Part shown: piece by piece, positions 1 to 64,000 of the stretch
How positions within the stretch are numbered: position 1 is the stretch's first letter
Layout: the number at the start of each line of letters is the position of its first letter
From: Macrostomum lignano
Lineage: Eukaryota
Length of the DNA stretch: 64,000 nt
Reading direction: 5' to 3'
Assembly: GCA_002269645.1 (NCBI GenBank)
Contig: NIVC01001468.1
Coordinates: 62,001 to 126,000 of the forward strand
Made by a program: the position numbers and the translations under genes
The notes under the pieces: model-generated
Seen by the model: the letters and a program-made list of their open reading frames with translations, nothing else
Database searches by the model: none
What the model was told of the DNA's origin: nothing

Positions 1-149
1 ATTCTGAGCACGAAACGAAGCGATCGGTGAACCGGACCTCCTCAACTGAGAGCATCCTGGTGCAGGACCTGAACCCCAAGGGCACGTACCTCTTCCGCTG
101 CCGGGCCTACAATTCTGCCGGCGCGGGACCCTGGAGCAGTCGGCTTCGG
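1..149 (+). CDS. Lar: LAR-type receptor PTP, partial exon (FN3 C-terminal half); gene begins upstream of window
   Basis: Frame 3 reads SEHETKRSVNRTSSTESILVQDLNPKGTYLFRCRAYNSAGAGPWS, an FN3 F/G-strand signature; donor CGG|GTAGGC at 150, phase 0, matching the acceptor at 527. Confidence 0.85.
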
Positions 150-221
150 GTAGGCGATGCTGCAACCTTTGAATTTAAGCTCAGCTTCACCTCAGATGCT
201 AGATAGTTCAACAACCACAGA

Positions 222-409
222 GTCTAGCTAAAAACCATCAATTAACCCCAGCTAATGCTGGCACCTATTTTACAGCTGAGTGAACTGAAGCAATACAGAG
301 TTAAGTGTCTTGCTCAAAGGACACTAATTGTTCCGAGTGGGTCGAGAATCGAACCCCCGACCTTTGAGTCGTGAGTCCGACGCTCTAACTAGCAAGCTAA
401 AACCCCTCC
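222..409 (-). mobile_element. tRNA-derived SINE with CORE-like domain in LAR intron
   Basis: Minus strand: A-box-like TAGCTTGCTAG, B-box GGTTCGATTC, then GTGTCCTTTGAGCAAGACACTTAACTCTG..CAGTT..TCAGCTGTAAAATAGG, resembling the MIR/CORE consensus as recalled. Confidence 0.7.
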
Positions 410-527
410 ACAGTCCTGCCGGACAATTTATAGTGCGAAATCCTCAAATGCATGTGGCCGCGCACGGAATCGAACCAAGGGTTCTGATGAAGCCCTTTCT
501 CACCTGAGCTCGCATTCCCAAATTCAG

Positions 528-1876
528 GTGGAAATGACCCAGGGCCGGGGGCCCGAGCCGCCCATCGTGGACCACATCGAGCGAGTCTCGCCCACCGCTA
601 TCCGCATCAACTGGCGCTTGCCAGCCGGTAAAATCCGCGAAGTTCGCGTGCACACCGCTCCGTCAACTATGCGAGAGGACCGGCACTTCACCGAGCACAC
701 GGTTCCATCGCCTACCGACAGCGGATATATGATCACCGACCTCTTTTCTAATTCAGAGTACATTGTCCGCCTGCAGTCGGTGGGCCTCGACGGAACGCTG
801 GGACCCCTCACCAGCGACTACGTGGTGCAGCTGTACAATGGAGACGCCGCGTCGCGCCAGGGACCCGCAAAATGGCGCCAGATGGCGCCGCGCCAGCTGC
901 GCTGCATGGACCGGCGCCCCGAGTCTCTGTACATCACCTGGTCAAAGCCCGAGACGCCGGCAAACCTGGAGAGCTTCCAGTACGCGGCATTGGGCTTCGC
1001 TAATTATCAAGACGAGACAGGCGCTATGCTGACTAGGAAGCAGCCGAACTCCATGCGTCAGGTGCCGCTGCCGGACATTGGCAGCAACACCTTCGATTTG
1101 ACCATCGACGGTCTCGAGCCGGACACCACCTACAACATAACGGTGTACGCCCGGTACGCCTTCCCCAGCTCCGCGCCTATCGCAGTTCCAACAAGCGTGA
1201 TCTGCGTCACCCTGCCACGGCCGCCGAAGAAAGTGGAGCCGCCAGTCGCCGTATCGAAGGACGCCAGCAAGCGGGTGGTGACGCTGCGGCTGAGCCGCGC
1301 CACGGATCGCCGCGGCCGCGTGGACCGCTATTACTTAATCGTGTCGCCGGAGTCCAAGCTGATTGGCACTAACCTGCTGCACCATGCCAACCTGATTGCC
1401 AGCGCTAATCCTCTGGTGAAAAGCTCGCAGGAGCCCTACATTGCCGCCTGCTTCACGGCTGAAAAATTTGCCCAACTGGTTGGCTCCAGCGGCGGCAGCG
1501 GCGGCGGCGGCGGCGGCGCGGCCAGCATCGAGTTCAGCCTTGGCTACGGAGATACAACGGAGAACTGTCCGGGACCGGACGGTGTCGGGCAGGTGGCATT
1601 TAACAAAGCGCTGATGGAAGGCCAGGCTTATAAAGCTGTACTGCGAGCCTGTCTAAGCGACGCGCACGGAGGCGGCAGGCACGAGGGCTGCACCAATAGC
1701 GAGTGGTCGCTAGCGTTCGGCACCCATGTTCCCTTGGCAACGCCGAGTCGAGCTACAGACGATGGGAACAATTACCACACGTTGATTGTTGTTCTAGTGA
1801 TCTCCGCATTGGGTCTGACTGCCGTTGTCTGCATCGCAGTCGGCTGCATTGCACTTGGCTGCTTTGTCTGCCCGCC
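528..1876 (+). CDS. Lar: LAR-type receptor PTP exon: FN3 repeats, membrane-proximal domain, TM helix
   Basis: Acceptor ttcag|GTG at 527/528; FN3 motifs (LEPDTTYNITVYA), LAR-like RYYLIV..PYIAA..FNKAL segment, hydrophobic LIVVLVISALGLTAVVCIAVGCIALGCFV; donor CC|GTAAGT at 1877, phase 2. Confidence 0.9.
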
Positions 1877-1990
1877 GTAAGTCTTGTATTGTTGGGTGGG
1901 GATTAGCGATCGATTATCGATAATACGGTGACGGATTTGAATGATGTCCATAGAGTAATGGGTGGCTAGTTGTGGGAGAAAGCTCCAGGG

Positions 1991-2535
1991 GTAGCGACAC
2001 TCAGGAGAGGGGGGATAGTGGCACTCAGGAGAGGGGGTATCGGCACTCAGGAGAGGGGGTATCGGCACTCAGGAGAGGGGGTATCGGCACTCAGGAGAGG
2101 GGGATAGTGGCACTCAGGAGAGGGGGTATCGGCACTCAGGAGAGGGGGTATCGGCACTCAGGAGAGGGGGTATCGGCACTCAGGAGAGGGGGGATAGTGG
2201 CACTCAGAAGAGGGGGATAATGGCACTCAGGAGAGGGGGAATAGCGACACTCAGTAGAGGGGGGATAATGGCACTCAGGAGAGGGGGTAGCGGCACTCAG
2301 GAGAGGGGGTAGCGGCACTCAGGAGAGGGGGTAGCGGCACTCAGGAGAGGGGGTAGCGGCACTCAGGAGAGGGGGATAATGGCACTCAGGAGAGGGGGAA
2401 TAGCGACACTCAGTAGAGGGGGGATAATGGCACTCAGTAGAGGGGGGATAATGGCACTCAGGAGAGGGGGTAGCGGCACTCAGGAGAGGGGGTAGCGGCA
2501 CTCAGGAGAGGGGGTAGCGGCACTCAGGAGAGGCG
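1991..2535. repeat. 22-23 bp minisatellite (ggcactcaggagagggggtagc), LAR intron
   Basis: Tandem units visible directly; 22-aa periodicity in ORF translations. Confidence 0.95.
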
Positions 2536-3049
2536 GTAGCAGGGGTAGGAGCGGGAGAAATAGTGTCGTTGAGCCATACGAAAAACCAACAATTTATTTC
2601 AGATGACAGAAGCCTATTGAATATTATTGAAAAACCATAACCTTTTCGTCCCCATACACTTGACTAGCGCACTTTCACTGCTGACGCAACTATCCTCCTA
2701 CCCTTGATTCTTGAAAGTTAGGCAGCAAAAAAAGTGAATAAAATGCAACAGCCACGGACCACCGTGAGGGGCAGAGAGAGAGGGGAGGCAAGGCATAATC
2801 TTCGTCTATGCTGTTTCACCGTTGCCTCCGAACCCAAGCCCGGTCTCGATGATGCATTCCTGCTTATGCAGAATTTGCGCCTAATTCGGCTGTATGTGCG
2901 CTCCTGTTTACTCTGCCATTCTGCTTTTCCCATTCCGATCCGATTCTGGCTCGTTCCGGGAAATCAGTCTGCCATGGTGTCCTAGGCTTAGATATCTGGA
3001 CTGGGCCAAGCGTCATCCGGCCCGCACAGGGTTCGTGTCTCTGCTCAGC

Positions 3050-3402
3050 TCGTTCTCTTCTCTCCCCTCTCTTCCCTCTCTCCCCTCTCTTCTTCTCGCC
3101 TCTCTCCCCTCTCTTCTTCTCGCCTCTCTTCCTTCTCTTCTTCTCTCACCTCTCTTCTTCTCTCCCCTCTCTTCTTCTCTCCCCCTCTCTGCCCTCTCTT
3201 CTTCTCCCCACCCTCTCTGCCCTCTCTTCTTCTCCCCACCCTCTCTCCCCTCTCTTCTTCTCTCCCCCTCTCTCCCCTCTCTTCTTCTCTCCCCTCTCTC
3301 TCTCCCCTCTCTTCTTCTCTCCCCTCTTCTTCTCGCCTCTCTCCCTTCTCTTCTCTCTCCCCTCTCTCCTTCTCTTCTTCTCCCCCCTTCTCTCCCCTCT
3401 CT

Positions 3403-3464
<62 letters not shown>

Positions 3465-3639
3465 TCTCTCCCCTCTCTTCTTCTCGCCTCTCTCCCTCTC
3501 TTCTTCTCGCCTCTCTTCCTTCTCTTCTTCTCTCCCCTCTCTTCTTCTCTCCCCTCTTCTTCTCGCCTCTCTCCCTTCTCTTCTTCTCTCCCCCTCTCTC
3601 CCTTCTCTTCTTCTCCCCCCCCCCCTCTCTCCCCTCTCT

Positions 3640-3673
<34 letters not shown>

Positions 3674-3847
3674 TCTCTCCCCTCTCTTCTTCTCGCCTCT
3701 CTCCCCTCTCTTCTTCTCGCCTCTCTTCCTTCTCTTCTTCTCTCCCTCTCTTCTTCTCTCCCCTCTTCTTCTCGCCTCTCTCCCTTCTCTTCTTCTCTCC
3801 CCCTCTCTCCCTTCTCTTCTTCTCCCCCCCCCCTCTCTCCCCTCTCT

Positions 3848-3881
<34 letters not shown>

Positions 3882-4054
3882 TCTCTCCCCTCTCTTCTTC
3901 TCGCCTCTCTCCCCTCTCTTCTTCTCGCCTCTCTTCCTTCTCTTCTTCTCTCCCCTCTCTTCTTCTCTCCCCTCTTCTTCTCGCCTCTCTCCCTTCTCTT
4001 CTTCTCTCCCCCTCTCTCCCTTCTCTTCTTCTCCCCCCCCTCTCTCCCCTCTCT

Positions 4055-4088
<34 letters not shown>

Positions 4089-4375
4089 TCTCTCCCCTCT
4101 CTTCTTCTCGCCTCTCTCCCCTCTCTTCTTCTCGCCTCTCTTCCTTCTCTTCTTCTCTCCCCTCTCTTCTTCTCTCCCCTCTCTTCTTCTCGCCTCTCTC
4201 CCTCTCTTCTTCTCGCCTCTCTTCCTTCTCTTCTTCTCTCCCCTCTCTTCTTCTCTCCCCTCTCTTCTTCTCTCCCCCTCTCTGCCCTCTCTTCTTCTCC
4301 CCACCCTCTCTGCCCTCTCTTCTTCTCCCCACCCTCTCTCCCCTCTCTTCTTCTCTCCCCCTCTCTCCCCTCTCT

Positions 4376-4409
<34 letters not shown>

Positions 4410-4499
4410 TCTCTCCCCTCTTCTTCTCGCCTCTCTCCCTTCTCTTCTTCTCTCCCCCTCTCTCCCTTCTCTTCTTCTCCCCCCTTCTCTCCCCTCTCT

Positions 4500-4561
<62 letters not shown>

Positions 4562-4733
4562 TCTCTCCCCTCTCTTCTTCTCGCCTCTCTCCCTCTCTTC
4601 TTCTCGCCTCTCTTCCTTCTCTTCTTCTCTCCCCTCTCTTCTTCTCTCCCTCTTCTTCTCGCCTCTCTCCCTTCTCTTCTTCTCTCCCCCTCTCTCCCTT
4701 CTCTTCTTCTCCCCCCCCCTCTCTCCCCTCTCT

Positions 4734-4767
<34 letters not shown>

Positions 4768-5225
4768 TCTCTCCCTCTCTTCTTCTCGCCTCTCTCCCCT
4801 CTCTTCTTCTCGCCTCTCTTCCTTCTCTTCTTCTCTCCCCTCTCTTCTTCTCTCCCCTCTCTTCTTCTCGCCTCTCTCCCCTCTCTTCTTCTCGCCTCTC
4901 TTCCTTCTCTTCTTCTCTCCCCTCTCTTCTTCTCTCCCCTCTTCTTCTCGCCTCTCTCCCTTCTCTTCTTCTCTCCCCTCTCTTCTTCTCTCCCCTCTCT
5001 CTTCTCCCTTATCTTCTTCTTTCCCCTCTCCCTTCGTTTTTCTCTCCCCTCTGTCCCCTCTTTTATTTCTCCTCTCTTCTCCCCTCTCCCCTCTCTTTTC
5101 TCTCTCTTTTCCTCTCCCCTCTCTCCCTCTGCCCTCTTTCCCAACTCCTCTCCTCTTTTATCTTTTCTCTCATCCCATTCCCCGCGTCCCCTCTCTTCTC
5201 TCATCTTCTGTCTTCCATTCCCTTT
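3050..5225. repeat. About 2.2 kb almost pure pyrimidine (C/T) tract
   Basis: Units of tctcttcttctctcccc and variants; source of the spurious 797, 731 and 439 aa ORFs. Confidence 0.95.
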
Positions 5226-5643
5226 CCTTTGCACTCTCATCTGGCCCGCAGACAGGAGCTGAATTCCCTATCTGGCCCTTGAGGTAAAAAAGTTTGCAGA
5301 TAGTCGGTTTCCAATCCAGATGCTTTTTCATCTGGAGCTCCATGGCTCTCCCAGCTTGACCTGATTTGCATCGCTCAGGCAAAGGCTTGAAGGCGGCGGC
5401 AATTTTCCTTCCCTATCTGCTTTTCATTCCTTGATGGATAGGATAGAATTAATGTGGTATAGTCCTTTCCCATTCAACTGCGATGCTGCTTGTCTAAACA
5501 GCTTGCTGGAGTCTGGAAGGCTAGCTGGGGGGGGGGGGGGTAAGACAGGCAAAGTTCTTATAAACGAATCTCATTAACTTCGGCGCTTCTTTACCGCAGA
5601 TTATTTTTCTGCTACTTTTCCACCTCAACACGGCCATCTTTCA

Positions 5644-6326
5644 TCTCTACCTATAAAAATCAAAACTCTGTCTGTCTGTGGACAAATTACTTCGCTATGG
5701 ACTCCCAAACCGTTCAACCAAATGACACCAAATTTTACACCCACCCTAAACTCACTACAGAGAATGTCTTAGGCTACCTTTAAATTTCCTAAATTTGAGT
5801 CTTCTTACCTAAAAGTGCAAAAAACTGCTCAAAATGCGCGATTTTTTCACTAAATCCTCCATAGCGCCGCTCCACTTCTACCGATTCTCTTCAAATTTGA
5901 CACAGATAATCTTCAACTATTTTGGTACAATCATGTAAAATTTCGAGTCTCAAAGTTAATCCTGAGCGGTGCTGTGCACTTTTAAAGTTAGGCTGTTTTT
6001 TTCAGCGTAGCAACCACCCCAACCTCCGCCCGCCTGCCTATCTTTCCCGATATCGATTTGGGCCCAGATGTGTAAAAGGGTTTCAAAATTGACTAACTTT
6101 CAGCTGCCATAAGTTTGCTCCACATAAAGCGATTGACTTCAAACTTGACACAATTCTTCATTGACCCATTCCCTATCTAAATGTAAAGTTTCAACTCTGT
6201 AACTTAACCGAAAAAGAAACTGTAAGCATGTGAATTTTATCTGCTTTTTCTGTTGTTTGTGCCACTCACTCACTCCACTCCACTCATTCCCCCAGAGCCA
6301 GACGAAGTGTCAGGCGATAGGACTGA
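5644..6326 (+). mobile_element. Non-autonomous Helitron-like element
   Basis: Starts A|TCTCTACCTATAAAAAT with a (ctgt)n run, has repeated accgatt..caaatttg..aaattt blocks, and ends in the imperfect hairpin GCCAGACGAAGTGTCAGGC followed by CTGA. Confidence 0.5.
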
Positions 6327-6700
6327 ATGTACACAGCAAATGTACAGTGTTTTAGAATAAATTTATTCATAGCCTTCTCTGCACCCCGAGAGTGGAGAGG
6401 CTACGTTTAGCCATAACAGTTTAGTGAGAAATTCTAACCACTGCCCTCCCCTCTGTATTGGCAAACTCTGCAGCATTTTAACAGTGGATGGCAATTGGCA
6501 ATTGGCAAATCGAGGGAATCCACTATCCAGCAGGGTTTGTAAAAGCGAAATATTTATGAAAAGGCGATGCGATGCAATGCAATACAACCCTACTAAATTA
6601 GGCACACCATGGAAATTTTAGGGTTCTTTTAAAGGTACTGTGTAAATAATAAATGGCCTCCTAAGAAATGCGTATTTCCTTGGTTGTTAGACTTAGACTG

Positions 6701-7956
6701 AGGAGAGAGAAAACGAAAAAGTAGAGAGGAGAGAGGAGAGGAGAGAGAAAAGAAGAGACAAGAGATGAGATAAGAGAGATGAAAGAGAAGAGAGATGAGG
6801 GAAGATACGAGAGAAGAGGGGAGAGAGGAGAGAGGAGAGGAGAGAGAAAAGAAGAGACAAGAGATGAGATAAGAGAGATGAAAGAGAAGAGAGATGAGGG
6901 AAGATACGAGAGAAGAGGGGAGAGAGGAGAGAGGAGAGAGGAGAGACGAGGGACGAGAGAGATGAGAGGAAACAAAGAGACGATAGAAATTTTAAAGGAT
7001 CCAAGGGACGTAGGGAGAGTCAGGGAGAGACCAGAGTCTGATGCAGACTCAGGAAAAGACTAATGCAGACTGCAGTGGAGCTGAAGATACACAAATTCCT
7101 TTCAGGGCTGCAAATTGGCAAGAAAGATGACGTGATCAAAGCATGAGAACAACCATGAGAGTACTACGTCCCACAAACTGGCTTTCCAAGCAGGGATGGG
7201 CAGACTTTTACCTTAAAGTCCAGATAAATAATCCAGCTCATAGCTGAGGGGCAGATGAAAGTGGAAAGAAGAAGGAATAGACGATTCGAAGAGAGGAGAG
7301 GCGACAGAGGGGATAAAAGAAAAGATAATAGGAGAGATGAGGGGGTGAGGACGATGAGAAAGAGGGGAGAAGAGGGGAGAGAGGAAAAGCGAGAGGAGAG
7401 AGTAGAGATGAGAGAGCAGAGAGCTGCAGATGAGAGGAGAGAGGAGACAGCAGAGAGGAGAGCAGAGAGGAAACAGGTGAAAGAAGAGAAGAGAGAGTAA
7501 AGGGAAGAGAGAAGAGATAAAGATACATCTCTACATCTCTAAGGTTGTAGAGATGAGAGGTGGAAGGAGAGATGAGAGATGAGAGATAACGGAGAGAGGA
7601 GAGTGGAGTGAGAGAAGAGAGGGAGACAGAGTATAGAAAAGGGAAGAGAAGAGAAAAGAAGAAAGGAGAAAGGAAAGTGAGGAGTCAAAAGAGGGGAAAG
7701 AAAAAGAGTATAGAGGAGAGAGGTGAGAGAACATATAAGACAGAGATGCCAGATTAAAGAGGGGGATGAGAGAGCAGAGACGAGAGTGAACAGATAAAAG
7801 ATGGGAGAGTAGAGAGAACAGAGGAGAGGTTACAGAGACGAGAGGAGAGAGGAGAGACAAAGGTAGAGAAGTGAGTGAGGAGAGAGGAGAGGAAAGAGGA
7901 GAATGGAGAGGGGAGAGAGTAGAGAGAGGAGGAGAGATAAGAGAGAAAGACAGAGA

Positions 7957-8053
<97 letters not shown>

Positions 8054-8508
8054 CAGCAGAGAGAAATGAGAAGAGATAAGAGAGAAAAGATAAAAGAAGA
8101 GAAAGGAAAGATGAGAGAGCAAAGACGAGAGAGAAAAGAGGTGCGGGAAGAGACGAGAGAAGAGGGGAGAGATGAGAGAGTAGAGGAGAGTTAAGAGAAG
8201 AGAGAAAAGAATAGAAAGGAGAATGAAGATAAGAGAGAAGAGGGGTGAGAGGAGAGAGGAGAGGGGGAGAGAGGAGAGAGAAAACGAAAAAGTAGAGAGG
8301 AGAGAGGAGAGGAGAGAGAAAAGAAGAGACAAGAGATGAGATAAGAGAGATGAAAGAGAAGAGAGATGAGGGAAGATACGAGAGAAGAGGGGAGAGAGGA
8401 GAGAGGAGAGAGGAGAGACGAGGGACGAGAGAGATGAGAGGAAACAAAGAGACGATAGAAATTTTAAAGGATCCAAGGGACGTAGGAGAGTCAGGGAGAG
8501 ACCAGAGT
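6701..8508. repeat. Purine-rich tract with a direct repeat (6701-7037 and 8272-8508) and (GA)n at about 7958-8050
   Basis: Both copies run from aggagagagaaaacgaaaaag to ggatccaagggacgtagg..accagagt. Confidence 0.9.
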
Positions 8509-8956
8509 TTGCCAATACATGTTTTAGAGTCAGACAGACATTGCCTGACATTCTGCGCAGCACCCCAGCCAACAATGTCTCAAACCCTAATTTTACACGA
8601 ATGTGCTCCATTTTATGTCTACCTCTATCCTACTAACTATTAACAAGTTTTTGTTTGTGTATGGCCTTAGATTTCAGAATACATGCAAAAGTAGTTCCGG
8701 GTATTGGAATTCCCGGGTTCAAAATCCGCGGGTTTCAACAGCTTGTTCATTTATATAGAGAGCATAGATCGGTTGGGTAGGACAAATTTGGGGGCTGTGC
8801 TGCCATTCGCAGCCATGAGGGCCAACCCTTAGGGCACAGAGAGTGTACATGCCTGATGATTAGAAAGTCAACGTACAGTGCCTGCGTACAGTTATTGAGT
8901 AGGCCAACCTGCAGCTTTACATCGCCCTGCGCCCCCCCCCCCAATTCCGCTTGCAG

Positions 8957-9111
8957 CAAGGGCGGCGAGCGTGGGCGCAACTTCAGGAACGGCAACTCGT
9001 CCTACTCGCGCCAGCCGCTCCAGGTGATGGTGGAGCCGGCCCTTAAGCAGCCTCTGATCGCCGCCCAGCATAACAACTCGACCAGCTTCTGCACTGGCAC
9101 GCTGCAGAGCA

Positions 9112-9142
<31 letters not shown>

Positions 9143-9435
9143 CGGTGGCGGCGGCCACGGACCGGCGTCTCTACTTCAACAACAACAGCAGCAACAGCAG
9201 CAGCAGCAGCTTCTGCAACACCAGCAACAGTTGCTTCTTCAGCAGCAGCAGCAACAACAGCAGCAACAGCAACAACAGATGCAAGCGATGGCGATGGGTC
9301 AGCAGTTCATGACAATGCCGCCAGGTCACTCTGGCACTCTGCCAACTTCGTCAATTGGATCTGGCAACAGCTCAGCTTATCATGCCGGCCCCACTGACCC
9401 TGTGGAACTGCGTCGGGTCAACTTCCCGACACCGG
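8957..9435 (+). CDS. Lar: LAR-type receptor PTP exon: juxtamembrane region with polyG/polyQ
   Basis: Acceptor ttgcag|C (phase 2, matches 1876); ends in the LAR-family motif PTDPVELRRVNFPTP; donor G|GTGAGT at 9436, phase 1. Confidence 0.88.
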
Positions 9436-9570
9436 GTGAGTCTGGCTGCTCTTTTATAAACTTACTATTTTTGTGAGTGTTGTACAGCCGCAGTCAGCAG
9501 GATTGTAACGCCGAGCAAGTCACTGAGACTGCATCGCCATGCACTGTATGCGTTCTAGAAATCGAAAGAA

Positions 9571-10298
9571 TGGTAAGCAATGGTAGACAGTGGTAGACAA
9601 TGGTAAGCAATGGTAGACAGTGGTAGACAATGGTAAGCAATGGTAGACAGTGGTAGACAATGGTAAGCAATGGTAGACAGTGGTAGACAATGGTAAGCAA
9701 TGGTAGACAGTGGTAGACAATGGTAAACAATGGTAGACAGTGGTAGACAATTGTAGACAATTGTAGACAGTGGTATAAATGGTAGACAAGGGTAGACAAT
9801 TGTAGACAATGGTAGACAATGATAGGCAGTGGTAGACAATTGTAGACAATTGTAGACAGTGGTATAAATGGTAGACAAGGGTAGACAATTGTAGACAATG
9901 GTAGACAATGATAGGCAGTGGTAGACAATTGTAGACAATTGTAGACAGTGGTATAAATGGTAGACAAGGGTAGACAATTGTAGACAATGGTAGACAATGA
10001 TAGGCAGTGGTAGACAATGGTAGACAATGGTAGACAGTGGTATAAATGGTAGACAAGGGTAGACAATTGTAGACAATGGTAGACAATGATAGGCAGTGGT
10101 AGACAATTGTAGACAATGGTAGACAAAGGTAGACAATTGTAGACAGTGGTATAAATGGTAGACAAGGGTAGACAATTGTAGACAATGGTAGACAATGATA
10201 GGCAGTGGTAGACAATTGTAGACAATGGTAGACAATGATAGGCAGTGGTAGACAATTGTAGACAATGGTAGACAATGATAGGCAGTGGTAGACAATGG
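9571..10298. repeat. 10-bp minisatellite (tggtagacaa) with 30-bp and 89-bp higher-order units
   Basis: The tggtataaat variant recurs at 9771, 9860, 9949 and 10038. Confidence 0.95.
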
Positions 10299-10814
10299 TT
10301 TCCCCGACTGTGACGCTAATATCTTTTGAATAGACACCTTTCTGAAGCATCTGTCTCCCTTATCTCAGCTCAATCTATGCAGCTTTTCTTCCAGAACGGA
10401 AGCGCACCATGTAGACAAGGGCGAATGAATTGAGATCCCCAGTCCTTTCACTGAGTGCTTCTCTTCATTGAATTATCTTTCAGAGATTGTTGTCAACCCG
10501 ATGTATGGTGAGGCTGCCTAACTCTGAAATCAGTGGAACTGGCAATTTATTTGATTCAGTTTGAGCAGTGAAATCAGAAGAGCTGTCAATTTCGATTTTT
10601 TAGATTAGTTATTAGGTGGGTTGCTGTCTGATTTAAATTAAATTATGTAATCAGTCTTTTATCAGGTGAATATCTTGATTAATTCAATTTCATTGATTGA
10701 TTGTTCTTTGTAATTTTTAGTGTATAAATATTTACTGTATACAACCAATTAGCAATATGCTATGACTGCCTAGTGATCATACAAACATATTCAAGAAGTG
10801 AGATGAATATCTGA

Positions 10815-10960
10815 CATGAGTACATGACCCATACACAGAACATGACCCATACACAATACATGACCCATACATACACGACCCATACACAACACATGACCCA
10901 TACAGAATACACGACCCATACACAGAACATGACCAATACACAGAACATGGCCCATACATG
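10815..10960. repeat. About 18-bp repeat (catgacccatacacagaa) just before the LAR acceptor
   Basis: About 8 degenerate tandem units. Confidence 0.85.
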
Positions 10961-10992
10961 ACCCGCACAACCGCCACACCCCCTCCCCACAG

Positions 10993-11513
10993 CCATGGTG
11001 AACCACCCGCCGGTGCCAATTGGTCAGCTAATCGACCACGTCAACAACCTGAAGGCCAACGACAACTTGAAATTCTCGGCCGAATACGAATCAATCGACC
11101 CGAGCCAGCAGTTCACCTGGGAGAACTCCAACCTGGAGGTGAACAAAGCTAAAAACCGTTACGCCAACGTGATCGCCTACGATCACTCCCGTGTGGTGCT
11201 GCAGCCCATGGACAACCTGCCCGGAAGCGACTACATCAACGCGAACTACATGGACGGCTACCGCAAGCAGAATGCCTACATTGCTACCCAGGGCCCCCTT
11301 CCGGACACTGTGGCGGACTTCTGGCGCATGGCCTGGGAGCAGAAGTGCTGCACTATTGTCATGATGACAAAATTGGAGGAACGGACCAGAGTGAAATGCG
11401 ATTTGTACTGGCCAGTGAAGGGCACGGAGACCTACGATATGATGGGAGTGACGCTTATCGACACGCTGGAACTGGCTTACTACACAATCAGGACGTTTGC
11501 ACTGCAGCGGGCT
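10993..11513 (+). CDS. Lar: LAR-type receptor PTP exon: wedge and first half of PTP D1
   Basis: Acceptor cacag|CC (phase 1); [53 protein letters not shown]; donor GCT|GTGAGT at 11514. Confidence 0.96.
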
Positions 11514-11552
11514 GTGAGTGGCTGCCGTGTTACCTTTCTGCACTGTTAGACT

Positions 11553-12120
11553 TGTCTGACTCTCTCTGACTCTCTCTGACTCTGACTCTCTCTGATTCTC
11601 TGACTCTCTGACTCTCTCTGACTCTCTCTGACTCTGACTCTCTCTGACTCTGACTCTCTCTGACTCTCTCTGACTCTCCGACTCTCTGACTCTCTCTGAC
11701 TCTCTCTGACTCTCTGACTCTCTCTGACTCTCTCTGACTCTCTCTGACTCTCTCTGACTCTCCGACTCTCTGACTCTCTCTGACTCTCTGACTCTCTCTG
11801 ACTCTCTCTGACTCTCTCTGACTCTCTCTGACTCTCCGACTCTCTGACTCTCTCTGCCTCTCTGACTCTCTCTGCCTCTCTCTGACTCTCTTTGAGCTTC
11901 TCTGACTCTCTCTGACTCTCCGACTCTCTGACTCTTTCTGACTCTCTGACTCTCTCTGACTCTCTCTGACTCTCTTTGAGTTTCTCTGACTCTCTCTGAT
12001 TCTCTGACTCTCTCTTATTCTTTCTGAAATTCTCTGCCTCTCTCTGCCTCTCTGACTCCTCCTCTGACTCTCTCTCTCTCTCTCTCTCCCTGACTCTACC
12101 CATCTCTCTCTGATTCTTCC
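11553..12120. repeat. (tc)n-tgac satellite, LAR intron, left block
   Basis: Tandem tctctgac units starting about 40 nt after the donor. Confidence 0.95.
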
Positions 12121-12884
12121 CCAACTCTTCTGACCCTTTATTTCTCCTTCTGACTCTCCGTAACTCTCCTAGTGCACTATAAACCTTCCCGCTGTCTTTC
12201 CGCTATTAGCTTTCTGCACTATTAGACCTAATCGGTGGGTTCATTGCGATTTTATCTAGTCAATAACGGCTACTATTGGCTAGTGATAGCGCATCCGGCA
12301 GTTGTCATGCGATCCAAGATTCTCCATTCTACACCTACCACTCGTAGATCCTTGATTTTACTCACCAATTAGAAAGCGATGATGACGCCTCTCTCTGGGG
12401 CCAGTTGCACTCAACTCGACAACAGCGGGATAATTAGTCAAGTGCGAGTCTCGCACAGGGGGGCACGGGCTGAAGAACCGTTGGATTAGAGTAGCCGAGG
12501 TGACACTGCCAGAATCGAGTGAGTAGGTGTGAGCAGGAGCTGAGTTAATCCCGGATTAGAGCAAGCTGAGTCGATACTCGATACATTGGAGACGCGCCTC
12601 GGGCCTCATCAGCTTGTAAAAGAAAGTAGAGACGCCAATTCAGTGTGAAATGCGAAAGACTAAAAAGCTTGTGTCAGATTTGCACCGGATCAGTCAGTGC
12701 GAGGGGGTGGGAGAAAGCTTTCTGGGGAAAGATCCTGAGGCCGGGGTTTCTTTCAAAGAAATCCCTTTGGGACTGAGCAGGCCCTAGAGAGTCGGAGCTC
12801 TGCACTTCTGTGCTTGCAGAATAAAATTTTGTTCGCACGCCAGGGTCTGCCTTTCTTGGCTCTTGCTTTGATCTGGGGCTGTTT

Positions 12885-13670
12885 ACTCTCTCTGACTCTC
12901 TCTGACACTCTGCCTCTGACTCTCTCTGATGCTCTCTGACTCTCTGACTCTCTGACTCTCTCTGACACTCTCTGACTCTCTCTGACACTCTGCCTCTGAC
13001 TCTCTCTGCCTCTCTCTGACTCTCTGACTCTCTGACTCTCTGACTCTCTCTGACACTCTCTGACTCTCTCTGACTCTCTCTGACACTCTGCCTCTGACTC
13101 TCTCTGCCTCTCTCTGACTCTCTGACTCTCTGACTCTCTGACTCTCTCTGACACTCTGCCTCTGACTCTCTCTGATGCTCTCTGACTCTCTCTGCCTCTC
13201 TCTGACTCTCTGACTCTCTGACTCTCTGACTCTCTCTGACTCTCTCTGACTCTCTCTGACTCTCTCTGACACTCTGCCTCTGACTCTCTCTGATGCTCTC
13301 TGACTCTCTCTGCCTCTCTCTGACTCTCTGACTCTCTGACTCTCTCTGACTCTCTCTGACCCTCTGTCTGACTCTCTGCCTCTGTGACCTTTTCTGACTC
13401 TTCTGCTTCTCCCTGCATCTCTGTACCTCTCTCTGACTCTCTCTGCCTCTCTGACTCTCTAACTCTCTCTGACCCTCTGTCTGACTCTCTGCCTCTGTGA
13501 CCTTTTCTGACTCTTCTGCTTCTCCCTGCATCTCTGTACCTCTCTCTGACTCTCTCTGCCTCTCTGACTCTCTAACTCTCTCTGATTCTCTCTCTGACTC
13601 TCTCTGCCTCTTTGACTTTCTGCTTCTTTGACTCTCTCTGCCTCTGTCTGACTCTCTCTCTCCCTCCCTG
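12885..13670. repeat. (tc)n-tgac satellite, right block
   Basis: Same unit family as the left block, separated by about 750 bp of unique DNA. Confidence 0.95.
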
Positions 13671-13781
13671 ACTTTTCTATCCCTCCGTCTGATTCTCCCC
13701 CATCTCATAATTCTGATTCTCCGCAACTCACCCGCTTCTCAAGCCCCATCACCCCTAACCACCTGCGCCCAACAACTGCAG

Positions 13782-14809
13782 GGCGCCACCGAGAAGCGCG
13801 AGATTCGACACTTCCAGTTCACGGCCTGGCCGGACCACGGCGTGCCCGAACACTGCGCCCCGCTGCTCATGTTCCTGCGCCGGGTGCGCGCCTCCAACCC
13901 GCCCGACGCCGGGCCAATTGTCGTCCACTGCAGCGCCGGCGTCGGCCGCACCGGCGCTTTCATCGTCATCGATGCTATGCTCGAACGGATGAAGCAGGAG
14001 AAGACGCTGGACGTCTACGGTCACGTGACCTGCCTGCGAGCGCAGCGGAACTACATGGTGCAGACTGAGGACCAGTACATCTTCATTCACGACTGCCTGG
14101 TGGAAGCGGTGACCTGCGGCAACACGGAGGTCCCGGCTCGAGCCCTGGCCAATCACGTGCACAAGCTGAGCCTGCTGGATGACCTGTCCGGAGTCAGCGG
14201 CCTGGAGCTGGAGTTCCGCAGCCTGGCCCAGATGAAGCCGCCAGCCTCGGCCAAGTTCACCAGCGCCAGCCTGCCAGCCAACAAGCTGAAGAACCGCCTG
14301 GTGAACATTTTGCCCTACGAGAACTGCCGTGTCTACCTGCAGCCGATACGCGGCGTCGAAGGCTCCGACTACATCAACGCCTCCTGGATCGACGGCTACA
14401 GGCAGCGGGCCTGCTACATCGCCACCCAAGGGCCGCTGCCGGACACCGCCGAGGACTTCTGGCGCATGCTGTGGGAGCACAACTCCACCATTGTGGTGAA
14501 CCTCACCAAACTGCGCGAGCAGGGCCGCGAGAAATGTCACCAGTATTGGCCTGGCGAGCGCTCGGCCCGCTACCAGTACTTTGTGGTTGACCCCATGGCA
14601 GAGTACAACATGCCCAGCTACATCCTGCGCGAGTTCAAGGTCACGGACGCCAGGGACGGCCAGTCCAGAACGGTGCGTCAGTTCCACTTCACCGAGTGGC
14701 CCGACCAGGGCGTGCCGAAATCTGGCGAAGGCTTCATCGAGTTTATCGGCCAGGTGCACAAAACCAAAGAGCAGTTTGGGCAGGACGGGCCGATCACCGT
14801 TCACTGCAG
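13782..14809 (+). CDS. Lar: LAR-type receptor PTP exon: end of D1 and most of D2
   Basis: Acceptor ctgcag|GGC; [27 protein letters not shown] (D1); [20 protein letters not shown] (D2); donor AG|GTGAGT at 14810, phase 2. Confidence 0.97.
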
Positions 14810-14894
14810 GTGAGTCAGGGAGCCGGCTGATGGACTGCTAGATAAACTAGTAGATAGACTAGTGTCTTAATAGGTATTCAGACTAGTGGATGAA

Positions 14895-15395
14895 TTAGTA
14901 GGCTGGCAGATAGATTGGTAGATACAAGCGTAGGCTGGCAGATTGATTGGTAGATACAAGCGTAGGCTGGCAGATAGATCGGTAGATACAAGCGTAGGCT
15001 GGCAGATAGATTGGTAGATACAAGCGTAGGCTGGCAGATAGATCGGTAGATACAAGCGTAGGCTGGCAGATAGATTGGTAGATACAAGCGTAGGCTGGCA
15101 GATAGATCGGTAGATACAAGCGTAGGCTGGCAGATAGATCGGTAGATACAAGCGTAGGCTGGCAGATAGATTGGTAGATACAAGCGTAGGCTGGCAGATA
15201 GATTGGTAGATACAAGCGTAGGCTGGCAGATAGATTGGTAGATACAAGCGTAGGCTGGCAGATAGATTGGTAGATACAAGCGTAGGCTGGCAGATAGATT
15301 GGTAGATACAAGCGTAGGCTGGCAGATAGATTGGTAGATACAAGCGTAGGCTGGCAGATAGATTGGTAGATACAAGCGTATGCTGGCAGATAGAT
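14895..15395. repeat. 32-bp minisatellite (gatagattggtagatacaagcgtaggctggca)
   Basis: Near-perfect units; 32-aa ORF period. Confidence 0.97.
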
Positions 15396-16059
15396 TGCCC
15401 GTCAGCTGAAGGCTGTGAGGCAGGAGCAGCCAGTGGGTCTCAACATCGCGAACTCATGAATAATTCTGCCGCACAGCATCGGGCAAGGCTGATAGAGACA
15501 CAGGCCGAGAGCTCCCGAGAGAGGGAGCGGAGGGGAGGCGGAGAGGCAGGCAGCAGCGTCTCGCCGCCTGCGGTCTGGAATGACGGCAGTAAAACCGACA
15601 ATGGAAGACGCGACACTCCCTTGCTTTATTGACCCACTGGGGGGCTGGGGGCACTTCTATGCGCTGGATGCTGGGGAAGGGGGGGTGTTTCAGCTGGCAA
15701 AGTTTTTATGGCCAAGCCGCACGCCTGCATGGCACCTTGCGATCGGTGGCTGTTAAAGCTTAAGCTAGATTTATCGAATATATTTATATAAGAGCGGAGT
15801 TAATTGCTCTGACTTGCTATTCGACATTCGGTTCTATGGGAATCTAAGCAGGATACGATACGGTGCATTGAATTCTTGCAGTTTGAAGTGCAGCTGCCGC
15901 GTCCTTGATAGATCCATCACCGCAAATTGATTTATGCCTACCTATGTTTCTTGAACTACATTGCGCGCTGAAAGAATGAAAGTTGTATTTTGTTATACTA
16001 CTCAGCTAATAAGTAGGTAACCCACTATTCAAAAAGATCATAGCTTAGTATCTTGACGC

Positions 16060-16505
16060 GGTTAGGTCACGTGACCCATATTCATACCCTAGAATCCGAA
16101 GAGGGCAAAATACCCCTACTCATTCCCCAGCATCCGCGGAGGTCAAGTGACCCCTAATCATACCCTAGCATTCGGGACGTCAAGTGAACCCTACTCATTC
16201 CCAGCATCCGGGGAGGTCAAGTGACCCGGCCATATTCATTCCCTAGCATCTGAGTTCAATTGACCCCTATTTATACCCTAGCATAGCATCTAAGGAGGTC
16301 AATTGATCCCTATTCATACTGTAGCATCCGGGGAGGTCAATCGACTCCTACTCATACCGTAGCATCCGGGGAGGTCAATTGACCCCTAATCATATCCTAT
16401 CTAAGGAGGTCAAGTGACCCCTAATTCATACCCTCTAGAATCCAGGGAGGTCAATTGACCCCTATTCATACCCTAGCATCTAAGAAGGGATCAAGTCACG
16501 TGACC
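16060..16505. repeat. Degenerate ~40-bp repeat (gtcaagtgacccctattcataccctagcatccgggag)
   Basis: About 11 diverged units ending about 30 nt before the LAR acceptor. Confidence 0.8.
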
Positions 16506-16534
16506 CTAGAGTCTCGTCCCCACTGAACCCGCAG

Positions 16535-16739
16535 CGCCGGAGTCGGCCGCACCGGAGTCTTCCTGACCCTGGCCGTGGTGCTGGAGCGCATGCGCTACGA
16601 AGGCGTGGTTGACATGTACCAGACTGTGCGCACCCTGCGCACCCAGCGGCCAGCCATGGTGCAGACCGAGGACCAGTACCAGTTCTGCTACACCGCCGCG
16701 CTGGAGTACCTGTCCTCGTTTGATCACTACGCGGCTTAA
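16535..16739 (+). CDS. Lar: LAR-type receptor PTP last exon (end of D2)
   Basis: Acceptor ccgcag|C completes [10 protein letters not shown]; ...[27 protein letters not shown] then TAA 16737-16739, the typical LAR C-terminus. Confidence 0.96.
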
Positions 16740-17267
16740 ATCCAACTTGAATCGGAGCATGGATTTGCTACTGTCAGTAGATTGTCGGTGTAAGAACAGC
16801 AAATTGCGATCATTTATTATAAAAAGGAACATAGCCGCAACTGCATAGCTAGCTAATAAATTATTAAGCCAAAAATGTGCGTCTAAGAGATTCACTGATG
16901 CGTCTGTCTGTTCTTTTTCACCTGCTTTGGGTCTGCGTTTTTTTACAAGCAATACAGTTGCAATGGCAATCAGCACTGCACTACGCTAGTACCAACATTG
17001 TACATCAATACCGATATTATAGTGTTCATTTATAATACTATTCTTCATTTCATACCTGTATTATGCGTGAACTAATGAGTCATGTTAATGTTTGTTGCGC
17101 CACTATGACAATTTAATTCTGTTCGCATCAGGCATTAGTCATAAAACTCCGGCCCTGCTTTCTGCCTGTCGCCTCAAGCAGAAACGGAGTATAAATTTTA
17201 CCGTTGGTTTGAAATGCGGGTTTTTTACGTTTCTATTTTAAGAAAATGCGCTTGACTACCAGTTTTG

Positions 17268-17822
17268 AACCCTGTCTAACACCAAGGTGCCCTGTCTAAC
17301 ATCCAGGCGCCCTGTCTAACACTTAGGCAACCTGTCTAACATCCAGGCCCCCTGTCTAACAGCCAGGCGCCCTGTCTAACACCCAGGCAACCTGTATAAC
17401 ACCCAGGCAACCTGTCTAACATCCAGACTCTGTCTAACAACTAGGCGCCCTATCTAACACCCAGTCTCTCTGTCTAACAGCTAGGCGCCCTGTCTAACAC
17501 CCAGGCAACCTGTCTAACACCCAGGCAACCTGTCTAACATCCAGGCCCCCTGTCTAACAGCCAGGCGCCCTGTCTAACACCCAGGCAACCTGTATAACAT
17601 CCAGACTCTGTCTAACAACTAGGCGCCCTATCTAACACCCAGTCTCTCTAACAGCTAGGCGCCCTGTCTAACACTTAGGCAACCTGTCTAACATCCAGGC
17701 CCCCTGTCTAACAGCAAGGCGCCCTGTCCTGTCTAACACCCAGGCAACCTGTCTAACACCCAGGCAACCTGTCTAACATCCAAGCCCCCTGTCTAACATC
17801 CAAGCCCCTAGTCTAACATCTA
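17268..17822. repeat. 20-bp minisatellite (cctgtctaacacccaggcaa)
   Basis: Tandem units downstream of LAR. Confidence 0.93.
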
Positions 17823-18691
17823 GCCGAACTTTCAAACTCGTATAGGTAAAATCGCGTTGAATTCTATAAAATCACCAAATTTGTAAATGACAATGTCCGC
17901 TTGTTTTGTTTGGTCAAGTTTTACCTTTCATTTATGTTGATTTTTTCTAAAAATTGAAAATGTCAATCCAATTGCAAATTATTAATGCATAGGATAAATT
18001 CATTGGCGTTAAAAGTACACTAAACAATTTGTACATCGCCGTATTGCTTCGAATATTTATAGCAGCGATTTACTACTGCGAGTAATGCAAACAGATTTTG
18101 CATGCTTCTACTGTTTTCATATAGCTTTTTGCATTTTCCAAGATCTTACCGAAGCGTTTGTGTTGATTATTTGTGCTGTTAATAAAGAAATGCATAAATA
18201 TGCATATTGCTAATTAAATAATTTCCTTAGTAACAAATACATTGTCAATATTTTTCCCATTTCGGTCGTAAGAGAAGTCCCTTCCCCCCAGTTCGAATCT
18301 CTGCCCACGAATCTTGCTTGTTGTGTCAGGATTTCTTATCTAACTGGTTTCTTTCTAAGTGTGATGCTGGCAGTAAATATTTGTTAATATAATCATCTTG
18401 TCCGACTTCAATAACAGCTATATGCAGTTGTATGATTATTCGGCTTATTCTGTTTCCGCTTTTTATATTTATTTATTAAGCTAAGAGCGTCTCGGTCATG
18501 TTCCTCACTCTCATTGCTTGCTACAAATTGGTTTAGTGTCTAGCTGATTCAATGAAAATTACATAAATTCCTTTACTATTGTACCTCTCAGTAAAATTGC
18601 TCCATTGGATAAAATTTAATATACTGGACTTTCTGTGCCTTTTTTATTTCTCAAGCAGCTCAGTGGTAAACACGTCTGATTTTCAACCACA

Positions 18692-19085
18692 AATCTCACC
18701 CCAACAAAGACCTAATGTCACAAATCTCACCCCATAAAAGACCTAATGCCACAAATCTCACCCCAACAAAGACCTAATGCCACAAATCTCACCCCAACAA
18801 AGACCTAATGCCACAAATCTCACCCCAACAAAGACCTAATGCCACAAACCCCATCCCAACAAAGACCTAATGCCACAAATCTCACCTTAGCCAAGAGCCA
18901 ATCCCACAAATCTCATCCCAGCCAAGACACAATCCAACAAATCTCACCCCAGCCAAGACCCAATGACACAAATCTCACGACACGATCCCACAAGTCTCAC
19001 CCAGCCAAGACCCAATGACACAAATCTTACGACACGATCCCACAAATCTCACCCCAGCCGAGACCTAAACTCAAAAGTCTCACCC
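18692..19085. repeat. 31-bp minisatellite (ccacaaatctcaccccaacaaagacctaatg)
   Basis: Units degenerate toward the right end. Confidence 0.9.
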
Positions 19086-19321
19086 TATGTCCCCATTTAA
19101 ACTATTTAAATAATATCAAATTTTGCTTCATAAAAAATTATTCTGTGTAGTGGGAAGAAAAGCAAATATGCAGGTAACAAAGGAGTTACGAATGAATTAA
19201 TTATAATGACTCCTTACAGATTTATACCGATAATATTTCGAACCAGTATACATATACGCCATTCGGCAGGAAACGATATTATCAATACGAAATGCAGGTT
19301 TGCAAGTCAGGCATGCAAAAG

Positions 19322-19885
19322 TCACTGCGCATCTTCAAACTGGTCGGTGTCCATCGGCTGGTCGCCGTTGCTGTCACCGGCGTCACCAACCAGCAGGTGA
19401 TCAAAATCGGGCCCGTCATCCTCGTCATCATCATCTTCATTCTCAGCCTCCTCAGCCTCAGCTTCATAGCGAAACTCCTGACCATTTAAATCGCGATCGT
19501 AGCTAGCATTGTCTGCGGCAGCCAGAATAGTCTGGCAGTTGGACATCGCACTGAACAGAATCTGCAGGCTGTCCCCGTCAGACTGCGGCGGGCACAGGCG
19601 AATCTCTTCAGGCGTCTCGGCGCCATCCAGCAGCGCCATCAGCAGGAGATGCGGCCGGCCGGAGGCGCCGCCGGAGCCAGTTTTGGACAGGGCGTGAGCG
19701 TACACGGCCGAGTGTGGCAATGCGAACTGGCGGCCTGGCCCAGACCAGGTGAGACAGTTCTCATTGATCTGGAGCAGGCCAGAGCCCAGGCACTCTGCGC
19801 CAAGCCAGGCTTCAGTGTCTGGCTGGGTGTGCTGAAACAGTCTCGGTTGCTGCTGCTGCTGCTGCTGCTGTGTAGCAATGTCCAT
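19322..19885 (-). CDS. CLNS1A: Methylosome subunit pICln (Sm-protein chaperone), single exon, 187 aa
   Basis: QPDTEAWL...LGSGLLQI.E..LTW, HALS, EIRLCP, LFSAMSNCQ, acidic tract and C-terminal QFEDA match the pICln pattern. Confidence 0.88.
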   Translation of the reverse strand: MDIATQQQQQQQQPRLFQHTQPDTEAWLGAECLGSGLLQINENCLTWSGPGRQFALPHSAVYAHALSKTGSGGASGRPHLLLMALLDGAETPEEIRLCPPQSDGDSLQILFSAMSNCQTILAAADNASYDRDLNGQEFRYEAEAEEAENEDDDDEDDGPDFDHLLVGDAGDSNGDQPMDTDQFEDAQ

Positions 19886-20674
19886 TGATTCTTAGAAAGC
19901 AGAGTTTTAAACATGCAATTTAATGTATGGTGTTCAATAATGTTATTGCATATGATTAGATGTAGACTAATGACTATTCTATAGTGGAATGAACAATAAC
20001 AATTTTATTAATAGTTGAGATATACTAGATAAGCAATAATTACAATTCATCTATAATTCTAGTTACAAGGATAATATAGTAAAACAAGTGCATATAATAA
20101 TAGAAAGCAATATACTTGTATTACAAAGCTTTTTTTCATAAAGTTTTCTCTTACATTCATAATTGAAAATAAAAATTATCAAAAAAATAGCTAAATACTT
20201 TGCAAAGCTTAAAACTACTGAAAAGTTTATTTTCAACTATAAGTTTTCTCATCCTATTTCAGCAAAATTGAATTCTATTTTATCCATGGTGCCTTCTACC
20301 TATAGTAAGTGCATTTTTTAGTGAGAGGATGCTTATGTATAAATAAGTAATACATTAAACTTTGTTATCAATGAGAATATGAGGAATATTTGTTTGTTTG
20401 TATTGTCAAAAAGTTTAATAGTATTAATAAAAAAGCAATAACAAAGGATTGAACAATAAAAAAGCATTAAAAGTTTCCAAAGTCAAATACTATCAAAAAA
20501 TTATTTTAGTTATTTAGCTATTAAAAAATTAAATTATTATAATAGAGTGCCTAACACTGATTGTTACAAAGGTTTTTCCTATTATAGCTACTTTCCCAGT
20601 TTTTGAATTGGGAAAGGAAAAGGAAAAGAAAAGCTTAAAAAAGGTATATTGATATATATTTAGATATAGAAATT

Positions 20675-21034
20675 AGGGGGCCGTAGCCCAGCGGTAGCGC
20701 AGCTGCTCTGGTGTGCCAGCAACCCAGGCTCAATTCCAAGTGCAGTCACATTAATTTGGGGCTGAATTGGAATCTCGGCTTGGCTTTGCTCATGTAATTA
20801 ACAGCCTTGTGAGCCAACCCCCAAGGCGCAGTGAAGTGTACATGCCTAACGATAAAAAAAAGTTAGGGCCACTGTACACTCCTGTGTGAGTGTGTGCCTG
20901 CGTACGTATCCGCGCGCTTGTATGCCTGCTCAGGGGAGTCGGCGGAATGGGCAGTAATGCCTCTCGCCGGTTGTGTGCCTATGTTGCTTAAAGTGCGCCA
21001 GGGTGCACACAACCCCCTGCCCCTAATAAAAAAA
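20675..21034 (+). mobile_element. tRNA-derived SINE copy A with 14-bp TSD
   Basis: A-box TAGCCCAGCGG, B-box-like GGCTCAATTCC, 3' AATAAAAAAA; TAGATATAGAAATT at 20661-20674 and 21035-21048. Confidence 0.88.
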
Positions 21035-21468
21035 TAGATATAGAAATTGGTTAATTTTTTAAAAATTAAAAAAATATTATTTAAACCCAGGTTTAAGCAA
21101 AACTTATCATTTGTTGTGCCTAAAAGGCAAAATGCATTACAAAAGTTTTGAAAATTTAAGATATAATACAAAATTTTTGTGCATTTTTTAGTTGACCAAT
21201 TTTCAGACAAAAGTAAGAGGCAATCATTTGGTTTCCCACATTAAATTATTTTAACATGTGTTACACACCATAGTTTGGATTGTGTATTAGTGTACACTGG
21301 GGTTTAATGCCAGAAAAAAGGACAAGACCTTGTTTATATGTTAGGTTTGTGCACCAATATGAAAAATTTTTAATTTGACACAATGTATGTGCTGTGTCAT
21401 ATACACCAGGATATACCTTGATATATGCTGAAAAATAGTACACAAGACCCTTGTTGTATGCTAGGAAA

Positions 21469-21573
21469 TCCTAGTATATATGTCGCCCTCCAAATTATGG
21501 GTTATATATTCTAGTGTTATTAATATTACCATGGCTAATCCTCTTCTAGATTAGCCATTATCATTCACTCTAG
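21469..21573 (+). mobile_element. Helitron 3' terminus (possibly a 105-bp mini element)
   Basis: Perfect 10-bp hairpin ATGGCTAATC/GATTAGCCAT (21531-21558), 11 nt later CTAG|T; candidate A|TC 5' end at 21469. Confidence 0.55.
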
Positions 21574-22676
21574 TGCAACTGACTGACTAACTGACTAGTT
21601 TCCTGTATCATCTTTTGTCATTTTTTTGTTTTGTTCACGTCTGTTGTGCCTTTCAAACTTATTTTATATAATTTATAATATCATATCATATTAAAATAAT
21701 TGAACCCAAGAAACTAAGGTGAAAGATTGCCAAGCAAGGTGTTTTTTATTTAGGCAAATAATATTTATTAAATAAAAAATTGTTAGTTTCTTGCTTAGTT
21801 CAGTGCAGTGTGTCTTAGTTCAGTTTAGTTTAATTCCTGAAACATTGAAAACTCTCAAAATATCACTGGAGTCATTACTTTTAAGTCCACATTAAATAGT
21901 TAAATAAATATATATTGTCTTAGTTTTACACTTTAATGGTTTATTTAAAAAAATGCTTATAATTCAGATTGCAAATCTCTTTTTGGACCTACTATTAGTC
22001 TTAGGACCTAACATATGCTTAACAAATGCAATGTATAGATTTTTGTGATAAACTTATTATTTACAAATTGAATATGATAGAATTAGAGATCTAATTCTAA
22101 AAATTCTTATTTAAAAATAAAAAAATATAGAACAGTATTTTAAAATACAATAGGCCCTAATCCCTTTGCTTTGACAAATTTCGTTGTGATCAGTAAATTT
22201 TTGTAAATAGCCATATAGAAAGACCAAAGAAACGACATCAAAAGTTAACTTAAGGAGCAAAAATGGAAAATTCTTGGAAATTAAATTAATCTGTTGCGGT
22301 GCAACCTATCGTCGGTGCACTTCCTTTCGGAAAATACGAACGAACGAACGAAGCCTAATTACGGCGCCCTCTGATTTTCCCATTTACCATACGGGTAACG
22401 CCCAATAATATAGTTTTCTAATAAATAAAAATTTAAATTTACCAGTAGGTAGTAACAAACGTTTTAATTTTTTATTAAAGCCAAGTAGAAGTCATTAACT
22501 ATATAGTTGTACAAATATTTTAATTTTTAGGATATATTAAAATTTCACTTGTAGAAAAAATTAACATTTTGTATTTGGCTTCCTATTGATATTACAAATT
22601 GTATTTTTCTGCGAAAATTTTAAGGAAGTGGAAAGCTTTGCATGCAAACTCTTTTAACTAATTATCTTGTGCTAAA

Positions 22677-22737
22677 ATGGCTGCGAAGATATTTTGTATC
22701 GTATTATTTTTAGCCTTGAGCGATTTTTTACTTCGAG
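22677..22737 (+). CDS. Lachesin/IgLON-like protein exon 1 (signal peptide)
   Basis: aaaATG then MAAKIFCIVLFLALSDFLLR, donor G|GTGGGT in phase 1, which joins the phase-1 acceptor at 24130 to give ...LLRVSA/IRPAIVE. Confidence 0.7.
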
Positions 22738-23827
22738 GTGGGTGTTTTTTGTGTTTACTTTTCTATTTTTCATAATCATAGTTCATAATTGTTCAGAGAC
22801 TTCTCAGTTGTGGTTGTGGAACAGTTTTGAGAGGTTGAGCCAAAAAAGATATATTTAGTTCATTGGTATAGTCAAGGAATTAGCCTAGTTGATGCCAACA
22901 AAATTCTAAGAAAGCACCATCTTAATATAAAATGTGATTGAATTCATAAGCATAGGCATAGACATAGAAAAAGGTCAGGATGATTCTGTTTTCTATAGAA
23001 TTTTCCCACATAATAAGGATTTTTGATATAGACTCCACAAAAAACAGGATATCTGGTTATAATTTATATTTAGATGAACAATTTTTTTTCACCTATACGG
23101 TATATAGATAAGCCATCTTGTGGTTTAGACTTTAAAAATAATTTTGTGCAATCAATGAATCATCTTGACTATGAGCAATTATATTGTTGTTAAACATTTT
23201 TTCAAGTTTTAATTCTTTCATCTTGGATAATAGATTAAAATATGTGTAAATTAATTGCACTTATAATAATAACAAGTTGTTAGATTGCTAGTTTAGAATA
23301 AGATTAAAAGTACTAAACTATGATTTCAAAAGTGGCAAATTAAAGCAGGTTGGATAAAGTGAAGAAATATACTTAAATTTAGTATTACAATTGTAATATA
23401 TTGTATATATTAAAAGTGGGTTAATTCATTTATTACATAATCCATATACTCCTAGGCAAAAATATCATTCTAAGAACTCCAAAAAACTAGCTCGAGTGGG
23501 CCAGTAGTATCCTTTAGTCTCCACAATCAAACTTGCCACTGTTTAATTGAATTAAAAAATCGAAATGGATATGCCTATCATTTATGAAGATGGAACTATA
23601 TATATTGAAGTTTTTTAAAGCTAGATATATGAATTTCACCTTGGTTATTGATTAGATTAAATTGGATATGTGACTTTTTCATTAAACTTTGATAATCTAC
23701 TTACAAGTTAATAATAGGAAAATCTATGACAGTATATTATTAACTTTTTATTTTTTGGATATCTAGATAGAGATATTGCCTTATACACTATTATTTTAGT
23801 TTTTGTAGTTGGCAACTTCAATTTGAA

Positions 23828-24090
23828 GGAGTGTAGCCAAGTGGTCTAGCTACAGTCCAGTCACATTACTCATAGTTTGTGTGCCTTAAAATCTTGGCTT
23901 GGCTCTGCTTGTGCAATTAACACCCTTGAGGGCCAACCACCAAGGCACAGTGAAGTGTACATGCTTAAAGATAAATGAAGTTAGGGCCGCTGTATGCTCC
24001 TGTGTGAGTGTGTGCCTGTTCAGGGGAGTCATTAGAATGGACAGTAATGCCTCTCGCCAGTTGTGGGACAATATGGCTAAATGGTCCTTT
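23828..24090 (+). mobile_element. Diverged copy C of the SINE family in lachesin-like intron 1
   Basis: Shares cttgagggccaacc..aaggc.cagtgaagtgtacatgc..aaagttagggccgctgta..gtgtgagtgtgtgcctg..caggggagtc..gtaatgcctctcgcc with copies A and B. Confidence 0.8.
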
Positions 24091-24130
24091 CAATTAACTG
24101 GCTTCATCAACCACTCTCCACTATGCACAG

Positions 24131-24573
24131 TTTCTGCAATTCGGCCAGCAATCGTTGAGAACATAGTGACAGAGGTGCGGCCCATAGACAGCACGGCCAC
24201 CCTGAACTGCTCCGTGGCGCTGTTCAGCAACCCGCCCGAGCGAGTGCAGTGGTACAAACTCTTGCCCGGCCAAAGCGACAAGGCCATCAGCGCCGGCACG
24301 AAGATCACTGAGCAGAACCCGATCCTGCAGGGTGACATGCTGAAATATGAAGTCCGCAGCCGGCCTGGCCGAACCGTGTTCATCCCGGACATGGGCTACA
24401 CTGACGTCACCACCTTCACGCTGCTCATCCGCCGACTCACCAACCTGGACGCTGCCAATTACAAATGCCGGATTAATGTGCCCGGCTCGCCAGCTGACTC
24501 GCCCGAGGTTGTTGCCACGCTGATCGTGCCAAGGGAACCGTTTATTAACCCGGCCGAGGTCACCAACAATCAG
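24131..24573 (+). CDS. Lachesin/IgLON-like protein exon 2 (Ig1)
   Basis: Acceptor gcacag|; TATLNCSV..VQWYK..FTLLIRRL...DAANYKC Ig pattern; donor CAG|GTGCGC. Confidence 0.88.
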
Positions 24574-24799
24574 GTGCGCTGCAGTGTCGGTTGAAGCTTG
24601 TTCTAATTAGTGACCAGTGGCCATCATGTTCTGATTCAAAGCCATGAGGGCTGACGATTAGAAAGTCTGTGCAGCCTGTACACCCTGTGTGAGCGTGTGT
24701 ACAGTGTACAACAGTCTGCGTACATTATAATTAATGTGCAGAATTGCCGTATTACTAATACAATAAGCCGGCATTGTTCCCCAATACCCGCATTCGCAG

Positions 24800-25087
24800 G
24801 TGGTGGAGGAGGGCGCCAACGTGACGCTGAAGTGTAGCGCCACCTCGGAGCCGCCGGCGCACATCAGCTGGATCCGGGCCAACGGGCTGCCGCTGAACAT
24901 CCCCGGCCAGCCGCAGCGGGTCTACCAGAGCGAAGTGACCCTCATCAACGTCACCAAGTACGATCGGGGAGTCTATCGCTGCTTCGCCAACAACAATGTC
25001 GGCTACGGGGCGAAACACGACGTCCGGATCGATGTGAACTACGCGCCTAGCATCCGGGGCGCGCGATTGCACAATCTGTATCTGCAG
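24800..25087 (+). CDS. Lachesin/IgLON-like protein exon 3 (Ig2)
   Basis: Acceptor tcgcag|; VEEGANVTLKCSAT..ISWIRANG..DRGVYRCFANN.VG; donor CAG|GTGAGC. Confidence 0.9.
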
Positions 25088-25119
25088 GTGAGCACGGGTT
25101 CTGACTACAGCCGCTGGTG

Positions 25120-27385
25120 GCATACCCTCAGTGAGTCACCATCCCCATACCCTCAGCGAGTCACCCATCCCATACCATCAGTGAGTCACCAATCCCATAC
25201 CATCAGTGAGTCACCATCCCCATACCCTCAGCGAGTCACCATTCCATACCCTCAGTGAGTCACCATCCCCATACCCTCAGCGAATCACCATCCCATACCC
25301 TCAGTGAGTCACCCATCCCATACCATCAGTGAGTCACCAATCCCATACCATCAGTGAGTCACCATCCCCATACCCTCAGCGAGTCACCATCCCATACCCT
25401 CAGTGAGTCACCCATCCCATACCATCAGTGAGTCACCCATCCCATACCCTCAGTGAGTCACCCATCCCATACCATCAGTGAGTCACCCATCCCATACCCT
25501 CAGTGAGTCACCCATCCCATACCATCAGTGAGTCACCCATCCCATACCCTCAGTGAGTCACCCATCCCATACCATCAGTGAGTCACCAATCCCATATCCT
25601 CAGTGAGTCACCCATCCCATACCCTCAGTGAGTCACCATTCCATACCCTCAGTGAGTCACCATCCCCATACCCTCAGTGAGTCACCATTCCATACCCTCA
25701 GCGAGTCACCATTCCATACCCTCAGTGAGTCACCCATCCCATACCATCAGTGAGTCACCAATCCCATACCATCAGTGAGTCACCATCCCCATACCCTCAG
25801 CGAGTCACCATTCCATACCCTCAGTGAGTCACCATCCCCATACCCTCAGCGAATCACCATCCCATACCCTCAGTGAGTCACCCATCCCATACCATCAGTG
25901 AGTCACCAATCCCATACCATCAGTGAGTCACCATCCCCATACCCTCAGCGAGTCACCATCCCATACCCTCAGTGAGTCACCCATCCCATACCATCAGTGA
26001 GTCACCCATCCCATACCCTCAGTGAGTCACCCATCCCATACCATCAGTGAGTCACCCATCCCATACCCTCAGTGAGTCACCCATCCCATACCATCAGTGA
26101 GTCACCCATCCCATACCCTCAGTGAGTCACCCATCCCATACCATCAGTGAGTCACCAATCCCATATCCTCAGTGAGTCACCCATCCCATACCCTCAGTGA
26201 GTCACCATTCCATACCCTCAGTGAGTCACCATCCCCATACCCTCAGTGAGTCACCATCCCATACCCTCAGTGAGTCACCCATCCCATACCCTCAACGAGT
26301 CACCCATCCCATACCCTCAGTGAGTCACCATCCCCATACCCTCAGCGAGTCACCATCCCATACCCTCAGTGAGTCACCCATCCCATACCCTCAGCGAGTC
26401 ACCCATCCCCATACCCTCAGTGAGTCACCATCCCAAACCCTCAGTGAGTCACCATCCCAAACCCTCAGTGAGTCACCCATCCCATACCCTCAGCGAGTCA
26501 CCAATCCCATACCCTCAGTGAGTCACCATCCCATACCCTCAGTGAGTCACCATCCCATACCCTCAGTGAGTCACCCATCCCATACCCTCAGTGAGTCACC
26601 CATCCCATACCCTCAGCGAGTCACCAATCCCATACCCTCAGTGAGTCACCCATCCCATACCCTCAGTGAGTCACCAATCCCATACCCTCAGTGAGTCACC
26701 AATCCCATACCCTCAGTGAGTCACCCATCCCATACCCTCAGTGAGTCACCATCCCATACCCTCAGTGAGTCACCATCCCATACCCTCAGTGAGTCACCCA
26801 TCCCATACCCTCAGTGAGTCACCAATCCCATACCCTCAGTGAGTCACCCATCCCATACCCTCAGTGAGTCACCATCCCCATACCCTCAGCGAGTCACCAT
26901 CCCATACCCTCAGTGAGTCACCCATCCCATACCATCAGTGAGTCACCAATCCCATATCCTCAGTGAGTCACCCATCCCATACCCTCAGTGAGTCACCATT
27001 CCATACCCTCAGTGAGTCACCATCCCCATACCCTCAGTGAGTCACCATCCCATACCCTCAGTGAGTCAACATCCCATACCCTCAGTGAGTCACCATCCCA
27101 TACCCACCAGCGAATCACCAATCCCATACCCTCAGCGTGTCACCATCCCATACCCTCAGCGAATCACCAATCCCATACCCTCAGCGAGTCACCATCCCAT
27201 ACCCTCAGCGAATCACCAATCCCATACCCTCAGCGTGTCACCATCCCATACCCTCAGCGAATCACCAATCCCATACCCTCAGCGAGTCACCATCCCATAC
27301 CCTCAGCGAATCACCAATCCCATACCCTCAGTGAGTCACAATCCCATACCCTCAGTGAGTCACGATCCCATACCCCCAGTGAGTC
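25120..27385. repeat. 25-27 bp minisatellite (cccataccctcagtgagtcacc(c)at) filling lachesin-like intron 3
   Basis: About 2.3 kb; the cccatatcct variant recurs at 25591, 26160 and 26951, indicating block duplications. Confidence 0.97.
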
Positions 27386-27479
27386 ACCATCTTTACTTCG
27401 GATCCCATGAGCGTGCCGTCTATTCAACTTGAGATCCTGATGCCTGGTGCTAATCCAAGGTCGCCCCCTCTCACTTCAG

Positions 27480-27935
27480 GCCCCCGAGCGGAACTACGAG
27501 ATCACACTGGAATGCGTCTCAACCGGCTACCCCGACCCGGAGGTGACTTTCTACAGCGGCACGGTGATTCCAAGGCCAGATCAGCCGCTGCCGGATAGCC
27601 AGGTGATCAAGAACCAGTTCCCCTTCTCAGTTGAGCGCCTGCGCAGTCAAGGTGCAGCCGGCACTCACGTGTACGAATTCTTCTACGCTCTGCGCATTAA
27701 GAATGTGCGCGACACTCACCTGGGCAATTACACCTGCGTGGCTAAGAATAAATACGGTGTGGACGCTGCCGTACTGAAACTGGCTAATGAGGAGGTCTGC
27801 CAGGGTCCGTTGTGCTTCGGCACTAGTGTTGAACAGTCGGCTAATTCACCTGGCGCTGGGCACCGCTCTGCTGGTTCCTGTGCTGTTATTAGCGGCTTGG
27901 CAATTGCGGCTTTTATGATGCGACGCCTCCTGTGA
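27480..27935 (+). CDS. Lachesin/IgLON-like protein exon 4 (Ig3 + GPI-signal-like tail)
   Basis: Acceptor cacttcag|; ITLECVSTGYPDP..LRI..LGNYTCVAKNKYG; short hydrophobic C-terminus; spliced CDS is 1248 nt (415 aa). Confidence 0.88.
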   Translation, partial: APERNYEITLECVSTGYPDPEVTFYSGTVIPRPDQPLPDSQVIKNQFPFSVERLRSQGAAGTHVYEFFYALRIKNVRDTHLGNYTCVAKNKYGVDAAVLKLANEEVCQGPLCFGTSVEQSANSPGAGHRSAGSCAVISGLAIAAFMMRRLL

Positions 27936-28011
27936 TTCTGTGGACTGCGTTTGTTTAAAACTATTGAATGAATTGAGCCTTTGGAAGTTAAAGTCATAGA
28001 CATTTCAGCTC

Positions 28012-28550
28012 GTAGGCAGTTTAGGCCATAGATAGTAGTTTAGACTGTAGACAGTTTAGGCCATAGATAGTAGTTTAGACTGTAGACTGTTTAGGCAATA
28101 GATAGTAGCTTAGACTGTAGACTGTTTAGGCAATAGATAGTAGCTTAGACTGTAGACAGTTTAGGCCATAGATAGTAGCTTAGACTGTAGACAGTTTAGG
28201 CCATAGATAGTAGTTTAGACTGTAGACAGTTTAGGCCATAGATAGTAGTTTAGACTGTAGACTGTTTAGGCAATAGATAGTAGCTTAGACTGTAGACTGT
28301 TTAGGCCATAGATAGTAGCTTAGACTGTAGACAGTTTAGGCCATAGATAGTAGTTTAGACTGTAGGCAGTTTAGGCCATAAATAGTAGTTTAGACTGTAG
28401 ACTGTTTAGGCAATAGATAGTAGCTTAGACTGTAGACAGTTTAGGCCATAGATAGTAGCTTAGACTGTAGACAGTTTAGGCAATAGATAGTAGTTTGGAC
28501 CTTAGACAGTTTAGGCCATAGACAGTTCAGACTACAGACAGTTTAGATCA
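28012..28550. repeat. 35-bp minisatellite (ccatagatagtagtttagactgtagacagtttagg)
   Basis: Begins about 75 nt after the lachesin-like stop codon. Confidence 0.95.
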
Positions 28551-29535
28551 TAGAAGACAGGCAGCAGACTTTCATAGGTAACAAAAAGCCAACTAAATGA
28601 TTGCATGGGAATGCCAATTTACTTATCTTAAACTCTTACCTTATCAATTTATTATCTAAAGATAATGTTATTGGCGAATAATGTCCATTTATTTTTGGTA
28701 TAAAAAATTCAGTTTTATACCTATTGTTGCCTGTTTTCAACTCAAATGCTTTGTTATTTACGTTAAGTCTATATTGAGTATACTTTAGTTAAACAAAGAG
28801 CCAATGCTAGGGCGGAATTTCTTTACGAGTAGTCAATAATGAAATGCTAATTCTTATAAAGTATGAACTATTTCCAGCCTGAATGCTGCATGTTGACAAC
28901 ATCCTAGGAGCTAAATTAGTGTGTACATGTCTAACTTGTTATGCAAGTCCGTGCGCAAACATTCCATATGAGTTTGACCATTCCCTATGATGTTTCATAC
29001 TTATAACTAAGCATCCTTGTTGTACATACGCAGTGGCAGAACCCTAAGTAGCTATTGAATTATAGTATAAAGTGATGTTTTGCTAATGTTTTCAACAGTT
29101 TTATATTGAAATATTATTTGCAACAATCATTCCAAATTAATGAAGTTAACAAGCATGATAAATTAAATTGAGTTCAATATTAAATAAATCTGTGCAAGTC
29201 TCGCAACATTTTCATCCGTTTAAAATGCATTAACACAAAATTGAAACACAGCTCAAGCCGGCTCTTGCCTTGTGTCAGTCATTTGTGTCTGTCACCGTGG
29301 CTTGCCAAAATGTCTGCATAGTTTACAGCAACAGGTGACAGAACGAGGGCGACTTGGTGGGTGATCGACTTTCACGTGATTTCCCTAGCGACTCAACACT
29401 CGACAGCTGCGAAGTGGCAATCGGTGAAACCAAAGGGATTTAAAAAAATCAATGGGTTTTAAACCCATAAGATTTGCTCTGGGAAAAAAATCAGATGTTA
29501 CCGACTAGCTTTCCACTGTGCTTGTCAGCAGCACA

Positions 29536-30110
29536 AAAGCAGGAACGCATTGTCAGTATCACACAACCGCAGGAGCGTATTGACAGTATCACACAACCGC
29601 AGGAGCGTATTGACAGTATCACACAACCGCAGGAGCGTATTGACAGTATCACACAACCGCAGGAGCGTATTGACAGTATCACACAACCGCAGGAGCGTAT
29701 TGACAGTATCACACAACCGCAGGAGCGTATTGACAGTATCACACAACCGCAGGAGCGTATTGACAGTATCACACAACCGCAGGAGCGTATTGACAGTATC
29801 ACACAACCGCAGGAGCGTATTGACAGTATCACACAACCGCAGGAGCGTATTGACAGTATCACACAACAGCAGGAACGCATTGACAGTATCACACAACAGC
29901 AGGAGCGCATTGTCAGTATCACACAACAGCAGGAGCGCATTGTCAGTATCACACAACAGCAGGAGCGCATTGTCAGTATCACACAACAGCAGGAGCGCAT
30001 TGTCAGTATCACACAACCGCAGGAGCGCATTGTCAGTATCACACAACAGCAGGATCACATTGACAGTATCACACAACAGCAGGAGCGCATTGTCAGTATC
30101 ATACAGCAGG
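29536..30110. repeat. 30-bp minisatellite (cagtatcacacaaccgcaggagcgtattga)
   Basis: About 19 near-identical units with polarised variants. Confidence 0.97.
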
Positions 30111-31062
30111 AGCACATTGTCAGTGGCGCGAACACGGAAACTCATTGAAGACGCGGAAGCTGCTGGATTGTCAAAGTCGTCATCAAGCCCAGATTTTGAT
30201 TGATATCTGGAAACTTTTACTGGAACTATCGGTCCCATACAACTTTGACAATAATTATTCTGTTAATATTTTCAGTAGCAAGCATCAAAGCAGACTTCAA
30301 GCTTTTTCTGGAGATCTTCATGGTATCTGGAGGTCGTGACTAATACACCCCTGTGCACCAATCAGCACTGCGCCTCAGTGCAACCTTGCCAAGCCTCCAA
30401 ATTTCATCAGCACTTCGACCACATGTATACACAATCTACATTATCTCTGTCTTCGAAGGCGACCGACTTTCACTCAGACGGATCGAGCCTAGACGGTGGG
30501 CAAACTTAAATTTCTGAGTGTCCTCAACTAGTCTCTCAAGCATTCCGTCACCAACCCGATGCTTTTTAGAACTGTCAAGTGTACCTCATATGTAACAGTG
30601 TGAAGCTGTCTTCAACTTTGAGATTGAGAAAGAAGCAAAACCAACAGCAGCAGTGAATCCACTGGTCCATTACGATACGCGAACAGCTTATAAAAAACTG
30701 AGAATTCAGAAAAAGAGATTGTGCCATAGACACGTTAAGCAACAAATATTTTTTCTAGTAATATTTTCATGTAATATTTTTTCTAGTACGCCCAGCATGC
30801 CATCCGTGAAGAGTGCTTCTTATTATAGCACATTTATAAAAATACGAGTAACACAACAATGTAAATAAATTGGCCAGATCACACGCTTGAAGGGGAACAC
30901 AGTGGCTGGAGAAAATATTATGTTTAACAAAAGTGAAAATAGAAAGTGCATAGTACATACTGGAGGTGAATAGTATGAATGGGGACGTGTCAAGCAAGTC
31001 AAAGATTTCACACTAATGGCCTTGCAAATTGTCTATCTAACTAAAAGACATTGGACACGCGA

Positions 31063-32826
31063 TCAAAGCTCGTCAAAGCTGGAGTCGCTGCCGAACAGCT
31101 GGTCGAAAACCTCGCGAAGACCCTCTGTGCCGATCCGGTCGGTCATCTTCTGCACCTCCTCCTCGAAGGTGCTGCACTGGACGCCTAGCCGACCGAGTAT
31201 GCTGTCGAGCTTGTTGAGGTCGGGCCGGCTTCCGTTGAGCACAAACTGCTGCACGTTGAGTCCCAGCTCGGCCGCCTTGTACACCATCTGGCCCCTGGAG
31301 TGCTGCTGACGCAGGAAAGACACGAACACGAGTTTCGCGTCGAACACTTCTTGTCGGTAGCGCTCAAACAGGGGAAAAAAACGAGTTCCCTGGAAGTCGG
31401 TGTTCTCTTCCTCATCCGTGACTACGATAAAAGTGCGAACAATCTCCTTGCGCTCGTAGTACGGATACAGAGCTGCGGCATGAGCAGTGCAGCCTGATGC
31501 CTTTGTGCTGCGAGCCAGACTCAGGACCTCTTCGATGGTTCGAGGATTGGCCTCGGGGCTCCACGACTTGACGTTGAAGAAGATCAGGTCGCACTTGATG
31601 ATGGCCGACAGCAGAGACGAGATGATGGTGGCGGTGCGGATGGCGACATTCATCGAAGACGAGGCGTCGCCAATGACGACGACCGGAGACTCGAGGTTGA
31701 GAGTGGTCTCCTGCAGCTTGTGCTCCGCGACTGGGATGAGCATCGGGTAGAAGCTGGGCACGGGAGACATGCCAGAGAAGAGCAGCAAACGCTCCATCAG
31801 CTTGCCGTAGGTGAGCGTGACCTTTTCTCCGTTGCGCAGTCGCTCCTCGATGGCCGCATCGACCTCGGGACACTTGACGTCTTCGTACCACCAGATGCCG
31901 CGATCCACTCGGTCGTCGTTGCGCACAACTCGAGCTTTCGTTTGGTTGCTCATGTGCTCAAGGAAGCGACGAATTTCAGAAAAGGGCAGCGCTCGCTCGG
32001 CTAGGATCTCGTTCACATTCTCCGGGGTGATGATGGAGCACTGCTTGGCGAGCGTCCCATCCGGAGCTTCGGCACCGAAGCAGAACGGCAGGAACCAGGG
32101 CGCCGCAGGAAAGTCAATCGACGGGCTCAGGTGGCAAATGTCGGCAAGCTTCTTCCACGGATCCTTGGACATGTGCAGGGCAAAGTAGTCGAGCTCGGCG
32201 AGGGAGAAGGTGCGCACCCAGCGCTTCACGTGTCGGCAGAATGCTCCGCTAGCCGAGCCTTGAGCCGGTCGAATGGCCGACAGGTTGTCAATGTTGTACT
32301 TGACCTTGCTGACGAACTTCTTCTTTGCTCCTCCGGGCTGGCTCTGCGCCTTGGCGAGGCGCTTCTCCCACTCTCGAATCTTTCGTCCCGAGTCCAGCAT
32401 GGTAGCCGCCTTGAGCACCTCGGCTACACCGAAGCTGCCTCGGAGCTTGAGCAGTCCGTCAGCCAGCGCGGGGTCGTTGCGAGCCCAGGCGGCAGCGAGA
32501 GCACGGACTCGCGCGTTCTGATTGATCTCGACCCCGGATTTGGTGAGCACGGCGATGGCTGCCGCGTAGCGACTCCGATTGCTGGTCTGCGCCCTCGTGT
32601 GCTGCTCGAAGCTGGTCACGCCGAGGAAAAAGGCGCTGCTGTCGCCCGCAATGTCGAGCGCCTGGTCCGCCTTGTCCGCCGTCCACTCCTCGTCAGCGGC
32701 CGGCTGCTGCGGGCGGCCTCCGCCTCGACTGCCGCCTCGACTGCTGCCTCGACCGCCGCCTCGACCGCCACCTCGACCGCGACCCCTTCCGCCGCGCCCT
32801 CTGAGAGCTCCGCGTCCGCGGACCAT
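31063..32826 (-). CDS. Intronless 587-aa protein: N-terminal RGG box, helical region, C-terminal vWA domain with MIDAS (Ro60/TROVE-like layout, uncharacterised)
   Basis: Uninterrupted GC-rich ORF with the same codon style as the neighbouring genes; VVVIGDASSSM (DxSxS), SGCTA (T) and IVVTDEEEN (D) are spaced as in vWA folds; TATA promoter upstream. Confidence 0.88.
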   Translation of the reverse strand: MVRGRGALRGRGGRGRGRGGGRGGGRGSSRGGSRGGGRPQQPAADEEWTADKADQALDIAGDSSAFFLGVTSFEQHTRAQTSNRSRYAAAIAVLTKSGVEINQNARVRALAAAWARNDPALADGLLKLRGSFGVAEVLKAATMLDSGRKIREWEKRLAKAQSQPGGAKKKFVSKVKYNIDNLSAIRPAQGSASGAFCRHVKRWVRTFSLAELDYFALHMSKDPWKKLADICHLSPSIDFPAAPWFLPFCFGAEAPDGTLAKQCSIITPENVNEILAERALPFSEIRRFLEHMSNQTKARVVRNDDRVDRGIWWYEDVKCPEVDAAIEERLRNGEKVTLTYGKLMERLLLFSGMSPVPSFYPMLIPVAEHKLQETTLNLESPVVVIGDASSSMNVAIRTATIISSLLSAIIKCDLIFFNVKSWSPEANPRTIEEVLSLARSTKASGCTAHAAALYPYYERKEIVRTFIVVTDEEENTDFQGTRFFPLFERYRQEVFDAKLVFVSFLRQQHSRGQMVYKAAELGLNVQQFVLNGSRPDLNKLDSILGRLGVQCSTFEEEVQKMTDRIGTEGLREVFDQLFGSDSSFDEL

Positions 32827-32936
32827 TATAATTTGATTGAACAGCAGATGTCTTTCAGAACAGCTTTGTAGTCAGGGTGTTTTATCGCGATTTTGCTTCT
32901 GTCGTTCGGGTCGTCTGGCCTTCTTCTTTCCCTTAG

Positions 32937-33017
32937 TTTTATATAGCCTTAGCCTCCCGCCTTGCCTCACGTGGCGCAATCAAAAAATGCAACTTTGACG
33001 TGTCAGTCAGTAAACAA
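32937..33017 (-). promoter_or_regulatory. TATA promoter of the 587-aa gene with clustered bZIP/bHLH/Forkhead-type motifs
   Basis: TATATAAAA (minus, 32945-32937) about 110 nt upstream of the ATG; CACGTG 32968-32973, GCGCAAT 32974-32980, TGACGTG 32996-33002, GTAAACAA 33010-33017. Confidence 0.6.
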
Positions 33018-33427
33018 TCGCCCTCTCAGCCTCCTCTTTTGTACTTCATCACTCTGGCATTGCTCTATGCAAAGCAATAGGGGCTGGCGAGAATGCAATG
33101 ACGAAATGGAGTGAAATTCTGTGAGGCGTGTACTCGTGTGGGGTAGGAAGCGCTTCTTCTCTCGCTGAGTGTACAGTACAGTTGTGCGCGCACTAAATGT
33201 ACACTGCATGCCAGTCAGTTACCAAGGGCAACCCGAGTACGGCTCTGCAAGGAAGGCAATCCTTCTTCCCTTAGCCAAGAATAGAAATTTGGCCTGTGAC
33301 TTCACTTTAACGATTGCATTTTGATTCGTGGGACAAATTTCTCTTCTGGGGAAATCGTTGTCACGCACTGGGACCGCTGATTATTTATCCATTGTTAAAG
33401 ATATTTGCAGTAGTCAAAGTCGAAATA

Positions 33428-33940
33428 TGTATTGTTCCTCTTTGTCTATGGTTGGGATAGTGCAATCTGTATTAGGTATTGTTCCCCTTTGCCTATGGTT
33501 GGGATAGTGCAATCTGTATTAGGTATTGTTCCCCTTTGCCTATGGTTGGGATAGTGCAATCTGTATTAGGTATTGTTCCCCTTTGCCTATGGTTGGGATA
33601 GTGCAATCTGTATTAGGTATTGTTCCCCTTTGCCTATGGTTGGGATAGTGCAATCTGTATTAGGTATTGTTCCCCTTTGCCTATGGTTGGGATAGTGCAA
33701 TCTGTATTAGGTATTGTTCCCCTTTGCCTATGGTTGGGATAGTGCAATCTGTATTAGGTATTGTTCCCTTTGCCTATGGTTGGGATAGTGCAATCTGTAT
33801 TAGGTATTGTTTCCCTTTGTCTATGGTTGGGATATTGCAATCTGTATTAGGTATTGTTCCCCCTTGTCTATGGTTGGGATAGTGCAATCTGTATTAGGTA
33901 TTGTTCCCCTTTGTCTATGGTTGGGATAGTGCAATCTGTA
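33428..33940. repeat. 47-bp minisatellite (ctatggttgggatagtgcaatctgtattaggtattgttcccctttgc)
   Basis: About 11 units. Confidence 0.97.
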
Positions 33941-34374
33941 TTCTGCCTAGACCCTCCAATGCTGCTCGGGTGACATGTCTTGGAAAAAAACTTCACCTTT
34001 AATTTCAGGTTTTATAAGAATTTCTAAGAACTGCTTTTTAATTTATCTGATACGCTCGTACTTTTACTTGATAAACCCTACTGCACTACTAACAGTAAGC
34101 AAAATCTGCTAGACAGTAAAATTGATTGGTGTTGTTATAAAAATTCGATCGGAGCCCCCAACGCGTTAGGTCCATAAAAGTCACTGTTGTAATGATATTT
34201 CCAGCTTACAGGTTGTAAGTCAATAAAGCGCTTTATTTTGAGTCATCCCTTATCAACATCCAAATCTTGCGGAAGCACGAGAATTGCCAGTTCTGGATTT
34301 TTGTTTCGCCACGCCATTTGCCCGCGGTATTCTTGCTGCTTGAATATCTACTAAAGATAGTTGTCAGCTAGCTT

Positions 34375-35148
34375 ATAGTCTGTAGCTGATATCCCTTCTG
34401 TACCTGGCATACCCTCTGTACCTGTTATACCCTCTGTAGCTGGCATCCCCTCTGTATCTGGAATCCTCTCTGTATCTGGCATCCCCTCTGTAGCTGGCAT
34501 CCTCTCTGTAGCTGGCATCCTCTCTGTAGCTGGCATCCCCTCTGTATCTGGAATCCTCTCTGTATCTGGCATCCCCTCTGTAGCTGGCATCCTCTCTGTA
34601 TCTGGCATCCCCTCTGTAGCTGGCATCCTCTCTGTAGCTGGCATCCCCTCTGTAGCTGGCATCCTCTCTGTAGCTGGCATCCCCTCTGTAGCTGGCATCC
34701 TCAATGTAGCTGGCATCCTCAATGTAGCTGGCATCCTCAATGTAGCTGGCATCCTCTCTGTAGTTGGCATCCTCAATGTAGCTGGCATCCTCAATGTAGC
34801 TGGCATCCTCTCTGTAGCTGGCATCCACTCTGTAGCTGGCATCCACTCTGTAGCTGGCATCCACTCTGTAGCTGGCATCCACTCTGTAGCTGGCATCCAC
34901 TCTGTAGCTGGCATCTCCTCTGTAGCTGGCACCCCTCTGTAGCTGGCATCCACTCTGTAGCTGGCATCTCCTCTGTAGCTGGCACCCCTCTGTAGCTGGC
35001 ATCCACTCTGTAGCCGGCATCCTCAATGTAGCTGGCATCCTCAATGTAGCTGGCATCCCCTCTGTAGCTGGCATCCACTCTGTAGCTGGCATCCCCTCTG
35101 TAGCTGGCATCCACTCTGTAGCTGGCATCCCCTCTGTAGCTGGCATCC
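34375..35148. repeat. 18-bp minisatellite (ctctgtagctggcatccc)
   Basis: About 43 units; the frame shifts within the array. Confidence 0.95.
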
Positions 35149-36459
35149 CTTTGATGATATTGAAAGCGGGCAAAAAACTTCCACGATCAAAGCATGCTGG
35201 TCGCGGGTGCAAGTGCACTCGGATTCATGAAGTTATGTTTGAATGGCGAATCTGAGAAGCCAACAAGGATTCAACTTTCTGACTTATTTTCAAATGTTTC
35301 CTCCAATCAGCAGTTCGAAAAAAATAAATATTTTTAGCTTGTTGAAGCAACGGAAATCGATGGCTTCCGGTCTACAATCGAGCGGACGCATTGCGAATGG
35401 AAATAAAGCAGGTTTATTTCGGTCCTGGCATTCTGTGAAACGAGTGGCACAAACCGGAAATTGGTAATTATCAATGTCCTAGTTCAATCCGAGTTGTGTT
35501 GAGGATAATGTATATCTAGCTGTCACGTCCTGCCCAGCAATACGTGTACCTGCTGCATGATCTGCTCCGATTATTAAAAGCAATTTTTATGGTTGATTTC
35601 CAATCGGCAGTTATGTTAACGACTTTTACCCGAAATAATTAATACTACTGCTATCGTTAACAAGTAGCGACTAAAGTATTTATTTGTTTTCTTATTTGTC
35701 TGACAGCAACCTAACTAACAGCAAAAGATTGACGAGTGGCTTGAAACCAGATTGGGCCACCTAGAAGCTTGGCACCCTGCCAATGGGACCTACCAAGCAG
35801 AGCAGGGGGTCAGCGGCATGAGGGCCAACCGCCAAGGCACTGCAGAGAGTGCACAATGCCTGACGATTAGAAAGTCAGGGCTGCTGTTCACCCTGTGTGA
35901 TCGTGCGTATGAGTGCTGTGCCTGCAGTTTTGGCGCTCTTGTATATTTAGGAGTCAGCGTTGGGTGTGGGATGGTATTGGAGCAGCCCCTCCTGCAATTA
36001 CTGTAATTGCTATCATTACTAAGTTTTGTAACTGATTAATGATTGTCAACACAAGAGGTTACAAAAATGGTCAGAAATGTTCTCCAGCCGCGAGAGGCCG
36101 GGAGTAGTGGAAAAATGATTAAAAACTATTAAAATTTCGGGGGTTGCTGGGAAGAGTAAAATCGCTTTGCACAACCAGAAAGCGGAAGTGCGGACCAGTT
36201 TCAGGTTTGGAATTTATCAGTGCAAGTGGCGTTTATCGCTCGGGAAATTCCGTTCTTTATTGGCTTTGCTAAGATTATAAAAAATGCAGCCGTGTTCTGT
36301 GACCAGGGAATATCGCCCCTCTTCACCGCTTAGATTCAGGGCTCAGAAAAATAACTGTTTTTTTCTGATAGCTCAAAGCAACAAGAGAAGCTACGACCTA
36401 TTTAGAAAGTATTCTTAGAGAAATCTTGGATCTTGAATTCTGAAAAAGTATTCACTCAA

Positions 36460-36800
36460 AGTTCTTAAAATGTACATAATCTCCACTCAGAATTCCTACA
36501 GATGTGCACAGTCTTCATTAAAAAATTTTTAGAAATGTAAATTACTCGGAATTCTTAGAAATGCACAATGCTCGGAATTCTAAGAAATGTACATAATCTT
36601 CACTCCAACTTCTTAAAAATGTACATAATCTTCACTCCAACTTCTTAAAAATGTACATGATCTTCACTCCAACTTCTTAAAAATGTACATAATCTTCACT
36701 CTAAATTCTTGAAAATGTACATGATCTTCACTCTAAATTCTTAGTTTAAATTACTCAGAGTTCTTAGAGAAATTACTTAATCTTCACTATGCTTTCTCAG
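36460..36800. repeat. AT-rich ~32-bp repeat (cactccaacttcttaaaaatgtacataatctt)
   Basis: Homogeneous core with degenerate edges. Confidence 0.8.
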
Positions 36801-39800
36801 AAATATAGAAATCCTCACTAAGCATACCAAGCTTTAGCTAAATAAGGAACGGCAAAACTCAATACATTCAAATCAATTAAGAATTTGCCAGCTCAGCAAT
36901 GTCTGCTTGAAATTTAAAAAATACCCCCCCCCCCCTACCCAGAAACCCTGCAATATCACCGAAGCAGTCGCTATGCCAGTCCTTCAAACGCTTGTTTATT
37001 AAGGTTCTTTCTGGGAGAGCCTGCAGTGACGCAGCGAAATGTTTAGTAGGTCAAGCTGTCTGCGGCAGGGCACAATAGCGACCAGCACCAGCTCCGTATT
37101 CCAATAGCCCCACTCCACGCGCTTAGCTCAGATAGAATAATCAATGGCATCCCCTCTTGCTTCCGTATTTTATTCAAAACTTCTCTTCGAGCGAGGTTGG
37201 GCAGGGGTGGGGGCCGCGCAACCGGCTTCTCAAGTCTTTTAAAAAAAAATTGACAATTGCGGAGGTGGAACCCACTCGGCTGCCTCACAGAGCTGGCCCG
37301 CCAACTTTCAGCTGCCCTCAGCTGCAGTTTTTTTATACCCCCCCTTAGCCCTGACTGTCTGTTTAAAGGCTTCAATTCAAGGAGGTGGTGCAGCAGCGGC
37401 GATCGGGTGCCTCGACGCCTGAAATCGGCTTCCCTGTACATAGAGAATAACGCTAGAGTGACTTGGTAGCTCCTGGCTATAAAACTGATGCGGGCTTGTG
37501 AGCTTTAACTCCGCGCTATTGTGTATGAGTTGCTAATTTCATACACAGCTGGCTGGCTGGCAGGTCACATGACTTTGAATCTCACCCAGCTCCCGCGCTC
37601 AATATTAGCTTGAGTTGACCAATGCAAATACTATATGATAGTAAAATGACTTGTCATAACTATATTGCGTGGCAACATAAACTATCTTATGCCAGGTTAG
37701 CGTAAACTGTATATCTCTGATTGAACTGGCTGATTTTACTTACGTATTTGTCAAATTGCAGTTGCGGACAATTGTTTATGCTTCACAAGCCTAACACAGG
37801 TTATACTCGTAGTCATTGACGCTATCGCGCTAACAACTATTTATCGTTTTGCTTATGACAGAGGCCAAGGAAACCCCCCCGGCTGGTGCTGCAAGCTCTG
37901 GCATAAGCCGGAAGCCGTCAGCGAACTGTTTGTGTCATTGGCAGCGGATCAACGCGCTGAAAAGCATTTTGTAGTTTAAATTTGTTAAAATTCTGAAAAC
38001 ATGCATAGATGAATATCTGTTTCAAGTAAATACAGGGTCAGTTTTAGTGTCAATGAACTGTTTCAAACTTCAAACTGCTAACATTTTAAGTCTTGGCCTG
38101 TTGCACTTTAACAATTTGCCGTTAACAAGCGAAGCAACTCCGACAGGCGCTGGCAAGGCATGACAATGGCCGGGGCGCCGCTGCTGACGGCTCACGGTTC
38201 AAGAATGGCTGCAGCCACTCACTTTATTTTTAAAGCAAGACAACCCAAGGCGACGCACCTGTTTTGTCTCACATTATGCATCACCCCATGTCATTATAAA
38301 TGAGTTTTTTGTCTTGTCAAACACATCGCTTTCGGGGCCGGAGTTCTATGCGCTGTTGGAGCTGACAGAGTTACCCAGCCCCGGCATCATTTGTCTCTCA
38401 TACCCCAGTTAGCTCTATTTGCTCAGAGCCCCCTCTTGTCCGGGGTGGAAGGCAAATTATTGATGAAGAAAAATTCCAACTAAAAAATTGTGAAATTCTC
38501 TGATGATGCAGAAACACGGCAGAAGGAGCTAATGAATGAATAAGCAAGGCCCTGCGGAATGCCAGGCAAAGTCTCTAAGCAGAAGGCGGTAATTTCATAC
38601 CCCAATTTAAAAACGTTGCAAACTAAGGCTGGGAAAGTTCATGGATTTAAAAAATGGATCGATTTGTTTTTAACATTTTCAAACATTGTTGCCAATATAG
38701 CAGACTTCAGTTTTGTTGATATTGACAGAGTGCAGAAATTGCCAGCAGATTTTGCTTTTAAGCATCTCTTTCTATTCTTTGACTGTGATGTTTTTTCCTT
38801 AAGAAATCAAATATTGACAGCCGGTACCAGATTAGCACCCATGCCCAGTCATCCATTTGTCGATCAAGCCCCAGACTCTGATGATGGCAGATTTCTCTGG
38901 CGCAGTCCCTCTGTTTGCCAGAGGCCAGGGACACATAATGCACACTGGCTCACTGAAAAATTACCGGCGGGGTATCTGTGTTTGCATTCGACTAGCAATG
39001 TCTGTCTTTTAATGTCACAAATATCTATCACCCCAGTGCCCAGGGATTACAGTTGCTTAAGCACACACTGGGAATAGTACACAAAGTGAAACATTTTCTA
39101 GAATCCCAGGCAGAACCTGTTTTGATTGCTGAGTTGAAACAAAAAAATAGAAAACTTCTCTCATCCGGGTTGCAGCGTTGACAGAGACCAGCAGACTGAG
39201 GCAAATTTGCGAAACGGAAGTAAAATGCGACCGACTGCCCGAAGAAACAACATCCCCTCTCCCCCGATCTAGCTCGTAGAAGATGAAAATAAAACCTTCG
39301 AGCAGGAAGAAGAGACAAAAATAGTCGAAAACAGACTGACAAGACAGGAAGCGGTTAAATAGAAACGGTGACAATGGCACCGAACAGCTCCAAGGAAAAC
39401 TCTGAGCCTAGAAAGCGAGACGCATTCAAAGTTGCTGCAAAACTCCAAAACTGCAGACAAGGCTTGATTGAGTCCAGGCCAGCCAATCTGATGAAGACAC
39501 CACACACACACCAGAGTCGGCTTCCCGTCATCAGCTGGGCTGAGCGGAGAGAAGGGGAGCCACGCAGACCCTGTCCAACTGTTACACGTCAGATGTGTCC
39601 CACCCTTGCCCTGTTGCCTTACCCCCCGCCCTCGCCAATGAGAGACAGCCCAGCGGAAGGTACTGCACTGCTGCTTGCTGCTGCCAGAAGCAGCTGAAGG
39701 GAGTGGAGATCGGATTGAAATACAAATCACGCGGAGTGGAGAGACAAAAAAAGAAATTTCTCAGCCCCTCCCCGGCAGCTTCTATCGGGGTCTCCCTTGA

Positions 39801-39911
39801 GCGAAGAGTAGCATTCATTGCCCAGCGCTAACTAGCTAAGCTCACTTCGCTCCTCTCCAGTGCTTCTCTCAAACTCCCCGCCCACCTGTTGCGCTGCCTC
39901 TTGTAAAAGTC

Positions 39912-40110
39912 ATGTGCCAGGCAGAGAGCGCCAGCTACCAGAGGTTGCTGGACAAGAACCAGCAGCAGCATCAACAGCCGCAGCAACAGCGCAGTTTCGA
40001 CTCGGACAGCGCGTCAGCTGCCTTAACAGTCGGCGAAGACTCCGACTGCACAACCTCAATGGAAGAGGAGTTCACGGTGGTTGACGAGCTGGACACCTGC
40101 TCAACGACAG
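39912..40110 (+). CDS. Unknown disordered protein exon 1 (start may lie further upstream)
   Basis: MCQAESASYQRLLDKNQQQ...; preceded by acceptor ctcctctccag at 39860 with an open frame back to it; donor G|GTGAGT at 40111, phase 1. Confidence 0.65.
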
Positions 40111-41269
40111 GTGAGTTGCTCTTTTCGTTTCTCTATATTCATTTCTCATCTTGGCGAGAATCGCAATCGAGAATCGAGAATCCGAGCGAGTACTGTGTCT
40201 ACCAGAAATCAGCTATTATTGCTCTCTCGGTATGCTCCCCATCAAAAAAGGATTCCGCATTTACTGAGGCATCCCGCGGAGTGAGGCGGTGCCTGCGTTC
40301 GACACGACTGAGCGCCGCTGCGCGCTGCGTGACTTCGCTGAATTCGCTTTTACGACAATTCAAGCGCGCGCCCACTGGACCGCATCGGAGGGCAATCTCA
40401 TTTTTTTCTCCTTCCTGGCTTGCCGTCTTGACTGGCCCGATGGAGCCCCCAGAAGTCGCTGTCAGTTGTTGTCTTTAAAGAAAATTTGCAAAAGTTTCAG
40501 CCGGAGTTGAGGAAGAAATCGATCAACACAAGCAGAAACTGTTGCAGACATTGTTTGAGAGGGAAAAAAGGCGAATTGCTTCAACAAGGATTTGCTTGAG
40601 TCGACACATAGAGAAAACTTTTTTAGTTGAAACACGGCGCCCACAGTTGAAATTTTCAAGTGGATGCCCCCCCCCCGGTTGCGGAAGAGCTCCAGTCATT
40701 GTTGCAGGCAGGTAGAAGCAGGTAGCGTTTGAGTAGCGCGGCGGAGGCCCCAAATCCTCCGTGGACTTATGAATTATTAAATGACCTGATGGATCTGCGC
40801 GCATGAGGGCTCAAAAGCGTGGATGGGGGGGGTGGCGCCAACCCCCTCAGATGCCGATGCGGGACAACTGCTGCTGCACCGGAACGGGGCGGGAAAATTA
40901 ATAGACAATCAAATATGAAATATAAATTGCCCAGCCTAGCAAATGGGAATTGGGGAGGGGAGACATTGATAGGGAGGCCAAGTTTATTTTTTTAACTGTC
41001 AAAATTTTGAGGCTGGAAAAATTATCTCAAAAACGCTTAGATATTGGGCATTAAATATTCAAAACTTAATGTCCACTTGTAGGCGGATGGGTCCCGTTTT
41101 TACAACAGGCATGCAAATTTATTTATTCAAAATTAGATGAAGTAAAGTTGCGCGTCACAACGGGCCGGCTCTCGTAAGGAGACCAGCTTTTGAAAGTAGA
41201 TTTTGTACTTTAATTGAATGCCGCCATCTTTGCAGCTATAAATATAAATATATGAGACGGAGATATAAA

Positions 41270-43435
41270 TAATAGAGAGACGGAGAGTAGATTAGAGAGA
41301 CGCTGAATAGATTAGAGAGACGCAGAGTAGATTAGAGAGATTCAGAGTAGATTTGAGAGATTCAGAGTAGATTTGAGAGACCGAGAGTAGATTAGACAGA
41401 CTCAGAGTAGATTAAAGAGATGGAGAGTAGATTAAAAAGATGGAGAGTAGAGTAGAGGGATGGAGAGTAGATTAGAGAGACCGAGAGTAGATGAGAGAGA
41501 CGGAGAGTAGATTAGAGAGATGGAGAGTAGATTAGAGAGACCGAGAGTAGATTAGAGAGATGGAGAGTAGATTAGAAAGATGGAGAGTAGATTAGAGAGA
41601 CGCAGAGTAGATGAGAGAGATTCAGAGTAGATTAGAGAGACTCAGAGTAGATTAGAGAGACCGAGAGTAGATTAGACAGACTCAGAGTAGATGAAAGAGA
41701 CCGAGAGTAGATTAAAGAGACCGAGAGTAGATGAGAGAGACGGAGAGTAGATTAGAGAGACCGAGAGTAGATTAGAGAGACGCAGAATAGATTAGAGAGA
41801 ATCAGAGTAGATTAGAGAGACGCAGAGTAGATTAGAGAGATTCAGAGTAGATTATAGAGATGGAGAGTAGATTAGAGAAATGGAGAGTAGATTAGAGAGA
41901 CCGAGAGTAGATTAGAGAGATGGAGAGTAGATTAGAAAGATGGAGAGTAGATTAGAGAGACGCAGAGTAGATGAGAGAGATTCAGAGTAGATTAGAGAGA
42001 CTCAGAGTAGATTAGAGAGACCGAGAGTAGATTAGACAGACTCAGAGTAGATTAAAGAGACCGAGAGTAGATTAAAGAGACCGAGAGTAGATGAGAGAGA
42101 CGGAGAGTAGATTAGAGAGATGGAGAGTAGATTAGAAAGATGGAGAGTAGATTAGAGAGACGCAGAGTAGATTAGAGAGACCGAGAGTAGATTAGAGAGA
42201 CCGAGAGTAGATTAGAGAGATGGAGAGTAGATTAGAAAGATGGAGAGTAGATTAGAGAGACGCAGAGTAGATGAGACAGATTCAGAGTAGATTAGAGAGA
42301 CCGAGAGTAGATTAGACAGACTCAGAGTAGATGAAAGAGACCGAGAGTAGATTAAAGAGACCGAGAGTAGATTGAAAAGATGGAGAGTAGATTAGAGAGA
42401 CTCAGAGTAGATTAGAGAGACGCAGAGTAGATGAGAGAGATTCAGAGTAGATTAGAGAGACCGAGAGTAGATTAGAGAGACCGAGAGTAGATGAAATAGA
42501 CCGAGAGTAGATTAAAGGGACCGAGAGTAGATGAGAGAGACGGAGAGTAGATTAGAGAGACCGAGAGTAGATTAAAGAGACCGTGAGTAGATTAAAGAGA
42601 CCGAGAGTAGATGAGAGAGACCGAGAGTAGATTAGAGAGACCGAGAGTAGATTAGAGAGACCGAGAGTAGATTAGACAGACTCAGAGTAGATGAAAGAGA
42701 CCGAGAGTAGATTAGACAGACTCAGAGTAGATGAAAGAGACCGAGAGTAGATGAGAGAGACGGAGAGTAGATTAAAGAGACCTAGAGTAGATGAGAGAGA
42801 CGGTGAGTAGATTAAAGAAACCTAGAGTAGATGAGAGAGACGGAGAATAGATTAGAGAGACCGAGAGTAGATTAAAGAGACCGAGAGTAGATTAAAGAGA
42901 CCGAGAGTAGATGATAGAGACGGAGAGTAGATTAGAGAGACCGAGAGTAGATTAGAGAGACCGAGAGTAGATTAGAGAGACCGAGAGTAGATTAGACAGA
43001 CTCAGAGTAGATGAAAGAGACCGAGAGTAGATGAGAGAGACGGAGAGTAGATTAAAGAGACCTAGAGTAGATGAGAGAGACGGAGAGTAGATTAGAGAGA
43101 CCGAGAGTAGATTAAAGAGACCGAGAGTAGATTAAAGAGACCGAGAGTAGATGAGAGAGACGGAGAGTAGATTAGAGAGACCGAGAGTAGATTAGAGAGA
43201 CCGAGAGTAGATTAGAGAGACCGAGAGTAGATTAGACAGACTCAGAGTAGATGAAAGAGACCGAGAGTAGATGAGAGAGACGGAGAGTAGATTAAAGAGA
43301 CCTAGAGTAGATGAGAGAGACGGAGAGTAGATTAGAGAGACCGAGAGTAGATTAAAGAGACCGAGAGTAGATTAAAGAGACCGAGAGTAGATTAAAGAGA
43401 CCGAGAGTAGATTAGAGAGACGGAGAGTAGATGAA
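41270..43435. repeat. 20-bp minisatellite (gagagtagattagagagacc), about 2.2 kb
   Basis: Strict 20-bp phase; lies in intron 1 of the disordered-protein gene. Confidence 0.97.
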
Positions 43436-44018
43436 GACAAGAGATCAGTGAGACGCAGCGCACATGCGAGCGGGAAAGCACGAGTAGCACTGAGACACTA
43501 TGCATGCATAGAATATGAACTGAAGCACAAACAGGCACAGGAAAGCAATATATATTCTTGAACAAAATGGTCAAACCAAGCATTTCGCGAAATGGTATTC
43601 TGGCAGATTTTGACTTGGATCCATCTGTGTGTGGCTGGCCTGGCCTACTGAATAGCTAGGAATATCTCAGCGAATTATCTTATACAAAATTTTTATGCTC
43701 ATATCGGAAGCACCCGCGTTGGTTTACGATTAAAACGGTGCTTCCTCAATGCTCAGTTTTGTCTCTAGAATTTCCCACCCAGTCAAGCCGATACGAAGGT
43801 AGGCAGAGCGGAAGCATTATCCCATTATTTTGTTTTCCACCCCAGCCCCCACCCGTATCGCCATTTCCGGTCAGATGGCTGAGTAGGGGTTTGAGAGAAA
43901 GAGAGGCAGCGGAAGTAGGTAGTGGTGAAGACAACGGCCAAACAGGATAAATAAATAACTCCCTCTTAATTCCTGCTTAATTCCCTCCCGCTCGAACCCC
44001 CTCTCCGGTTACTTGCAG

Positions 44019-44583
44019 CGCCAGCGGTGGACGGGCAGCATCAGCCGGGAGAAGCGGACGAGGAGACATCCGCCGCAGTAGCGGAAGCGGCGTCAGAGAC
44101 ATCAGGCAAGTCGCCGCCGCGGCAAGCCATGGAGTCCTCGGCCGCCGCGCCATCGAGTTCGCAGCAGGCGGCAGGCGGCGGCAGGCGGAACAGCAGGAAG
44201 AAGCAGCACCCGACGAAGAATCAACAGGCGACGGCGCCGTCAGCCGAGGCGGTGCTGCGCCAGTCGCTGCCGCACCACAACTGGTTTGAGCAGAAGCTGC
44301 AGAGCACCGGAGAGTCGCCGTCAGAAAACCGTCAGTTCCGCGTCTGCTATTCGACCTCGCCGGACGGCGACCGGCGCCAAGTGCCGACTCTGCGAATTGT
44401 TGACGTCAGGCGGCTGGCCGAAGCTGCCAGGGAGGTCGGCAAGGAAGGCGACAGCTGCGACGCTGCAGAGGCGGAGGCTTGCGATGGAGACGCGGACGCG
44501 GATGAGGAAGAGGAGGAGGAGGACGGCGCGGAGGAGCAGGGCTTCATCCTGGGCGACAGTCCGTATTCGCCGAAAGCTGACAG
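44019..44583 (+). CDS. Unknown disordered protein exon 2
   Basis: Acceptor acttgcag| in phase 1; GC-rich coding style; donor AG|GTGAAT, phase 2. Confidence 0.75.
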
Positions 44584-44711
44584 GTGAATTACTAATATTC
44601 ACACCTTGAAACTGGGACTTTTCTTTGAAGATTTTCATCTATTAATCTGGGTAAGTAATGGTTCTAATTACCTCTAGCACCTTGTTCTCCCCCACATCGC
44701 GGATACTTCAG

Positions 44712-44926
44712 CAAGCCCGACAGACAGTCGCAGCAGGCGGTCCCGACAGCTCAGGCTCCGACGCCGCCGACACCGCCGCCGCCGCCGCCGCCCGACGAAG
44801 CCGCGCCGGAGGAGAAGCGCCGGATTCGAAGCGGCCAGGACGCCGATGCCTACGAGAAGGCCCTGCCGTTGAAAAAGCGACGCCTCGTGCAGGACAGCGA
44901 TAGCAAGGATCCGTCCACTCGGTCTC
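44712..44926 (+). CDS. Unknown disordered protein exon 3 (polyP, LPLKKRRL)
   Basis: Acceptor acttcag|C in phase 2; reads KPDRQSQQAVP..PPPPPPDE..YEKALPLKKRRLVQD; donor C|GTGAGT, phase 1. Frame not shown in the ORF track. Confidence 0.72.
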
Positions 44927-45102
44927 GTGAGTGCAGTAGGCTCGATTCGCTAATATTAGGTAACTGAGTAACTATTTATTTAGGCTGGGTTCGTCATCGT
45001 TAGTTTCCGGTACGGTTCCGGGTTTTCTTCCTAACTGAGGAGCCACACGAAGAGTTCATGACATCCATTTTTGATTAATTCTCGCAAAAACAGACGTCAT
45101 CC

Positions 45103-45557
45103 AGATAAACCGGAACCGGATAAACGGAACCGGATAAACCATAACCGGATACAAACCGGAACCGGATAAACCGGAACCGGATAAACCGGAACCGGATAAA
45201 CCGGAACCGGATAAACCGGAACCGGATAAACTGGAACCGGATAAACCGGAACCGGATGAATCGGAGCTGGATAAACCGGAACCGGATGAATCGGAGCCGG
45301 ATAAACCGGAACCGGATAAACCGGAACCAGACAAACCGGAACCGGATAAACCGGAACCGGATAAACCGGAACCGGATGAATCGGAGCCGGATAAACCGGA
45401 ACCGGATAAACCGGAACCGGATGAATCGGAGCCGGATAAACCGGAACCGGATAAACCGGAACCGGATGAACCGGAACCGGATAAACCGGAACCGGATAAA
45501 CCGGAACCGGATAAACCGGAACCGGATAAACCGGAACCGGATAAACCGGAACCGGAT
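45103..45557. repeat. 15-bp minisatellite (ataaaccggaaccgg)
   Basis: About 30 units in intron 3 of the disordered-protein gene. Confidence 0.95.
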
Positions 45558-46427
45558 TTTCAGACAGTGGCACTAGCATTCCAGACTTACGCTCGTGGAC
45601 GGCCTCTCTTACTCTCCGAGCGCACACAGATACTGTGGGGTACTGAAAACGCACTCAGTTAGCCAAAGCCAAGCAAGAACAACAGGCAGCCACCCCGTTG
45701 TGTTCCGCTTACCCCAGGGATCGATTCTATTGAAGCGAATGCGAATAATAAGTATTAGCTTCGATAGCCACTCAACGGAGAGAGTGCACATCGAACTGGG
45801 AGGCTATAAGCCCAGGACCAAAGATATCGGGATAAATCGATTTTTCCTAGGATCGCCCAAACTCGTTTCGCCGATCGATAATAAGCAATATAAGCGGCAG
45901 CGCTGATCCAGTCTGATATGCAGTTTACACAACAACTGCAAACAGGGACGGGGGCGCGCACAGCTGTCCAGCGAATGAATACTCACCCATTGTTGGGAGA
46001 ACGGCTATTGTTGACTGGCATAAAAAACTACTCGGCTCTCCCAGCGGTTCGAAGAAAAGAACCATTGATCCTCTTGACTTCTTCTTAGTCAGTAGGGACT
46101 GAAAAATGCAAGAATCCAACAGGCCTTTAAACATAAGTTTCAAAGACAAATTGCAATGTGCCCGGGGGATTATTTCCTCACCTAGTTTTATCCCTGCACT
46201 CGCGCCTTTTTAGCGGGAAAGGATTGCAATAAGAAAAAAATTCTCCGCCAAACGAGCGGCTTTTCTATATGACATTCAAAATAAATTTTCCCGGGAAAGG
46301 AACTTAACTGGACTCATTAAAATGACTGAAATTTTCCGTGATAGATAGGATTGGATGAAGCTGGGCGGAGGATCAAATCTAATGGCGTTGACCTTCTGTT
46401 CTCCTCAACCCGCCCCTCCCTGCCCAG

Positions 46428-48589
46428 CGTCACCGCAGCCCCTCCCGCTGATCAACCCCGCAGCGCCTCTGTCGCTGAGACGCAAGGAGGCGCCGGTGCT
46501 GGCCGTGCCGCCGGTTTGCCGCGACGGCGAGGACGAGGAAAATCCCGAGACTGCGGGGCAGCCGGGGACGCCGGTGCCCGCCTTGGAGGGCGCCACGTCC
46601 AGAGCTGACCGGCCGGCCTCTGCTGTTGTCGAAGCCGCCGGCTTCAAAGACAACTCAGCCAGGCAAATCGTCGCCGGCGATTCGGCGTGCGGTTCGGCCG
46701 CCGTCGACGCCGCCGGGTCCCAGCAGCTGCAGACAGCACAGCCGACCCGGCCGTCAATAAAGACTCCATCGCCGCCAACCCTGACGGTGCAGTCTGATGT
46801 CGGAAAGTCGGTGACCAAAACACTCTCGGCTGTTATCGCTGAAGCTGCCGAAGCGAGCTTGGGCGGCAGCGGCGGCAGCGGCGAAGGCGACGGCGGCGGT
46901 CCTCCGCAGCTGCAAAAGACAACTCAGGAAAAGCCAAAGCGGCCACAGAAGAGGCAGCAAAAGCAGCAAAAACGGCAACAGCTGCAACAACAAAGCAGCT
47001 TAACGCCCGAGGAACAACTGGCAACGCGTCAACAGAAAAGAAAGTACAACAAGCGCAAAGCAGCGGTCGCTGATTCTCCATCTGTCGACGGCGAAACTTT
47101 CGCGAGTAGCACAGCTGCCTATCTGCAGCAGGTGCAGCAGCATCTGCAGCATCATCAACAGAAGCAGAAACAGCAGCAGCCGCAGCAGCCGCAGTCGCAG
47201 CAGCAACTTCTGCCTTACTGCTATCCACATCCGCAACAACAGCAGCAGCAGCGGCATCCTCAGCCTCAGCGGCAGCCGCTATCCATTGATTTAACCGAAG
47301 AGGAGAGAATGATGCAGCGCTGCGGAGTTCAGCATCCGATGTATCCCACCGGCGGCGTGCAGAATCAGCGCTTCAACTGCAGCACTGCCGTTTCACCTAC
47401 CGGCTATCCGGCCCGAGAACCAGCCAGGTCCTTCCTGAGCCACACCGGACCGCCGGGGTTCGCTAAGCAGCATCAGCAGCAGGCTCACCCGTACGGCCAG
47501 CAGCAGAGCTATCAACATTCCTATTCGCACCTGCAGCGACAGCAGCCGCCGCCGCCACAGCCGCAGCGCCACATTCCAAGACAACAGTCGCAGTCGCCGG
47601 GTTCGCAGATTCCAGGCAACTTTGATTGGACAGGCACGCAGCAACTGACGCAAGGACCGACTACGTCAAAGCAGCCTCGGCGAGGCCCACCACCGCCGCC
47701 GCCGACCCCGCTGCCGCCGCCATCGCCGTTCCTGCCAGCGCATCCCATGACATCGCAGGCGGCTGCTGCGGCTGCGGCTGCTGTAGCTGCAGCAGCAGCG
47801 GCTGGTCCTACTGCACCCAGTCTGCCGCCTCCGCCACAAGCACAAATGTCTTCTCACGGCTATCCCTGGTCGCCACCGCCTCCTTACATGAACCAGCGCA
47901 ATCGCCAGTCATCTGCTGCGGCGGCGGCGGCGGCAGCATCCAGTGGATCATTCCGCGGCGTGCCCTACGCAAACTACGGCGATGACCAGTCGAGCTGCTA
48001 TTCGAGCCGCTACCACCAGATGCTGGACTATTCGCCCGTGGTCAAACCGCCCGGTCAGTCGCCAATGCCCGGACAAGGCTATGGCCGCTATATGCAGCCC
48101 CAATTGCCAGGCAGACATAACCAGCTGCAGCAGCACATGCGGCAGCAGCAGCAGGGTCAGCTCCAGGCTGCGCCACACTTGCCTCCCTCGTGGCTTGGAC
48201 AGCAGCAGCACCAACAGCAGCTGGAGCAGGCTCATGCAACTGAAGCTGCCAATCGGCTGGCCCGCAAAGTGTCAGGCGGTGACCAGCCGGGCGGCAATCT
48301 GGTGTACCCGATGCCGCTGCGGGCCGGACAGAGAGCCTACCCGACGCCGCCGCCCCAGCTGTCCACAACGCCGAAGCCGAAAACGCCGAAGGCTTTGAAG
48401 CAGAAACAGCAACAACAACAACATTTTCACGGACAACAGCGGGGCGAGCACTTGATGCAGTATCATCATCAGCAGCAGCCTCAGCAGCACATTCCAGTGC
48501 CACAACGTGAAAACGCAGCCTCAGACATGATGCTGTACCAGCACGCAATGTATCCGCCCACCGATCTGATAAGCCACCAGTTCGGCTAA
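46428..48589 (+). CDS. Unknown disordered Q/P/A-rich protein exon 4; spliced product about 1046 aa
   Basis: Acceptor cctgcccag| in phase 1; long ORF to TAA 48589; four exons sum to 3141 nt; AATAAA at 48802. Confidence 0.8.
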
Positions 48590-49424
48590 TTCAACTCCAA
48601 TATCACGGGGCACATGAAAGTTGAAAGACCATTTTAGTCAGGCTTTTTTAAAGCTTTTTTTGCTTTATGAAATTATTGTTGCTTCCGAGTAGTTTGTGCG
48701 TGGCAAACTGATGTTTTGTGTGTTTTCTGTACAACTGTCCCTTCGCCCCCTGCAGAACATATCCATTCTTGGAAACGACAGACTGTTGTTAAATTTTATT
48801 TAATAAATTGGACCCACCATGCCATTGATATCCGAAATTTCACTTTTTTTCCATAAACTGTTTGCTTTTTAAGGCCTCCTTTGGGTTCTGAACAATCAGA
48901 ATTGAACTCCGCTTAAGAAATCCTTGTACTGAATAACACATTTTCAGGATTCCGCCTCCCTCTTTCTTGCAAATTGTATCATTTATCATTGTTGCTTGTA
49001 TCATCCAAGCCCATGCCTTTTCTTCTTTTGTTTGTCTGAGAGGACGCGTTTCACCCCCATTATCCTGCAATTCTATTGTCTAGCGCTGTTCCATGGATGC
49101 AGCTAAGCCATTGTCACAAATCCCAAGTTTTGTGAAGTCGTGAAAATACAACGCAGAATTCTCTTTTAGCATTATCGCAGCGGAAAGTAGCATAATTACT
49201 GTTGTTGTTCTACCAGGCAAAGCGGACCAAACTGCCTTGGAGCAACTGCTTCGGAATTGGTGAATCAGGAATGGCGTACTGTAGCTTAACCTGACAAAAG
49301 AATGAGAGACAATTGTTTTTTGGGGCTTTTAGTTGGAGAAAAAACAGCAGACCATGAAGAATCTTGTATTCCTGCAGTTTCATATCTCTAGCTATAGATC
49401 TACATGTGGGCAAGCTGTGCCCCG

Positions 49425-49842
49425 GTAGCTACTTGTAACTCTACTCGCTAGTTACTCGTAACTCTACCAGCTACTCGTTAACTCTACCAGCTACTCGTAA
49501 CTCTACCAGCTACTCGTTAACTCTACTAGCTACTCGTAACTCTACCAGCTACTCGTAACTCTACCAGCTACTCATTAACTCTACCAGCTACTCGTTGACT
49601 CTACCAGCTACTCGTTGACTCTACCAGCTACTCGTTAACTCTACCAGCTACTCGTTAACTCTACCAGCTACTCGTTAACTCTACCAGCTACTCGTTAACT
49701 CTACCAGCTACTCATTAACTCTACCAGCTACTCCTTGACTCTACCAACTACTCGTTAACTCTACCAGCTACTCGTTAACTCTACTAGCTACTCGTAAATC
49801 TACCAGCTACTCGTTAACTCTACCAGTTACTCGTAACTCTAC
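49425..49842. repeat. 19-20 bp minisatellite (ctctaccagctactcgttaa)
   Basis: About 21 tandem units. Confidence 0.95.
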
Positions 49843-51215
49843 AAGTGTACAATAGGTTTTCCAGGATAGGACACATCCAGTACCAGTAATCAGTGGATGC
49901 TCGGGTTTCAATCAACGCCAAGAGATGTCGCATCCCTCTCTGCTTCGATTTGAGAACTTAAAAAACATTCAACACAAAAGATACTTGACTTTATGTTTGT
50001 AGAATATCAAGAATCCTGAGAAGCATACAGAATTTGCATGCAGGAAAACAACAGCCCACTCGGCTGCTGTCAAAGTGCGTCATAAAAATGCAATTATAAA
50101 AACGCTGAAAATTAAGAGAGAGAGAGAGAGAGAGAGAGCTAGAGTCGGGAGAGCCAGACAAAGTGATGCAGACACGGCAACTGACTCAAAAAGGCAAATA
50201 AAATTTAGGAAAAAATATTTCTGTGAGCGAGAGCACTCATGCATCCAGAATCCGATGAGGCGTGGCTCAAGTCTTTGTTTCTCGTTCAAGTTGGTAGGAT
50301 TAAGTAATCTATTCATTCTGCTTTTTTGCTTCTGTAACCGGTCGAAATTTTTTAAAATATAAATGGAATCCCCAGATAGATGTGCCCTGCTGGCATTCTC
50401 GAGTAAGTCACAGGCTGTTGAGTGCATAGTCTCTAGCATTGTCACACTTGAGCGAATCTGAATAGCCATTGAGCCCAGGTCTGAAAGCAGGCTTCAGTCA
50501 GATGTTTATTGTAGTCGCATATGGCTCTGCTATTAAATTGAAAATTTAGCATGCAATGGCAAGTGAAATTCATTTGCCATTTGCTTTGTCAAGCCGTTCA
50601 TCAAGGATCTGTTCGGTTTAATCTTATAAATTCAAGATCCTCTACAGTGCCTACTGCAGTTGTTACTGCAAATTATTGCTTTTGTTGAGTGCAAAAACAA
50701 ATAAATTCGGAATGTGAAATATGTAAACACAAATTTTAAAAGACAGAATTTTGTTTAAATAAAATTCCGCACTCAAATATTACGGTAAATAGTTGGCGTC
50801 AACAATTTCATGCCAAGAATGCCAGTGGGGATGCGACAGGCAGAGAAATGAGTTGCCAAAATCTGGCCCACTTTTAGACAAATTAATTAATTAAATTACC
50901 CAGATTGCATTCCCAGTGAATTGATGCCATATTAAAAATTTGGCGAAATAAATTGCTCAGCTCGGCTGTAATGTCAACTATTGTACTCAATAAAAGCACG
51001 AGATAGCAATAGATGGACGCAAGGGTGCATGATACGCGGTACGGGTCCCTGCTGTGGTACGCTCTGGGTGTGCATTTCCCCCAAGGTGCTGTCATCCAGA
51101 GACCTGATGAGACGGGCTCGCGTTCCTTCAGGCCCTCAATAGAACTGCTGTTTCACAAAAGGAAGATCATTTAAATCAGATTATAAGTACGAGTAATGCA
51201 ACCAAACCATGCATG

Positions 51216-51577
51216 GGGGGCGAAGCCCAGTGGTCAAGCACGGCGCTCTGATGTGCCAGCGGCCCAGGCTCGATTCCTAGTGCAGTCAATATTAATTTGG
51301 GGGTAATTTGGTATCTCGGCTCGTGCAAATTGACGCCTTTAAGGGCCAACCGCCATAGGCGCAGTTAAGTGTACATGCCTAACGATAAATAAAGTTAGGG
51401 CCGCTGTACACTCCTGTGTGAGTGTGTGCCTGTGCGTATGACTGCGAACGTATCCGCGCGCTTGTGTGCCTGCTCAGGGGAGTCGGCGGAATGGGCAGCA
51501 ATGCCTCTCGCCGGTTGTGTGACAATGTCGCTTGAAGTGCGCCAGGGTGCACACAGCCCCCGGCCTCTAATAAAGAT
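51216..51577 (+). mobile_element. tRNA-derived SINE copy B with TSD
   Basis: Colinear with copy A; B-box-like GGCTCGATTCC; flanked by CCAAACCATGCATG (51202-51215) and CCAAACCATGCTTG (51578-51591). Confidence 0.88.
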
Positions 51578-52254
51578 CCAAACCATGCTTGTAAAACTCA
51601 ACAGATGACTGATTGGCTCAGGCAATTAGCAATATAAAAACACGATATTGGTGACAAGAGTGGCATTTCCAGACCAGAAAAGTAGATGATGGGCCCAGGC
51701 AATTAGCAAGACAACAATAATAACACAAGGGCGGCATCAATCCAGACTGCCAGGAGGTCGATGTCACCTGGCAATGGACTGCCTAGCCATGCCAGCGGCA
51801 GCAAAAATCAAAGAAGCCAACATTTTGGGATCGGCGGTGCGTATCCGGATACGCAACAACCGGCAAAAGCCGCTACATCTTTGAGCAGCGTCCCTTTTCG
51901 CAGCAGCTAGCTAGCAAGTTGTCTACTATGCAAAAGGACGGCAGCAATGTAGCAGGAGGATTGTTTTCAGCTTCTTCTAGTTTCCATTTTAGGCTGATTA
52001 TTCGGATACTTCGACTCTTGAAGATCGTGCAACGGCATGCCTGTTGGCAGACCATCTGCTTTGTTTTGTATCAATATTCATGCAAAAATAATTGAAGGCT
52101 ATAAAACAGACGAACATGTTAGTTTTTCCCTTATTCAGCAAACAGATGGCCATCAGAATGCATAAAAAGCAGCCATTGATATTTTTTGTTATTTCGCATA
52201 CATTTATAATTATAGTCGTATAATATATTAGCAAATGCCAAGCCGCTCAAGAAG

Positions 52255-52653
52255 TTAGCGCTGTTCCCGCACTAGCAGCAGGCCACGATCGTGCAGTCCG
52301 GCGGCCAGGGCCACCCGGTCCTCCGGGTCCGCGATTGGCAGCTCGGCGACAGTCAGGAAGGTTGGATAGGCGGCGGCGAGGGCGGCGACACCGGGCGCCA
52401 GAGCCGGCTCAACGTCCAGGTAAGCTGGCTCAGCTTCGCGGAACACGCGCGTATTGCCCAGACTGCTGTGCAGGCGGCCGTCGCCAGTCAGGCGGGCGGC
52501 GCTGCGTCTGACCAGGCGGATCCGCGATTTCAGCGTCACGGCCGGCGGCGCGGCGGTCAGGCGGCCGCGCCGAGCGTCCCAGACGGGCCCGGCGCCGAAC
52601 GCGCTGCACGAGGCCTCGCTGGGGTCCAAGGCTGGCGGCAGGGCGTCGCGAAC
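52255..52653 (-). CDS. RIOX1: NO66 exon 4 (C-terminal winged-helix region)
   Basis: Acceptor tttatcaag|GTT gives VRDALPPALDP..AYPTFLTVAELP..LHDRGLL, stop at 52255; spliced CDS is 1827 nt (608 aa). Confidence 0.88.
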   Translation of the reverse strand, partial: VRDALPPALDPSEASCSAFGAGPVWDARRGRLTAAPPAVTLKSRIRLVRRSAARLTGDGRLHSSLGNTRVFREAEPAYLDVEPALAPGVAALAAAYPTFLTVAELPIADPEDRVALAAGLHDRGLLLVREQR

Positions 52654-53639
52654 CTTGATAAAGGGCGTCGTGAATTAACAACTTCGGACATCCTGGAGCA
52701 ACGCTTTTGGCGACATGCAATACTGTAATGCAATTCTGCACATTCTGCTGACTTCTGAGCAATACTGTAGGCAGGCACGGACTCATGCACATGCTCACAC
52801 GGGGTGTACAGCGGTCCTGACCATAACATGCGCAACACCTGGCCGGCTGGCGGAAGGCCCAGCCAACCCGAAAATAAACGTACTACTAATTACATGACGA
52901 GGCATTTAGCCTTAATAATACAGTTATAGTTACTCCTGCCGTTTACCCAAAATTAGGTTAGTTTTGTAGGGTTTCTTTTACAGGTAAGTCGCACACGGCT
53001 AGTGTAAATCACGGGGTTGCACACTTATGGTCCTTACTTTCAAATTGTCAGGCATATATACACTTTCTATGCCTTGAGGGTTGGCCCTCATCTAGTAAAT
53101 CCGAACTGATGCAAATAATCCAGCGTCTGTCGCATGAGAACAAATTAACTACATGAAATCCGCGGTACATCAACTGCGCCGTCAATTTAAATGAAAATGA
53201 TAAAAAAACGGGTAAGTCTGTGAATCTCTCTCTAGTTTTGACGTTCAAAAGACACTTAATCAATTTTGGAAGTAAAACGCCCAAAATTCCCTTGCGCTGA
53301 GCATTAAAGTTGAAAGCTAAAAATACGGTAGAGTTAGTTAGGCGATAATAATTGGATTGGATTGGATTAGCAACAGATAGGCAAAGATAAAATGCCTTTT
53401 GAGTTGCAGCCATGCATGCAATGAATGTTTAAAACAGTGAAGGAAATGGATTTCCATTTCATTAAAGGAATATTAAAATAACAGATTTTTTGGGAAAACA
53501 AAGGCAGCAAATGAGTTGTTAGAATACAGTAACGAGGGATACGAGAAGCTGAACCCAAGTGACACAAGGTAAGAGGATTAAGAGAATTGGAAAAGAAAAA
53601 CGTTCAAATAGGATTTTAGGAAACTGAAAGGATGATAGG

Positions 53640-54378
53640 GTGGGAGGGCGGAGAGGATGTAGGGAGAGCGGAGAGGATGTAGGGAGAGCGGAGAGGATGT
53701 AGGGAGAGCGGAGAGGATGTAGGGAGAGCGGAGAGGATGTAGCGGAGAGTGGAGAGGATGCAGGGAGAGTGGAAAGGATGTAGGGAGAGTGGAAAGGATG
53801 TAGGGAGAGTGGATAGGATGTAGGGATGTAGGGAGAGTGGAAAGAATGCAGGAGAGTAGAAAGGATGTAGGGAGAGCGGAGAGGATGTAAGGAGTGTGGA
53901 TAGGATGTAGGGAGAGCGGAGAGGATGTAGGGAGAGCGGATAGGATGTAGGGAGAGTGGATAGGATGTAGGGAGAGCGGATAGGATGAAGGGAGAGTGGA
54001 TAGGATGTAGGGAGAGCGGAGAGGATGTAGGGAGAGCGGAGAGGATGTAGGGAGAGTGGAGAGGATGTAGGGAGAGCGGAGAGGATGTAGGGAGAGCGGA
54101 GAGGATGTAGGGAGAGTGGAGAGGATGTAGGGAGAGCGGAGAGGATGTAGGGAGAGCGGAGAGGATGTAGGGACAGCGGAGAGGATGTAGGGACAGCGGA
54201 GAGGATGTAGGGAGAGTGGAAAGGATGTAGGGAGAGCGGATAGGATGTAGGGAGAGTGGATAGGATGTAGGGAGAGCGGAGAGGATGTAGGGAGAGCGGA
54301 GAGGATGTAGGGAGAGCGGAGAGGATGTAGGGAGAGCGGAGAGGATTTAGGGAGAGCGGAGAGGATGTAGGGAGAGCG
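53640..54378. repeat. 20-bp minisatellite (gagaggatgtagggagagcg), NO66 intron 3
   Basis: Strict 20-bp phase. Confidence 0.96.
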
Positions 54379-54463
54379 ACACCACAGGATTAGCAGCAGC
54401 TCGTGGATCTGTAGCCTGATAACCATCCCTCAAGGACATTACAAAGACCCCGAGCTCACTAAC

Positions 54464-54879
54464 CTGTCCACATGCAATCCTGTCCGCTGCCTCATCCAGG
54501 CTGATATGACCGGACAGTCTGGCCAGCAGTGACCGGCAAAATTCTTCGGCTTCGCGTCGCCGATTTGCCCAATCGTCGCGGCTAGCGGCGGTCAGGGACC
54601 CAAAGGCGGAGCCGGCAAAGCCCAGAAGTCCGAGCGGCAGGCCGCGCCTGAACTCCTCGTCCTGGGTGGTTGCCCGCTCCAAAGCGCCGGAGATGGCCTC
54701 AGCGAGTAGATCTGTCCAGGCAAATTTCTGGTAGGTAGACACGGTGATGTGCAGCGAGTGCCAGCCATCCAGACAGCGGCCCTGGTGAATGAAGCCGCGG
54801 GGCATGTAGAGCAGGTCGCCAGGCTCCAGGACAGCGTCAATCACCGGCTGTCCCAGCCGGTCCTTCGGCCCAAAGTTTC
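54464..54879 (-). CDS. RIOX1: NO66 exon 3 (distal Fe-ligand His)
   Basis: LEPGDLLYMPRGFIHQG..SLHITVSTYQK..W; acceptor taccag|GA, donor CAG|GTTAGT. Confidence 0.95.
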
Positions 54880-55091
54880 CTGGTAGACAGCGCAAGGGGG
54901 AAACAATTTGTGGATTTAAAATTGTGTCAGTGGCAAAGCAGAGCTGAGCACAGGTAAGATGAAAGATACCGGAAGAAATCAAAACTGGAGAGATTGACGC
55001 ACGAGAGAGTAAGAAACAAAGCATAAGGGAATAGAGGGGGAAGAGACAGCGAAAAGGGGAAGAGAGATATGGGTAAGGGAGGAGTCAGGAA

Positions 55092-56042
55092 ATGGGAGAG
55101 AGACGGGGAAAGGGAAGAGGGACGGGGAAAGGGAAGAGGGACGGGGAAAGGGAAGAGGGACGGGGAAAGGGAAGAGAGACGGGGAAAGGGAAGAGAGACG
55201 GGGAAATGGGAGAGAGACGGGGAAAGGGAAGAGAGAGACGGGGAAAGGGAAGAGAGACGGGAAATGGGAGAGAGACGGGGAAAGGAAAGAGAGACGGGGA
55301 AAGGAAAGAGAGACGGGGAAAGGGAAGAGAGACGGGGAAAGGGAAGAGAGAGACGGGGAAAGGGAAGAGAGACGGGGAAAGAGAAGAGAGAGACGGGGAA
55401 AGGGAAGAGAGAGACGGGGAAAGGGAAGAGAGAGACGGGGAAAGGGAAGAGAGAGACGGGGAAAGGGATGAGAGACGGGGAAAGGGATGAGAGACGGGGA
55501 AAGGGATGAGAGACGGGGAAAGGGATGAGAGACGGGGAAAGGGATGAGAGACGGGGAAAGGGATGAGAGACGGGGAAGGGATGAGAGACGGGGAAAGGGA
55601 TGAGAGACGGGGAAAGGGATGAGAGACGGGGAAAGGGATGAGAGACGGGGAAAGGGATGAGAGACGGGGAAAGGGATGAGAGACGGGGAAAGGGATGAGA
55701 GACGGGGAAAGGGAAGAGAGACGGGGAAAGGGAAGAGAGACGGGGAAAGGGATGAGAGACGGGGAAAGGGATGAGAGACGGGGAAAGGGAAGAGACGGGG
55801 AAAGGGAAGAGAGACGGGGAAAGGGAAGAGAGAGACGGGGAAAGGGAAGAGAGACGGGGAAAGGGAAGAGAGACGGGGAAAGGGAAGAGAGACGGGGAAA
55901 GGGAAGAGAGACGGGGAAAGGGATGAGAGACGGGGAAAGGGATGAGAGACGGGGAAAGGGATGAGAGACGGGGAAAGGGAAGAGAGACGGGGAAAGGGAA
56001 GAGAGACGGGGAAAGGGATGAGAGACGGGGAAAGGGAAGAGA
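55092..56042. repeat. 19/21-bp minisatellite (gagacggggaaagggaaga), NO66 intron 2
   Basis: Tandem GGGG-AAA-GGG units. Confidence 0.96.
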
Positions 56043-56095
56043 GGCCTGTAACGCAAGAGCCCTGTATGGTTTAGCAAAAAAGTACATAAAAATAC

Positions 56096-56410
56096 CGCTA
56101 GACTCCCGCGGCAGCCGCTCGTTTGGCGACCTGGGCGCGTACACTCGCCAGTGCTTGCGCCCTTCGAGCTGCATAACGAAGGCTTCAATGTCGTCCCAAT
56201 GCGGCGCGAACCCCTGCGTACCGGGCGGAGTCAGGTAGACATTGGCGCCAACAAAAGACCCGAACAGTTCGTGCAAAATGCTCAGCTTTTGATAAACGCG
56301 ATCGTGAAACACCTGCGGACAGAGGAGGCGCAGCGAACAGCCCGACTGGTAGAACTGCCAGGTCTGGCTGACCAGTGCGCGGCCCTCCGGGTTGTGCGTC
56401 TCGCGCTTGC
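56096..56410 (-). CDS. RIOX1: NO66 exon 2 (JmjC HxD)
   Basis: [54 protein letters not shown]; phase 1 at both ends. Confidence 0.95.
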
Positions 56411-56485
56411 CTGTGGCGCCATGCGGAGCGGAGTAGTGGCTTTGATTGGCTTGATTTTATTTGAGTGTGGGGTGGCGATGGCCCA

Positions 56486-57605
56486 GAGCTGAGGATCTGG
56501 GAGGCTGGCTCAGCAACTGAGGATCTGGGAGGCTGGCCCAGCAACTGACACTCTGGGAGACTGGCCCAGCAACTGAGGATCTGGGAGGCTGGCCCAGCAA
56601 CTGAGGATCTGGGAGGCTGGCCCAGCAACTGAGGATCTGGGAGGCTGGCCCAGCAACTGACACTCTGGGAGGCTGGCCCAGCAACTGAGGAACTGGGAGG
56701 CTGGCCCAGCAACTGACACTCTGGGAGGCTGGCCCAGCAACTGAGGATCTGGGAGGCTGACCCAGCAACTGACACTCTGGGAGGCTGGCCCAGCAACTGA
56801 GGAACTGGGAGGCTGGCCCAGCAACTGACACTCTGGGAGGCTGGCCCAGCAACTGAGGATCTGGGAGGCTGACCCAGCAACTGACACTCTGGGAGGCTGG
56901 CCCAGCAACTGAGGATCTGGAAGGCTGGCCCAGCAACTGAAACTCTGGGAGGCTGACCCAGCAACTGACACTCTGGGAGGCTGGCCCAGCAACTGAGGAA
57001 CTGGGAGGCTGGCGATGGCCCAGCAACTGAGGATCTGGGAGGCTGGCTTAGCAGCTGAGGATCTGGGAGGCTGGCCCAGCAACTGAGGATCTGGGAGGTT
57101 GGCCCAGCAACTGAGGATCTGGGAGGTTGGCAGTGCAGGCCTTGCAACTGAGGATCTGAGAGACTGTCAGTAGCTCAACAACTGAGGATCTGGGAGGTTG
57201 GCAGTGCAGGCCTTGCAACTGAGGATCTGAGAGACTGTCAGTAGCTCAACAACTGAGGATCTGGGAGGCTGGCGAGGGCCCAGCAACTGAGGATCTGAGA
57301 GACTGTCAGTAGCTCAACAACTGAGGATCTGGGAGGCTGGCGAGGGCCCAGCAACTGACGATCTGAGAGACTGTCAGTAGCTCAACAACTGAGGATCTGG
57401 GAGGCTGGCGAGGGCCCAGCAACTGAGGATCTGAGAGACTGTCAGTAGCTCAACAACTGAGGATCTGGGAGGCTGGCGAGGGCCCAGCAACTGAGGATCT
57501 GAGAGACTGTCAGTAGCTCAACAACTGAGGATCTGGGAGGCTGGCGAGGGCCCAGCAACTGAGGATCTGAGAGACTGTCAGTAGCTCAACAACTGAGGAT
57601 CTGGG
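56486..57605. repeat. 28-bp minisatellite (gaggatctgggaggctggcccagcaact) grading into a ~69-bp dimer unit, NO66 intron 1
   Basis: 28-aa ORF period; alternating derived unit from about 57150. Confidence 0.95.
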
Positions 57606-58296
57606 ACGTTTCGATGGCGTTCGAAAATGAAGGTTGTGATAAGTCTTAAGTTCACTATGCATGGATCAGTTTGGTTGGCAGTGGAGATTACTAATGCTGC
57701 TAACGATATCAGAGTAGTTCGGCAAGTGGCGGTAAAGAATCCGGGGATCAGAAGCAGTCTATTTAATTAGTCTAGAATTTTAATAGAATCTATAAACGAT
57801 TTTTGAACTGCATCAAATCCCAGTCTCATTATTGAATTAATTGGGGCATTTAAAATATCTAGAAATCTATAAATAATCGGCGCTGGATACTCAATTTTGC
57901 TAATAATAAGTCACCCCCTGCCACCAGCAGAAATACAGCAGACTATTTAAGGCAAACCAAAATAATAAAACACGGTAAACAAAGAACCACTGACTTGAAA
58001 CGGGAAATTTTGGAAAACAGCTCGAAAGAGATTTTCGAAGGGTTTAACGAAACCTGAGAAGGTTTGGTAAAAACACACAAAGGGCCTGTTGCACTGCGAA
58101 AATCTTCGGGCTTATAGGATAACAGGAAAATTGTTTGTAGGTCTGGTCTGAGGAAATAAAACACTAAGAATTGACTTAGAATCGAAATCTGGGAATCGGT
58201 CAAGCCCTTGGCCATAACAATTACACACCTCGCTTCCATTGGTGCTTCTTGCATTGGGGTCTTTATCTTCTTGCTTAATGAAGCGTTGCTCTTCCG

Positions 58297-60062
58297 TGTG
58301 ATAGCACTGCTATTCCTCTCTGATAGCACTGCTATTCCCCTGTGATAGCACTGGCTATTCCTCTCTGATAGCACTGATATTCCCCTGTCATAGCACTGGC
58401 TATTCCTCTCTGATAGCACTGCTATTCCCCTGTGATAGCACTGCTATTCCCCTGTCATAGCACTGGCTATTCCCCTGTGATAGCACTGGCTATTCCTCTC
58501 TGATAGCACTGCTATTCCCCTGTGATAGCACTGCTATTCCCCTGTCATAGCACTGGCTATTCCCCTGTGATAGCACTGCTATTTCCCTGTGATAGCACTG
58601 CTATTCCCCTGTGATAGCACTGCTATATTCCTCTCTGATAGCACTGCTATTCCCCTGTGATAGCACTGATATTCCCCTGTCATAGCACTGGCTATTCCCC
58701 TGTGATAGCACTGCTATTTCCCTGTGATAGCACTGGCTATTCCCCTGTGATAGCACTGCTATATTCCTCTCTGATAGCACTGCTATTCCCCTGTGATAGC
58801 ACTGCTATATTCCTCTCTGATAGCACTGCTATATTCCTCTCTGATAGCACTGCTATATTCCTCTCTGATAGCACTGCTATTCCCCTGTGATAGCACTGCT
58901 ATATTCCTCTCTGATAGCACTGCTATATTCCTCTCTGATAGCACTGCTATTTCCCTGTGATAGCACTGCTATATTCCTCTCTGATAGCACTGCTATTTCC
59001 CTGTGATAGCACTGATATTCCCCCGTGATAGCACTGGCTATTCCCCTGTGATAACACTGCTATTCCCCTGTGATAGCACTGGCTATTCCCCTGTGATAGC
59101 ACTGATATTCCCCCGTGATAGCACTGTCTATTCCCCTGTGATAACACTGCTATTCCCCTGTCATAGCACTGGCTATTCCCCTGTGATAGCACTGCTATTC
59201 CCCGTGATGGCACTGTATTCCCCAGTGATAGCACTGCTATTCCCCCGTGATAGCACTGCTATTCCTCCGTGATAGCACTGGCTATTCCCCGTGATGGCAC
59301 TGTATTCCCCAGTGATAGCACTGCTATTCCCCCGTGATAGTACTGCTATTCCCCCGTGATAGCACTGGCTATTCCCCTGTGATAGCACTGCTATTCCACT
59401 GTGATAGCACTGGCTATTCCCCAGTGATAGCACTGCTATTTCCCTGTGATAGCACTGATATTCCCCCGTGATAGCACTGGCTATTCCCCAGTGATAGCAC
59501 TGCTATTTCCCTGTGATAGCACTGATATTCCCCCGTGATAGCACTGGCTATTCCCCTGTGATAGCACTGCTATTCCCCGTGATGGCACTGTATTCCCCAG
59601 AGATAGCACTGCTATTCCCCCGTGATAGCACTGCTATTCCCCCGTGATAGCACTGGCTATTCCCCTGTGATAGCACTGCTATTTCCCTGTGATAGCACTG
59701 CTATTCCCCTGTGATAGCACTGCTATTCCCCCGTGATAGCACTGGCTATTTCCCTGTGATAGCACTGCTATTCCCCGTGATGGCACTGTATTCCCCAGAG
59801 ATAGCACTGCTATTCCCCCGTGATAGCACTGGCTATTTCCCTGTGATAGCACTGCTATTCCCCTGTGATAGCACTGCTATTCCCCCGTGATAGCACTGGC
59901 TATTTCCCTGTGATAGCACTGCTATTCCCCGTGATGGCACTGTATTCCCCAGAGATAGCACTGCTATTCCCCCGTGATAGCACTGGCTATTCCCCTGTGA
60001 TAGCACTGCTATTCCCCCGTGATAGCACTGGCTATTCCCCTGTGATAGCACTGCTATTCCTC
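58297..60062. repeat. 22-24 bp minisatellite (gatagcactgctattcccctgt), NO66 intron 1
   Basis: About 1.75 kb; the basic unit contains the palindrome ATAGCA-C-TGCTAT. Confidence 0.96.
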
Positions 60063-60096
60063 CGTGATTTCCCTCATCTTCCCCTTCCAATCGTAC

Positions 60097-60793
60097 CATC
60101 TCTATAGCTGGTAACGTCCAGATGTTCGCCAAACATAACCCGATGATTGCGCAGCATTGAGTCGAAATCGGCCGTACTAAACCAGTCGTCATAGTGACTG
60201 GGAGAATTGCGCTTCACTAGCAGCGGCTTGCGCTCCCAATAGGTGCCAAAGAACTGCTCAGTACTAATTGGAGCGATGATCTCTTTAAAGACCTCAGTGG
60301 CTTCGACAATCGGATCGATCACAGAGTCATCCTCAGTGTCGGAGTTGCTTCCAATTTCAGCGGATGAGTCACTGCCAATTGGCATCGCAGAGGCTACCAA
60401 GCCGTCCTGCTTTGGTTGGCAAGACTCCGACTGTTTGTTTCTTTTTTTCCGCTTCTTTTTCTTGCCAGACAAGGCAGCCCCATTGGAAGCTACTTGATGC
60501 TGTTGCGGCTTCAACTTCTTACTACTAGAAGTAGTGCTAGTAGTACTCGGAGATTTGGAAAATGCCTTCTCTACTTTTGCAGAGACGGACTGTTCCTGCA
60601 GTTTTGCTTTCTTTTTCTTACTACTGCCAGTAGCAGCATTGGCACTGTTTTCTGTGCTATTATTAGAATGCTGCCGTTTTTTCTCGCGATTGACTTGTTG
60701 ATCCTGCAGCTGGATTGCCGGTGGCTGCTGCTTTAAGCGCTGATAGGCAGCATAGGCTGAGACCTGCTGTTTGCCTAATTTCAAGTCTGCCAT
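60097..60793 (-). CDS. RIOX1: NO66 ribosomal oxygenase exon 1
   Basis: MADLKLGKQQVSAYAAY, Lys-rich tracts, FFGTYWERKPLLVKR, LDVTSY; donor G|GTACGA, phase 1. Confidence 0.9.
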
Positions 60794-60840
60794 ATCTTTC
60801 TCTATTAGTATTGTGCTGGCATGAATGAGAAGCAAAACAT

Positions 60841-61335
60841 CGCTGAGATGTCAAGGCTCACGGGTGGAATTGCTGAGATGTCAAGGCTCATGGGGGAATT
60901 GCTGGGATGTTAAGACTCACGGGTGAAATTTCTGAGATGTCAAGGCTCACAGGTGGAATTGCTGAGATGTCAAGGCTCATGGGGGGAATTGCTGAGATCT
61001 CAAGGCTCATGGGGGAATCGCTGAGATCTCAAGGCTCATGGGGGAATCGCTGAGATGTCAAGACTCACGGGTGGAATCGCTGAGATGTCAAGGCTCATGG
61101 GGGAATCGCTGAGATGTCAAGGCTCATGGGGGAATCGCTGAGATGTCAAGGCTCATGGGGGAATCGCTGAGATGTCAAGGCTCATGGGGGAATCGCTGAG
61201 ATGTCAAGGCTCATAGGGGAATCGCTGAGATGTCAAGACTCACGGGTGGAATCGCTGAGATTTCAAGGCTCATGGTGGAATCGCTGAGATTTCAAGGCTC
61301 ATGGTGGAATCGCTGAGATGTCAAGGCTCATTTGG
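60841..61335. repeat. 29-bp minisatellite (gctgagatgtcaaggctcatgggggaatc) just upstream of NO66
   Basis: About 17 units beginning 48 nt from the ATG. Confidence 0.95.
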
Positions 61336-61890
61336 GAATCTGAGCTTTCTGAGTCTATCCAAAGTTGCTTTGCTATTGTTCTAAGCATAGAAAACAAGGG
61401 TTTTATTATTTTAACAATGTTAGATCTCTTTTATTGCAATCTTGGGTTTCAATGTGACCCTAATGACATTGCTTGGGCTTGATATAGTGCTCCAGGTGAC
61501 AATTGCTATCAGTAGTAGCAAAATAGACAACCTAGATAACAGTAACAAGACTATTACAACTAGTGCTCTAAGCAGCTCCATGATGATTGCTGTCATAGAA
61601 AAGCATAGCGCATATAATCTTGAGGATCGCAATGATTAGACTTTTAGAGCAGTTGGCATGCATAGCTTACCATGGCCAAATTTGATTTAGATGCCATAGC
61701 TCTTTGTAGCCTTAAATGCTTCTTTTCAGAGATTTTAACTTGAATGTTTAATAGCAAAAACATTGATTATATTAACATTGACACTAAAGTTATTAGTGTA
61801 ACCTAAATGATTTAATATGTTTGCACATTATTTTTTTGCTAAAAATTAATTGGATGCCATTTTAATATTCTGCTTATTCATTGTTGCTAC

Positions 61891-62629
61891 TGTGGTAGGC
61901 CGGTCTACCACTGGGGTGAACGACGGCAGGCCTCTAGCACGAACAACGGCGGGACATACCACCCAATTCCTTAGGATGACGAATTGACATCATGTTTTAC
62001 TTTTCGCTCCCTGGTTTGTTCCCCCGGTTGTCCCCGCCTTTGCTCCCTCGTCTGTTCCCTTTTCTGTTCCCTCCCTTGGCCTCTGTTGATTTAATGTTTC
62101 CAGCGGCCGGGTTTCCTCGTTTCCCATCGTTGTCCCTTCCCTTGTCCCATCCTCTGTCCCACCCCTGGGATCCTTCACGCCAATATGTTCTATATGCGTT
62201 AACTTTGGAGTCATATTTTTTACTGGTTCTTGTTGTTGTTGGTTTGATTGTTTGTTACCTTTCCTCCTTTTCGTTCTGCTCCTGTATCTCGCGTAGTTAT
62301 AGTAACGAATCATAATAATAATAACGAACTAATAATAAGTCCGCAACTAACATCTAATATTTATTCAGTTGTTCAGAATCGAAGCCTTTAGTTTCAATTG
62401 AGTCATTTGCCCGCGGGCCATAAAATAACCAATCAGTCTCATCTCAAAGAAAGCTCTGAGACCCTCAACGTTCCGTAAAACGACATTTATGGTGGTGGCA
62501 GCGCTACTTTACTACTGTTAGTAACCAAACGAGCATCTTCGACGAACTACGAATTTTATGGTGTCCGAGGAACCAATCTGAACGACCCGGGCCACTACAA
62601 GACCGCTCGACTACGAACACGACTACCCT
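61891..62629. mobile_element. LTR-like repeat copy 1
   Basis: Begins TGTGGTAGGCCGGTCTACCAC and ends near ..CTACC; about 250 bp (62377-62620) align closely with 63754-64000. Confidence 0.4.
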
Positions 62630-63166
62630 CCGCCCGGAATTGAGGACCCCGGCAGACGGAGTATCCAAGGAGAAGACTCAACGCAGCAATTTGCGCAATT
62701 TTCCGGCTTTACGTGCCGACGACTAACCCAAATTTTATTTTCCCAATTTCAAAATTTTTATTTTCTTCTTCACCCCCACCTCACTACTTCACACAAAACT
62801 TTTCATAGAAACAGTTTCTTTGTAAAACCATTATAATTTTTATTTATACTTTAATATAGGCCTAGCTAAATAACAAGTCAAAACTGTTTAGGTTATACTC
62901 TTTAAAACCTTGATCAATATAAATTTATGCTATATATACATATATTACATAGTCATGATCTTGGCATGCTTGCAATGGAACAATCAAATAAGTTTCCTTG
63001 TGCCATGTGCCAATACTTAAAAAAATACAAAAACACAAAAATCAGTATTTTTGTTTAAAAAATATCAATAAAACTTATATTTAAATCTGCTTCATAGAAA
63101 ATACAATGCATTTCAATGCATTTTAATTTAACATATTTTTTTTTTATTTTACATAAATTAACATAT

Positions 63167-64000
63167 TGTGGTAGGCTGGTCTACCACTAGGGCTCCTACA
63201 ACGATTGGCAATGCACGAAGCGCCTCTACCCAGTGGGACAATATTTGACGTCATTTCTGCTCCCCCGGATGAACTGTGCACTTTGCCCTTGTTGCCCCCA
63301 CCTTTGGTCCAATTGTTGCCCTTTCCCTTGGTCCCGCTTTGTTTTGCTATGTTCCTCCCGGGGTTTGTCCCCTTTTTCCCACCAGTGTTCCCCCCAGTGT
63401 TCCCCCAATTGAATCCATGTAACAATTTTGTATAAAAATCATTGCATTTACTTCTTTTTCTTCTGCTCTCCCTTCGGCTACTGTTTTTCCTGCTCTCGCC
63501 TCTGTTTAGTTAAGTTGTGAATTTGTAGTTAACCGCCTGTTTGGCACTGTCTCATAATCATCCGTCAAATTTAATAGGGTGCGACATTCATTTTATTGCC
63601 TAAATCCATTTATTAGTCAACTAAGTTGTCAATTGCTTATTAACCTTGTGGAAAATAGTAATTTTCTTAATCATTGACTGCGATAGTAATTGATTGCTAA
63701 TAGTAATAAACAATAATACTAAGTTTTATATTAATATTTATCCAGTTGGTCTTAATCGAAGCCTCTAGTTTATATTGAGTTCTTTGCCCATGGGGCATAA
63801 AATAACCAATCAGTCTCAACTCAAAGAAAGCTCTGAGACCCTCAATGTTCTGTAAAACGACATTTACGGTGGTGGTAATGCTACTTTACTATTGAAAGTA
63901 ACACAACTAGCAATCTTGACGAATTACGAGTTTACAGTGTCTGAGGACCCATTCTGAACGACCCGGGCCGCTACAAGACCGCTCGACTACGATTACCACT
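63167..64000. mobile_element. LTR-like repeat copy 2 (may run past the window end)
   Basis: Begins TGTGGTAGGCTGGTCTACCAC; same conserved core as copy 1; window ends TTACCACT, close to the inverse of TGTGGTAG. Confidence 0.4.

Follow-up and report, generated by a model that had tools for sequence, protein, structure and literature searches.

Within the 64-kb stretch of Macrostomum lignano DNA analysed here (the window; contig NIVC01001468.1), the list of open reading frames (ORFs) contained an uninterrupted frame of 587 amino acids plus stop on the reverse strand (31063-32826), exactly as the first-pass annotation had placed it, and its coding sequence (CDS) was collinear with full-length orthologues without interruption (Table 1). 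An identical protein is encoded on two contigs of assembly GCA_002269645.1, the copy in the window being one of these at 100% identity. The two homeologous CDS copies differ at 4 of 1764 positions, all of them synonymous, while their flanks diverge by 2.7% upstream and ~8% downstream, demonstrating a real gene on which purifying selection acts. The status of a pseudogene or relic was rejected because the divergence between the homeologues is synonymous only.

Table 1. Coordinates of the gene and of the features of its product in the window.
Feature	Position	Strand	Basis
Single-exon CDS of the RGG / helical / vWA protein, 587 aa + stop	31063..32826	-	ORF list; collinear with full-length orthologues
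Possible TATA box TATATAAAA, ~115 nt 5' of the ATG	32937..32945	-	read from sequence, putative
RG/RGG tract, residues 3-38, predicted disordered	32713..32820	-	pLDDT <50 at residues 1-53; pI 12
Basic all-alpha-helical domain, residues 54-375, candidate TROVE-like solenoid	31702..32667	-	helices 65-373; pI 9.2
Helical segment, ~residues 187-294, collinear with the TROVE profile region holding Ro60 K170-H187	31945..32268	-	hhalign
H232 codon, aligned to the TROVE 'HPKP' histidine (Ro60 H187)	32131..32133	-	hhalign
vWA domain, Ro60 type, residues 376-535	31222..31701	-	alpha/beta fold; hhalign; Pfam; PHROG
MIDAS D387-A-S389-S-S391	31654..31668	-	read from sequence; aligned to TROVE-protein DVSGS
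MIDAS T447	31486..31488	-	falls on the threonine of GGT, invariant in the TROVE alignment
MIDAS D471, inside near-invariant VTDEEEN	31414..31416	-	aligned to TROVE-protein TDEQ
Acidic C-terminal helical tail, residues 536-587	31066..31221	-	pI 4.1; starts with conserved RPDLxKLD, D536 invariant

The gene had also been described as intronless, which is correct, and its orthologues have 7-11 exons (~7 coding exons in abalone and ~11 in amphioxus), indicating that introns were lost in M. lignano and that their absence is a derived state. Both homeologues are intronless, so this loss is older than the genome duplication. Intron loss in a repeat-rich neighbourhood could suggest that the ORF is no working gene of the host but a relic without function, a retrocopy of recent date or an acquisition by horizontal transfer, but this is highly improbable given that the ORF is intact in both homeologues, with flanks ~10 times more divergent than the synonymously differing CDS, that the RGG tail, the metal-ion site of the vWA domain (MIDAS) and all family invariants are kept, and that the intron loss predates the duplication. 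No poly(A) tract was seen within the 360 nt examined 3' of the stop codon, and retroposition as such, of which intron loss was the one hallmark seen, is possible. The horizontal origin raised earlier was likewise rejected on the ranking of identities, which are highest to the RGG-type members of other animals (46-51%) and lower to protists (35-44%) and to viral copies (31-32%).

The surroundings of the CDS are rich in repeats. Repeat-filled introns had been proposed for four of the five neighbouring genes, and this held for the Ig-domain gene, the one gene checked, whose 415 amino acids are spread across 5.2 kb that include a minisatellite of 92 25-bp units at 25121-27391 (by coordinate conversion). 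On the model of bacterial rsr loci, which have a Y-RNA-like non-coding RNA as a neighbour, the whole 64-kb window was searched with Rfam, and neither a Y RNA nor any other known non-coding RNA was detected.

The full-length AlphaFold2 model (mean pLDDT 83.6, pTM 0.76) revealed disordered residues 1-53, an all-helical region (65-373), a vWA-type alpha/beta domain (382-531) and terminal helices (537-586), giving the order RGG tract, helical domain, vWA domain and helical tail. The RGG tract, the MIDAS and this layout are not products of chance. The N-terminal RG/RGG tract reported by the first-pass annotation was borne out, with 11 RG dipeptides, 5 RGG, 12 R and 19 G in the first 40 residues, and the linker that follows it to residue 53 is also predicted to be disordered. 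Such a tract was present in 89/120 close animal homologues and in 8/147 distant representatives, in agreement with the proposal that an RNA-binding-type tail is an added module, here clade-wide in animals. Clustered RGG/RG repeats in a disordered terminus, conserved across the animal clade, liken the flatworm protein to RGG-box RNA-binding proteins, but unlike in those proteins the RGG tract accompanies a large folded core as an accessory and does not extend beyond the animal clade. The helical part had been called W/F-rich, and with 7 W and 16 F among its 322 residues the enrichment proved modest. The C-terminal end of the flatworm protein corresponds to the position where protist members bear a U-box or RING.

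With the single protein as query, Pfam, NCBIfam and phmmer against the PDB returned RGG low-complexity matches alone (weak ones to ribosomal uS5, MRE11 and the FoP domain), and two family profiles run with hmmsearch against all PDB sequences returned nothing. The core thus has no Pfam, NCBIfam or PDB-sequence match, consistent with the earlier description of the protein as not canonical Ro60 and as a member of a divergent, uncharacterised family.

The vWA domain provided the clearest link to a known protein group. The MIDAS positions given earlier (DASSS at 31668-31654, T at 31488 and D at 31416) were all found in the sequence, and D387, S389, S391, T447 and D471 were invariant in a 60-sequence alignment of members 28-51% identical to the query, aligning to the invariants D322, S324, S326, T391 and D416 of the TROVE alignment. 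In addition, the DASSS motif was invariant in all three family alignments, and the D471 motif was intact in giant-virus copies as well, so that a C-terminal vWA domain with a complete DxSxS...T...D MIDAS, as in Ro60 and other TROVE-vWA proteins, is present. In hhalign comparisons limited to the TROVE-family vWA, the vWA domain alone matched at E 3.7e-14 and 3.7e-12. Moreover, the best Pfam model for the family consensus was PF25045 (vWA_Ro60; 1.4e-3, below the cut-off), which matched two family members at up to 2.8e-6, and the best PHROG for the flatworm protein, a viral copy and the consensus was phrog_850, the phage Ro60 family, which a genuine phiLo Ro60 matches at 5e-38. Taken from three sources (hhalign, Pfam and PHROG), these results demonstrate that the vWA domain is of the Ro60 type and homologous to that of Ro60. 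What the MIDAS does in Ro60 is not yet clear, and in the best-studied vWA proteins the MIDAS is a protein-ligand site (PMC12135203).

The link extends to the whole protein. The 12 best PDB fold matches of the full-length model were all Ro60, Rsr or phage Ro60 (E 2e-9 to 2.7e-6; 1YVP, 1YVR, 2I91, 2NVO, 9KOP, 9L5Y and 9NFA among Ro60/TROVE2 and bacterial and phage Rsr), aligning across 508-565 columns at 12-15% identity, and generic vWA domains followed in the ranking from E 3e-4; the TM-scores to Ro60 were low (0.34-0.42 on the query, rmsd 10-13 A). That identity is slightly below the 16.6-17.7% seen between accepted Ro60 homologues (PMC12135203). Profile-profile comparison by hhalign used TROVE profiles of first 30 and then 85 sequences, the TROVE profile itself matching human and Xenopus Ro60 and Rsr at ~1e-50, and it aligned the family to TROVE over 275 collinear columns (residues 187-502) with a probability of 98.2% and E 4.2e-14; against a single Ro60 sequence, the family profile aligned through the vWA domain alone (E 0.065). 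Family and Ro60/Rsr proteins share module order and sizes, a helical domain of ~310-320 aa followed by a vWA domain of ~190 aa with the DxSxS...T...D MIDAS, and also a conserved histidine, the putative equivalent of H187, and a basic helical domain next to an acidic vWA domain (pI 9.0 and 5.2 in the family, 9.5 and 6.0 in true Ro60 proteins), the median helical net charge being +7 in the family and +8 in true TROVE helical domains.

The differences from Ro60 and Rsr are also considerable. Besides the low TM-scores, the Pfam TROVE model PF05731, which does match the genuine phiLo Ro60 (1.7e-6), gave no match at E<=10 for the flatworm protein and none in 30 + 10 + 48 members or the family consensus. 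Furthermore, the sequence of the helical domain is unrelated over its N-terminal half, which holds a long helical hairpin, K170 and R174 of Ro60 have no conserved counterpart, and the family carries additional parts, namely the RGG tail and C-terminal helical tail in animals or a U-box/RING in protists. Overall, the Ro60 link is solid for the vWA domain and the overall architecture, and the evidence supports Ro60, Rsr and other TROVE-vWA proteins as the nearest known relatives. Seven members bear the automatic name 'TROVE domain-containing' in UniRef.

For the helical domain, the evidence points in more than one direction. Compared alone with TROVE by hhalign, it gave P 1.4e-3 (score 31.6) and 8.6e-4 (33.0), against P 0.14-0.59 at scores of 11-15 in the reversed and cross-domain controls, the widest range of control values being 0.02-0.59. 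The signal lies in the C-terminal half (P 4.4e-4), and the full-length alignment runs collinearly from the vWA domain back to residue 187; the N-terminal half (residues 54-186, with a 29-residue helix) showed no TROVE similarity (P 0.11). In this region, where the alignment is of modest confidence, H232 is invariant in two family alignments and falls on Ro60 H187 (numbered on the human RO60 chain), while K170 corresponds to Y214 and R174 to the M219 region, neither of them conserved. The H187S mutant of Ro60 loses Y RNA binding (PMC11277228). Modelled alone (pLDDT 91), the helical domain had no significant PDB fold match, its best ones being PPR/TPR-like solenoids (E ~0.1), with Rsr 2nvo ninth (E 0.33, TM-score on the query 0.31); a TROVE toroid is therefore not claimed. 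The structural check that the first-pass annotation proposed for residues 60-375 thus had an ambiguous outcome: the region is all-helical and its profile-profile signal to TROVE exceeds the controls, but the toroid itself was backed neither by the lone-domain fold search nor by Pfam TROVE. Collectively, the profile evidence is suggestive of a TROVE-like helical domain that may be homologous to TROVE. Its repeats may be closed into a ring, and the flatworm protein may bind RNA.

The missing structural match of the isolated helical domain and the consistent silence of Pfam TROVE would also fit a protein-only adaptor of the ubiquitin system, in which the helical domain is a generic alpha-solenoid for protein contacts and the likeness to Ro60 reflects shared vWA descent alone. 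Acidic peptides are captured by the vWA/MIDAS of integrin I-domains and by the MDN1 MIDAS, and the invariant MIDAS of the family, at what is the protein-ligand site in the best-studied vWA proteins, could capture an acidic peptide of a substrate in the same way; the fold matches include vWA domains from proteins associated with ubiquitin or with complexes, namely Rpn10, the BRCA1-A complex, INTS13/14 and MDN1. The RGG tract would then not recognise specific RNAs but serve to localise the protein, to direct it to condensates or as a site of arginine methylation. This alternative appears rather unlikely, considering that Ro60 precedes all other vWA proteins by ~five orders of magnitude with alignments spanning the helical part, that hhalign of the helical domain alone repeatedly gave a collinear signal exceeding the controls, that H232 falls on H187 in a domain as basic as that of TROVE, and that the animal RGG tail, together with an MLLE domain in one member, points to RNA/RNP biology.

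The family comprises 1260 clusters at 50% identity (E<=1e-3; 397 at E<=1e-30). RGG-tailed members belong to invertebrate animals, U-box/RING-tailed members to Amoebozoa and other protists, and core-only members to giant viruses. Among 48 long members, zf-C3HC4_3 was fused in 14 and a U-box in 2, besides UBA, UBA_7, CUE, DMA and MLLE domains; the U-box occurs in Acanthamoeba and Balamuthia members (E ~1e-21; residues 645-713 in Acanthamoeba), and Pfam scans found neither U-box nor RING in the flatworm protein or the other animal members. If the function were directed at proteins only, the recurrent U-box/RING and UBA/CUE fusions would make each protist member an E3 ligase complete in itself, and the animal form, lacking the ligase, a regulator or a receptor for substrates, and the RING/U-box fusions are indeed equally compatible with such a purely protein-directed function.

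Core-only copies with an intact MIDAS were found in Indivirus ILV1 (TM 0.77-0.83) and four IMG/VR giant-virus contigs, and many unnamed core-only representatives cluster with them. The protist fusions to U-box/RING and ubiquitin-binding domains and these viral copies are the most informative clue to function. Among animals the family occurs patchily, abalone and rotifers having paralogues, and no vertebrate, arthropod or nematode member was present among the named matches listed, which may be the reason that the family escaped study; a literature search found no publication on it, with a mention in Burroughs & Aravind 2016 possible. A bacterial source was considered for the metagenome homologues and rejected, since they are protist transcripts, genes of giant viruses or rotifer-like genes cut off at an intron. 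Some rotifer gene models include a TBP (PF00352) or methyltransferase domain; these were set aside as probable merged models and not functional evidence.

Viral capture, patchiness in animals and the presence of the U-box form in giant-virus hosts (Acanthamoeba and relatives) could indicate a conflict or immunity module, in which viral or aberrant RNA/RNP is recognised by the U-box/RING forms of protists, which then set off ubiquitylation, the viral core-only copies are decoys or dominant-negative inhibitors, and the animal RGG form is a derived factor of innate immunity or transposon control. In line with such a role, current discussion of TEP1, which also has TROVE-vWA, treats it as a STAND protein whose effector is TIR-like. 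Nevertheless, for a gene in an arms race the family is very highly conserved (41-51% identity of animal to Amoebozoa members, and many residues invariant), and the PADLOC defence models gave no meaningful match, making this explanation improbable; it overlaps the preferred RNA/RNP-binding reading and differs from it in biological role.

Other proteins of related architecture were compared as well. TEP1 and Tetrahymena p80 are NACHT-WD40 STAND proteins that begin with a TROVE-vWA pair. The pair acts there as the sensor of a larger protein that also has an effector domain, an arrangement that parallels the core plus U-box/RING of protists. In the present family, however, the effector is an E3 ligase domain or absent, the flatworm protein ends 52 residues after the vWA domain, and no NACHT, TeTIR or WD40 domain was detected in any member scanned, so that the NACHT ATPase and WD40 following TROVE-vWA in TEP1 have no equivalent. 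DUF2828 (PF11443), known from plants, fungi, phages and giant viruses, also combines helical and vWA parts, but the fold search placed giant-virus DUF2828 models (E 1e-4, TM 0.16-0.41) behind phage proteins with TROVE (1e-7) and a long way behind the Indivirus member (1e-31), and PF11443 matched neither the consensus nor any member scanned. Plant RGLG proteins join a copine-type vWA domain to a C-terminal C3HC4 RING and are E3 ligases, and protist members end in the same RING class (zf-C3HC4_3) after a MIDAS-bearing vWA domain; unlike RGLG, the family has a 320-aa helical domain, the flatworm protein has no RING, and neither Copine nor any other vWA Pfam model scored above threshold.

Considering all of the above, the gene product is a functional representative of this large, unnamed family of eukaryotes and giant viruses, and it is proposed, with a probability of roughly 0.55, to act as an RNA/RNP-binding adaptor. 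Its basic helical domain would take up RNA that is structured or aberrant, over a surface including the equivalent of the Ro60 Y-RNA-binding region around H187 (H232 here), the disordered RGG tail of animals would add non-specific RNA affinity, and a partner protein would be held at the invariant MIDAS through one of its acidic residues. Since the protist core is joined covalently to a U-box or RING, the ancestral output was probably ubiquitylation of the bound ligand. Having lost this ligase domain, the animal form presumably relies on effectors recruited in trans, and it may itself be linked to ubiquitin.

A broader scenario, which we regard as possible though doubtful, is that the family forms a third, ancient and hitherto unrecognised branch of TROVE-vWA proteins beside Ro60 and TEP1 across Amorphea, other protists and giant viruses, that its ancestor was an RNA/RNP-sensing E3 ligase (core plus U-box/RING), that animals swapped the ligase for an RGG tail, and that the ligase-less viral copies may be decoys. 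The pairing of Ro60 with Ro52/TRIM21 has long been debated, and an RNA-sensing E3 form would in effect be its covalent counterpart.

To our knowledge, no eukaryotic TROVE-vWA proteins other than Ro60 and TEP1 have been characterised. A sister-like family of this size and strong conservation, for which there is no Pfam model, would be informative on account of its invariant MIDAS, of the ligase or ubiquitin-binding domains fused to protist members, and of its capture by giant viruses. These three properties lead to a direct, testable hypothesis on what follows ligand binding in such modules, that RNA/RNP recognition is coupled to ubiquitylation, in organisms that are tractable, namely Macrostomum lignano, by RNAi and transgenesis, and Acanthamoeba castellanii Neff. 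Even if the helical domain were not TROVE-like, the family would still represent a new and widespread vWA-MIDAS family of E3 ligases and adaptors.

Reading the sequence bore out the ORF and the MIDAS coordinates (DASSS, T447, and D471) of the first-pass annotation. The first 40 residues of the encoded protein hold an RGG tract with 11 RG dipeptides and 5 RGG, and the full-length AlphaFold2 model (30-sequence alignment as input; mean pLDDT 83.6, pTM 0.76) comprised a disordered stretch (residues 1-53), an all-helical part (residues 65-373), a vWA-type fold of alternating strands and helices (residues 382-531), and a helical end (residues 537-586). In a 60-sequence alignment, with members 28-51% identical to the query, the MIDAS residues D387, S389, S391, T447, and D471 were all invariant, as were D145, R148, L212, W224, H232, and F245 in the helical part and, further, M392, F417, E474, Y490, and D536.

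Features of the window, with strand and source
Feature	Position	Strand	Remarks
ORF, RGG/helical/vWA protein	31063..32826	minus	587 aa; ORF list
MIDAS DASSS	31668-31654	minus	sequence reading
MIDAS T447	31488	minus	sequence reading
MIDAS D471	31416	minus	sequence reading
TATATAAAA motif	~115 nt 5' of ATG	minus	sequence reading; role putative
18-bp x 43 array	34379-35149		~1.5 kb upstream of gene; TRF
Example minisatellite arrays	25121-27391, 41273-43432, 58297-60068, 3054-5127		TRF
Immunoglobulin-domain protein gene	~22677-27935	+	415 aa over 5.2 kb; converted from 14892-20150 of L002, the contig of the window
Fibronectin type III ORF	528-1880	+	E 9e-19
JmjC_2 ORF	54927-56312	minus	E 1e-16

The proposal of a divergent Ro60-like protein held for the vWA domain (E 3.7e-14, vWA against vWA in hhalign) and for the overall architecture, both of which are TROVE-like, but not for a Pfam TROVE match or a fold match of the isolated helical domain. 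Pfam, NCBIfam, and PDB sequence searches with the flatworm protein returned only low-complexity matches to the RGG tract, family profiles (30 and 60 members) matched no PDB chain, and the Pfam TROVE model had no match in any family scan. In the comparison of the full-length model with the PDB, the best 12 fold matches were all Ro60, Rsr, or phage Ro60, with 508-565 aligned columns and E-values from 2e-9 to 2.7e-6, whereas generic vWA domains followed from E 3e-4; TM-scores against Ro60 were only 0.34-0.42. The helical domain modelled alone (pLDDT 91.3) gave no significant fold match in the PDB, with Rsr ranking 9th (E 0.33) but having the top TM and probability in the list.

The TROVE reference set consisted of phiLo phage Ro60 (MH673673, phiLo_26), which matches Pfam TROVE, VWA_2, and vWA_Ro60, and 90 of its homologues, and the resulting profile matched, at about 1e-50, Ro60 of human and Xenopus as well as Deinococcus Rsr. 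The family aligned to it in hhalign with a probability of 98.2% (E 4.2e-14) over 275 collinear columns (flatworm residues 187-502). The helical domains alone gave P 1.4e-3 (score 31.6), against 0.02-0.47 for reversed and cross-domain controls, and larger alignments (291 family and 85 TROVE sequences) gave P 8.6e-4 for the helical domain, 4.4e-4 for its C-terminal half, and 0.11 for its N-terminal half, against 0.14-0.59 for controls, all these P-values being pairwise and without secondary-structure scoring. Moreover, the best Pfam model for the family consensus was the Ro60-specific vWA PF25045 (E 1.4e-3, below the cut-off), and the best PHROG was phrog_850 (flatworm protein, E 0.034; viral copy, 0.002; consensus, 1.9e-4), which phiLo Ro60 matches at 5e-38. 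The aligned helical segment includes the TROVE motif 'L-x-H-P-K-P', the histidine of which is H187 of human RO60 (chain numbering), and in this hhalign alignment of modest confidence H187 is paired with the invariant H232, while Ro60 K170 and R174 had no conserved family counterpart. According to a review, H187S abolishes Y RNA binding by Ro60 (PMC11277228). The two families share a basic helical domain and an acidic vWA domain, and the identity between them (12-15%) is slightly below the 16.6-17.7% between accepted Ro60 homologues (PMC12135203). The helical part is thus far a candidate for TROVE homology and may also form the ring. With a probability of about 0.55, the flatworm protein is a Ro60-like RNA/RNP adaptor, in which the basic helical domain would bind RNA with the assistance of the animal RGG tail and the invariant MIDAS would dock a protein partner.

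When 1.84 billion cluster representatives were searched with a profile, 1260 clusters passed E<=1e-3, 829 passed E<=1e-10, and 397 passed E<=1e-30, and the family, with taxonomy assigned for a minority of members only, sorts into animal, protist, and giant-virus architectural classes. Animal members carry an N-terminal RGG tail before the core, the tail being present in 89 of 120 close matches versus 8 of 147 distant representatives. Among the named matches listed there was no member from vertebrates, arthropods, nematodes, cnidarians, or sponges, which does not prove absence. Protist members, from Amoebozoa (Acanthamoeba castellanii Neff, Balamuthia, Pelomyxa, Stereomyxa, Filamoeba), Percolomonas, and unnamed protist transcripts, join the core to a C-terminal U-box (E about 1e-21 in Acanthamoeba and Balamuthia) or RING, some also with UBA, CUE, DMA, or MLLE; zf-C3HC4_3 was found in 14 of 48 long members. 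Since protists fuse the same core to such ligases and ubiquitin-binding domains, the output of the proposed adaptor would, at least ancestrally, be ubiquitylation, and a ubiquitin link may also exist in animals. In the main rival, a tentative and clearly less probable reading, the protein would be a vWA/MIDAS adaptor in the ubiquitin system that engages proteins only, with the RGG tail serving localisation.

Among amoebozoan and related members, a weak CUE/DMA (UBA-like) signal was seen at the N-terminus (residues 22-43 of P0368 and 19-41 of P0133), the same protein end as the animal RGG tract. Bdelloid rotifer gene models join the core to TBP (PF00352; P0026, P0032, P0046) or to methyltransferase domains (P0074); these are probably merged models, although they could be real fusions. 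The family profile matched P0128 (1963 aa) and P0129 (1905 aa) in 3-4 separate stretches, and both could consist of tandem or multiple cores. Some members match generic VWA/VWA_4 models at 1e-11 to 1e-12.

Giant-virus members consist of the core only. Indivirus ILV1 A0A1V0SE27 superimposed on the flatworm model with TM 0.77-0.83 at 31% identity, and four IMG/VR giant-virus contigs (L005-L008), two of them ~0.5 Mb, encode 497-580-aa members with DxSxSM and VTDEEEN intact. These contigs are AT-rich (GC 26-41%), with matches at 8001-9548 and similar positions. The closest relatives of their copies are unnamed 500-590-aa representatives (41-70% identity), and many unnamed core-only representatives group with giant-virus copies, which suggests that a sizeable share of metagenome members is viral. 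A role in conflict or immunity, with viral copies as decoys, overlaps with the RNA/RNP-adaptor reading and is unlikely.

Two contigs of GCA_002269645.1 (Mlig_3_7), the assembly of the neopolyploid flatworm Macrostomum lignano, encode this protein without any change: that of the window (NIVC01001468.1, 100% identity) and a homeologue. Between the two CDS, four of 1764 positions differ, each a synonymous third-codon change, whereas the flanks diverge by 2.7% upstream and ~8% downstream, a contrast expected of a working gene under purifying selection. On the homeologue (NIVC01002990.1), the gene and ~4.4 kb around it are retained at 97.8% identity, similarity beyond comes in shorter pieces (92-99% identical), and ~12120-14666 lacks a counterpart in the window, a pattern that fits a neopolyploid genome. 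The abalone and amphioxus orthologues have ~7 and ~11 coding exons, which makes the introns ancestral and places their loss in the flatworm lineage, ahead of its genome duplication; no poly(A) remnant was seen on reading the sequence at the flatworm gene. The flatworm protein shares 46-51% identity with RGG-type members of molluscs, echinoderms, amphioxus, a hemichordate, an annelid, a nemertean, and rotifers, versus 35-44% with amoebozoan and 31-32% with viral members, a ranking that favours vertical descent over the horizontal origin suggested earlier. That the locus holds a relic, a retrocopy, or a gene acquired horizontally is very unlikely. In Haliotis cracherodii, a second member (L003 1-3939, minus strand; 565 aa, 51-72% identical exon by exon) adjoins the orthologue head-to-head, and one H. 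rufescens contig also holds two members; these gastropod pairs point to local duplication.

Minisatellite arrays saturate 1988-61340 (42 TRF rows), including 25 bp x 92, 20 bp x 108, 22 bp x 79, and a 2-kb TC-rich array, and account both for the blocks of strong GC/AT skew and for several long 'ORFs' of low complexity (e.g. 2894-5287 and 3045-5240). The 18-bp x 43 array lies in the 2.7%-divergent flank and produces ORF 34373-35218, whose 'LED repeat' and 'Plasmodium HRP' Pfam matches are spurious. For one neighbouring gene, that of the immunoglobulin-domain protein, the repeat-filled introns proposed earlier were supported, its span containing the 25-bp x 92 minisatellite. The long ORFs with fibronectin type III and JmjC_2 domains probably represent large exons that belong to neighbouring genes.

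The family whose architecture, conservation, selection, vWA homology, fusions, and phyletic spread are documented here has no Pfam model, a literature search found no paper on it, and UniRef automatically names seven members 'TROVE domain-containing' and one 'VWFA domain-containing'. We rate it as a variant of the TROVE-vWA superfamily in which both the accessory modules and the phyletic pattern are new.
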